NCBI GenBank assembly: GCA_964575745.1
Contig: CAZNRO010000002.1
Coordinates: 1-39,526 of the forward strand
Length of the DNA stretch: 39,526 nucleotides
Direction of reading: 5' to 3'
From: an uncultured Caldisericota bacterium
GTDB taxonomy: Bacteria > Caldisericota > Caldisericia > B22-G15
A model generated the notes under the pieces. That model worked only from the letters and a program-made list of their open reading frames with translations, had not been told where the DNA came from and made no database searches. Made by a program: the position numbers and the translations under genes. Positions 1 through 39,526 of the stretch are shown here, one piece after another (the first letter of the stretch is position 1; each line of letters begins with the position of its first letter).

Positions 1-23
1 TTGTAAAAGGTTTTTTCTTATTC

Positions 24-51
24 TTGACAAGAGTACAAAAAGTAGTAAAAT
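24..51 (+). promoter_or_regulatory. Candidate sigma70-type promoter of the Liv-type ABC operon
   Basis: TTGACA (24-29), a 16-nt spacer, then TAAAAT (46-51). It lies about 70 nt upstream of ATG 120. A 7-bp hairpin ACTTTAC/GTAAAGT (81-102) sits in the leader. Confidence 0.5.
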
Positions 52-119
52 AACAGAAAAATGGAAAGGAGGTGAGGAGTACTTTACTTTAAAAAGTAAA
101 GTTCCGAGGAGGTGAAGGA

Positions 120-1391
120 ATGAAAAAGATTTTAACTTTAATTCTTGTCTTAGCGTTGATTGTTGGTTTTGTGGGTTTAACAACAAGTTGTAAACCTGAA
201 GAAGGGGGAGAAGAGCAAAAGCCGTCCATTGAAACAAGGAAAATTGTAGCACTTCTTCCTTTAACAGGTGTGCTTGGCACTTTTGGTGAAAACAGTAAAG
301 AGACAGCTCTTCTTGCCGCAAAGGATGTAAATTACTGGCTTGAGAGAAATGGGAAAAATTGGAGGTTAGAGGTTAGTGTAGAGGATACAGCAACTGATCC
401 AACCACTTCATTGAAGAAGATGAAAGATTGGTATGGTGCTGGTGTTAAGTTCTTTGTTGGACCTATGGCAAGTGGTTCATGTAAGGAGCTTTTAACCTAT
501 GCAAATTCAAACAAGATTCTCTTTGTTTCTCCATCATCTACATCCACAGCTCTATCTATTCCTGATGACTATCTTATCAGATTCTGCCCAGATGACTTTA
601 TTCAGGGACCAGCTATCGCAAGACTTATGTGGGAAGCTGGCGTAACAAATGTTATCTTTGTATGGAGAGGAGATACATGGGGTGATGGACTTCAGAGTGC
701 AATAGAGAAGAGATTCACAGAACTTGGTGGTAAGGTATATTCACAGAAATTAAGATACGATCCACAACTTGAAGATTTTCCAAAGGAGGCATCACTTCTT
801 AACAACTATGTCCAGGATCTCATAAATCAGGGAATTCCTAAGGACAGAATAGGTATCTCTTTGGTTGCATTTGAGGAAAGTGCACCATTAATGGAGGATG
901 CAGCTCAGTATCCACTTCTTAAGGAGGTTAAATGGTTTGGAAGTGATGGAACAGCTCTCTCAGAAGCATTAAAATCACATAAAGTTTCTGCTCCATTTGC
1001 TACCACAACAAACTTCATAAGCACATTCTATGCACCAGGTCGTTCCAAATATCCCCTCTTTGATTATGTCAGAGGTTTTGTCCATATGTTCTTGAACAGA
1101 GAAACTGATTCTTACTCCTATGGAACCTATGATATAGTTTGGTCTCTTGCTTTAGCAATAGATCAGGTAGGTTATGATCCAGAGAAGGTAAAGGATGTTC
1201 TACCTGAGGTGACAGACAAGAGAACAGAGCTCTACGGTGCAAGTGGACACATAGTTCTCAATGAGAATGGTGATAGAGCTTTTGCAGATTATGATCTCTG
1301 GCTCATCAATGATAAAGGAGAATGGGAAAAGGTCGGTGTATGGCGTGGTGAAACCGACACCATTGAGTGGACAAGAAACCCATATAAATAA
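120..1391 (+). CDS. ABC transporter substrate-binding lipoprotein, Leu/Ile/Val-binding (HAAT, type I periplasmic binding protein) family
   Basis: GAGGAGGTG Shine-Dalgarno upstream of the ATG. The signal peptide ends in a lipobox-like LTTSC followed by an acidic PEEGGEE linker. The N-terminal IVALLPLTG..G motif is typical of this family. It is the first gene of a 5-gene ABC operon. Confidence 0.85.
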   Translation: MKKILTLILVLALIVGFVGLTTSCKPEEGGEEQKPSIETRKIVALLPLTGVLGTFGENSKETALLAAKDVNYWLERNGKNWRLEVSVEDTATDPTTSLKKMKDWYGAGVKFFVGPMASGSCKELLTYANSNKILFVSPSSTSTALSIPDDYLIRFCPDDFIQGPAIARLMWEAGVTNVIFVWRGDTWGDGLQSAIEKRFTELGGKVYSQKLRYDPQLEDFPKEASLLNNYVQDLINQGIPKDRIGISLVAFEESAPLMEDAAQYPLLKEVKWFGSDGTALSEALKSHKVSAPFATTTNFISTFYAPGRSKYPLFDYVRGFVHMFLNRETDSYSYGTYDIVWSLALAIDQVGYDPEKVKDVLPEVTDKRTELYGASGHIVLNENGDRAFADYDLWLINDKGEWEKVGVWRGETDTIEWTRNPYK

Positions 1392-1412
1392 AGTGATAGG
1401 TTAGGTTGATAT

Positions 1413-1443
1413 AAAAGAGGGGTAAAGAATTACCCCTCTTTTT
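1413..1443 (+). terminator. Intrinsic terminator/attenuator hairpin after the binding-protein gene
   Basis: AAGAGGGGTAA-AGAA-TTACCCCTCTT stem-loop running into a T-run (1440-1443). It sits between the binding-protein gene and the ATPase gene, the usual arrangement for over-expressing the binding protein. Confidence 0.6.
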
Positions 1444-1465
1444 AAATATAAATAAGGAGGAAAGT

Positions 1466-2215
1466 ATGGATTTACTTGTAGCAACCAACCTTACCAAACG
1501 TTTTGGAGGATTAATCGCCGTTAATTCAGTTGACCTGGTAGTAAAAGAGAACAGTTTTACTCTCCTTATAGGACCAAATGGAAGCGGAAAGACCACTTTT
1601 TTAAATGTATGTACTGGTGTATTAAAACCAGATGGTGGAAGCGTTCATTTTGAGGGAAAGGATATTACAGGGCTTCCACCCAATAAGATATACGATTTCG
1701 GTTTGATAAGGACATTCCAGATACCAATTCCCTTTTTAAGCTTGACAATTCTTGATAATGTTATTGCAGCTATGAGAAATCCGGGTGAATATCCTTTTAC
1801 TGCTTTACTTAATAGAAAAGAGTGGGTAGGGGTGGAAGAGAAGAACATGGAGAAGGCATTTAGCGTATTAAAAAGAGTTGGTCTTGATAAGATGTGGGAA
1901 AAACCTGCTTATTCATTGGGCGGTGCACAACTTAAAATGTTAGAGGTGGCAAGAGCATTAGCGGCAGGAGCGAAACTAATTGCACTTGATGAGCCAATAG
2001 GTGGTGTTGATCCAGTATATGCAGATGAGATACTTTCATATCTTAAAGAACTTCAGAAGTCCGGTATAACATTCCTTGTAATAGAGCATAGAATTGACAT
2101 TATTGCCCCCTATGCTGACTATGCTTATGCAATGAACAGAGGAAACATAATCTCTAAAGGTACTCCAGACGAGGTTTTGAACGATCCTCAAGTTGTAGAG
2201 GTTTACATTGGTTAA
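1466..2215 (+). CDS. livG: Branched-chain amino acid ABC transporter ATP-binding protein (LivG-like)
   Basis: Walker A GPNGSGKT, an ABC signature-like LGGAQ, and Walker B LIALDEP. AAGGAGG Shine-Dalgarno. Operon position next to a LivF-like paralogue. Confidence 0.8.
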   Translation: MDLLVATNLTKRFGGLIAVNSVDLVVKENSFTLLIGPNGSGKTTFLNVCTGVLKPDGGSVHFEGKDITGLPPNKIYDFGLIRTFQIPIPFLSLTILDNVIAAMRNPGEYPFTALLNRKEWVGVEEKNMEKAFSVLKRVGLDKMWEKPAYSLGGAQLKMLEVARALAAGAKLIALDEPIGGVDPVYADEILSYLKELQKSGITFLVIEHRIDIIAPYADYAYAMNRGNIISKGTPDEVLNDPQVVEVYIG

Positions 2216-2224
2216 GGAGGAGAT

Positions 2225-2935
2225 ATGTTAAGTGTTAAGAATCTTTATTCTGGATACGGAAAGTTAAGAGTTTTGTATGATGTAAATGTGGAGGTACCAA
2301 AAAAGGAGATTACGGTAATTGTGGGACCTAACGGAGCAGGTAAAACTACACTTTTAAATAGTATTCTTGGCTTTGCAGATATATTTTCAGGAAAGATTTA
2401 TCTTGATGGAAAAGAGATGACAGGTACTCCTGCTCATAAGGTAGCCCAATTGGGTATATCCTTTGTCCCGCAACTTGGAAATATCTTTGCCAATCTGACA
2501 TTAAAGGAAAATCTAATTATGGCAGCCTATACTCTTCCCAAAAAGGAAGTAGATGAGAGAATGGAGCAGGTATTGGAGATGTTTCCTATAATTAAAGAGT
2601 TTTTCCATAGAAAAGCAGGAACACTTAGCGGCGGAGAGAGAAGGATGCTTTCCATTGGGATGGGACTTATGAGAAATCCAAAGATAGTATTACTTGATGA
2701 GCCAAGTACTGACCTTGCACCTCTTATAACTAAAGAAGTAATGAAAACAGTAAAAAAACTGAGAGATGAGCTGGGTCTTACTGTTTTACTTGTAGAACAG
2801 ATGGCAAAATTGGCATTGGATATTGGAGATAATGCATACCTCCTTGTGAGTGGACAGATAAAGTTTAAAGGTAAAGCAAAAGAACTGCTTCAGCATCCAG
2901 AATTGTCCAAGCTATACCTTGGAATAAAGGAATAA
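2225..2935 (+). CDS. livF: Branched-chain amino acid ABC transporter ATP-binding protein (LivF-like)
   Basis: Walker A GPNGAGKT, signature LSGGE, Walker B VLLDEPS. C-terminal ELSKLYLG is typical of LivF. Confidence 0.8.
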   Translation: MLSVKNLYSGYGKLRVLYDVNVEVPKKEITVIVGPNGAGKTTLLNSILGFADIFSGKIYLDGKEMTGTPAHKVAQLGISFVPQLGNIFANLTLKENLIMAAYTLPKKEVDERMEQVLEMFPIIKEFFHRKAGTLSGGERRMLSIGMGLMRNPKIVLLDEPSTDLAPLITKEVMKTVKKLRDELGLTVLLVEQMAKLALDIGDNAYLLVSGQIKFKGKAKELLQHPELSKLYLGIKE

Positions 2936-2949
2936 AAGGAGGAGATGAA

Positions 2950-3885
2950 ATGCCAGGATGGTTAGCAAGCGGTTTAGTATATGCAAGCGGTCTCGCATTA
3001 ACGGCAGGGGGAATTACTCTTCTATATATAACCACAAGAACATTTAATTTTGCACACGCAAGTATGGCAACTTTTGGTTTTTACATTGTTTACACACTTG
3101 TTGCTCTTAAGGGTGGGAATCCATATGTCTACTTCCCCCTTGCATTTCTCTTTGGCTCCCTTCTTGGGATAATTGTATACTTTATCTTAAACAGACCTCT
3201 TCTTAAGAGAAAAGCGAACGAGATAACACTTATGATGTCAACTCTTGGATATGATCTTATCCTTTTATCCTTTATACAGATGTACTGTGATTATCTTACC
3301 CATGCATTTAAACTCTATCCAAGAAGGGTTACTATGAGTGTTTATGATATTCAGATTGGAGGTATGAATGCATCCACATATTTTGCTCCAATTACAGCAG
3401 TTTTGATAATTACTGTTTTAAGCCTGTTTTTGACAAAGACAAAGTTTGGAATTGCTATGCGTGCTACCATAGAAAACACACCTCTCTCTGAGGCATCTGG
3501 AATAAATTCTGATAAGGTCTATATGACTTCATGGATAATAGGTGGTGGTATGGCTTCTCTTGGTGGTGCAGTTCTTGCAATGGCAACAACTGGAAGTCCA
3601 GTTCTTGGGATGAACTTAATTGCAAATATGTTTGCTGGTGCAATACTTGGAGGTTTATATAGTATATATGGAGGACTGTTAGGTGGTTTTGTTGTTGGTC
3701 TTGCAGAGTATGCAATAGTGTATTGGCTTGCAGAAAGTGTAGGAACATGGATTCTTGGATACAGACTTGCAATACCACTTCTAATAATGGTCGTAACCCT
3801 TCTATTCTTCCCGAGAGGTCTTGCCGGTATACAGTGGGGAAGAGCTTTCAAATCTTTATCCTCTAAAAAAGGAGAGGCATCATGA
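2950..3885 (+). CDS. livH: Branched-chain amino acid ABC transporter permease (LivH-like)
   Basis: 311-aa polytopic membrane protein with Gly-rich helices and a C-terminal FFPRGL motif. 4-nt overlap with the next permease gene. Confidence 0.75.
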   Translation: MPGWLASGLVYASGLALTAGGITLLYITTRTFNFAHASMATFGFYIVYTLVALKGGNPYVYFPLAFLFGSLLGIIVYFILNRPLLKRKANEITLMMSTLGYDLILLSFIQMYCDYLTHAFKLYPRRVTMSVYDIQIGGMNASTYFAPITAVLIITVLSLFLTKTKFGIAMRATIENTPLSEASGINSDKVYMTSWIIGGGMASLGGAVLAMATTGSPVLGMNLIANMFAGAILGGLYSIYGGLLGGFVVGLAEYAIVYWLAESVGTWILGYRLAIPLLIMVVTLLFFPRGLAGIQWGRAFKSLSSKKGEAS

Positions 3886-5030
3886 AGAAGATATTTAAGT
3901 TTCTTTTAAGGAGAGATGTTTTAATTTCACTTCTTGTAGTAATTGCGTTTCTATTTATTCTTCTTTCATCCGGTTTCTCACTGGTCTCTTCAATCCTCAT
4001 AGATGCTTCTATATTTATAGTTATTACTCTTAGTTTGAACCTTGAGACGGGTTTAACAGGAGTTCCACAGTTTGGAAGAGTAATAGCAGTTATAGCAGGC
4101 GCTTTTGCAGTTGGTGCAATTCCAGGAAGAATCATGGCTCTATTTATGCATCTTCCGGCAGGAGCAGAATATGCAAACGATTCAGTGAATTATAAGGTAG
4201 TTCCTGTTATAAATAAACTCTTAGAGACCAGCCCTGCCCTTTCCATTCTTGTATTAATAATGAGTCTAGTAATTGCTGCTATTTCTGGAGCTATTATAGG
4301 ATGGATTACATCAAGACCAGCAATTAGATTGAAAGAGGCTTATCTTGGAATATCATTGCTTGCTATTGGAGATTTCTTAATGTGGGTTGGTCATAACTGG
4401 GAACCTCTTGTTGGTGGTACTACTGCAGTTTTTGTTCCAGATCCATTGAGGGCCTTTGGTGTTAATAGGATGATAATGGCTCTGATTATGACCGTGGTTC
4501 TTGCAGTAATCGCCTATATTATACTGGAGAAACTAACATGGTCTCCATTTGGAAGAACTTTAAAAATGCACAGAGATTCAGATCTTGCAATGAGTGTTTA
4601 TGGTAAAGATAAGGTGAAAGTTAGAACCAGAAGTTTGGTTATAGGTGCTGCTTTGGCTGCTGTTGCTGGGGGAGCCTATGTTATATATACAGGAACATGT
4701 ACTGCTATAAGCTTCACCCGTCTTAACTGGACATTCTGGCCATGGGCGTATATGATGCTTGGAGGGATTGGTAGTAATACAGGAGTTCTTCTTGGAGTCC
4801 TTGCCCTCGCAATAGCAAGATCAATGATAGTTATATACAGGGGAGCTGTCTTTGGTTTTCTTATGGCATGGGGAATTGATCCAATATGGCTTGAATATAC
4901 CCTTCTCGGCGCAGTTATCATTATAATAATTCTGTTCTTCCCTCAAGGTCTTGTTCCAGAAAGAACTGAGACCATTTTACCTCCTAATAGGGTAAAGAGA
5001 ATATACGAAAAGATTATAAAGAAGGAATAA
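3882..5030 (+). CDS. livM: Branched-chain amino acid ABC transporter permease (LivM-like)
   Basis: 382-aa polytopic membrane protein with a C-terminal FFPQGL motif. Last gene of the operon. Confidence 0.75.
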   Translation: MKKIFKFLLRRDVLISLLVVIAFLFILLSSGFSLVSSILIDASIFIVITLSLNLETGLTGVPQFGRVIAVIAGAFAVGAIPGRIMALFMHLPAGAEYANDSVNYKVVPVINKLLETSPALSILVLIMSLVIAAISGAIIGWITSRPAIRLKEAYLGISLLAIGDFLMWVGHNWEPLVGGTTAVFVPDPLRAFGVNRMIMALIMTVVLAVIAYIILEKLTWSPFGRTLKMHRDSDLAMSVYGKDKVKVRTRSLVIGAALAAVAGGAYVIYTGTCTAISFTRLNWTFWPWAYMMLGGIGSNTGVLLGVLALAIARSMIVIYRGAVFGFLMAWGIDPIWLEYTLLGAVIIIIILFFPQGLVPERTETILPPNRVKRIYEKIIKKE

Positions 5031-5057
5031 TCTAATTAATAGTTTTGAATAGGTTTT

Positions 5058-5097
5058 ACTTCTATTCCCTGAATTAGGGGGTGAAGTGATTTTATAT
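5058..5097 (+). terminator. Possible intrinsic terminator in the convergent gap between livM-like and pfkB-like genes
   Basis: Imperfect hairpin (ACTTC..CCCT-GAATT-AGGG..GAAGT) followed by GATTTTATATT. The stem is weak. Confidence 0.35.
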
Positions 5098-5103
5098 TAA
5101 ATT

Positions 5104-5964
5104 TTAAAAATAGGGGCTGGGGTTTGAAATGAATTGGTAAGAAGTTTCAATACCTTCTATCAAGGATTCCTCAATTGATAGACCTTCAACAATAGCGTGT
5201 ATAAATCCAGCAGCAAAAAAGTCTCCTGCTCCAGTTGGATTAATTATCCCTCCTCTTTTTACACTAATCTTTATGAAAACCTCTTTGTCCATGTATAGAA
5301 CCCCTTTTTCTCCTCTGGTAATTATTATTCTATCTGTATATTTTAATAACTTTTCTCTTATTTCAGAAAGTTTACTTTTCCCTGTAAATAGTTGTGCTTC
5401 AGTTTCATTCATAAATATGAATGAGAAATTTCTTAAAAGGTCGAGTATTTTTTCTTTCCTTTTTATAAGAATTTTTGAGAAGGACAAAGTTAAGGTTTTT
5501 TCCTTTACGCTGTCCTTTATCCTATCAAAGATTTTAAAGCCATTTTCTTCAGAGAAAAGATAGGGAGATATGTGAATAATATTTGTTTTCTCAAGCAAAC
5601 TAAGCCATCTTTCTTCAAACTTTAGGTATCTGTTAGCTCCTTTAAAACCAATCATTGTTTTTTTATCATTCTTAATCAATACATAGACTATACCTGTAGT
5701 AGCATTTACTCTCTGGATAAAGGATGTGTCAATAAACTTTCCTATTTTTTCAATAATGTAATTTCCTATAACATCATTTCCAATAGCACCTATTAAGGTA
5801 GTATCTACTGAATTCATTGCTAATGAAATTGCTGTGTTTAGAGCTGCTCCACCTGGTCTTATTGAAATGTGTTTAGGATGAATCGATTCCTCTTCAGAGG
5901 GAAATTTATCCACAAAACCCATGATGTCAAGATTTATGTCTCCAATTACCACCACTTTTTTCAT
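5104..5964 (-). CDS. PfkB-family carbohydrate/nucleoside kinase (ribokinase-like)
   Basis: N-terminal VVVIGDINLD and PGGAALN motifs plus the C-terminal NPTGAGDFF anion-hole motif of the PfkB family. 4-nt overlap with the upstream nfo. Confidence 0.8.
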   Translation of the reverse strand: MKKVVVIGDINLDIMGFVDKFPSEEESIHPKHISIRPGGAALNTAISLAMNSVDTTLIGAIGNDVIGNYIIEKIGKFIDTSFIQRVNATTGIVYVLIKNDKKTMIGFKGANRYLKFEERWLSLLEKTNIIHISPYLFSEENGFKIFDRIKDSVKEKTLTLSFSKILIKRKEKILDLLRNFSFIFMNETEAQLFTGKSKLSEIREKLLKYTDRIIITRGEKGVLYMDKEVFIKISVKRGGIINPTGAGDFFAAGFIHAIVEGLSIEESLIEGIETSYQFISNPSPYF

Positions 5965-6836
5965 CTATTGATGAGTCCTTTAAGGGTTTTTAAGTCCTTA
6001 ATGTATGCTTCTTCCCCTCCCGGGGTTTCAAGAATCATGGGAAGATCAGAAAATAGTTTGTTATTTACAAGGAATCTAAAAGCCTCAAGTCCTATTTCTC
6101 CATCACCGATGTTTGTATGTCTATCAACCCTTGAGGCTAATGGTGTTTTTGAATCATTTATATGAAAAGCAAGGAGATTATCTAAACCGATTATTCTGTC
6201 AAATTCTTCAAGAACTTTCTGGAAACTTTCCTTGCTTCTAATATCATAGCCGGCTTCAAAAACATGAGCAGTATCAAAACATACCCCCACTCTTTGTTTG
6301 TTTTCTATTCCATCCATTATTTCCTTGATATGTTCAAACCTATAACCTATATTTGTTCCCTGTCCTGCAACTGTCTCCAGAAGTATCTTTACATCTGTGT
6401 GAGATGTTTTCTCAATGATAAAATTCATGCTTTCTGTTATAATTTTTATGCCCTCTTTTTCACCATGCCCGAGATGAGATCCGGGGTGAACAACTATCAT
6501 AGGGACCGAAAGTAGATGACACCTTGTTATCTCATCTATGAAAGACTCCCTTGATTTTATAAGAGATTCTTTTTTGGGACTTCCAAGATTGATAAGATAT
6601 GATGAATGAGCAACAACCTTCTTTATCCTGCTTTTCTTAAAATTCTCCTTAAATCTTACTATATCCTTTTCATTATAAGGTTTTGCTTTCCACTGTCTTT
6701 GATTTTTTGTAAATATTTGGATGGAATCACAACCAATACTTTCTCCTCTTTCTAAAGCCTTAAAGATACCTCCAGCAATTGAAACATGAGCACCAAGTAA
6801 TCCCATATTTAAATTATACACTTTTTTGAAAGACAT
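5961..6836 (-). CDS. nfo: Endonuclease IV (deoxyribonuclease IV, AP endonuclease family 2)
   Basis: GAHVSIAGG near the N-terminus, plus HSSYLINL, VVHPGSH, LLETVAGQGT, VCFDTAHVF and DRH..IG, the metal-ligand motifs of Nfo. The start is uncertain (ATG 6836 or ATG 6806) and neither candidate has a Shine-Dalgarno. Confidence 0.85.
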   Translation of the reverse strand: MSFKKVYNLNMGLLGAHVSIAGGIFKALERGESIGCDSIQIFTKNQRQWKAKPYNEKDIVRFKENFKKSRIKKVVAHSSYLINLGSPKKESLIKSRESFIDEITRCHLLSVPMIVVHPGSHLGHGEKEGIKIITESMNFIIEKTSHTDVKILLETVAGQGTNIGYRFEHIKEIMDGIENKQRVGVCFDTAHVFEAGYDIRSKESFQKVLEEFDRIIGLDNLLAFHINDSKTPLASRVDRHTNIGDGEIGLEAFRFLVNNKLFSDLPMILETPGGEEAYIKDLKTLKGLINR

Positions 6837-6840
6837 ACTG

Positions 6841-6849
6841 TGGTATAAT
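6841..6849 (+). promoter_or_regulatory. Extended -10 promoter element (TGgTATAAT) for the BMP ABC operon, within a divergent promoter region
   Basis: An exact TGnTATAAT lies 40 nt upstream of ATG 6889, with an AAGGAGG Shine-Dalgarno between. A second TATAAT lies at 6859-6864. The minus strand of the same gap carries TTTACA-N18-TAGAAT facing nfo. Confidence 0.5.
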
Positions 6850-6888
6850 TCTATAGGTTATAATTTTAAAGTGTAAAGGAGGATTTGT

Positions 6889-7905
6889 ATGAAAAGGAAA
6901 ATTTTAGTAACGGTGCTTTTAATTACACTTGTGGGATTAGGGGTATTCACCTATTCCTGTGCACCTGAAGAAAAGCCAGAAGAGAAACCGAAATTTAAGA
7001 TGGCAGCAATATTTCCGGGATCTATTCAAGATGCAGACTACAATACCATAGGTTTTGTTGCTCTTCAGGATGTAGGTAAAGAGTATGATCTTGAAACGGC
7101 ATATTCAGAAAAGGTTGCAGTGCCTGATGCAGAAAGAGTTATGAAAGAATACATCAATGAAGGTTATAACATCATATGGGTTCACGGTTCACAGTTTAAT
7201 GGTGCCGCAAACAACATTGGAGATGATTATCCAGATGTAACATTTATTCTTGAGGTTGATGCAAAACCCGAAAATCTAAAGCCAAACTTCTGGTATATGG
7301 ATAGAAACTTTTATACAGGTTTTTATGTTCTTGGAGCACTCGCTGCTCTGAAAACCGAAACAGGTAAAATTGGTTACCTTGGAGGACTTGAGCTTCCATT
7401 TACCCGTGGAGAGATCAATGCAGTTAAACAGGCTATAAGAGATCTTGGCTCCAATGCGGAACTTCAGTACATCTATGTGGGCGATTTCAATGATCCAGTA
7501 AAAACAAGACAGGCAGCTGAAGGTTTGATTTCAAAAGGAGTCGATGTAATACTAAGTTCAGTAAATCTTGGAAACTATGGTCTCTACAATGCCGTAAAAG
7601 AAGCTGACAGGAAAGTATACATTACAACAAAATACACAGATAAAAAGGTTCATGCTCCAGATAACTATCTTACCTCAGACCTCTTTAATTTCAGTGTTCC
7701 TCTAAAGGAGATTGTTGGTAAGATTCTAAATGGAGAAAAGGGAGGATTCACAGAGTTAAAGTATGGAAAAGGACAGGCAAGATATGCTCAGTTCCCAATA
7801 AGCAATGTAACCGAGGAGATTAATGCAAAGGTTCAGCAGATTGCCGATGATGTGGAATCAGGTAAGATTAAGGTGATAAAGAATTTAGAAACTATTGAAC
7901 CATAA
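6889..7905 (+). CDS. BMP-family ABC transporter substrate-binding lipoprotein (nucleoside/purine-binding PnrA-like)
   Basis: The signal peptide ends in TYSC followed by a PEEKPEEKPK linker. FPGSIQDADYN and the later GGLELP and DV(I)LSS motifs are typical of basic membrane protein (Bmp) family binding proteins. Confidence 0.8.
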   Translation: MKRKILVTVLLITLVGLGVFTYSCAPEEKPEEKPKFKMAAIFPGSIQDADYNTIGFVALQDVGKEYDLETAYSEKVAVPDAERVMKEYINEGYNIIWVHGSQFNGAANNIGDDYPDVTFILEVDAKPENLKPNFWYMDRNFYTGFYVLGALAALKTETGKIGYLGGLELPFTRGEINAVKQAIRDLGSNAELQYIYVGDFNDPVKTRQAAEGLISKGVDVILSSVNLGNYGLYNAVKEADRKVYITTKYTDKKVHAPDNYLTSDLFNFSVPLKEIVGKILNGEKGGFTELKYGKGQARYAQFPISNVTEEINAKVQQIADDVESGKIKVIKNLETIEP

Positions 7906-7927
7906 GGAAAAGTAGAAAGAAAAAAAA

Positions 7928-7945
7928 GGGGCTCAATTGAGCCCC
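7928..7945 (+). terminator. Perfect 18-nt palindromic hairpin after the binding-protein gene (attenuator/partial terminator)
   Basis: GGGGCTCA|ATTGAGCCCC... (GGGGCTCAATTGAGCCCC), flanked by an A-run upstream and TTCT downstream. The plus-strand U-tract is weak, so it is more likely an mRNA-stabilising or attenuating hairpin than a full terminator. Confidence 0.45.
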
Positions 7946-7968
7946 TTCTAAGAATTTAAGGTGAGACG

Positions 7969-9501
7969 ATGAACAAAGAGATTTTTGTTGAACTAAGAAA
8001 TGTAAGAAAAGTTTTCGGAGAAGTTGTTGCCCTTGATAATGTTAATTTTTCTGTAAGGAAGGGAGAAATCAGAGGATTGTTGGGGGAGAACGGTGCTGGA
8101 AAATCAACATTAATGAACATCCTATATGGACTTTACAAACCAGATAAAGGTCAAATTTTTATTGAGGGAAAAGAGGTAAAGATAAGATCTCCATTTGACT
8201 CAATAAAACTTGGTATAGGAATGGTTCATCAAGTGTCTACCCTTGTGCCAGAGTTTACCGCTGTAGAGAATATAATGCTTGGCACACCAGAAGATAAACT
8301 TACTCTGCCTATAAAAAAGGAGAGTAATAGAATAAAGAAGATGGCAGAAGATCTTGGTTTCGAGTTTCCTCTCAACGTAAAGGCGAGAGAGCTTCCTGCA
8401 GGTGTTAAGCAGAAGATTGAAATAGTAAGAGCGCTATATAGAGGAGCAAAACTACTTATACTTGACGAACCAACAACCTCTCTGGTAGAGGCAGAATTCC
8501 AGCAGCTGTTAAAATCTCTCAAGATGCTCGTAAAGAAAGGCGTTACTGTCATATTTATAACTCACAAGATAAGAGAAGTTATGGATGCCTGTGATTCAGT
8601 AACTGTCTTAAGGAGAGGAAAGGTCCAGGGAACACTTGAAAGGGAGAAGATGAGCAAAGAGAGTCTTGTCAAGCTCATGTTCATGGAAAAGGAAATAAAA
8701 GTTAACGAAAGTGCTCTCCCGAAGGTTGAGTTGCCAGAGGTTGAGAAGTCAAAAGAGCCAGTTTGTGTTGTTAAGAACATAGAAGTTGAAGCAAGTGAAA
8801 AGACACCAGGACTTAAGAATGTATCTTTTGAAGTGTATGGTGGTGAGATATTTGGAATTGCATCTGTTTCTGGAAATGGTGAAAAAGAACTTGCAGAGGC
8901 GATGATAAAACCCTCCATTCTTAAAAGTGGAGAAATCCTTATCAATAGAGAAAGGGTGAATGGTTTATCCACCCTTAAAGTTTTTTCCAAAGGAGTTTTC
9001 TATACACCAGAGGATAGAATTAAAGAAGGAATTTTACCAGATGGAAGCATAAAAGAGAATGTGCTTTTAGGACATCACGCAGAGGAAAGATTCCTAAAGA
9101 GAAATGTTTTTATTGATTGGGAAGAGGTTAGAAATGTTTCAGAGAGAGTTGTAAAAGACTATAACGTATTTACTCCCAATGTTGAAATTGCTATAAGAAA
9201 ACTCTCCGGAGGTAATATACAAAAGGTTATTATTGGAAGAGCCTTTGTTAATCCAATTGATTTCCTTGTCACCCACAACCCCACATCTGGACTTGACATT
9301 TCCACTGTAGAGTTTATCTTTGAAAAACTGGTGGAGATAAGAAGTAAAGGTGGAGCCATACTCTGGATCAATGAGGATCTTGACGAACTTATGATTTTAA
9401 GCGATAGGATTGGAGTTATACATAAAGGTGAACTTAAGGGAATATTTAATAGGGACGAGTTTGATAAGTATAAGATTGGTTTGCTTATGATAGGAGGTTA
9501 G
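7969..9501 (+). CDS. ABC transporter ATP-binding protein with duplicated ATPase domains (sugar/nucleoside CUT2-type)
   Basis: 510 aa. First domain: Walker A GENGAGKST and Walker B LLILDEPT. The second domain is degenerate (SGNGEKE, LSGGNIQK). This layout is typical of RbsA/NupA-like ATPases partnered with Bmp proteins. Confidence 0.85.
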   Translation: MNKEIFVELRNVRKVFGEVVALDNVNFSVRKGEIRGLLGENGAGKSTLMNILYGLYKPDKGQIFIEGKEVKIRSPFDSIKLGIGMVHQVSTLVPEFTAVENIMLGTPEDKLTLPIKKESNRIKKMAEDLGFEFPLNVKARELPAGVKQKIEIVRALYRGAKLLILDEPTTSLVEAEFQQLLKSLKMLVKKGVTVIFITHKIREVMDACDSVTVLRRGKVQGTLEREKMSKESLVKLMFMEKEIKVNESALPKVELPEVEKSKEPVCVVKNIEVEASEKTPGLKNVSFEVYGGEIFGIASVSGNGEKELAEAMIKPSILKSGEILINRERVNGLSTLKVFSKGVFYTPEDRIKEGILPDGSIKENVLLGHHAEERFLKRNVFIDWEEVRNVSERVVKDYNVFTPNVEIAIRKLSGGNIQKVIIGRAFVNPIDFLVTHNPTSGLDISTVEFIFEKLVEIRSKGGAILWINEDLDELMILSDRIGVIHKGELKGIFNRDEFDKYKIGLLMIGG

Positions 9502-9502
9502 T

Positions 9503-10558
9503 GTGGCTGAAAAAAAGGATAAAAAAGTTCTTGGTCCATTTTTAAGAAACATCTCTGTATATTTGATTGCTATTTTACTTGCTTTTAGCGTTTTCTCCAT
9601 ACTTGTTGGTCTCATGGGATTTAACATATTCAGAGCCTTAAGAACTCTGACTACTACTTCATTTAAATCCGCCTTTGGTTTTCAAGAGACAATCAAAAAA
9701 ACCATTCCTCTTATATTCACTACATACGCTTTTACTATACCATTTATGATAAAGTTCTTTAATATTGGTGGTTGGGGACAGATGTTAATGGGTGGAACTG
9801 TAGCAACTGTTGTTGGACTCTCTCTTGCTCCATTAAATCTTCCTGCCATAGCATTAATTCCTTTACTTTTAATTTCTGGAATTCTTGCTGGAGGTCTATT
9901 TGCACTTATTGCTGGATACCTCAAAGCAAAATATGATATAAACCCGATAATCTCAACCATCATGCTGAATTTTGTGGCAGCACTCTTTGTAAACTTCATT
10001 GCAACTGCTCCACGCTTTAAAGATCCCCTTGAAGGACATCCTATCACTATACCCCTTCCGAAGTCTGCAACACTCCCATTTATTGGTGGAATACCATCTT
10101 CAATTATATTTGCAATTCTTGCTATTATTTTTGTTTACATTCTTATCAAAAAGACAAGGCTGGGATATGAAATTACTGCTGTAGGTTACAATCTCTTTGC
10201 AGCCCAAACCTATGGAATAAACTTTGCAAAAACTATTATGGTTACATTTCTTATAGGAGGTGCTTTGGCAGGTCTTGGTGGAGCTTTAGAAATTATGACT
10301 ATTCATGGTAAATTAATAGAAGGTTTTGCAAAGACCAGTGGTGCTCAGTATGGTATATTTGGAATTCTTACAAGTCTTATAGTGGCAGGAGATCCCATTG
10401 GGGTTCCTATTGCTGCGTTTCTAATGTCTGTTCTTCTTGTAGGAGCAGATGCTCTTCAAAGGACTATGCAAATTCCGGTTGAACTTGTTTTCCTTTCACA
10501 GGCACTGATTGTTCTGTTTATTGTGGTTATAAGAAAGAAGTTTTCGGTAAGGAGGTAA
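9503..10558 (+). CDS. ABC transporter permease (BMP/CUT2 system)
   Basis: GTG start 5 nt after a GGAGG site and 1 nt after the ATPase stop codon. 351-aa polytopic membrane protein. Confidence 0.75.
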   Translation: MAEKKDKKVLGPFLRNISVYLIAILLAFSVFSILVGLMGFNIFRALRTLTTTSFKSAFGFQETIKKTIPLIFTTYAFTIPFMIKFFNIGGWGQMLMGGTVATVVGLSLAPLNLPAIALIPLLLISGILAGGLFALIAGYLKAKYDINPIISTIMLNFVAALFVNFIATAPRFKDPLEGHPITIPLPKSATLPFIGGIPSSIIFAILAIIFVYILIKKTRLGYEITAVGYNLFAAQTYGINFAKTIMVTFLIGGALAGLGGALEIMTIHGKLIEGFAKTSGAQYGIFGILTSLIVAGDPIGVPIAAFLMSVLLVGADALQRTMQIPVELVFLSQALIVLFIVVIRKKFSVRR

Positions 10559-10561
10559 GAT

Positions 10562-11476
10562 ATGGAGTTTTTAAATAATTTTGTAACCCAGACCATGGTT
10601 TATACAACAGTTTACACTCTTGTTGCTTTAGGGATTGTTATTGCTGGAAGAACAGGAATTTTTAATGTTTCAGGTGAGGGAGTTATGCTTGCCGCTGCAT
10701 CCAGTGGTTTTATAACAGCATACCTAACCGGAAATTGGTTTCTCGGTTTCCTCATGGGAGCACTTATGGGAGCAGCGTTTGGACTTATGCTTGCCTTCAT
10801 ACATGAAACATTTAAGGTAAACCAATTCATTTTAGGTATATCTCTTGTTATTTTAGGAGGAGGACTTTCAGATCTCATATATAAGATAGTTATAGGAGTT
10901 CGTTTATCTGCTCCAGAAGCACCACCTACACCAGTGGTGAGAATTCCAGTTATCTCCAACATTCCAATAATTTCAGGCTTCTTCAATCAGGATGTGATTG
11001 TTTACTTCATGTATGCTGCCACAATTGTGGCATACTGGTTCTTCTATAAAACAAAAATTGGACTTGAAACAAGAGCTATCGGTGAAAATCCAAAAGCAGC
11101 AGATGTTGTGGGTGTTAATGTTGTAAGAAGAAGATACCTTGCCACTATAATAGGTTCAGCATTAATTGGTGTGGCAGGTGCATACCTACCTATAGCAATT
11201 ACAGGGACATACTCTCCAGATATTTCTGCTGGAAGAGGTTTTATGGCTATAGGAATAGCAATTTTTGCCAGCTGGAAACCACAGAGAGCAATTCTTGGTG
11301 GATTTCTCTTTGCTGCCATTGAGGTTATTTCCTATCAACTTCAACTTATCTCAGGAAACATTCCTTACCAGTTCTTCCTTATGCTTCCATTTGTTTCAGT
11401 ACTCATAATCATGATGATATTTAGAAAACAAGTGGAATTCCCTGCTTCAGTTGGAAAGCCATACAGTAGAGAATAA
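10562..11476 (+). CDS. ABC transporter permease (BMP/CUT2 system, second subunit)
   Basis: 304-aa polytopic membrane protein immediately downstream, with an AGGAGG Shine-Dalgarno. Confidence 0.75.
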   Translation: MEFLNNFVTQTMVYTTVYTLVALGIVIAGRTGIFNVSGEGVMLAAASSGFITAYLTGNWFLGFLMGALMGAAFGLMLAFIHETFKVNQFILGISLVILGGGLSDLIYKIVIGVRLSAPEAPPTPVVRIPVISNIPIISGFFNQDVIVYFMYAATIVAYWFFYKTKIGLETRAIGENPKAADVVGVNVVRRRYLATIIGSALIGVAGAYLPIAITGTYSPDISAGRGFMAIGIAIFASWKPQRAILGGFLFAAIEVISYQLQLISGNIPYQFFLMLPFVSVLIIMMIFRKQVEFPASVGKPYSRE

Positions 11477-11478
11477 AA

Positions 11479-12219
11479 GTGAATGTTGAAATAAAATCAG
11501 TTAATAAGGGAAGTTCCAATTTTGCCTTCTCCTGCCTTAAAGAGGAAAAGAACAATCCTTTAAACATAACTTCTGAAGTTTCAAGAGAATACTTTAAAAA
11601 TGAAGTTGGAAAAAGTTTTTCGGGCTATCACCTGTTTATAGATAGTAAAATTTCAGGTCATCTCTACTACTCCATATCCCAAAATTCCATTCTTCCATTT
11701 ACTGCAGAGGATAATGTAATCCTTATTATATGTACATGGATATTAAGAAAATATAGAAATATGGGGCTTGGAAAGAGGTTGTTTGAGAGATTAAAAGAGG
11801 ATAATAAAGATATGAAAGGGATAGTGGTTAGAGCAACTACAAGCCCCATATTCATGTATTATACTCATTTCCAGAGATTTGGATTTAGACCGGTTTATCA
11901 GGATAAGGGATATGTGTATATGTATCTTCCTCTGAAGGCTGAAAAGGTTAAGGTTATTATAAGAAAGGAAAAAAATATAAATAAAGAAGGTATATTTATT
12001 CTAAGGAATAATTTTTGTCCCATGATTCCGTTTAAAGTGAAAGGAATTAAAAAAATTGCTACTGAATTAAGTATTCATTATGAAGAAGTGGAAATTAATC
12101 ACGAAAATATAGAAAAGTATGGGATTGATAATGGTGTATTTATAAATGGAATGAAGTATCCATACAATGTTGGAGATAGAGATTTAATCAAGAAAGTTAT
12201 TAATGAGAATCTTCATTAA
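11479..12219 (+). CDS. GNAT-like acetyltransferase domain fused to a thioredoxin-fold (Thioredoxin_3-like) C-terminal domain
   Basis: GTG start 2 nt after the permease stop codon. The GNAT motif-A-like segment is RKYRNMGLGKRLFERL. The C-terminal 80 aa (FCPM ... ENIEKYGIDNGVFINGMKY) resembles small redox-active-disulfide thioredoxin-like proteins but keeps only one Cys. Start and function are uncertain. Confidence 0.45.
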   Translation: MNVEIKSVNKGSSNFAFSCLKEEKNNPLNITSEVSREYFKNEVGKSFSGYHLFIDSKISGHLYYSISQNSILPFTAEDNVILIICTWILRKYRNMGLGKRLFERLKEDNKDMKGIVVRATTSPIFMYYTHFQRFGFRPVYQDKGYVYMYLPLKAEKVKVIIRKEKNINKEGIFILRNNFCPMIPFKVKGIKKIATELSIHYEEVEINHENIEKYGIDNGVFINGMKYPYNVGDRDLIKKVINENLH

Positions 12220-13088
12220 ATTTCTTTATTAAGATAGGTTTCTATTTTATCCCAAAGTTCAATCATTATATTTTTGGCTTTACTCTCTTCTTCATAGATA
12301 ACCACAGGTTTTCCCATTTTTAAGGATTCAACAACCACTGGATCAAAAGGTATCTCTCCAAGAAATATAGCACCCTCTTCTATAGATTCCTTTTTGATCT
12401 TTTCTGACATATCAGGATTTAGGTCAGATTTATTTATTATAATGAATGGTTTTATTTTAAAGTGGCGGAACAATTCCATTAATCTCTTTAAGTCTGAGAG
12501 TCCAGATTCTGTAGGTTCAGTAACTCCAATTGCATATTTTAATCCAGAGAGAGTGGAATTTACAGGACAACCAATTCCTGGTGGTCCATCTACTATGATG
12601 TAGTCTGCTTTTTCCTTTTCTGCATAGTATCTGGCAACATTTCTTATTATAGCCACAAGTTTTCCAGAATTTTCTTCTCCAACACCTAAGAGACCATGAA
12701 CCATCTTTCCATATGGTGTTTCTGATACGAAATACTCACCAGCTTTATTCTCTCTCATCTCTATTACCTTAACGGGACATTGAGTAAAGCAAACTTCACA
12801 ACCTTCACATAGAGCAGTATCTACAACATAATCTGGTGAGATAGCATCAAATCTACAGACATCTATACAGATTCCACACTCTATACAGGAATCCTTATCT
12901 ATATAAGCCTTTTTCATACCAAAGAAATCTTTTTTGATAAGAATTTCAGGTTTTAAAAGAAGATGTAAATCAGGAGCGTCTACATCGCAATCTGCAATTA
13001 TTTTATTCTTTGCAAGAACCGAGAAAGAAGCAGATACAGTAGTCTTTCCTGTTCCTCCCTTTCCACTTACTATGGCAAGTTCAATCAT
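12216..13088 (-). CDS. MinD/ParA-superfamily P-loop ATPase with inserted 2x[4Fe-4S] ferredoxin domain
   Basis: Deviant Walker A GKGGTGKT. Inserted motifs CIECGICIDVC and CEGCEVCFTQCP. Conserved PPGIGCP. 8-nt overlap with the upstream paralogue. Confidence 0.8.
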   Translation of the reverse strand: MIELAIVSGKGGTGKTTVSASFSVLAKNKIIADCDVDAPDLHLLLKPEILIKKDFFGMKKAYIDKDSCIECGICIDVCRFDAISPDYVVDTALCEGCEVCFTQCPVKVIEMRENKAGEYFVSETPYGKMVHGLLGVGEENSGKLVAIIRNVARYYAEKEKADYIIVDGPPGIGCPVNSTLSGLKYAIGVTEPTESGLSDLKRLMELFRHFKIKPFIIINKSDLNPDMSEKIKKESIEEGAIFLGEIPFDPVVVESLKMGKPVVIYEEESKAKNIMIELWDKIETYLNKEI

Positions 13089-13944
13089 TTATTTCCTCCA
13101 GAATTTGGTTGTATAGGTTTAGAAATGTATCTTCCCACTCTTTGTCAATCTCAGATAAAGTTATTCCTTTTGAATAACTTTCAGCTATCCTTCTTTCAAA
13201 AGGAATTTTTAATAAAACTTTAATATTCTCCTTTTTAAGATATTCGTCAAGTTCGTTAAAGCCTTTCATTTCTTTATTAATAATTACCCCAAATTTCTTG
13301 TTTAAATCTTTAACCACCCCTACTGCAATTTTTAAGTCAAAAAGACCGAAAGGTGTAGGTTCGGTAATGAGTATTATGTAATCTCCACCTTTTGATGCCT
13401 CAACCATTGGGCAGGAAGCTCCTGGAGGTGAATCATATATTAATATTTCTCCATCTCTTGTTTCTTCCAGGGATTTTTTCTTTACAATTCTTATAGCACT
13501 TGTTGTTGTAACTTCTGAGATGTTTAATTTTCCTTCAAAGAATTTTAAATTTTCTCTTTTCCCGTATGTAAGAGTTCCTATTTCTCTTGGAATTTCAAAC
13601 ATCGCTTTTTCAGGACAGTTCAGTACACAGTTACCGCAGCTCTTACAGAGCTCAGGAAAAATTTTAACTTCATTGTTAAAAGATAGTACCACTGCTGCGT
13701 TATAGGCACAAACCTCCTGGCATACACCGCAGAAGTTACATTTATCATAATCCACCTTTGGAAAAGGAAGAGCTATGGGCTCTTTTTTTTGTATTTCAGG
13801 TTTGATAAAAATATACCCATTAGGCTCCTCTACATCAAGGTCTATATAAGTCGTTGGGTATTTTTTAGACAAAGAAAGGGCAAGGGAAGTGGAAATCAGA
13901 GTTTTCCCTGTACCTCCCTTGCCCGATGTAACTGTGATTTTCAT
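13081..13944 (-). CDS. MinD/ParA-superfamily P-loop ATPase with inserted 2x[4Fe-4S] ferredoxin domain
   Basis: Deviant Walker A GKGGTGKT. Inserted motifs CNFCGVCQEVC and CKSCGNCVLNCP. Conserved PPGASCP. 4-nt overlap with the upstream NifX-like gene. Confidence 0.8.
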   Translation of the reverse strand: MKITVTSGKGGTGKTLISTSLALSLSKKYPTTYIDLDVEEPNGYIFIKPEIQKKEPIALPFPKVDYDKCNFCGVCQEVCAYNAAVVLSFNNEVKIFPELCKSCGNCVLNCPEKAMFEIPREIGTLTYGKRENLKFFEGKLNISEVTTTSAIRIVKKKSLEETRDGEILIYDSPPGASCPMVEASKGGDYIILITEPTPFGLFDLKIAVGVVKDLNKKFGVIINKEMKGFNELDEYLKKENIKVLLKIPFERRIAESYSKGITLSEIDKEWEDTFLNLYNQILEEIND

Positions 13945-14417
13945 CTATTATCTTTAATCTCTTTCAGGAGATCCTTTATCTCTTCAATCTCTTTTTTTAG
14001 ATTATCCAATTCATCTTTAAGAGAATGAATTTCATACATAGGTGGAACTGGTGGGGGTCCCATAGGTTCAATTCTTCTTGGAGCTTCGTAGGATGGTTGT
14101 GTTCCGCTTTTTGCCATTTCTACAGCATCCTTTACTGTTGTTCCAGGAGGAACTCTTACCAATTCAATTCCTGCACTGGATAGAATTCCTGCACTGTTGG
14201 GACCAAAATCTCCGCTTACGATTTTTCTTACACCTTTACTGATAATAAACTGAGCTGCTTGAATACCTGCACCCTGTGCTGCCATAGCAAATTGATTTGG
14301 AATCACCTCAAAGTCCATGGTATCAGTTTCAACAATTATATAGTATGCACACCTCCCAAATCTTGGATCAATCTGAGACTCAAGAGTCTCTCCTGTTGAT
14401 GTTACCGCTACTCTCAT
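13941..14417 (-). CDS. NifX/NifB-C-terminal-like (dinitrogenase FeMo-cofactor-binding family) domain protein with Pro-rich linker and C-terminal coiled-coil helix
   Basis: The N-terminal about 105 aa (MRVAVTS...HFGR-like FGRCAYYIIV ... GIQAAQFI ... V) match the small NifX-like fold family. A PPPVPP linker and a heptad helix IHSLKDELDNLKKEIEEIKDLLKEIKDNR follow. Confidence 0.7.
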   Translation of the reverse strand: MRVAVTSTGETLESQIDPRFGRCAYYIIVETDTMDFEVIPNQFAMAAQGAGIQAAQFIISKGVRKIVSGDFGPNSAGILSSAGIELVRVPPGTTVKDAVEMAKSGTQPSYEAPRRIEPMGPPPVPPMYEIHSLKDELDNLKKEIEEIKDLLKEIKDNR

Positions 14418-14420
14418 AGT

Positions 14421-14741
14421 TTATCTCCTTTTTAATTCTTCTATTAGTTTTTTAATTGTATCAAGTTCTCCTTTTAAATTTTGTATTTCATTTCTTATAT
14501 TATCTATGTCAGGTGAATATGTTTCATAATTGGTTGTTGGATAAGAGTATCCATAATAATTGGATGGGTAATATCCACCATATCCATAGCCGTAGTAAGG
14601 ATAATTCCATCTCCAACCTCTGGGTAGACCTGTCCAGGGGCAATAGCCAAGTGTTGCTCCCCATCCAAATCCTCTTCCAAATCCACCAAACCATCTTCCG
14701 AAGCCCCAGCCTCTACCAAATCCTCTTCCGTATCCCCACAT
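14421..14741 (-). CDS. DUF5320-like small protein: acid-free Gly/Tyr/Trp/Phe/Arg-rich N-terminal region plus C-terminal coiled-coil helix
   Basis: AAAGGAGGTG Shine-Dalgarno 7 nt upstream of the ATG, with its own promoter. Composition and the GYCP motif resemble the DUF5320 family as I recall it. Both overlapping ORFs in the track are low-complexity shadows of this gene. Confidence 0.6.
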   Translation of the reverse strand: MWGYGRGFGRGWGFGRWFGGFGRGFGWGATLGYCPWTGLPRGWRWNYPYYGYGYGGYYPSNYYGYSYPTTNYETYSPDIDNIRNEIQNLKGELDTIKKLIEELKRR

Positions 14742-14766
14742 TGTCTTTCACCTCCTTTCTATTATT

Positions 14767-14795
14767 AGTATAAATGAATTGAAAAAGATTGTCAA
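14767..14795 (-). promoter_or_regulatory. Near-consensus promoter of the DUF5320/NifX/MinD operon
   Basis: On the minus strand: TTGACA (14795-14790), a 17-nt spacer, then TATACT (14772-14767). The -35 hexamer contains the oraE TGA stop codon (14792-14794). Confidence 0.6.
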
Positions 14796-16990
14796 TATTT
14801 ATTCCTTTCCAAAAATTTCCTTATTATAAAAGATGCAACCTCAATTCCCTTTGTTCCCCTTCCAAAAGCAGCATCAATTCCACAATCGTCCTTTATTTCA
14901 TCTGATAGTTGGGTTCCTCCTCCAATTATCAATAGTTTATCCCTCACACCCTTCTCTATTGCTATCTGGTTTAATTTTTTAAGGTTAATCCTGTGCACAT
15001 TGCCATGAGTCACTGTGGTTGAAGCAAGAACTACCTTTGCTCCTACTTCAATTGCAGCATCAATAACCTTTTTAGGTGGAACACTTGTTCCAAGATATAT
15101 CACTTTAAATCCCCATTTCTCAATCCCTTCATGCTTTATATCAATTATTTCCTTAAGACCTACATTATGTTCGTCCTCGCCAAGAGTTGCAGCAACACAC
15201 TTTATTCCGCCAAGTTCTTTAACTTTTTCTCTTATAATTTCATCTGAAAGGGGTTTTATTTTTTCTTTTACCTTTATTTCACTTTCCTTTATGAAGAACG
15301 GAACCTCTCCTTTGACCTCTATGTAGCTTCCCTCTGCTGGGTGAAGAACCTGTTCATGTACAACTTCAACATTTTTCAAACCAAGCCTTTTTGCAATCTC
15401 TTCTGCTGCATAAGGTGCTTTTTCAGAGCCAATGGGAATAAACATTGATAAAAGAACAACTCCATCATTCTTCCACTGAACCTCTGGTTTAAAAAGTCCT
15501 TCTTTTTCGTACTTCTCCTGCTCTTTAAGTCTTATGTTTACATTGTCTGTTGGATCAAGTTCATCAATGTAAACTATTTTCTCCCTTTTACAAAGTGTAC
15601 AACCATCTATTAAATCACAGGGTTTTTCAATCCCTTCTGGTAAATTGTTGTATCCAAAGTGATGACAAACTGGAGCAAGGTAATCTTCCTCCCTCTTAAC
15701 AACAGTTTCTGCTTCGTCTCCTTCATCTACTGGCCTTTTTATTCCATCTCCCACTCTTTCTGGATACATACCTGAATCAACAAAAAACCCTTCTTCCAAT
15801 GCTTTGAAGTATCCACCAATCTCAATAATTTCCTCAAGGAAGAGTACAGCTCTTTCAATGAGCTCCCTAACCTTTTTCTTCATGTATCCATTCTCTCTTA
15901 TCTTTAAAACTTTCTTTATTCCATCTGAAGCAATGAGAGTTTGCTTTGCAGTATTTATTGCATTAATGGAGTTGTAATGCCATGGAACGTTTCTTCCCTC
16001 GTCTGGTGTTATAGTGGATTGTACATCTACAGATGTTAACCTTGATATAAGTGTATTTAATGTGTGATTTACAGTTGCCTCCCTTGTATCAGACTCAATG
16101 TATTTTGTGTTCATTTGAGCTCTAAATCTGAAACCCTTAAATACCTTCCTTAAAGCTACAGCATAGGGTATATCCAGTCTTAATGAGGGCCATGGAGGAG
16201 CATCTGGCGGGACTGTGGAGAGAGCTATTAAATCTTTTCTCATCCCAACTTTTAGTGAAAACAAAGAATTTATTGCGTGCTGTACAAAGAGTTCTGGCAT
16301 GACTTTAAAACCATACTTTGCAGTTGCGTTTGCGTTGTGAGCACCGTCAATCTGTAGCATATTTGCGCTTGCCATTATTCTTTTTGCTACAGCAGCATCA
16401 ACAAAAGATCTAACTGGATTTATATTCCTGTAAAGGATATTGTATTGGGGATCCTGATGAGCACCATTAACTCCCTCCTCTGCAAACAAAACTGCAATTT
16501 CTGGACCTGCAATGCCAGAAACATAGGAGTGAAAATTTATGGGCCTTCCGACTTCATCTTCTATTAAATCAAGTGCCTTCCTTGTTGCTCTTATTTGTTT
16601 TCTTGTAATGGGTATCCCTCCCACACCCTCAGGAGTGCCTTCAATAAGTCCATCAAAATGACTCTGACCAAGAGTTCTTATTACCATCATGTGATCTGCA
16701 CCATGCCATGCAGCCATTCTCATTCTTCTTATATCATCCTCAAACCTTCCAGAGGCAATTTCCACTGTTATAATGCAGTCAGGTTGGGGATCTATATAAT
16801 CCATCTGGCGGGAAGCCGGAAGAGGTATACTTTTTTTTAGTGGTTTACTTGTTTCAAAGTATGTATGCATTCCTATCTTTTGCTCTGGAATCTTCTCTCT
16901 CCATGTCCACCCATACCTTCTTGGTGTGTAATTTTCAAGATTCTTTAATATCTCTCTTATATCAATTTTTTTGTCTGGCTTTAGCTTCAT
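14792..16990 (-). CDS. oraE: D-ornithine 4,5-aminomutase large subunit (adenosylcobalamin- and PLP-dependent)
   Basis: 732 aa. The N-terminus (IDIREILKNL..YTPRRYGWTWR) resembles characterised OraE. The C-terminal B12-binding Rossmann domain carries DxHxxG (EDEHNVG). It directly follows an OraS-like gene. A GGAGGA Shine-Dalgarno precedes ATG 16990. Confidence 0.85.
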   Translation of the reverse strand: MKLKPDKKIDIREILKNLENYTPRRYGWTWREKIPEQKIGMHTYFETSKPLKKSIPLPASRQMDYIDPQPDCIITVEIASGRFEDDIRRMRMAAWHGADHMMVIRTLGQSHFDGLIEGTPEGVGGIPITRKQIRATRKALDLIEDEVGRPINFHSYVSGIAGPEIAVLFAEEGVNGAHQDPQYNILYRNINPVRSFVDAAVAKRIMASANMLQIDGAHNANATAKYGFKVMPELFVQHAINSLFSLKVGMRKDLIALSTVPPDAPPWPSLRLDIPYAVALRKVFKGFRFRAQMNTKYIESDTREATVNHTLNTLISRLTSVDVQSTITPDEGRNVPWHYNSINAINTAKQTLIASDGIKKVLKIRENGYMKKKVRELIERAVLFLEEIIEIGGYFKALEEGFFVDSGMYPERVGDGIKRPVDEGDEAETVVKREEDYLAPVCHHFGYNNLPEGIEKPCDLIDGCTLCKREKIVYIDELDPTDNVNIRLKEQEKYEKEGLFKPEVQWKNDGVVLLSMFIPIGSEKAPYAAEEIAKRLGLKNVEVVHEQVLHPAEGSYIEVKGEVPFFIKESEIKVKEKIKPLSDEIIREKVKELGGIKCVAATLGEDEHNVGLKEIIDIKHEGIEKWGFKVIYLGTSVPPKKVIDAAIEVGAKVVLASTTVTHGNVHRINLKKLNQIAIEKGVRDKLLIIGGGTQLSDEIKDDCGIDAAFGRGTKGIEVASFIIRKFLERNKY

Positions 16991-17348
16991 GTTTCCTCCG
17001 ATAATATTTAGTTATCTTATCCCAGCCAATCCCTTCTGATAATTCTTTTCCTGCCTTTAGATAATCCTTTTTACTCATCTCAGAATAAAGAAGAACAACT
17101 CTTCCAGCACCATGTCCAAGAAGATTCTCTTTTACCATCCTTTCAACTATTTTCTTTGCTTCAATGCTTGAAAACCCCATACGAAGTAGAACACTTCTTT
17201 CAATAGATGGAGAAGTGTGTGTTCTTGCAAGCTCAACAAGTGGATCAACAATTTTTTCTGTAAGTTCCCAGAAATACTTTATTAATTCCTCTTCATCCAT
17301 GTTTTTTAAGTGCTCTCTTCTTTTTTCATAATCATCTTTTCTATGCAT
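16962..17348 (-). CDS. oraS: D-ornithine 4,5-aminomutase small subunit
   Basis: 128 aa with the segment IVDPLVELARTHTSPSIERSVLLRMGFSS, characteristic of OraS. 29-nt overlap with oraE. Confidence 0.8.
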   Translation of the reverse strand: MHRKDDYEKRREHLKNMDEEELIKYFWELTEKIVDPLVELARTHTSPSIERSVLLRMGFSSIEAKKIVERMVKENLLGHGAGRVVLLYSEMSKKDYLKAGKELSEGIGWDKITKYYRRKHEAKARQKN

Positions 17349-18753
17349 TTATCTTTACTCCTTTCTCAAAGAGGAATTTTTCAACAAAATCTCCACCATC
17401 TTTTACCTCTTCTTTTAAAAACCTTAGCTCTTTGGATGAGATTTCATCTATTCCTTTCAATCTATGTTTAAGGTAGGACCTTTTAATATCTTCCATTGGG
17501 TATTCCTCAAAACCAAGTTCTTTTACATCCTCTGGAATAACAATTTTCTTTCCAGGAATGTTGTCTTTTGGATTTCCAATAGTTACCTCAATTCCCATCT
17601 CTTCAGCAAAGGTTAGTTGAGCATAAGGGTGTTTTCCAGCGCCTGTATATTCTGTTTCCTGAACCACTATTATCTTGTCCTCAGGCAGCTCTCTTGCAAA
17701 AGGTATTGCTGCTGACAGAGAAGTATTTCCAGCAGGTCCTCTCTCTATTCCCTCAATCTGTGCTAAAAGAATTGTTGTGTAAAAAACTTCTCCTTGAGAG
17801 ACAAGAAGGTATCTATCCATATATCTTAGCGGTCTTGCTGCATTTATTGGCACATCCACTCTGTCTGGATTTATTGCAAAAGGTACACCAAAACCTGTGT
17901 GGCCAGTTGTAAAAGATTTTCTATTAAAGTCATAATCGCTTGCCATATGAAGTCCTCTTAGGTCCACTGAAACTCCAATAATCTTTGTATCTTTACACCC
18001 AGCTTCCATTAAGCCTCTTGCAGTCCCTGTTACATTTCCACCCCCTGCATGAGTTACAAGAACATAATCTGGACATCTTCCATATTTTTCCTTTACCTCA
18101 ATACCTATTTCATAACCCAATGTTTCAATCCCTTTTATTCCATAGGGAGTGTAGAGTGATGCATTAAAATAACCAGTTTCGTCAAGGAGAACAAGAGCCC
18201 AATAGAATAGTTCTGGTCCAACAGTAAGTTGCCATACTTCTGCTCCATAAGCTTCACATTTTCTTCCCTTCTCAAGTATTTCAGGTTGACCAATCCCTTT
18301 TGAGTCAAATACCTCTTGAACGATTATGCATTTTAAATTTCTCTGGGCTGCCTGAGATGCAACTGCAGCTCCATAGTTTCCGCTTGTTTCTGCAATGACG
18401 CCTTCATAACCCTTTTTCTTTGCCTCATACACCGATAAGGCAGCTCTCCTTGACTTGAAGGATCCTGAAGCGTTTGCTGCTTCATCTTTCAAAAGAATTT
18501 TTGCTCCAAAACCCTTTCTTGATATTTTTTTAATCACTCTATTTAGGTTTTTCAATTCATACATAGGTGTATTGCCTACTTTTGTTTCATTGAGTATCTT
18601 TCCTACATCTTCTATGGAGTATCCAATAGAACTCATCAATCCTTCATAGTTAAATCCAATTTTCCCAAATCTGAATTTATCGTAATCAAGTCCTCCAAGA
18701 CATTTCTTCATAATTTCTGGACTTTTTCTCATAAACTCTTCAACTTTACCCAT
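17341..18753 (-). CDS. ortB: 2-amino-4-ketopentanoate thiolase beta subunit (PLP-dependent, fold type II)
   Basis: The Trp-synthase-beta-like PLP lysine motif SGSFKSR and a glycine loop HAGGGNVTG are present. I moved the start to ATG 18753, which has GGAGGA 5-6 nt upstream. The track start at 18798 would overlap ortA by 53 nt and has no Shine-Dalgarno. Confidence 0.8.
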   Translation of the reverse strand: MGKVEEFMRKSPEIMKKCLGGLDYDKFRFGKIGFNYEGLMSSIGYSIEDVGKILNETKVGNTPMYELKNLNRVIKKISRKGFGAKILLKDEAANASGSFKSRRAALSVYEAKKKGYEGVIAETSGNYGAAVASQAAQRNLKCIIVQEVFDSKGIGQPEILEKGRKCEAYGAEVWQLTVGPELFYWALVLLDETGYFNASLYTPYGIKGIETLGYEIGIEVKEKYGRCPDYVLVTHAGGGNVTGTARGLMEAGCKDTKIIGVSVDLRGLHMASDYDFNRKSFTTGHTGFGVPFAINPDRVDVPINAARPLRYMDRYLLVSQGEVFYTTILLAQIEGIERGPAGNTSLSAAIPFARELPEDKIIVVQETEYTGAGKHPYAQLTFAEEMGIEVTIGNPKDNIPGKKIVIPEDVKELGFEEYPMEDIKRSYLKHRLKGIDEISSKELRFLKEEVKDGGDFVEKFLFEKGVKINA

Positions 18754-19048
18754 TCTTGTCCTCCAGATATCTTTCTCTAATTTTCTTCCCAATATCAACC
18801 AGTTCTCTTATTGGTTTACCAAAGTTGTGTTTGTAAGGGGGTGAAACCGAAATAAGAATTCCTCGTACTTTTCTTCCAATGGGTGTTTCAATCTCAACAG
18901 TATCTCCAATGTTTGCATCATGCAGTAAATACCCTCTTACCTTTGCCTCAAAAGGAACTTTTTTAGTATCGTTAGGTAAATGTTCTGCTCTTTCCTCTGG
19001 TTTAAGTAAAACCAGTTTTATTTCCACATAATCTCCTTTTCTTACCAT
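18746..19048 (-). CDS. ortA: 2-amino-4-ketopentanoate thiolase alpha subunit
   Basis: 100-aa protein (GDYVEI..LKPEERA..LP.DTKKVP...GY) resembling OrtA. I moved the start to ATG 19048, preceded by AAAGGAGGGGAC. The track's GTG at 19075 lies at the predicted transcription start. Confidence 0.75.
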   Translation of the reverse strand: MVRKGDYVEIKLVLLKPEERAEHLPNDTKKVPFEAKVRGYLLHDANIGDTVEIETPIGRKVRGILISVSPPYKHNFGKPIRELVDIGKKIRERYLEDKNG

Positions 19049-19082
19049 GTCCCCTCCTTTAATCCTCTTTTTCACCTCTACC

Positions 19083-19111
19083 AGTATATAAAAAAGAAAT
19101 CAGCCTGTCAA
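19083..19111 (-). promoter_or_regulatory. Near-consensus promoter of ortA-ortB-oraS-oraE
   Basis: On the minus strand: TTGACA (19111-19106), a 17-nt spacer, then TATACT (19088-19083). The predicted TSS is near 19076, about 28 nt before ATG 19048. Confidence 0.6.
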
Positions 19112-19121
19112 ACAGGCTGAT
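19090..19121 (-). terminator. Intrinsic terminator after the FabL-like gene
   Basis: Minus-strand RNA ATCAGCCTG-TTTGA-CAGGCTGAT (9-bp stem) followed by TTCTTTTTT. It lies 58 nt downstream of the stop codon at 19179. Confidence 0.7.
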
Positions 19122-19178
19122 GGCGAAATTTTTAAATATTAAATTTTAAAAAACCTAAATTGTGGACTTAAGCCTCAA

Positions 19179-19970
19179 CTATGCTGCTAAATCTTCTCCT
19201 CCATCCACTCTTATCACATTTCCTGTCATCCAATGTAAATTTTTATCCGTTAGAGCAGCTATAGCTTTTCCGATGTCTTCTGTAGTTGTAAGTCTTTTAC
19301 TTGGATTTTTAAGTTTTGCAAGTTTTACGAGTTCTTCATTACCGGGAATTTTTCTTAAAGCTGGTGTGTCTGTAACTCCAGCTTTTATTGCGTTGGCAGT
19401 TATACCAAAAGGTGCAAGTTCATAAGCAAGCTGTCTTATATAGGATTCTATGGCAGCCTTTGCTGCTGAAACTGCTCCATAGTATGGAAATACTCTTTCA
19501 TCCCCAGAGCTAACCATAGCAAAGATCCTTCCTCCATTTTTAAAGAGACCTTTGTAAAATATATCTTGAACCCAATAAACAAGTTGGTTTGCCATAACGT
19601 CAAGTGTCATTTCAAGTTGTTTTTGATTTAAAGCTTCTTCTTTATCCTCCGCTATGAGCTTTCTGAGTGTTCCAAAGGCAAGGGAATGCATAACTACAAA
19701 AATGGAGTTTTCTTCACTATCATTTTTGAACCTTTCTTCAATTTTATCCAATACATATTTTCTGTTGTTTGGATCTGCTGCGTTAAGATTAAAAAATTCT
19801 ACTTCTACACCCTGCTCTTTTATTTTATTTATTACTTTCTCCACCTTTGGCATATTTACCTTTCTATCAAAATGTACACCAAAAATGTTGAAACCTTTTT
19901 TTGCAAGCTCAATACTTGTAGCAGCACCAAAACCACTGGAAGAACCAAGAATAAGTGCCCATTCTTTCAT
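19179..19970 (-). CDS. SDR-superfamily enoyl-[acyl-carrier-protein] reductase-like protein (FabL/FabI-type Y-x6-K)
   Basis: Nucleotide-binding motif GSSSGFGAA. The catalytic spacing YGAVSAAK is Y-x6-K rather than the classical YxxxK. DTPALRKIPGNEEL and the C-terminal GNVIRVDGG resemble Bacillus FabL as I remember it. I moved the start to ATG 19970 because the track's GTG is part of the GGAGGTG Shine-Dalgarno. Confidence 0.6.
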   Translation of the reverse strand: MKEWALILGSSSGFGAATSIELAKKGFNIFGVHFDRKVNMPKVEKVINKIKEQGVEVEFFNLNAADPNNRKYVLDKIEERFKNDSEENSIFVVMHSLAFGTLRKLIAEDKEEALNQKQLEMTLDVMANQLVYWVQDIFYKGLFKNGGRIFAMVSSGDERVFPYYGAVSAAKAAIESYIRQLAYELAPFGITANAIKAGVTDTPALRKIPGNEELVKLAKLKNPSKRLTTTEDIGKAIAALTDKNLHWMTGNVIRVDGGEDLAA

Positions 19971-20022
19971 ATGCACCTCCTTTTATAAAAAGAGATACTT
20001 AGAAACTATAATTGTTACATTT

Positions 20023-20712
20023 TTATGGTTTTGGTCTCGGAATTTTTGGATTACCTTCCCTTGGTCTTAAAAATCTGAAAAACATAGGTCTTCTGTTTAA
20101 AGCATTGGTTTTTTCTGCTTCAGGTTGAATGAGTAAAGAAAGTAAAGGAAATAGTAGAAAATAGAGAATAAACAGAGCTACAACTATCAAAGTTTCTCTT
20201 CTTTTAAGTTCATAGAGTACGACTATTCCATAAATAATGAGCACTATAGACCAGATATAAAAGATATCCACCCTTCTTAAAAGCTGGAAAAGGTAGATGG
20301 AGCTATTTTGAGGTAAATTTGTTGCTAAACCTATTCCTCTTCCTGGTAAACCAAGTATACTTCTAATCAAGAGAATTAAATTGTTAGGGAGGTATCCATA
20401 CACAACTATGGAAAAAAGATTTTTATATTCTCCTCTTTTTCCAATTATAAATGCAATAACTATGGATACAAACCATAAAATCAAAATACTGGCGAGAGCA
20501 CCTATTATTGATGAAATTATGGAGAGAAGTACGGGGGGTCTCGCTGATTGAGATAATTCCTGAGAAATTACCCTTATGGTACTGTATCCAGAGATTGCCT
20601 GAATTATAAAAATAACGATAAGAGGATAAAGGAAGTCTGGATTCCTCTTTAATTTTTTGAGAACCACCTTCGGTTTTATAAAGATGTAGATAAGGTTTAG
20701 TAAATCCTTCAT
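20023..20712 (-). CDS. Yip1-domain-like polytopic membrane protein
   Basis: 229 aa with about five hydrophobic helices. The N-terminal IKPKVVLKKLKRNPDFLYPLIV segment is typical of bacterial Yip1/DUF1282-type proteins. AGGAGGAAAAGC precedes the ATG. Confidence 0.5.
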   Translation of the reverse strand: MKDLLNLIYIFIKPKVVLKKLKRNPDFLYPLIVIFIIQAISGYSTIRVISQELSQSARPPVLLSIISSIIGALASILILWFVSIVIAFIIGKRGEYKNLFSIVVYGYLPNNLILLIRSILGLPGRGIGLATNLPQNSSIYLFQLLRRVDIFYIWSIVLIIYGIVVLYELKRRETLIVVALFILYFLLFPLLSLLIQPEAEKTNALNRRPMFFRFLRPREGNPKIPRPKP

Positions 20713-20724
20713 GCTTTTCCTCCT

Positions 20725-21987
20725 TTATTCATATCTTAAAGCTTCAACAGGTTTTAAGTTTGCCGCCCTATAGGATGGAATTAGGCCTGCAATAAGACCC
20801 ACTACCGTTGCAAATACTATAGCAAAAAGCATAAGCCACAAAGGAGCAGAGACTTTAAGAGTTGCACCAGATACCATAGTTGATGAGAAAAAGGTTATAA
20901 TGTTGTTTAATAGAAGAGAAAGAAGAATTCCGCCTATTCCACCAAGAAATCCCAATGCAGCTGCTTCAGAGAGAAACATCCAGAGTATATCTGTATTTGA
21001 TGCACCAATTGCCTTCATTATCCCAATCTGCCTTGTCCTTTCGTATATGGACATTGTCATTGTGTTTACAATACCTATCCCTGCAACAAGGAGTGATATT
21101 CCTGCGATTCCTGCAAGTATAAATTGTAAAATTTTAAAGACTGTGGAGATTGAATTGATAATACTCTGAATGGAAAACACGACAAAACCCATATCTTCTA
21201 TCCTTTCAGTAACTTTATTTACAGTGTCAACATCTTTTACCTTTACAATAACCCTATTATATCCAGTGACTTCTGGTTTTATTGTTCTTCCTGTGCGCCA
21301 TTCATTTACACTTATTACAGTATTAATCGGTGCATACACGCTGTAGTCATCCTGAGTTCCTTTTTCTTTTAATACACCCACCACTCTAAAAATATAGGTT
21401 TTCTTTTCTATCCTTTCGCCAGTTATTTTTTTAACTGTGACCTTAAACATTTTTCCTAAAGGATTTACCGTTTCTGATGCACCAGTTTTTGGATTGTAGA
21501 AAGTTTCTCCAAACTTTGATCCAACTACCACTGCATATTTATCACTCTTTGTGATATACCTTCCCTTCTCAAGCTCTCCTGCTATTTTCTCAACTTCCTT
21601 GGGTTCAATTCCTGTGAAGCTTACGCTACCCTCAAGCCTTCCTATTTTTACAATTACATCAGGAAAGGCATATACAGGAGAGAGAGCCTCTATTCCTTCA
21701 ATTTTCCTAATTTGATTGATGGCATCTTCATCAAGTATTTTTATCTCTTCTGTTTTTCTTGGAGTGAAAGGACCTAATCTTAGATTACTTGGATAAACAG
21801 TAAGAATAGTTAAATCTCCTACAGATTCAAATTGAGAAGTTATGCTTGTTTGCATAGCAATTCCTACAGATACGAGGGTTATTATTGCAGCAACACCAAT
21901 TAGAACTCCTAATGATGTAAGGACAGTTCTTGTTTTCGATCTCTTTAGATTTCTAACTACAATGGAAACTGTGTCTGAGAATCTCAA
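20725..21987 (-). CDS. MacB-type ABC transporter permease (N-terminal TM, large extracytoplasmic domain, C-terminal FtsX 3-TM bundle)
   Basis: TTG start. The N-terminus is ..NLKRSKTRTVLTSLGVLIGVAAII. An extracytoplasmic domain of about 240 aa follows, then the FtsX motif ERTRQIGIMKAIGAS. Confidence 0.8.
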   Translation of the reverse strand: MRFSDTVSIVVRNLKRSKTRTVLTSLGVLIGVAAIITLVSVGIAMQTSITSQFESVGDLTILTVYPSNLRLGPFTPRKTEEIKILDEDAINQIRKIEGIEALSPVYAFPDVIVKIGRLEGSVSFTGIEPKEVEKIAGELEKGRYITKSDKYAVVVGSKFGETFYNPKTGASETVNPLGKMFKVTVKKITGERIEKKTYIFRVVGVLKEKGTQDDYSVYAPINTVISVNEWRTGRTIKPEVTGYNRVIVKVKDVDTVNKVTERIEDMGFVVFSIQSIINSISTVFKILQFILAGIAGISLLVAGIGIVNTMTMSIYERTRQIGIMKAIGASNTDILWMFLSEAAALGFLGGIGGILLSLLLNNIITFFSSTMVSGATLKVSAPLWLMLFAIVFATVVGLIAGLIPSYRAANLKPVEALRYE

Positions 21988-21989
21988 TT

Positions 21990-24674
21990 TTATTTACCTA
22001 AACCAAAAAGTGAGAGAATAAATCTAATGAGCTTTTGCCAGAAGGTCAATCTTTCCTCTTTTGGTCCCTCTTCGGTTTGCTTTTCTATAACCTTAATCAC
22101 TACAGGTTTTTCCTCCTCATGAATTTCGTTGGAGTCATCTACATACTGCACCACTATTTCTCCCTGGTATGTTCCTGACTCTTTTATATTTCCTTCGAAT
22201 TCATATGTATCAAAATTTCCAACATCAAGAGTTCCTATGTAATAATCTCCACCTTTAACAGGTAAACTTTTTAAGAATACAACTATACCCTTTACAGGAA
22301 AGTTTCCTGTATTACCTATATCGCAGGAGATAACAAAATTTTCTCCTTCTTCAATTTCGTCTGGATAGACAAGATTAAATATTGAAATAAGTGGGTTCCT
22401 TAAGATCGTAACTCCGATGGATGCTCTATTCTCATACCTATTTCCGTCTTTATCTTCATAATTTATAGTTAGTATTAGATTGTAAGCACCAGAATTTGCA
22501 TCTGGAGATACAGAGAAAGAATAGAGAGAATTTATTCCACTGCCCGGGGATAGTTTTAGATATGTATTAATGTTTGAGCTGTTGAGCGGAGAGAACGGAA
22601 ATAGATTGTTTGAACCCTCAACCTTGTCTATTTTTAATGTTATGTTATATGCTGTTTCCTGTGAGAAATTTAACACAGAAACACTTACCTTAATATTTCC
22701 TCCAGGAGTCACTTCATACGGCACTACACTAAAAGACGAGATAGATAAGGTGAGATTCTTTTGTGGTTCTTTTCTTGAAACTACAACACCTATTCTCTGT
22801 TCTTCCTTATACACGGTTGTATTTTCGTATGTAATTCTTGTAAGAAAGTTGTAAACTCCGTCTTTTGCATCATTTGACACAGAGAAAGTTATACTCTTTG
22901 TAACTTCTTTTTTGGGCTCAATTGTGTCAAAGTAAATTGTACTTCCTTTTTGAGTAGGAGAAAATGGTGATAAATCATTTGTCATGCCTACACTTACAAA
23001 TTCAAATTTAGTGTTTTTAGCTTCGCTTTCTCCTTTGTTAAGGAGTGTTATTTTAACATTAATATTTTCTCCAGGTAATGCAACTTTGGGTTCCATAGTA
23101 ATATCTTTAATTATAATGTTAGGTTCGTTCTTCTCTTCTTTTTCTGAAACGTAAATTCCTACCTTTTCAACCCTTGTATATTCTTTTAAGGAAAGATCTT
23201 TAAAATAGATGTTAAAAAGCATATTGTAAGTTTTAATAGGGGCATCTTCATCAATATAAAGATTAAATACTACCTCTTTTTCATCTTCTGGAGGTATATC
23301 TCCTATATAAATAGTGCCACCACCTTTTGTTAAAGAAAATGGATACAATGAGTTAGTACCTTCAACGTTTTGAAGTGAGATTCTTACATCTTTTGCAGAA
23401 CTCTCTCCAAAATTTTTAATACTTAAGGTCAGTTTAAAGTCATCACCCTGAATTACCTTTTCTTTGTCTATAGAAAACTTTGATAGATATACATCCGGTA
23501 ATTTTGAAGTGATAAGAATACCTACATTTTTTGTTTCCTTGAACGAATTACCTTCCTCATCTTCGTATTCAATTTGAAATATAATATTGTACAGTGATGG
23601 TTCTACCTTTTTATCACTTCCAAAAACAAGAGTCTTTTCTACAGCACTTTCATGTTCAAGTTTTTCTATATATATCGTACCTTCCTTTATAGGTGAGAAA
23701 TACTTAAGGGAACCACTCCCTTCTATGTTTGATGGAGTTATTCTAACATTCCGTGCATCCTTATTTCCGAGATTTGAAATTCTAAAGGATATACTAAAAC
23801 TTTCTCCGGGAAGAATTATTTCAGGATCAACTCTAAAAGATAGAATCTCAATGTCTGGTTTGTCGCTTTTCTCACTCACCTTTATACCTATGATTTCTTG
23901 ATCTTTATAACTTACGTGATTATTATCCTCATAAGAAAATTCTATAATAAAATTGTAGTTACCGCTTTTTATATTCTCATCCACAAGAAATTTCAAACTC
24001 ATCTGTTCTTTTTCATCTGCTTTTATTAAGTTTATATATGAAACATTTCCTCCACCATATGGAGAAAAGAACATTAATGAATTGCTTCCTTCAATTTTAG
24101 AAATTTCTACTCTAACATTACTTGCGTCCTTTCCCCCTATATTTTTAATTTTTAAGTTTAGAGAGAATATATCGCCACCTTCTATATTCTTTGGTTCTGT
24201 CTCAAATGAATCTACTGTTAGAAGGGGTCTATTCTCAATGGATGGAGGAGAAACATCAATACTTATAATTTCTTCCTCAGAATATCCTCTTCTTCCTTCA
24301 CTAAACCAGCTAACGATAATATGGATTCTATAGATTCCTGTTTGTGCCAGTGGGTCAACAAAAAACTCAAAATCTACCTTACTTTCCTCAAGTGGTTCTA
24401 TTTCTTCAATTTTTCTTGTGTCTGTTTTGTTCTTTGGATAGAAAGGACCAAGATCATTTCTACCCTCAACATTATTTACCTTCACAGTGATGTTCTTTGC
24501 GTTATCTTCGCTGCTGTTATTTTTTAGGGTAAGAGTTAGGGTGAAATTTCCTCCTGGATATATCTTTTCGGGATTCAACTTATAACTGGATACCTCAAGT
24601 TGTGGTTCAGAATAAACAACAGAAATGCCCATGATTAAACTCAAGATAATTGATAAAAGAATCAGTTTTTTCAT
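21990..24674 (-). CDS. Secreted, C-terminally anchored protein made of seven tandem CARDB-like (Ig-like beta-sandwich, COG1361 S-layer-domain-type) repeats
   Basis: Signal peptide, seven units of about 115-125 aa, and a C-terminal hydrophobic helix LTFWQKLIRFILSLFGLG. 4-nt ATGA overlap with the upstream ATPase gene. Its stop codon lies 2 nt before the permease start. Confidence 0.7.
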   Translation of the reverse strand: MKKLILLSIILSLIMGISVVYSEPQLEVSSYKLNPEKIYPGGNFTLTLTLKNNSSEDNAKNITVKVNNVEGRNDLGPFYPKNKTDTRKIEEIEPLEESKVDFEFFVDPLAQTGIYRIHIIVSWFSEGRRGYSEEEIISIDVSPPSIENRPLLTVDSFETEPKNIEGGDIFSLNLKIKNIGGKDASNVRVEISKIEGSNSLMFFSPYGGGNVSYINLIKADEKEQMSLKFLVDENIKSGNYNFIIEFSYEDNNHVSYKDQEIIGIKVSEKSDKPDIEILSFRVDPEIILPGESFSISFRISNLGNKDARNVRITPSNIEGSGSLKYFSPIKEGTIYIEKLEHESAVEKTLVFGSDKKVEPSLYNIIFQIEYEDEEGNSFKETKNVGILITSKLPDVYLSKFSIDKEKVIQGDDFKLTLSIKNFGESSAKDVRISLQNVEGTNSLYPFSLTKGGGTIYIGDIPPEDEKEVVFNLYIDEDAPIKTYNMLFNIYFKDLSLKEYTRVEKVGIYVSEKEEKNEPNIIIKDITMEPKVALPGENINVKITLLNKGESEAKNTKFEFVSVGMTNDLSPFSPTQKGSTIYFDTIEPKKEVTKSITFSVSNDAKDGVYNFLTRITYENTTVYKEEQRIGVVVSRKEPQKNLTLSISSFSVVPYEVTPGGNIKVSVSVLNFSQETAYNITLKIDKVEGSNNLFPFSPLNSSNINTYLKLSPGSGINSLYSFSVSPDANSGAYNLILTINYEDKDGNRYENRASIGVTILRNPLISIFNLVYPDEIEEGENFVISCDIGNTGNFPVKGIVVFLKSLPVKGGDYYIGTLDVGNFDTYEFEGNIKESGTYQGEIVVQYVDDSNEIHEEEKPVVIKVIEKQTEEGPKEERLTFWQKLIRFILSLFGLGK
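22086..24602 (-). repeat. Seven protein-level tandem domain repeats (period about 360 nt)
   Basis: Each unit opens with a strand plus PG/GG (e.g. LNPEKIYPGGNFTLTLTLKNNS, TEPKNIEGGDIFSLNLKIKNIG, VDPEIILPGESFSISFRISNLG). A..NV.V....(V/I)EG.N.L.PFSP follows, then a Y-N-(F/L/I)-I strand. The DNA copies have diverged and are not nucleotide-identical. Confidence 0.7.
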
Positions 24675-25387
24675 TGTTTCCTCCTTAAATTTTCTATATT
24701 TTCTATTTTTCCATCTCTTATGTGTATGATCCTATCACCGAAATGCGCAACTTCAGGATCATGAGTAACCATTACAATGGTCTTCCCAAATTCTCTGTTT
24801 ACCTTTACCATTTCCTCCATAATTTTTCCTCCTGTTTTTGTATCAAGGTTTCCTGTGGGTTCATCGGCGAGGATTATTTCTGGATTGTTAGCAAGAGCTC
24901 TTGCTATACTAACTCTTTGTTGTTCACCTCCAGAGAGTTCACTCGGTCTATGATGAAGTCTATCTCCAAGCCCTAAGGATGCAAGAAGTGCCTCTGCTCT
25001 TTTCTTCCTCTCGTTCGTGGGAATATTATAAAATATCATAGGTAACTCTACATTCTCAATAGCTGTTAACGTGGGTATTAAATTGTAAGCCTGAAATACA
25101 AAACCAACATTTTTTCTTCTGAATATTGCAAGCTGATTCTCATTTAAAGTTGAAAGATCTACTCCATTTATAAAGACTTTGCCACCTGTAGGTTTTTGAA
25201 GTCCACCAAGCAGATTGAGAAGTGTAGATTTTCCACTTCCAGAGGGTCCCATGATTACTGCGAACTCACCTCTTTTTATCTTTAAATCAACGCCTCTTAA
25301 TGCTGGGACGACCACCTTCCCAAGTAAATATTCCTCAGTAAGATTTTCTGTACTTATCACATATTCTTCCATATCACTTCCTCTCAT
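24671..25387 (-). CDS. MacB/LolD-type ABC transporter ATP-binding protein
   Basis: Walker [11 protein letters not shown]-loop FVFQ, signature LSGGEQQR, Walker B ILADEPT, and the H-loop THD. The start is ambiguous between ATG 25387 and ATG 25372; the latter has GAGGAAG upstream. Confidence 0.85.
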
Positions 25388-25434
25388 AGCTCCAAACTAA
25401 TATACGGACAAAATAACCCTTTTGTTTCATCCGC

Positions 25435-25447
25435 TGAACATTGTTCA
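25435..25447 (-). promoter_or_regulatory. 13-bp perfect palindrome TGAACA-A-TGTTCA abutting a candidate -10 box (possible operator of the ABC operon)
   Basis: On the minus strand: TTCCAA (25474-25469), 16 nt, TATAGT (25452-25447), then the palindrome starting at the last base of the -10. It lies about 48 nt upstream of ATG 25387. Confidence 0.3.
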
Positions 25448-25490
25448 CTATATAAGTATACTAAATTTTTGGAAGTTTTGTTTTTTTAAT

Positions 25491-28400
25491 TTATGGAGTA
25501 AATATTATTGTAATTTTTCTTTCGCTCCCATTCCACAGTACTTCTGCTCCAAAAGTTTCTGCAATGAACCTCAATGGAACAAAAGTCCTTCCTTTTACAA
25601 TTTTCGGTGCCACGTCAAGGGTAATTTTTTCACCATTAACAATTGCAATTTTACTTCCTATCTGGAGAATGATATTTATATTCTTACTCTCTAAATTTAT
25701 AATTACAGTTTTTGTTTCTCCAATCCAATCAACATCTGCTCCAAATCCTTCTGCTATAAATCTTATGGGAACAAGGGTTCGCCCATTCTCAATGAAAGGG
25801 GAAGCATCAAGTGTATAGCTATCTCCATTTATTTTTGCTTCTTTTTTTCCTATCCAGAGTTCTATTACAATATTTTTCTTTTCGTATATAACTTTTCTAT
25901 TCACTTCTGCAGTATTACCTGCAGAATCATACGCTTTTATATTAATTAAGTTCTCACCAGGGTTTAGTTTTACAATCTTTGCAAATATGCCGCTACTTGA
26001 CACAAGCACTTCTTCTCCATTAATCTCCACTGTAGCATCATTAGATGTATGCCCTCTAATAAGAACAGAGTCTTTATTTGTTTTGTAATTATTAGGTATA
26101 TCAACTTCCAGTGGAAGTGCTGGCTGGATAAGTTTCTTTGTTAAATCATACTCTAAGTAGTAAAATGGTTTATCATCATTGGGATAGTAATCCCAGTTAT
26201 TATCTTCCTCTTCATACCAATACCCTACTCCAACCCAGTAGTTAAATTTTTCAGGGTTACCAATAAGAATTCTCGGGAAGGCTACCTCAACAATATTAGA
26301 ATTATTTCCTATCTTAAAACTCTCGATGTCCTGATACTTTTTCCACTCGCCCTCTGTATATATAGCAACATAGCACTTCATAACTCCTTCCTCATCAGGA
26401 TATATGCCAATATAGAAATCTTCTCCCATACCATTCGTATCTCCTGTTTCTGAATTTTGATCTGCATCGATATCAATTTCAAAAAATACTCCATCCTCAA
26501 ACGGATCATCCCATCCTCTATATGTTGTTATTTTGAAGTAGACATTGGTATCATCGTGCATTACATAAGTATCCTTAAGATCAAATTTTGTTCCTTCATC
26601 TATATCTGTGAACTGATGAATCCATCCTTTTTTCCCAACAATCTGATAAGTAGCAAAATAGGAATCGCTGGGTGCCTGATCCACTATTGGAAATCTTTCT
26701 GGGTCATCACTTACTGCAACCCAATAATTTATAACTTTAGGATTTTCAATAGAAGTAAGGTCTATAGAAAGTATTGCGTAATTTTTACCCTGTTCAATTT
26801 CAAAATCTGGAAGCGAAGCTTCCTCTTTCCATTTATCCTTATCCCATTTATATAAAATTCCTGATAGTTTCCCATAGTTTCCTCCAACAAATAAGGTATA
26901 ATCTTCGCCATTTCCTCCATATGGATAAAGTGGAACACCAGTTGAGGGATTGTTATCGATATCCATTCTTACAATGAATCCGGATCTTAAAGGATTTTGT
27001 ATTGAATTGTATGTTTCAATCTTAAAGAAAATTCTATTTTCGTTAACTCTTACATAGACTTTACTAATATCAATGGTCTTATTCACACTTCTTGGTGATA
27101 TTATAGTGAGATTCCAGTCTGATGAAGTTTCTCTTTTTACGCTGAAGCTCCATGAATATTCTTTATCTAAACTTACTCCAGTTTTTGACATGATTTCTGT
27201 TGTTATATGGACTTCATATGTTGCTCCTTCTTCAAGAGAGCTTTCTGGTGAGAATATAGCTTTATGTAAAGTTTCATCGTAAGAGATAGTTCCAGGTACT
27301 CTTCTTTTACCCTTCATAATAAAAAATGAGTTTTCATTTAATGTATCCTGAATTAAGTCATCTGAGAAAACAACATATACATTTGTATCAGAATTTACAA
27401 TAGAATTATCTTCTGGATAGGTTTCTATAACACTTAAAGGCTTTGTGATTTCTTTAAACATAAATTTTTCATAGTAATTGGCTTCCCCTTGCGGATAATA
27501 GTCAAATTCATCATATATTTCGTCATATATACCTAACCAGTAATTAAATTGATTTCCCTGAAAATACTTACGGGATATAGTAAATACTGCTGTTTTAGAA
27601 TTATTCTCTATACTATAATCCAATACGTCATCTACATACCTCCAGATTTTATCATTCTCATCCCATTTGTTTACATCATGGTAAAATTTATTCATATATG
27701 TTCCAATCCATATAAGATAATCCTCTCCATTTCCATTGTAATCCTTCCCCATGCCTGTATCAGGGTTATTATCTATATCTATATAGAGCCTTATAGAGAA
27801 GTCTGTTTCAGGATTACCCCATTTTCTATAAGAGGTAACTTTAAAGGTAATTGTTTCTTTATCATATTTTATATACAAAGACTTTAAATCTATATGAAAC
27901 CCTTCATCTACATCAGTCCACTGTAAAGTGAAATCTCTTTGGGTTTCACCACCAGCAACTGTAAAGATAAAATTAAAATCTGATGCGAGATAGTTACCAT
28001 CCTTATCCTTAACAGTGGATTTAATTGTCACTGTATATGTTGCACCCCTTTTTAAAGGATTCAATGGTCTGAAATATGCAGTAAATTCATTATCATTGTA
28101 AGTTATGTTTCCTTTTACATACATTTCATCAGTCGATAAAAGAAAGCTATTTTCATTTATGCTCTTTTTATCCATGCTTCTATCAAATTTAACACTTATA
28201 ATTGTGCTTGGAGCCACATCCACTTCGTTGTTTTCTGGTTTTGTGGAAATTATCTGTGGAGATGCGTGCTTTTCTTCAAGGGTATACAAACCTGCTATTG
28301 GATCACCAAATAAATTTAAGTCATAGATATTGTGTGCGAGAGTTTTTCTTATCTGTGTAAACTGGGTATAGTATGTATCTGCATACCACTTGAGGGCATT

Positions 28401-30113
28401 GTTTATTGCTTCTCCTTGAGATTTACCTTCTGAAAGTTCCTTTAGAACAATTGCTCTTAGAGAATAATGAGATGGATTAGTTTCAAAGGAATTATGGGCT
28501 AAATTTGGAAAATACCACCCTGTTCGTGAATTACCTATAAAAGATACCCCTCCGCTCTTTAGAATATTTTTTCCAAGACTGTCTCTATCTGGATAAAGGT
28601 TCAGACAAGAACCAGACACGAATATAGCTGGGGAGTTATCATCAAAATACCTTGTTATCTCATTGGATATAAATGTTTCCCATTTGAATTCATCCCTATC
28701 AGGCTGTCCATTCCTATTGTAGTCTGTTGCCCATATCTTTCTTGCTGTTGAATTCCATGCTCCATGCGCTTCCCATTGGATTAATCCAGGTTTAAGGGTT
28801 CTCTGATAGATTACGAAGTTCTTTGCAGTTATCTCATCGTCAGCTTGATTTGATACAAGTGATGGTTTTATACCTGAAAGCTCATATAAACCTCTATTTG
28901 TAAACCCTTTATCTTTAAAGTAAAGTTCAAATATTCTTTGGTTTATCTCTCCTCCATCTGTATCGTCCTTCCATCTTCCATCCTCTCCGTTCATTGATAA
29001 CCAGGCTCCAAGTGAGAGAATTTTCTTTTTTCTTTCTTCTTCAGTTTTATCCATAAATCTTCTGGATTTTTCAAGAGCATTTTTTATGTTAACTAAATTA
29101 TCAAAGGGTATTCTTCCTACACTTACCTCTGGATGAAAGTCCACATCATCTTCCCCAGGAACTCCAAAGTATCCATCACCATTTGAATCCCAGTCACCAG
29201 TTAAGTCTCTATAATAGAAGTCTGTTGGTATGTTAGAATTTTCTTCATCCCCCTCTTCTCCTGTATACATATATCTCATAGGAATAGACTCAAGAGAACC
29301 AACAAGAAGAACATACTTTATACCGTTTTTGTTATATTCTTCCTTTATAAAGTTTCTTATGCTCTCTGCCTTATCTTTTCCAGTGGAAGGGATATTAGAA
29401 AGTGTAATAACTTCTGTCCTTACTCCTCTTGACTCAAGAAATTTCCTGTGTTCTTCTGCAAGTTTCTTTGCTCTATCTATAGTTATTATTAAATAATCAT
29501 AAGTTGGATTTGAGATAGAGTCAGAGTAAAAGGAGTTAAATGAGTAATAATTCAAAAAATCGTTGTCAAGCTCATTTTTATATACTCTTTCTTTTTTCTC
29601 TGTTCTTAGTGTAATGTCAAATTTAATTTCTTTTACATATGTAAGTTTTGTTCCATCATAGAGGAATGGATAGTATGTAAAGAATAGGAATTTTATACCC
29701 CTTTCGTTTTCAGTTCCGATAAGTTTTAAAGGCGTTAGTACATGTTTGGGTTCTTCGCTATCCTTAAAAACATATCCATTTTCTGAAACAGGATTTTCAC
29801 CAAGAGGAACTCTATACGCTCCCGGAAGCTCAATTTTTTTAACCTCTTTTATTCTATATGAGACAAAACTTGTTCCATTAGGTATTAAAACTTTTATATT
29901 TTTTCGTGGAAGTAGATAGTTATTCTTTGTCCCGATATTTATGAATCCAGGCAGTATAGGTAATACGCAGTTATCTTTGTATTCTTTGAGGGTAAAAGGT
30001 GGTGAGGAAAGTTTGAATGTTAGTTCCGTTGATGCATATATTTTCGGTGAATAGAAGAAAAACAATAAAATTACTACAATTATCAAACTTAAGATTGATT
30101 TTCTTTTCATCAT
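25491..30113 (-). CDS. Large secreted multidomain protein with a peptidase C25 (gingipain-like, clan CD) domain, Ig-like domains, three copies of an unrecognised module and two C-terminal copper-amine-oxidase-N-terminal-like (stalk) domains
   Basis: CGGAGGAC Shine-Dalgarno and a signal peptide. C25-type motifs: YDYLIIT, YVLLVGS..IP, IPTDFYY, VGRIP. Candidate catalytic residues are His450 (WEAHGAW) and Cys503 (VSGSCLN). The C-terminal repeats are GRTLVPIRFIAEGFGADVDW and GRTFVPLRFIAETFGAEVLW. Confidence 0.7.
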   Translation of the reverse strand: MMKRKSILSLIIVVILLFFFYSPKIYASTELTFKLSSPPFTLKEYKDNCVLPILPGFINIGTKNNYLLPRKNIKVLIPNGTSFVSYRIKEVKKIELPGAYRVPLGENPVSENGYVFKDSEEPKHVLTPLKLIGTENERGIKFLFFTYYPFLYDGTKLTYVKEIKFDITLRTEKKERVYKNELDNDFLNYYSFNSFYSDSISNPTYDYLIITIDRAKKLAEEHRKFLESRGVRTEVITLSNIPSTGKDKAESIRNFIKEEYNKNGIKYVLLVGSLESIPMRYMYTGEEGDEENSNIPTDFYYRDLTGDWDSNGDGYFGVPGEDDVDFHPEVSVGRIPFDNLVNIKNALEKSRRFMDKTEEERKKKILSLGAWLSMNGEDGRWKDDTDGGEINQRIFELYFKDKGFTNRGLYELSGIKPSLVSNQADDEITAKNFVIYQRTLKPGLIQWEAHGAWNSTARKIWATDYNRNGQPDRDEFKWETFISNEITRYFDDNSPAIFVSGSCLNLYPDRDSLGKNILKSGGVSFIGNSRTGWYFPNLAHNSFETNPSHYSLRAIVLKELSEGKSQGEAINNALKWYADTYYTQFTQIRKTLAHNIYDLNLFGDPIAGLYTLEEKHASPQIISTKPENNEVDVAPSTIISVKFDRSMDKKSINENSFLLSTDEMYVKGNITYNDNEFTAYFRPLNPLKRGATYTVTIKSTVKDKDGNYLASDFNFIFTVAGGETQRDFTLQWTDVDEGFHIDLKSLYIKYDKETITFKVTSYRKWGNPETDFSIRLYIDIDNNPDTGMGKDYNGNGEDYLIWIGTYMNKFYHDVNKWDENDKIWRYVDDVLDYSIENNSKTAVFTISRKYFQGNQFNYWLGIYDEIYDEFDYYPQGEANYYEKFMFKEITKPLSVIETYPEDNSIVNSDTNVYVVFSDDLIQDTLNENSFFIMKGKRRVPGTISYDETLHKAIFSPESSLEEGATYEVHITTEIMSKTGVSLDKEYSWSFSVKRETSSDWNLTIISPRSVNKTIDISKVYVRVNENRIFFKIETYNSIQNPLRSGFIVRMDIDNNPSTGVPLYPYGGNGEDYTLFVGGNYGKLSGILYKWDKDKWKEEASLPDFEIEQGKNYAILSIDLTSIENPKVINYWVAVSDDPERFPIVDQAPSDSYFATYQIVGKKGWIHQFTDIDEGTKFDLKDTYVMHDDTNVYFKITTYRGWDDPFEDGVFFEIDIDADQNSETGDTNGMGEDFYIGIYPDEEGVMKCYVAIYTEGEWKKYQDIESFKIGNNSNIVEVAFPRILIGNPEKFNYWVGVGYWYEEEDNNWDYYPNDDKPFYYLEYDLTKKLIQPALPLEVDIPNNYKTNKDSVLIRGHTSNDATVEINGEEVLVSSSGIFAKIVKLNPGENLINIKAYDSAGNTAEVNRKVIYEKKNIVIELWIGKKEAKINGDSYTLDASPFIENGRTLVPIRFIAEGFGADVDWIGETKTVIINLESKNINIILQIGSKIAIVNGEKITLDVAPKIVKGRTFVPLRFIAETFGAEVLWNGSERKITIIFTP
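26142..27938 (-). repeat. Three copies of an about 160-aa module (aa 726-886, 998-1158, 1163-1324), with an Ig-like domain between copies 1 and 2
   Basis: Shared pattern: (W/F)TD.DEG...DLK..Y...D....(F)K(V/I)(T/E)(S/T)Y, then (I/M/E)DID(N/A)(N/D)..(T/S)G, then G(N/M)GED(Y/F), then (F/I)NYW(L/V)(G/A)(I/V). Confidence 0.6.
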
Positions 30114-30144
30114 TTAAGTCCTCCGTTTTTTTTATTTTTAATTA

Positions 30145-30172
30145 ATTATAAAAGTAATTTAGGTTTTTTCAA
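30145..30172 (-). promoter_or_regulatory. Candidate promoter for the C25-like gene, overlapping the 3' end of mfd
   Basis: On the minus strand: TTGAAA (30172-30167), a 16-nt spacer, then TATAAT (30150-30145). This is about 30 nt upstream of ATG 30113. Confidence 0.5.
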
Positions 30173-33146
30173 ACACTTTTAAAAATCTGTTTGCAACAGC
30201 TATGGGATCTTTGACTCTATAGATTACTATTTGTGAAGCTGTAAACCTAATTTCATCAAAAAGTTTATTCATTTTTATAATTGTGAATTTATCTATGGGG
30301 GTGTCTTTTGAAGGTTTTATATAGAGTTTATTATTTTCAAAATTCATACTTTTTATTTTGTATTTTTTCATCTTCACATTTATTTTAGAAATCTCAATAA
30401 GATTTTTTAATTCTTCTGGAAGTGGCCCAAATCTATCTATCATTTCTTGTTTTACTTCTCTTATCTCTCTAATAGCAGTAGCTTCGTAAAATTTTCTATA
30501 GATTTTTAACCTTTCCAGTTCATCTTCTATATATGTTCTTGGAATTACTGCAGGGATTTTTAGATCAATTTCGGTAAAAAACTTTATCTTAATAGGCTTT
30601 TTCTTTTTTATTTTCTCAATCTCTTCTGAAAGAAGCTCTGCATACATATCAAAACCTAATGCGTTTATATGTCCACTCTGTTCCTTTCCAAGAATATTCC
30701 CTGCCCCTCTTATTTCTAAATCCCTCATTGCAATCTGAAAACCTGCACCAAGGTGGGTTAACTCTTTTATTGCCTTTAACCTCTCCCTTCCTTTTTCTGT
30801 TACCTTATGTGGAGTATAAAAGAAATAAGCATATGCTTTTCTATCTCTTCTCCCTATTCTTCCTCTAAGTTGATAGAGTTGAGCAAGTCCAAAGTTCTGA
30901 GAGTCAACAACAATTAATGTGTTAACATTTTCATTATCCAAACCAGCCTCTATTATTGTGGTGGATAGGAGAATGTCATACTCTCTATTTATGAATTTCA
31001 TCATTCCTTCCTCTATATCTTTGCTATCAAGAGCACCATGAAGAACAAGAATCCTGGCTTGTGGAACAAGTGAGTGAAGAAATGCCTTTTCTTCCTCTAT
31101 GGTAATGATTTTGTTGTGAACATAGTAAACCTGCCCACCTCTTGAGAGTTCAAATTCTATAGCCTCCTTTATTCTTTTTACATTAAAGGGCTCAACCGTT
31201 GTCTCTATAGGTTGTTTACCGGGTGGTGGAGTTTTTATCAATGAAACTTCTCTTATACCAGATAGAATCATTTCCAGTGTCCTTGGTATTGGAGTTGCTG
31301 TTAAATAAATGACATCCACATCCGTTTTCATCTTTTTAATCTTCTCCTTATGTTCAACACCAAACAGATGCTCTTCATCTACTATAAGGAGACCCAGATC
31401 AAAGAATCTCACATCATTACTTAGCAGTCTGTGAGTGCCAATTATTAGATCTATCTTCCCGTTCCTCAAATCTCTTATTATACTTTTTTGCTTACTTTTG
31501 GGAATAAATCTTGAGATCATTTCTACTCTTATAGGAAGGCTTGCAAATCTTTCTTTTGCAACCTCAAAATGTTGCATAGAAAGAATTGTAGTTGGGGTAA
31601 GAAAAGCTACCTGTTTTCCATTTGCAATAACCCTCAATGCTGCTCTTAAAGCCACTTCAGTTTTTCCATATCCTACATCTCCAGTTACCACTCTATCCAT
31701 AAGCTTTGTGGATTCTAAATCTCTTAAGACCTCATCTATAGCTCTTTTTTGATCAGGTGTTTCTTTAAATGGAAATGAGAGAGCGAACTCTTTTTCCAGT
31801 TCATAAGCTGCTTTAAAGGGTTCTTTCTTTGAAACTTCTCTTTTAGCATAGAGAGCTACAAGTTCCCTTGCTATCCTTTCTGCATCTTTTTTTGCTCTTT
31901 TTACTGCTCTGTTCCACTCGTTTCCTCCAAGACGCGTAAGTTTTATACTACTTTCATCACCAAGATACTTTTTAACTCTGTCTATCTTCTCAATGGGAAC
32001 AAAGAGCTTATCACCCATTTCGTATTCAATGAGCATAAAATCTTTAATTCCTTCCTTCGTTTTTATTGTTGTTAAACCTTTAAATCTACCGATGCCAAAA
32101 TCTCTATGTACAACGAAATCACCTTTTTTTAACTCTGAATAAGAAGTTATCTCTTCAAGAAGGGAGAAAGATACGCTTCTAAAAGGAACAAAAGCTTTCT
32201 TTCTTTTCCTTCCAACAACAGCAATCTTCTTTTCTTTTAATAGGAAATTTTCTTTTATTAGTCCATTTATCTTTTCAACTTCTACATCCTCTTCTCCAAC
32301 AAATATAACCCTGAAGCCAGATGAGCGAAGGTCTTCTATGACCTCCATTGTTTTTTGAAGGCTGTAAAAACTTGGGACAGGAACGAAATCAAAGTTTATT
32401 TCCCCATCCATTTCCATTTTTATATCTATTTTTTTATCTACGTCTAATGAAACATTCCAGCCAAGAAATACCGCATCACTAAATTCATCTTTAAGTCTAT
32501 TTCCTTTTGAAAAGAGAGATATTGAAGTTTTTGTTAAAACATTTATTGATCTTTGATTATATGGGTTAAATTCCCTTATATCCTCAATAACATCTCCATC
32601 GTATACTATTCTTACAGGCTTTAAAAAATCAAAAGGGAAGATATCCACAATTCCCCCTCTTACAGCAAATTCCCCCTTCTCTCTTACAAAATTAACTCTT
32701 TCATAATCATTTGATATGAGCTTAATTAATCTTGTGAAAGAAAATTCTTTTCCCTTTGCTAACTCTAATTTTTCTCTATAGATAGAGATTCTCTCGCTAA
32801 CTACATCTTTTGAAGTAAAAGCAACAAAGCGATTAGATTCTAACATTTTCTTTATGGAGAGAATAAATCTTGATGTGGCTTCTCTATTATCTTTTAAGAG
32901 CTTGGGTATAAAAACTACATTTTTTGACTTTGTAAAATTTATATACTCTTCATATATTTCATAAGCTTCGTTCTCTTCTTCAGTAACAAAGATTATTTTA
33001 TTATTTTTTTGGGAAAGAAAAAAAATTAGAAATGGTACAACTCCTCTTGTTATACCACCTATAGATTTATTTAAGGATTTCTCCTCAAAGAGGAGATTAA
33101 TAAATTCCTTTTTTGTTAGATTTTGAGATTGCTTTTTTCTCGCCAT
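30159..33146 (-). CDS. mfd: Transcription-repair coupling factor Mfd (short form, 995 aa)
   Basis: RNAP-interaction (CarD/TRCF) domain GDFVVHRDFGIGRF. Superfamily-2 translocase motifs GDVGYGKTEVA, LIVDEEH, TATPIPRTL and QLRGRIGR, plus a TRG-like motif. The only canonical start, ATG 33146, overlaps pth by 50 nt. Confidence 0.9.
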   Translation of the reverse strand: MARKKQSQNLTKKEFINLLFEEKSLNKSIGGITRGVVPFLIFFLSQKNNKIIFVTEEENEAYEIYEEYINFTKSKNVVFIPKLLKDNREATSRFILSIKKMLESNRFVAFTSKDVVSERISIYREKLELAKGKEFSFTRLIKLISNDYERVNFVREKGEFAVRGGIVDIFPFDFLKPVRIVYDGDVIEDIREFNPYNQRSINVLTKTSISLFSKGNRLKDEFSDAVFLGWNVSLDVDKKIDIKMEMDGEINFDFVPVPSFYSLQKTMEVIEDLRSSGFRVIFVGEEDVEVEKINGLIKENFLLKEKKIAVVGRKRKKAFVPFRSVSFSLLEEITSYSELKKGDFVVHRDFGIGRFKGLTTIKTKEGIKDFMLIEYEMGDKLFVPIEKIDRVKKYLGDESSIKLTRLGGNEWNRAVKRAKKDAERIARELVALYAKREVSKKEPFKAAYELEKEFALSFPFKETPDQKRAIDEVLRDLESTKLMDRVVTGDVGYGKTEVALRAALRVIANGKQVAFLTPTTILSMQHFEVAKERFASLPIRVEMISRFIPKSKQKSIIRDLRNGKIDLIIGTHRLLSNDVRFFDLGLLIVDEEHLFGVEHKEKIKKMKTDVDVIYLTATPIPRTLEMILSGIREVSLIKTPPPGKQPIETTVEPFNVKRIKEAIEFELSRGGQVYYVHNKIITIEEEKAFLHSLVPQARILVLHGALDSKDIEEGMMKFINREYDILLSTTIIEAGLDNENVNTLIVVDSQNFGLAQLYQLRGRIGRRDRKAYAYFFYTPHKVTEKGRERLKAIKELTHLGAGFQIAMRDLEIRGAGNILGKEQSGHINALGFDMYAELLSEEIEKIKKKKPIKIKFFTEIDLKIPAVIPRTYIEDELERLKIYRKFYEATAIREIREVKQEMIDRFGPLPEELKNLIEISKINVKMKKYKIKSMNFENNKLYIKPSKDTPIDKFTIIKMNKLFDEIRFTASQIVIYRVKDPIAVANRFLKVFEKT

Positions 33147-33681
33147 AGTTTATAAATGTCTTTAAAATTTCTTCCCCCAGATAGAAGGCTTTAGATATAA
33201 GTTTTTTATCTTTTAGAGGCACTCCTGATAAAACATAATTTACCATATCAAGTTCATCTAAAGGTCTTCCTATTCCAAACCTTAATCTAAAGAAGTCTTT
33301 TGAGTTTAAATGATGTATTATTGATTTAACACCTTTATGACCTCCATCACCTCTATCTTTTATAAAGTGAACCCCACCAGGTGGGAGGTCAACATCGTCA
33401 TGTACTATCACAAGCTTTTCAAGAGGGAGATCCAAATTACTTACAATCTCTTTTACAGCTTCTCCAGAGAGATTCATATATGTAAGAGGTTTTGCAAGTA
33501 TTATCCTCTCCTCTTTATCATCAAAAACAACAACTCCTTCACCTATTTCACTTTTCCACTTTAGGGTATCAATTTTTATTCTCCATTTTTTGGAAATAAA
33601 ATTAATAAAATCAAAACCTAAATTGTGTCGTGTTCCAATGTAATCAATTCCAGGATTTCCAAGTCCTACTATGACATACAA
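33097..33681 (-). CDS. pth: Peptidyl-tRNA hydrolase
   Basis: N-terminal VGLGNPG..Y..TRHNLGF plus VVHDD.DLP.G and GHKG motifs. 194 aa. Confidence 0.9.
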   Translation of the reverse strand: MYVIVGLGNPGIDYIGTRHNLGFDFINFISKKWRIKIDTLKWKSEIGEGVVVFDDKEERIILAKPLTYMNLSGEAVKEIVSNLDLPLEKLVIVHDDVDLPPGGVHFIKDRGDGGHKGVKSIIHHLNSKDFFRLRFGIGRPLDELDMVNYVLSGVPLKDKKLISKAFYLGEEILKTFINYGEKKAISKSNKKGIY

Positions 33682-33712
33682 ACTATCCTTCCTTATTTTG
33701 TTAAAAGAATTT

Positions 33713-34384
33713 TTATTCTTCTTTCTTCTCCTCTTCCTTTACCTCTGCTTCTTTCTTTTCCTCTTCAGCAGCAGCCTCTTCTTCCTCTAACTCTTCCTCT
33801 GCAGGTACTGCTTCCACAACCTTTTCTGGCTCGGATACTGTTACTACAGTTTCCTCTGGAGGAGTGATTACTTTTACATCACCTTCAATTTTAATCTCTC
33901 CCACGTGAACAGAGTCTCCAATCTCAAGTTCAGTTACATCAACTTCAATTACTGATGGAAGGTCTAATGGCTTTGCTTCAATTTCAATTTCATGTAAAAC
34001 TTGGTAAAGTACTCCACCTTCTTTAACTCCCTTGGATTCTCCAACAAGATGTACTGGAATTTTTGCGTATATCGGTTTTTTAAGGGAGACGGAATAGAAA
34101 TCTGCATGAATAATCATGTCAGTAACTGGATGAAACTGAACATCCTGAAGCAGTGTTATAAACTTTTCCTTAGTTTCTTCTATTTCAAGATCTATAAGAA
34201 AATCTTCATACCTTCTCTTTCTTAATAGCCTTAAAAGTTCACCATGAGCCACAGAAATTATTTTGCTTTCTTCTATTCCTTCACCATAGATTACTGCGGG
34301 CACAAAACCTTCCTCTCTTAATTTTCTTAAGTCACTTTTCTTTTCAGTTTTTCTCTCATAGGCTTTAAGTGGTATCTTCTTCAT
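33713..34384 (-). CDS. rplY: 50S ribosomal protein L25, long Ctc/TL5 form, with acidic Glu/Lys-rich tail
   Basis: The N-terminus LR..G.VPAVIYG and a two-domain length of 223 aa. AAGGAGGAA Shine-Dalgarno. It sits immediately upstream of pth, a common arrangement. Confidence 0.85.
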   Translation of the reverse strand: MKKIPLKAYERKTEKKSDLRKLREEGFVPAVIYGEGIEESKIISVAHGELLRLLRKRRYEDFLIDLEIEETKEKFITLLQDVQFHPVTDMIIHADFYSVSLKKPIYAKIPVHLVGESKGVKEGGVLYQVLHEIEIEAKPLDLPSVIEVDVTELEIGDSVHVGEIKIEGDVKVITPPEETVVTVSEPEKVVEAVPAEEELEEEEAAAEEEKKEAEVKEEEKKEE

Positions 34385-34455
34385 ATCTTTAATTCCTCCT
34401 TAATCTTTTTTCATAACTATCTTAATGATTATACAATATGTTGACATCCATATAA

Positions 34456-34483
34456 AGTTTATACATTTATTTTATCTTGTCAA
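34456..34483 (-). promoter_or_regulatory. Candidate promoter of the L25-pth-mfd unit
   Basis: On the minus strand: TTGACA (34483-34478), a 16-nt spacer, then TAAACT (34461-34456). A second TGTATAAT lies further downstream. Confidence 0.5.
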
Positions 34484-34486
34484 AGG

Positions 34487-36268
34487 TTATCCCATTCCTC
34501 CACCAGAGCCACCACCTCCACCGCCCCCGCCACTTGAGAATCCTCCTCCTCCACCTGATCCTGAACTGACTTTACTTGAAGCAGTTTTTGTAACATAGTG
34601 ACTCAAAGATGAAAGGCTTCTATCAAAACTATTTAGAGATTTAGCAAAAGGCACATCTTGATTTAATGCCATGGCAGTTAAAAATGTTCCATTCTCAACA
34701 TCCTCCAGTTGAGGAAGAAGAATTTTTATAGCTTTAATAACCTTTTTGGCTACACCAAGAACTGTTGCATAAACAAGATATTTTTCCCATAAAACTATTG
34801 ATTTTGGTCCATATTCTTTTAAATTTGAGAAATCTTTTAAGAATCTTTTAAAACTAATCCATTTATCAAACTCTTCTTTTCCTTTGATAGATCTCCTTCT
34901 CAAAGCAAACAACCCACCTACAAAATATAAAGGGATGGCAAGAAGCCACAGCATAAAAAGGGGTGTTAGAAGTATACTTAATAGTATGGATGCTACACCA
35001 ATGAGCACACCGAAAGCTAACATATTGTTGGAGACTTTTTCGCTCTTTTTATCATAGAAGCTATACTTATCAGCTTCTTCCTTTATACTATCTTTGAAAT
35101 CCATCATAACATTGTAGTAATGGTTTTTTCTCTTTTTAAATTTTTTCTTAAGTGAAGACATTAAAATTTCATTTTTATCGTCAAATAAAATATCATTAAG
35201 AAGTATCTCTTCAAATTTACTTGTAGGTTTATCTTTGTCTTTATATTTCAATAGATAATCTCTTCTTCTTCCGTTTTTTACTTCCTCAATTTCAATAATT
35301 TTCCTGTGAATTAAATCCATGATGGTTGCTTTTATAAAATTCTTGTTAAAACCACCAAAAGAAAGGAGAGAACCCACAACTGCAGGTGGAATATCAGAGG
35401 GGGGCTCTCTATAGTAGATATAGTTCTTGGGAAGTTTGTATTCTTTACCATATTTAAAATATAGATAGAAGAATAAGACAATTAATAACACCAGCCCTAT
35501 CAAGGAGAGACATAAAGATATCCTGTTTTTTAATCGGACAAGATTCGCTTTCTTTGCCCACGCCTCTTCTTCTTTCAAAACCTTATCTTTAATGTCCTCA
35601 TCTATTACATTCACTCCAATGAAATAATTTGATGGAATAAGAATTCTTGCTTCTACAAATGTATTTGGTGGAACCTCATCAACAGTTAATATAACTGTTT
35701 TATCATTAGCTTTTTTGATTTCTCCCCACAGCGGTCCATGAGCCCAAACAAGATATTCATCTTTTGGTATAGGAGTTAGAAAATTTATTTTTGCTTCAAA
35801 ATGTCCTATCTCTTTATCCCATCCTGTTCCCTGGAGTTTCCAATAAAACTCTCCATAATCTCTATAAACTTTAATCACCCCTTTTAATTTATACTTAAAT
35901 GTAAAAGTTTTTTCTTCATCTGTTGCATTATAGAAAAAGTGGATTCTATACTTATCCCCCATATCTTCTATATAATAACTGCCTTCTTCTTTATTTTCAG
36001 CGTAAAAATAAGGTTTCCCATTCTCATATACAAAAAACTCTTCAATGGATTCATATCCCTTTTTGGATAAATCATAATAACCGAAGGTGAAATTTCCATT
36101 GAATGAGAAAGTTCTATCCTCATCAAATACTACTGAACCGTCCTTGTTTATAACTACATTCATGGAAACTGATGGAATTGAATAATCTTTCGCCATCACA
36201 TATTTAGTTTGTATAGAAAGAATCATTAATAGAAAAAATAAAAACAGTAATACAAATTTTTTCTTCAA
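34487..36268 (-). CDS. DUF2207-family membrane protein (extracytoplasmic N-terminal domain, TM segments, Gly-rich C-terminal tail)
   Basis: Signal/anchor, then an N-terminal domain with ..Y.I.S..M.V.I..DGS..V.E...F.F.G.F. TM helices lie around aa 250-270 and 415-455. The tail is GSGGGGGFSSGGGGGGGGSGGGMG. Confidence 0.6.
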   Translation of the reverse strand: MKKKFVLLFLFFLLMILSIQTKYVMAKDYSIPSVSMNVVINKDGSVVFDEDRTFSFNGNFTFGYYDLSKKGYESIEEFFVYENGKPYFYAENKEEGSYYIEDMGDKYRIHFFYNATDEEKTFTFKYKLKGVIKVYRDYGEFYWKLQGTGWDKEIGHFEAKINFLTPIPKDEYLVWAHGPLWGEIKKANDKTVILTVDEVPPNTFVEARILIPSNYFIGVNVIDEDIKDKVLKEEEAWAKKANLVRLKNRISLCLSLIGLVLLIVLFFYLYFKYGKEYKLPKNYIYYREPPSDIPPAVVGSLLSFGGFNKNFIKATIMDLIHRKIIEIEEVKNGRRRDYLLKYKDKDKPTSKFEEILLNDILFDDKNEILMSSLKKKFKKRKNHYYNVMMDFKDSIKEEADKYSFYDKKSEKVSNNMLAFGVLIGVASILLSILLTPLFMLWLLAIPLYFVGGLFALRRRSIKGKEEFDKWISFKRFLKDFSNLKEYGPKSIVLWEKYLVYATVLGVAKKVIKAIKILLPQLEDVENGTFLTAMALNQDVPFAKSLNSFDRSLSSLSHYVTKTASSKVSSGSGGGGGFSSGGGGGGGGSGGGMG

Positions 36269-36294
36269 GATTACCTCCTTTTAGTAATTGTATA

Positions 36295-37227
36295 TTAAAG
36301 TTTGTTTTTTGAAAATATTCTTAACATAATTCTTAAAGAGATAAGCATTGTAGGCCAGGGAATTTGGGATAGTGCAACAATAAGAGCAGTTTCTGGATTT
36401 AAATATTTGGATGCTACAACAAGGGCAAGTGCTATGTTTGAGAATGTTTTTGCATTGGAAACTGCTATTCTTTGTTTTAAATCTAAAAAATAAGCGGTTG
36501 TGAAACTAAAGTATTGTGAAAAGATGAAGGTTATATATAGAATTAAGAGGTAAATTAAAACCTCATAAGGATTTCTCTTAAGGTAGGTTGAGTTTACAGC
36601 CATTATAGCTGCTATTACAAAGACAAGGGGAACTACTGTAAAAAACTTAACATTCCTTTTTAGAAAATTGACTTTTTCTTTAAATAGAATATTAGATACA
36701 ATTGCGAGAACAAGAGGAATGCCAATCAGTTTAGTTACATCAAGTAAAATTGTGTAGTAGTCTAAATCTATGGATTTTCTAAAGATTACAAAAAACATGA
36801 AAGGAATTAAAATTATTGCTGCAAGGTGAGAGACTATTGTCAGGATTACAGTTAAACCTGTATCACCTCCAGATATGTCAGTCATTGCTGATGCGGCAAC
36901 TCCTGAGGGAACAAGAGCAAGTATAACTACTGCAGAGAGAATAGCATAGTTTTTGGTAAAGAATGAAAATAATAGGTATAAAAGTAGAGGGCTCACTACC
37001 ATGTTTATTACTATGTAGTATAGAATTAAAAAAGGCTTTTTAATATATGTGGTGATGTTTTTAAACTCTACATTAAGGAAAGTTACATAAAGAACAATCA
37101 TTAAAAAATAAGATATGTAAGGCTTAAAAATTCTAAAAATAGGGAAAAGTAGACCAAGAAACAATGAGCCTGTCAGGAATATCCATATATTTTCTCCAAA
37201 CCACTTTAATACCTTATATTTCGTCAT
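36295..37227 (-). CDS. Bile acid:sodium symporter (BASS/SBF-like) family transporter
   Basis: 310 aa with about 9-10 TM helices. The segment LVPSGVAASAMTDISGGDTGLTV resembles the conserved BASS motif P(G)G..S.v.T.la.GD.aLs. Confidence 0.55.
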   Translation of the reverse strand: MTKYKVLKWFGENIWIFLTGSLFLGLLFPIFRIFKPYISYFLMIVLYVTFLNVEFKNITTYIKKPFLILYYIVINMVVSPLLLYLLFSFFTKNYAILSAVVILALVPSGVAASAMTDISGGDTGLTVILTIVSHLAAIILIPFMFFVIFRKSIDLDYYTILLDVTKLIGIPLVLAIVSNILFKEKVNFLKRNVKFFTVVPLVFVIAAIMAVNSTYLKRNPYEVLIYLLILYITFIFSQYFSFTTAYFLDLKQRIAVSNAKTFSNIALALVVASKYLNPETALIVALSQIPWPTMLISLRIMLRIFSKNKL

Positions 37228-37672
37228 TTTCCCCCTGATACCAGTTCATGATTTTTTCGAAAGTTTCTTCCAGATCTCTTAATGCTTCTGATGCAAACTT
37301 CCTGTCGTCGAGGTGTCGTTCTATAAAGTCTATTTTATCTATGATTTCATGAAGACAACAGATTAAATATTCATCAAAAACAATTGGTATAATCTCATTG
37401 GAAATATTTTTTATTTCAGACAAGATTTCCCTTAAGTAGAGAAAAGAAGTATTATGATGCTTCTTTCTTAAATCAAAGTACTCTTCTATTTTATCAATTA
37501 AAGGAAGTACGTTATGAAACTCATCAATTTTTATAAGTTTATCTTCCCCTTTATTTTCTTCTCTTTTTAAGTTTTTAAGAAAGAATATTATAGCTACAAT
37601 AAAAACAATAACTCCAAGTAAAAGCCATGGAGATATCCATAAAAAGTAGTTAATAAAATATCTAAATCTCAT
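37214..37672 (-). CDS. Hypothetical membrane-anchored protein (one N-terminal TM helix, helical cytoplasmic part)
   Basis: The ORF has typical codon usage and overlaps the next gene by 14 nt. I chose ATG 37672 rather than the adjacent TTG 37675. There is no Shine-Dalgarno, and the ATG lies 7 nt after a TGTATAAT box. Confidence 0.45.
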   Translation of the reverse strand: MRFRYFINYFLWISPWLLLGVIVFIVAIIFFLKNLKREENKGEDKLIKIDEFHNVLPLIDKIEEYFDLRKKHHNTSFLYLREILSEIKNISNEIIPIVFDEYLICCLHEIIDKIDFIERHLDDRKFASEALRDLEETFEKIMNWYQGENDEI

Positions 37673-37809
37673 CAAATGAATTATACATTATAGATTAATA
37701 AAAGGCATGCCCTCAACTCATAAACTTTTTATGAAGCTTCCTTTTATTTGTGTCCATTTCAACACAGAAATCCTGAAAAACAACAATTATATATGCTAAA
37801 ATTTGATTT

Positions 37810-38748
37810 GTGAAAGATAGGTTAAATTTTGAAGAGATTTTTAATTATAAAAAAGAATTTAAAGGATTAACTGAGAAAGAGAAAGCATGGATAAACTATA
37901 AGGTTAAAAGAATAAAATTCCTTTCGCCAATTTTATCTGATTATGAAGAGAATAACTGGATTTATGGTGGAGTCTTTTATCCTTTATCTAACTTTAATGG
38001 GAAAGTGATTCTTACTATTCATCCAGTTCACGAGGCAATACCTATTTTTGAAGAGGCTGTTGCATATTACTTTTTGAAACATGGTTATAAAGTTGCTTAC
38101 ATATCTCTCCCATTTCACAGAGAAAGAGCTCCTAAGGGAACAAAGAGTGGAGAATTGTTTTTTTCATTTGAAGAAGAGCATACCTTTTCTGTTATGAGGC
38201 AGAGTGTTATTGATTTGAAGCTATTTATGGATTATCTTCTTGAGAGGGAAGGAGATGAAATTTTTTCTATAGGACTTTCTCTTGGCGCAATTCTTTTAAA
38301 TCTTTTAATGGGAGTGGATGATAGAATTTTAAAGGGTGTGTCTATTATGGGTGGTGGAAATATGATGAGAATTACAATAGAGGGTCTATATGGCTTATCT
38401 GCAAGGATGTATTATAAAAAGCAGGGATTGAATTGGGAAACTTATGAAGAAGAGATCAATAACTTTCTAAACTATGTCAATGAGGTTTGCAAGAGGAAAA
38501 AACTTTTTACCCCTCCTCATAAATGGTATCTTGTGGATCCATTGACATATGCCTGTTTCAACAGACCCAGAAAGGTTATGTTTATAAATGGAATTTTTGA
38601 TAAAGTTATACCCAAAAAAGCAGTTATAGAGCTATGGAAAAAATTAGGTAAACCAAAAATAGTATGGATACCGTCAACACACTATACAATTCCTATTTTC
38701 TTCCCTTATGCAATGAAGTTGAGCATGGAATTTTTTAAAAATAGTTAA
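37810..38748 (+). CDS. Alpha/beta-fold hydrolase
   Basis: Nucleophile elbow GLSLG (G-x-S-x-G) in the expected beta-strand/helix context, with a late Asp (NGIFDKV) and His (PSTHYT). It starts at GTG with an in-frame stop two codons upstream, no Shine-Dalgarno, and a TGcTAAAAT box 7 nt upstream. Confidence 0.6.
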   Translation: MKDRLNFEEIFNYKKEFKGLTEKEKAWINYKVKRIKFLSPILSDYEENNWIYGGVFYPLSNFNGKVILTIHPVHEAIPIFEEAVAYYFLKHGYKVAYISLPFHRERAPKGTKSGELFFSFEEEHTFSVMRQSVIDLKLFMDYLLEREGDEIFSIGLSLGAILLNLLMGVDDRILKGVSIMGGGNMMRITIEGLYGLSARMYYKKQGLNWETYEEEINNFLNYVNEVCKRKKLFTPPHKWYLVDPLTYACFNRPRKVMFINGIFDKVIPKKAVIELWKKLGKPKIVWIPSTHYTIPIFFPYAMKLSMEFFKNS

Positions 38749-38758
38749 GTTATGTTTG

Positions 38759-38828
38759 GGGAGCGGTAAGTCCTGTGGTAAAGGGGTCTGCGGAATGCAG
38801 GAAATAAAGCCCTCACAGGGTCGCTCCC
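38759..38828. other. GC-rich 70-nt imperfect hairpin (candidate small structured RNA or 3'-UTR element); strand undetermined
   Basis: Stem elements: GGGAGCG/CGCTCCC (38759-65 with 38822-28), CCTGTG/CACAGG (38772-77 with 38814-19), GGG/CCC (38783-85 with 38810-12), and CTGC/GCAG (38788-91 with 38797-800), closing a GGAAT loop. I counted about 60% G+C by hand, in a window that is otherwise about one-third G+C by eye. Confidence 0.3.
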
Positions 38829-38834
38829 GCTTAC

Positions 38835-38866
38835 AAAAATGAAAAAGCCCCGCATAAAGCAGGGCT
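38835..38866 (-). terminator. Intrinsic terminator of the SNF2/RHH-like transcription unit
   Basis: Minus-strand RNA AGCCCUGC-UUUAU-GCGGGGCU (8-bp stem including one G-U pair) followed by UUUUCAUUUUU. The same position is a C-A mismatch on the plus strand, which supports minus-strand function. Confidence 0.65.
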
Positions 38867-38930
38867 GGAAGGAGGTAAAAGGATTTCTCCTTTTCCCTCA
38901 TAATATTTATATCATACTATCATGTAATTG

Positions 38931-39137
38931 TCAATCTCCCAGAACAGTTCTTTTCCATTCCTCTGTTAGTTGCTCTATATCTACCCCTTCTCGTATCAAA
39001 TAGTCCTTTATTACTTCTGTGAGGAGTTCATCCGGGAGTTTTCCTTTACTTCTCGCTATTTTTTTAAAAGCCTCCCACAGAGGTCTCGGCAAAGTGTGGG
39101 AAGTTTTTGTTAAAAGTTTTCTCCAATCAAAACTCAT
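38931..39137 (-). CDS. Small (68 aa) possible ribbon-helix-helix-like DNA-binding protein
   Basis: 4-nt ATGA overlap with the upstream SNF2 gene. TSHTLPRPLWEAFKKIARSKG...LLTEVIKDYL has a strand-helix-helix pattern. The assignment is weak. Confidence 0.35.
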   Translation of the reverse strand: MSFDWRKLLTKTSHTLPRPLWEAFKKIARSKGKLPDELLTEVIKDYLIREGVDIEQLTEEWKRTVLGD

Positions 39138-39526
39138 TTCAACACCTCCTTTAAAAATTCTTTTGTAAATTTTTCCTTCCTTTTAATTCTCTCATTTATT
39201 TTTTCCTCTATTGTATCCTTTGCTATTATTCTCACAACCCTCACGGGCTTTGTCTGTCCTAACCTATGAACCCTGTTGAGGGCTTGATATATGCTTGAAT
39301 AAGTCCACCATAAATCCAAAAATATAACCACATTTGCTGTTTGCAGGTTAAGAGACTCGCCACCAGTCCCAATTGTGAGCAGTAAAACCTGCGGGTCTTT
39401 TTCTCTCTTAAATCTCTCCTGTATTCTGTTTCTCTCTCTTAAAGATGTTTCACCAGTTATTAGTTCTGATGTAAAATTCCCCCACAAATATCTATCTCTG
39501 AACAATAGCAGAGGCTTTATCCACTC
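39134..39526 (-). CDS. SNF2-family helicase, C-terminal fragment (5' part lies beyond the window)
   Basis: The reading frame stays open to the window edge (EWIKPLLLFRDRY...). Helicase C-terminal motifs are present: ITGETS..ERNRIQERF, LLLTIGTGGESLNLQTANVVIFLDLWW and QALNRVHRLGQTKPV (motif VI). Confidence 0.75.
   Translation of the reverse strand, partial: EWIKPLLLFRDRYLWGNFTSELITGETSLRERNRIQERFKREKDPQVLLLTIGTGGESLNLQTANVVIFLDLWWTYSSIYQALNRVHRLGQTKPVRVVRIIAKDTIEEKINERIKRKEKFTKEFLKEVLK

What the first reader, a model, noticed from the sequence alone, without database searches (positions are those of the whole stretch)
12216..14795. Four-gene operon (DUF5320-like, NifX-like, two ferredoxin-inserted MinD ATPases) with no nitrogenase context: candidate uncharacterised metallocluster-handling system
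Seen: the genes at 14421-14741, 13941-14417, 13081-13944 and 12216-13088 are packed behind their own TTGACA-N17-TATACT promoter, with a 3-nt gap and 4-nt and 8-nt overlaps. Both ATPases combine the deviant Walker A GKGGTGKT with an inserted pair of CxxCxxCxxxC(P) motifs and a conserved PPG..CP cysteine. The 158-aa protein has a NifX-like domain. Established: NifX/NafY/NifB-C-terminal domains bind and ferry complex Fe-S cofactors, and MinD/Mrp/NBP35-type ATPases act as Fe-S scaffolds or carriers. No nifH/D/K, nifB or nifE/N is present anywhere in the window, so this is not a nif cluster. Inference: this is a self-contained ATP-driven cluster carrier or insertion module whose client protein is unknown. 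As far as I know this gene combination recurs in anaerobes but has no experimentally assigned function.
Basis: partly seen in the sequence, partly recalled or inferred. Interest (0 to 1): 0.72.

Follow-up and report, generated by a model that had tools for sequence, protein, structure and literature searches.

The report
Split IssA-like iron-sulfur module with ATPases
A four-gene operon in an uncultured vent anaerobe looks like an iron-sulfur storage protein (IssA) split over two genes, followed by the pair of ferredoxin-bearing ATPases known from the 'orange protein' (ORP) complex of sulfate reducers, which suggests a testable job for a very common but unexplained gene cluster.

Summary
Four co-oriented genes (14741-12216, minus strand) have a 3-nt gap and 4- and 8-nt overlaps, and sit behind a TTGACA-N17-TATACT site. 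All stated motifs are present, and no nif gene occurs in the 39.5-kb contig.

- **Not an orphan.** In 42 species carrying a MinD-ferredoxin (MinD-Fer4) ATPase, 38 have a second copy. 39 have a NifX-like gene on the same strand within 5 kb, against 0 of 29 control loci. At least 18 have a DUF5320 element.
- **Closest studied system for genes 2-4.** This is the Desulfovibrio ORP complex, whose orp5-orp4-orp3 operon has the same gene order. Its function is unresolved.
- **New link.** The 106-aa DUF5320-like protein carries the motif GWGA.LGYCPWTG.PR, also found in the Gly/Arg/aromatic tail of Thermococcales IssA-type proteins. IssA is the thioferrate (iron-sulfide polymer) storage protein.
- **Split architecture.** The 158-aa protein supplies the IssA/ORP-type globular domain and a Pro-rich linker. 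Both small proteins end in homologous helices.

Best reading: a two-part IssA-like iron-sulfide binding protein served by an ATP-gated, cluster-bearing ATPase heterodimer. The homology and gene linkage are shown; the mechanism is inferred. I rate it a new variant of a known kind, of moderately high interest.

The parts
14767..14795 (-). Sigma-70-like promoter TTGACA-N17-TATACT. The -35 hexamer overlaps the oraE stop codon.
   Evidence: It is an 11/12 match, one of two on this strand in an 8-kb scan. A consensus match is not proof of function.
14421..14741 (-). Gene 1: 106-aa DUF5320-like protein, an IssA-tail homologue. It has a disordered Gly/Arg/aromatic N-terminal part (residues 1-75) and a C-terminal helix.
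   Evidence: Pfam DUF5320 scores 22.7 bits, below the cutoff of 27. Its homologues are PF17253 proteins. The AF2 model shows no regular structure in residues 1-75 and one helix at 79-105. Residues 1-75 contain 21 Gly, 6 Arg+Lys, 27 aromatic residues and 1 Cys, with pI 9.4.
14607..14678 (-). Core motif GRGFGWGATLGYCPWTGLPRGWRW (residues 22-45) with invariant Cys34. The same motif occurs in IssA-type tails.
   Evidence: The motif is invariant in alignment A1. It is present as GWGA[RQ]LGYCPWTG[QM]P in 7 of the 8 complete Thermococcales-type IssA-like proteins (the eighth, L094, has GYCPEPG). BLASTP gives E = 5e-6. The A1 HMM scores the tails 15-32 bits against a maximum of 9.1 in 4000 shuffles.
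14427..14507 (-). C-terminal amphipathic helix of gene 1 (residues 79-105), a candidate coiled-coil partner of the gene 2 helix.
   Evidence: AF2 predicts a helix with pLDDT 81-87. It aligns without gaps to the 158-aa C-terminus with score 66, against 25.5 +/- 5.3 for shuffles (0 of 2000 reach it).
14103..14417 (-). Gene 2, residues 1-105: globular NifX-like (IPR003731/PF02579) domain of the ORP/MTH1175/IssA type, with the DPRFGRC motif.
   Evidence: Pfam scores 73 bits. PDB hits are 2WFB ORP, 1EO1 MTH1175 and 1RDU TM1290 only. It is 34% identical to an IssA-like globular domain, E = 8e-16. The Cys after FGR is conserved in 119 of 120 homologues.
14034..14102 (-). Gene 2, residues 106-128: Pro-rich linker (8 Pro in 23 residues).
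   Evidence: The IssA paper reports 9 Pro in 23 residues at the same position (PMC5524996).
13944..14033 (-). Gene 2, residues 129-158: C-terminal helix homologous to the DUF5320 C-terminal helix.
   Evidence: My DUF5320-tail HMM hits it at 20 bits.
13081..13944 (-). Gene 3: MinD-Fer4 ATPase of type A (287 aa). It has deviant Walker A GKGGTGKT, a 2x[4Fe-4S] ferredoxin insert (residues ~62-115) and Cys178 in switch II.
12216..13088 (-). Gene 4: MinD-Fer4 ATPase of type B (290 aa). Same architecture, plus a DCD Cys in switch I and an EENSGKLV motif.
   Evidence: The AF2 model has pLDDT 95. The closest folds are archaeal MinD, FlhG, FleN, HypB-Mrp, ApbC and NifH, and none has the ferredoxin insert.

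Best explanation
The block encodes an iron-sulfur handling module built from two known but separately studied pieces.

**Genes 1 and 2 together resemble IssA, the thioferrate-binding iron-sulfur storage protein of Pyrococcus, divided over two polypeptides.**
- Gene 2 supplies the globular IPR003731 domain and the Pro-rich linker.
- Gene 1 supplies the disordered cationic Gly/Arg/aromatic segment with its single invariant Cys (GYCPWTG).
- Each ends in a homologous amphipathic helix.
- I infer that the two helices pair as a coiled coil and rebuild an IssA-like unit. That unit would bind an anionic inorganic iron-sulfide species or a labile Fe-S cluster.

**Genes 3 and 4 are the A and B paralogues of the Orp4/Orp3-type MinD-Fer4 ATPases.**
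- I infer that they form an ATP-dependent heterodimer through the signature lysine of the deviant Walker A motif.
- Its four [4Fe-4S] clusters and switch-II cysteines would couple nucleotide state to electron or cluster transfer.
- This would load the store, or reductively release iron and sulfide from it for cluster assembly.

**Shown:** the gene architecture, the homologies, motif conservation and the cross-phylum gene linkage.
**Inferred:** coiled-coil pairing, the ligand, the heterodimer, and the direction and chemistry of the ATP-dependent step.
For: **Operon anatomy.**

**Fusion evidence.** Many homologues of gene 2 are single proteins carrying both PF02579 and PF17253: NifX-like domain, Gly/Arg-rich segment, then helix. 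By my motif-based sorting of the top 120, 46 are of this type, 15 have a Gly-rich tail only, and 5 have a helix only like the window.

**IssA link.**
- Proteins were fetched solely by the published PF2025 N-terminal peptide.
- They also match its internal PVEEAIKVA peptide.
- They carry a Pro-rich, Gly/Arg/Trp-rich tail ending in GWGA[RQ]LGYCPWTG, their only Cys.
- That is the invariant core of gene 1's subfamily.
- BLASTP gives E = 5e-6. The A1 HMM gives 15-32 bits on all 8 complete tails, against at most 9.1 bits in 4000 composition-matched shuffles.
- The gene 2 domain is 34% identical to the IssA-like domain, E = 8e-16.
- Composition and Pro-linker match the IssA description (PMC5524996).
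- Gene 1 is predicted disordered apart from one helix.

**Helices.** The two C-terminal helices are homologous. Helix-bearing NifX-like genes tend to sit beside stand-alone DUF5320 genes: 7 of 8 loci against 13 of 38, p = 0.008. In the unbiased subset p = 0.06.

**Modularity.** L012 carries tail+helix, globular+helix and globular+tail genes side by side, upstream of the ATPase pair.

**ATPase pair.**
- A and B orthogroups are conserved across Bacteria and Archaea.
- The motifs are invariant.
- Operon-mates elsewhere are Mrp/NUBPL, NifU_N, FeoB and DUF134.
- Orp3 and Orp4 co-purify with Orp8 and receive Fe-S clusters from MrpORP (PMC6345978).
- Per the authors' suggestion, the orp genes are expressed only at very low redox potential (PMC8359166).
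Against: - The IssA-tail similarity rests on a motif of about 25 residues. In an unbiased search of 1.84 billion representatives with the A1 profile, the longer hits I inspected were not IssA-type proteins, and the 15-32-bit tail scores lie below the weakest listed hit (35.6 bits). Pfam DUF5320 does not hit the IssA-like tails.
- I did not have the P. furiosus PF2025 sequence itself, only Thermococcales-type proteins matching its published peptides.
- IssA-like loci show no MinD-Fer4 gene in the flanks held. Two NifX-DUF5320 fusion loci also lack the ATPases. The two halves of the proposed system can therefore work apart.
- Only 18 of 42 ATPase loci scored a DUF5320 element with my HMMs. Pfam found 7 more DUF5320 proteins among operon-mates.
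- The gene 2 clade has a conserved Cys (FGRC) that the IssA-type proteins lack. This may mean it binds a discrete cluster rather than a polymer.
- D. gigas ORP binds a Mo-Cu cluster.
- The authors of the 2021 Mossbauer study suggest sequestration/detoxification rather than storage: IssA may coordinate insoluble iron sulfide formed as a byproduct (PMC8219758).
- No expression or biochemical data exist for this operon.
Confidence: 0.5

Rival explanations
1. A generic ATP-driven Fe-S cluster carrier or insertase for one specific, unidentified client enzyme. The NifX-like protein shuttles a finished cluster, and the ATPases act as scaffold and chaperone like Mrp/NBP35. DUF5320 is only an adaptor.
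For: NifX-family domains carry clusters (established knowledge). Operon-mates elsewhere include Mrp/NUBPL and NifU_N scaffolds. The conserved FGRC Cys in the gene 2 clade parallels the CxHFGHCE motif of the MrpORP Di-Nase domain, which binds a cluster (PMC6345978).
Against: No conserved client gene appears next to the module in 42 species, and the flanks differ completely between loci. The ATPases lack the Mrp CxxC bridging motif and score far below the ApbC and MrpORP cutoffs. This reading does not explain the IssA-type tail motif.
Confidence: 0.25
2. An ORP-type complex whose main role is spatial: cell division or polar positioning, as first proposed for Desulfovibrio. The MinD-like ATPases would act as positioning ATPases and the Fe-S clusters as redox sensors.
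For: The closest folds are archaeal MinD, FlhG and FleN. The ORP proteins were described as putatively involved in septum positioning, and MrpORP localises to a pole (PMC3897727; PMC6345978).
Against: No MinC/MinE, FtsZ or flagellar partner lies in the window. The C-termini are acidic helices rather than a basic membrane-targeting helix (read from the sequences; helix 270-289). minD model scores are 45-69 bits against cutoffs above 200. The neighbourhood is enriched for Fe/S genes.
Confidence: 0.1
3. A carrier and assembly system for a heterometallic (Mo/W-Cu-S) cluster, like the one found on the D. gigas orange protein.
For: The best PDB hit of gene 2 is ORP 2WFB, E = 2.4e-16. ORP binds S2MoS2CuS2MoS2 non-covalently (PMC6345978).
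Against: No molybdate, tungstate or copper transport or pterin genes occur in the window, and none is among the 25 commonest operon-mate families. MTH1175 (placed with IssA in PMC8351635) and TM1290 score almost the same as ORP. The link to the IssA tail points to iron sulfide.
Confidence: 0.1
4. Ordinary nitrogenase accessory genes separated from a nif cluster that lies outside the window.
For: Only the Pfam name of the domain (Nitro_FeMo-Co), a weak Fer4_NifH hit in the A-type ATPase, and the NifH-like features of the ATPase family.
Against: No nif gene occurs in 39.5 kb, and no longer contig carrying these proteins is on record. The same module recurs in 42 species with no nitrogenase family among the 25 commonest operon-mate families. 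No NifX, NafY or NifB chain is hit at E < 0.01.
Confidence: 0.02

Closest known systems
[quoted passage not shown]
   Same: It has two paralogous MinD-Fer4 ATPases preceded by a NifX-like gene in the same order as orp5-orp4-orp3. The gene 2 domain's best solved relative is ORP (2WFB). It is restricted to anaerobes.
   Different: The window has no MrpORP, no second divergent operon, and no sigma-54/OrpR control; it has a sigma-70-like promoter instead. It has only one NifX-like gene. The ORP papers read here do not mention a DUF5320/IssA-tail gene. The ORP function is itself unresolved.
IssA, iron-sulfur storage protein A of Pyrococcus furiosus (PF2025, Q8TZG9), which binds thioferrate
   Same: It shares the IPR003731 globular domain, a Pro-rich linker (8 of 23 against 9 of 23 Pro), and a cationic Gly/Arg/aromatic disordered segment with a single Cys in the motif GWGA.LGYCPWTG.
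   Different: In the window these features lie on two polypeptides, each with an added C-terminal helix. The globular domain has an extra conserved Cys (FGRC). The genes are linked to MinD-Fer4 ATPases, which the IssA-like loci examined lack.
Pfam DUF5320 (PF17253), small proteins of unknown function
   Same: It has a Gly/Arg-rich N-terminal part with a conserved G[YF]C motif and a C-terminal coiled-coil helix. It is frequently next to, or fused with, NifX-like domains.
   Different: Gene 1 belongs to a rare aromatic subfamily: 99 representatives in 1.84 billion at E <= 0.001. It lacks the canonical MPxGDGTGPxGxGPMTGR start and scores below the Pfam cutoff. P0327 is a hybrid of the two types.
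NifH/BchL-type Fe proteins and Mrp/NBP35/ApbC Fe-S carriers (SIMIBI ATPases that hold clusters)
   Same: It has a deviant Walker A with signature lysine, a predicted nucleotide-dependent dimer, and a Cys seven residues after the Walker B Asp, as in NifH D125..C132 (spacing argument, with the NifH sequence recalled from memory).
   Different: The clusters sit in an inserted 2x[4Fe-4S] ferredoxin domain, not at a bridging site. There is no Cys97 equivalent and no Mrp CxxC. Foldseek ranks MinD, FlhG and FleN above NifH.

Membership tests
IssA (Vaccaro et al. 2017) | IPR003731/PF02579 globular domain related to that of IssA | tested here: met
   PF02579 scores 73 bits. The domain is 34% identical to a Thermococcales-type IssA-like domain, E = 8e-16. 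Clade placement by phylogeny was not done.
IssA (Vaccaro et al. 2017) | [quoted passage not shown] | tested here: not met
   The last 30 residues of the 158-aa protein have 0 Gly and pI 4.9. An equivalent segment lies in the separate 106-aa protein: residues 1-75 have 28% Gly, pI 9.4 and 1 Cys.
IssA (Vaccaro et al. 2017) | Tail sequence motif of Thermococcales IssA (GWGA.LGYCPWTG) | tested here: met
   The motif is present in gene 1. It is a short motif, and the test used IssA-like proteins identified by published PF2025 peptides, not PF2025 itself.
IssA (Vaccaro et al. 2017) | Binds thioferrate and forms nanoparticles; induced by sulfur or sulfide | not testable with these tools
   This needs anaerobic purification, XAS/Mossbauer/EPR, TEM and expression data.
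ORP complex (Desulfovibrio) | Two paralogous MinD-type ATPases, each with two [4Fe-4S] ferredoxin motifs | tested here: met
ORP complex (Desulfovibrio) | Adjacent single-domain NifX-like (Di-Nase) protein, in the order NifX-like -> ATPase -> ATPase | tested here: met
   The operon order orp5-orp4-orp3 is from PMC8359166. The best PDB hit is ORP 2WFB. Direct comparison with the DVU2103-2105 sequences was not possible.
ORP complex (Desulfovibrio) | MrpORP (Mrp/NBP35-Di-Nase fusion) and a second divergent operon under sigma-54/OrpR control | tested here: not met
   There is no other P-loop, NifX-like or sigma-54 activator gene in the window, and the promoter is sigma-70-like. 16 of 42 related loci do carry a MinD/Mrp-like ATPase without a ferredoxin insert.
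Pfam DUF5320 (PF17253) | Score at or above the gathering threshold of 27 bits | tested here: inconclusive
   The score is 22.7 bits. Most homologues are annotated PF17253. A hybrid protein, P0327, links the subfamily to canonical members.
NifX/NafY/NifB-C-terminal cofactor carriers of nitrogenase | nif gene context and closest similarity to NifX/NafY | tested here: not met
   No nif genes are present. The PDB search hits only ORP, MTH1175 and TM1290 at E < 0.01.
MinD (cell-division ATPase) | Reaches the minD models' cutoffs; has MinC/MinE partners and a basic C-terminal membrane-targeting helix | tested here: not met
   TIGR01969 scores 45-69 bits against a cutoff of 202. No partner genes are present. 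The C-termini are acidic helices (read from the sequences; helix). The ferredoxin insert is absent from all solved MinD structures.
Mrp/NBP35/ApbC Fe-S carriers | CxxC bridging-cluster motif and equivalog score | tested here: not met
   ApbC scores 25 bits against 348, and MrpORP 40-54 bits against 450. The only conserved non-ferredoxin Cys are the switch-II Cys and a partly conserved DCD Cys.

The most novel reading that the evidence does not exclude
The widespread NifX-like/DUF5320/MinD-Fer4 clusters of anaerobes, including the ORP complex, would be a dedicated iron-sulfide storage system. A disordered Gly/Arg/aromatic protein phase would scaffold a thioferrate-like mineral, as IssA does. 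The ferredoxin-bearing ATPase heterodimer would be an ATP-driven redox motor, analogous in logic to the nitrogenase Fe protein, that loads the mineral or reductively dissolves it to feed Fe-S cluster assembly. In effect this would be an anaerobic counterpart of ferritin with its own energy-dependent release machinery.
Probability: 0.25. Interest if true: 0.8.

Novelty: new variant of a known kind. Interest (0 to 1): 0.62.

Why it matters
MinD-Fer4 ATPases are very common in anaerobes. They are annotated only as 'ATP-binding protein' or '(4Fe-4S)-binding protein'.

Their one studied example, the ORP complex, still has no agreed function. How cells release iron from IssA-type thioferrate stores is also unknown.

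Two results connect these literatures. The DUF5320 partner carries the IssA tail motif, and DUF5320 is repeatedly fused to or adjacent to the NifX-like partner of these ATPases. Together they give a concrete hypothesis that can be tested biochemically, for a cluster found from Caldisericota-like bacteria to Thermoplasmatota and Bathyarchaeia.

The work also gives DUF5320 a first functional lead.

Tried and rejected
1. **Authentic PF2025 sequence not obtained.** I used the published cloning primers to fetch Thermococcales-type proteins from metagenomes instead.
2. **Library-wide A1 profile search.** It found 99 mostly stand-alone DUF5320 proteins. The longer hits I inspected were not IssA-type, so the tail link is significant only in the targeted comparison.
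3. **Pfam DUF5320 on IssA-like tails.** No hit.
4. **hhalign of the ATPase profile against Azotobacter NifH, recalled from memory.** It aligned only the C-terminal third. The equivalence of the switch-II Cys with NifH Cys132 rests on motif spacing alone.
5. **Fievet et al. 2011 (PMC3133258).** Not held. ORP facts come from later papers by the same group.
6. **Heterodimer or coiled-coil modelling.** Not possible because only single chains can be predicted.
7. **Functional link to the upstream ornithine operon.** Rejected, because the flanks differ completely in other species.
8. **Mirror ORF 14456-14773 (+).** Rejected as a shadow of gene 1.
9. **P0003 (NifX N-terminus fused to MinD-Fer4 C-terminus).** Treated as a deletion or assembly artefact, not as an architecture.

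Full report
**1. Observation**

The four ORFs lie exactly where stated on the minus strand:
- 14421-14741, 106 aa
- 13941-14417, 158 aa
- 13081-13944, 287 aa
- 12216-13088, 290 aa

They are separated by a 3-nt gap, a 4-nt overlap (ATGA) and an 8-nt overlap. TTGACA-N17-TATACT lies at 14795-14767, followed by AGGAGG and the first ATG.

In an 8-kb scan this site is one of only two 11/12 promoter-like matches on that strand. The other has identical hexamers and lies just upstream of ortA (18746-19075). The total number of promoter-like sites is no higher than in shuffled sequence, so position rather than count is the argument. The oraE stop codon overlaps the -35 hexamer and no terminator-like site intervenes, so read-through from the upstream operon cannot be excluded.

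**2. Domain content**

Pfam gives the following:
- Nitro_FeMo-Co (PF02579) at 73 bits for the 158-aa protein.
- CbiA/ParA plus two 4Fe-4S motifs for both ATPases.
- DUF5320 at 22.7 bits, below the cutoff of 27, for the 106-aa protein.

NCBIfam assigns no equivalog to any of the four. The minD, ApbC and MrpORP models score far below their cutoffs. The 41 homologues of the 106-aa protein are mostly annotated PF17253, so 'DUF5320-like' is fair.

**3. Surroundings and source**

- Upstream on the same strand is a complete ornithine-fermentation set: OrtA, OrtB, OraS and OraE. OraE scores 1262 bits against its equivalog.
- Downstream, a GNAT-like gene converges and overlaps the last stop codon by 4 nt.
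- The rest of the window encodes ABC transporters, PfkB, a C25-type peptidase, Mfd, Pth, L25 and similar proteins.
- There is no nif, Mrp or sigma-54 activator gene.
- My own HMMs for the four families hit only these four genes in the window.
- The contig is an NCBI metagenome-assembled genome (MAG) contig, and no longer contig carrying these proteins is on record. It is labelled 'Firmicutes bacterium'. Relatives in the same 90%-identity clusters are labelled Caldiserica/Caldisericia MAGs.
- Identical blocks occur in metagenome contigs that include vent-derived samples (HyVt isolate of the same sample).

**4. Is the combination more than chance?**

A scan of one genome per GTDB species, using an alignment of eight MinD-Fer4 proteins, returned 71 loci. 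Of these, 42 carried a full MinD-Fer4 gene. They came from very diverse anaerobes:
- Desulfobacteraceae, Zixibacteria, Dehalococcoidia, Clostridia
- Bacteroidales, Synergistaceae, Syntrophus, Aminicenantes
- Thermoplasmatota, Bathyarchaeia, Micrarchaeota, Methanomethylicota
- Peptoclostridium litorale, Plebeiibacterium marinum

The other 29 loci matched only the P-loop. They are generic MinD/ParA genes and serve as controls. I called ORFs and searched them with HMMs I built.

| Feature near the anchor | MinD-Fer4 loci (n = 42) | Control loci (n = 29) | Fisher p |
|---|---|---|---|
| Second MinD-Fer4 (pair or fusion) | 38 | not applicable | |
| NifX-like, same strand, within 5 kb | 39 | 0 | 7e-17 |
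| DUF5320 element | 18 (stand-alone in 16, fused to NifX-like in 8; some loci have both) | 1 | 1e-4 |
| All four families | 15 | not applicable | |

- Of the three loci without a NifX-like gene, two are truncated contigs.
- The single control hit is also on a truncated contig.
- A Pfam scan found 7 more DUF5320 proteins that my HMMs had missed.

That Pfam scan covered 150 further same-strand operon-mates. The commonest families were Mrp/NUBPL-type ParA (11), metallo-beta-lactamase (9), DUF5320 (7), DUF134 (7), NifU_N (6), ARMT1-like (5), further Nitro_FeMo-Co (5), Fer4 (5), radical SAM (5), CGGC (4) and FeoB (3). No nitrogenase family is among the top 25. The flanks beyond the module differ completely between species.

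**5. The ATPases**

The first and second ATPase genes form two orthologous groups that are conserved from Bacteria to Archaea:
- Type A carries DLDVEEPN and DSPPGTSCP.
- Type B carries ADCDVDAPDLHLLLKPE, EENSGKLV and DGPPGIGCP.

Conservation across 80 members:
- 100%: GKGGxGK, all eight ferredoxin Cys, and D35, D37, D171, E195 and N223.
- 96%: the Cys seven residues after the Walker B Asp.
- 67-78%: a DCD Cys in switch I.

Other findings:
- An AF2 model of protein B is confident, with pLDDT 95.
- Its nearest solved folds are archaeal MinD, FlhG, FleN, HypB-Mrp, ApbC, NifH and BchL, at a query TM-score of about 0.6. None contains the ferredoxin insert.
- Both paralogues keep the signature lysine and catalytic aspartates. 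This fits an ATP-dependent A-B sandwich dimer, but the dimer is inferred by analogy.

**6. The NifX-like protein**

- Its only solved relatives at E < 0.01 are D. gigas ORP (2WFB), MTH1175 and TM1290. MTH1175 is the protein the IssA authors used as their structural template. NafY, NifX and NifB are not hit.
- 119 of the top 120 homologues keep the Cys in DPRFGRC.
- Many homologues of 175-215 aa carry both PF02579 and PF17253 in a single chain. Their layout is globular domain, GMGRG-type Gly/Arg-rich segment, Pro-rich stretch, then a C-terminal helix. This is fusion evidence that genes 1 and 2 act together.
- The window protein keeps the Pro-rich linker (8 Pro in 23 residues) and the helix, but has no Gly/Arg segment. 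By my motif-based sorting, that layout is seen in 5 of the 120.

**7. The DUF5320-like protein and IssA**

Its subfamily has an invariant core, GRGxGxGA.LGYCPWTG.PRGWRW, including Cys34. A Tyr/Gly/Pro-rich stretch and a helix follow. AF2 predicts no regular structure for residues 1-75 and one helix at 79-105.

The IssA paper describes P. furiosus IssA as follows (PMC5524996):
- an IPR003731 domain;
- a Pro-rich region with 9 Pro in 23 residues;
- a cationic, aromatic, Gly-rich disordered tail;
- the protein's only Cys in that tail, which is proposed to wrap anionic thioferrate.

I could not retrieve PF2025 itself. The paper's cloning primers encode MKIAIPTNGGG and PVEEAIKVAT. A degenerate DNA pattern for the first peptide found nine metagenome loci. 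Their products are 192-210 aa, apart from L091, which is cut at the contig end. They also contain PVEEAIKVA at the expected position. They end with Pro/Tyr-rich sequence, GWGRGWGRG repeats and GWGA[RQ]LGYCPWTG[QM]P.RR...GWW, which holds their single Cys. L094 deviates, with GYCPEPG.

This is the same core motif as in gene 1. The supporting statistics are:
- BLASTP of the motif segment gives E = 5e-6 for the single comparison.
- The A1 HMM scores all eight complete tails at 15-32 bits. The maximum in 4000 composition-preserving shuffles is 9.1 bits.
- The 158-aa globular domain is 34% identical to the IssA-like domain, E = 8e-16.

Caveats:
- The shared motif is short.
- An unbiased search of 1.84 billion representatives gave 99 hits, mostly stand-alone DUF5320 proteins. 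The longer hits I inspected were not IssA-type, and the tail scores lie below the weakest listed hit.
- Pfam DUF5320 does not hit the IssA-like tails.

Canonical stand-alone DUF5320 genes next to the ATPase clusters share a G[YF]C core (MPGGDGTGPxGMGPMTGRxxG[FY]CAGY) and Gly/Arg/aromatic repeats. P0327 is a hybrid of the two types.

**8. Split architecture**

- The C-terminal helices of genes 1 and 2 align without gaps. The score is 66, against 25.5 +/- 5.3 for shuffles, and 0 of 2000 shuffles reach it.
- L012, a bacterial locus with unrelated flanks, has tail+helix (110 aa), globular+helix (148 aa) and globular+Gly/Arg tail (165 aa) genes in a row before the A and B ATPases.
- Across 46 loci, NifX-like genes that bear a helix sit beside stand-alone DUF5320 genes in 7 of 8 cases, against 13 of 38 otherwise (p = 0.008). 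Leaving out the loci found through DUF5320 itself gives p = 0.06, so this is only suggestive.

**9. Mechanism**

Shown: the modules, their homologies and their linkage.

Inferred:
1. The helices pair, so that genes 1 and 2 form a two-part IssA-like unit.
2. That unit binds an anionic iron-sulfide species or a labile cluster. Candidate contacts are the globular domain (FGRC Cys, acidic residues) and the cationic/aromatic tail with its Cys.
3. The A-B ATPase dimer couples ATP to electron or cluster transfer into or out of that store.

The IssA authors reported cluster assembly from IssA under reducing conditions (DTT). That makes a reductive, ATP-gated release plausible. According to its authors, Desulfovibrio expresses the orp operons only at very low redox potential (PMC8359166). 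M. voltae raises two IssA-clade proteins when grown on pyrite (PMC8516115).

Points against a strict storage model:
- IssA-like loci and some NifX-DUF5320 fusion loci lack the ATPases nearby.
- Many ATPase loci showed no DUF5320 element.
- D. gigas ORP binds a Mo-Cu cluster.
- The authors of the 2021 Mossbauer study suggest sequestration/detoxification rather than storage: IssA may coordinate insoluble iron sulfide formed as a byproduct (PMC8219758).

**10. Comparison and novelty**

For genes 2-4 the closest system is the ORP complex. The ATPase pair and gene order are the same, but MrpORP, the second operon and sigma-54 control are absent. For genes 1-2 the closest is IssA, with the defining tail on a separate polypeptide.

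In the searchable library DUF5320 appears in only two unrelated papers, and no paper links IssA with MinD-type ATPases. That library is incomplete, so prior notice elsewhere cannot be excluded.

I rate this a new variant of a known kind. The module is ordinary in the sense of being widespread. The IssA-DUF5320-ORP connection gives it a concrete, testable function.

Noticed in passing
window 14792-19111 (- strand): A complete ornithine-fermentation set, ortA-ortB-oraS-oraE, lies directly upstream. Its TTGACA-N17-TATACT site at 19111-19083 has the same hexamers as the site before the four-gene block. A terminator-like hairpin at 19121-19099 overlaps that upstream promoter.
   Followed up: partly
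P0003 (homologue of window 13941-14417; 50.8-kb Logan contig): This 152-aa protein joins the first ~84 residues of the NifX-like protein in frame to the last ~65 residues of MinD-Fer4 B. It is either a natural deletion of both ATPases in a close relative or an assembly artefact.
   Followed up: no
window 11479-12219 (+): A 246-aa gene with only sub-threshold GNAT hits converges on MinD-Fer4 B and overlaps its stop codon by 4 nt. No terminator-like site lies between them.
   Followed up: partly
L012:6001-8999: A bacterial locus with LPS and miaA flanks carries three modular versions in a row before the ATPase pair: DUF5320 tail+helix (110 aa), NifX-like+helix (148 aa), and NifX-like+Gly/Arg tail (165 aa).
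   Followed up: yes
L090-L098 (IssA-like loci from metagenomes): In eight of the nine loci (L091 is cut at the contig end), the Thermococcales-type IssA-like gene is followed a few hundred bases downstream by a second NifX-like gene of 150-187 aa. No MinD-Fer4 gene lies in the flanks held.
   Followed up: partly
P0327 (158 aa, representative library): A hybrid DUF5320 protein with the canonical MPxGDxTGPxGxGPMTGR start and also the GAQLGYCPWTGMPRGWRW core of the aromatic subfamily. It ties the two subfamilies together.
   Followed up: partly
Related loci L020-L070 (operon-mates of MinD-Fer4 pairs): DUF134 (a putative DNA-binding protein), metallo-beta-lactamase-fold, ARMT1-like and CGGC-domain genes recur in the same operons. 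None of them is present in the window.
   Followed up: no
Literature: M. voltae Mvol_0689 and Mvol_0693: The two IssA-clade proteins that rise on pyrite are four locus tags apart. The genes between them could be a MinD-Fer4 pair, but I could not check this.
   Followed up: no
window 25491-30113 (-): A 1540-aa protein combines Peptidase_C25, Big_5, Glucodextran_B and Cu_amine_oxidN1 domains. It is probably a large surface protease.
   Followed up: no
window 37214-37675 (-) and 37810-38748 (+): ORFs of 153 and 312 aa have no Pfam match at E <= 1e-4.
   Followed up: no
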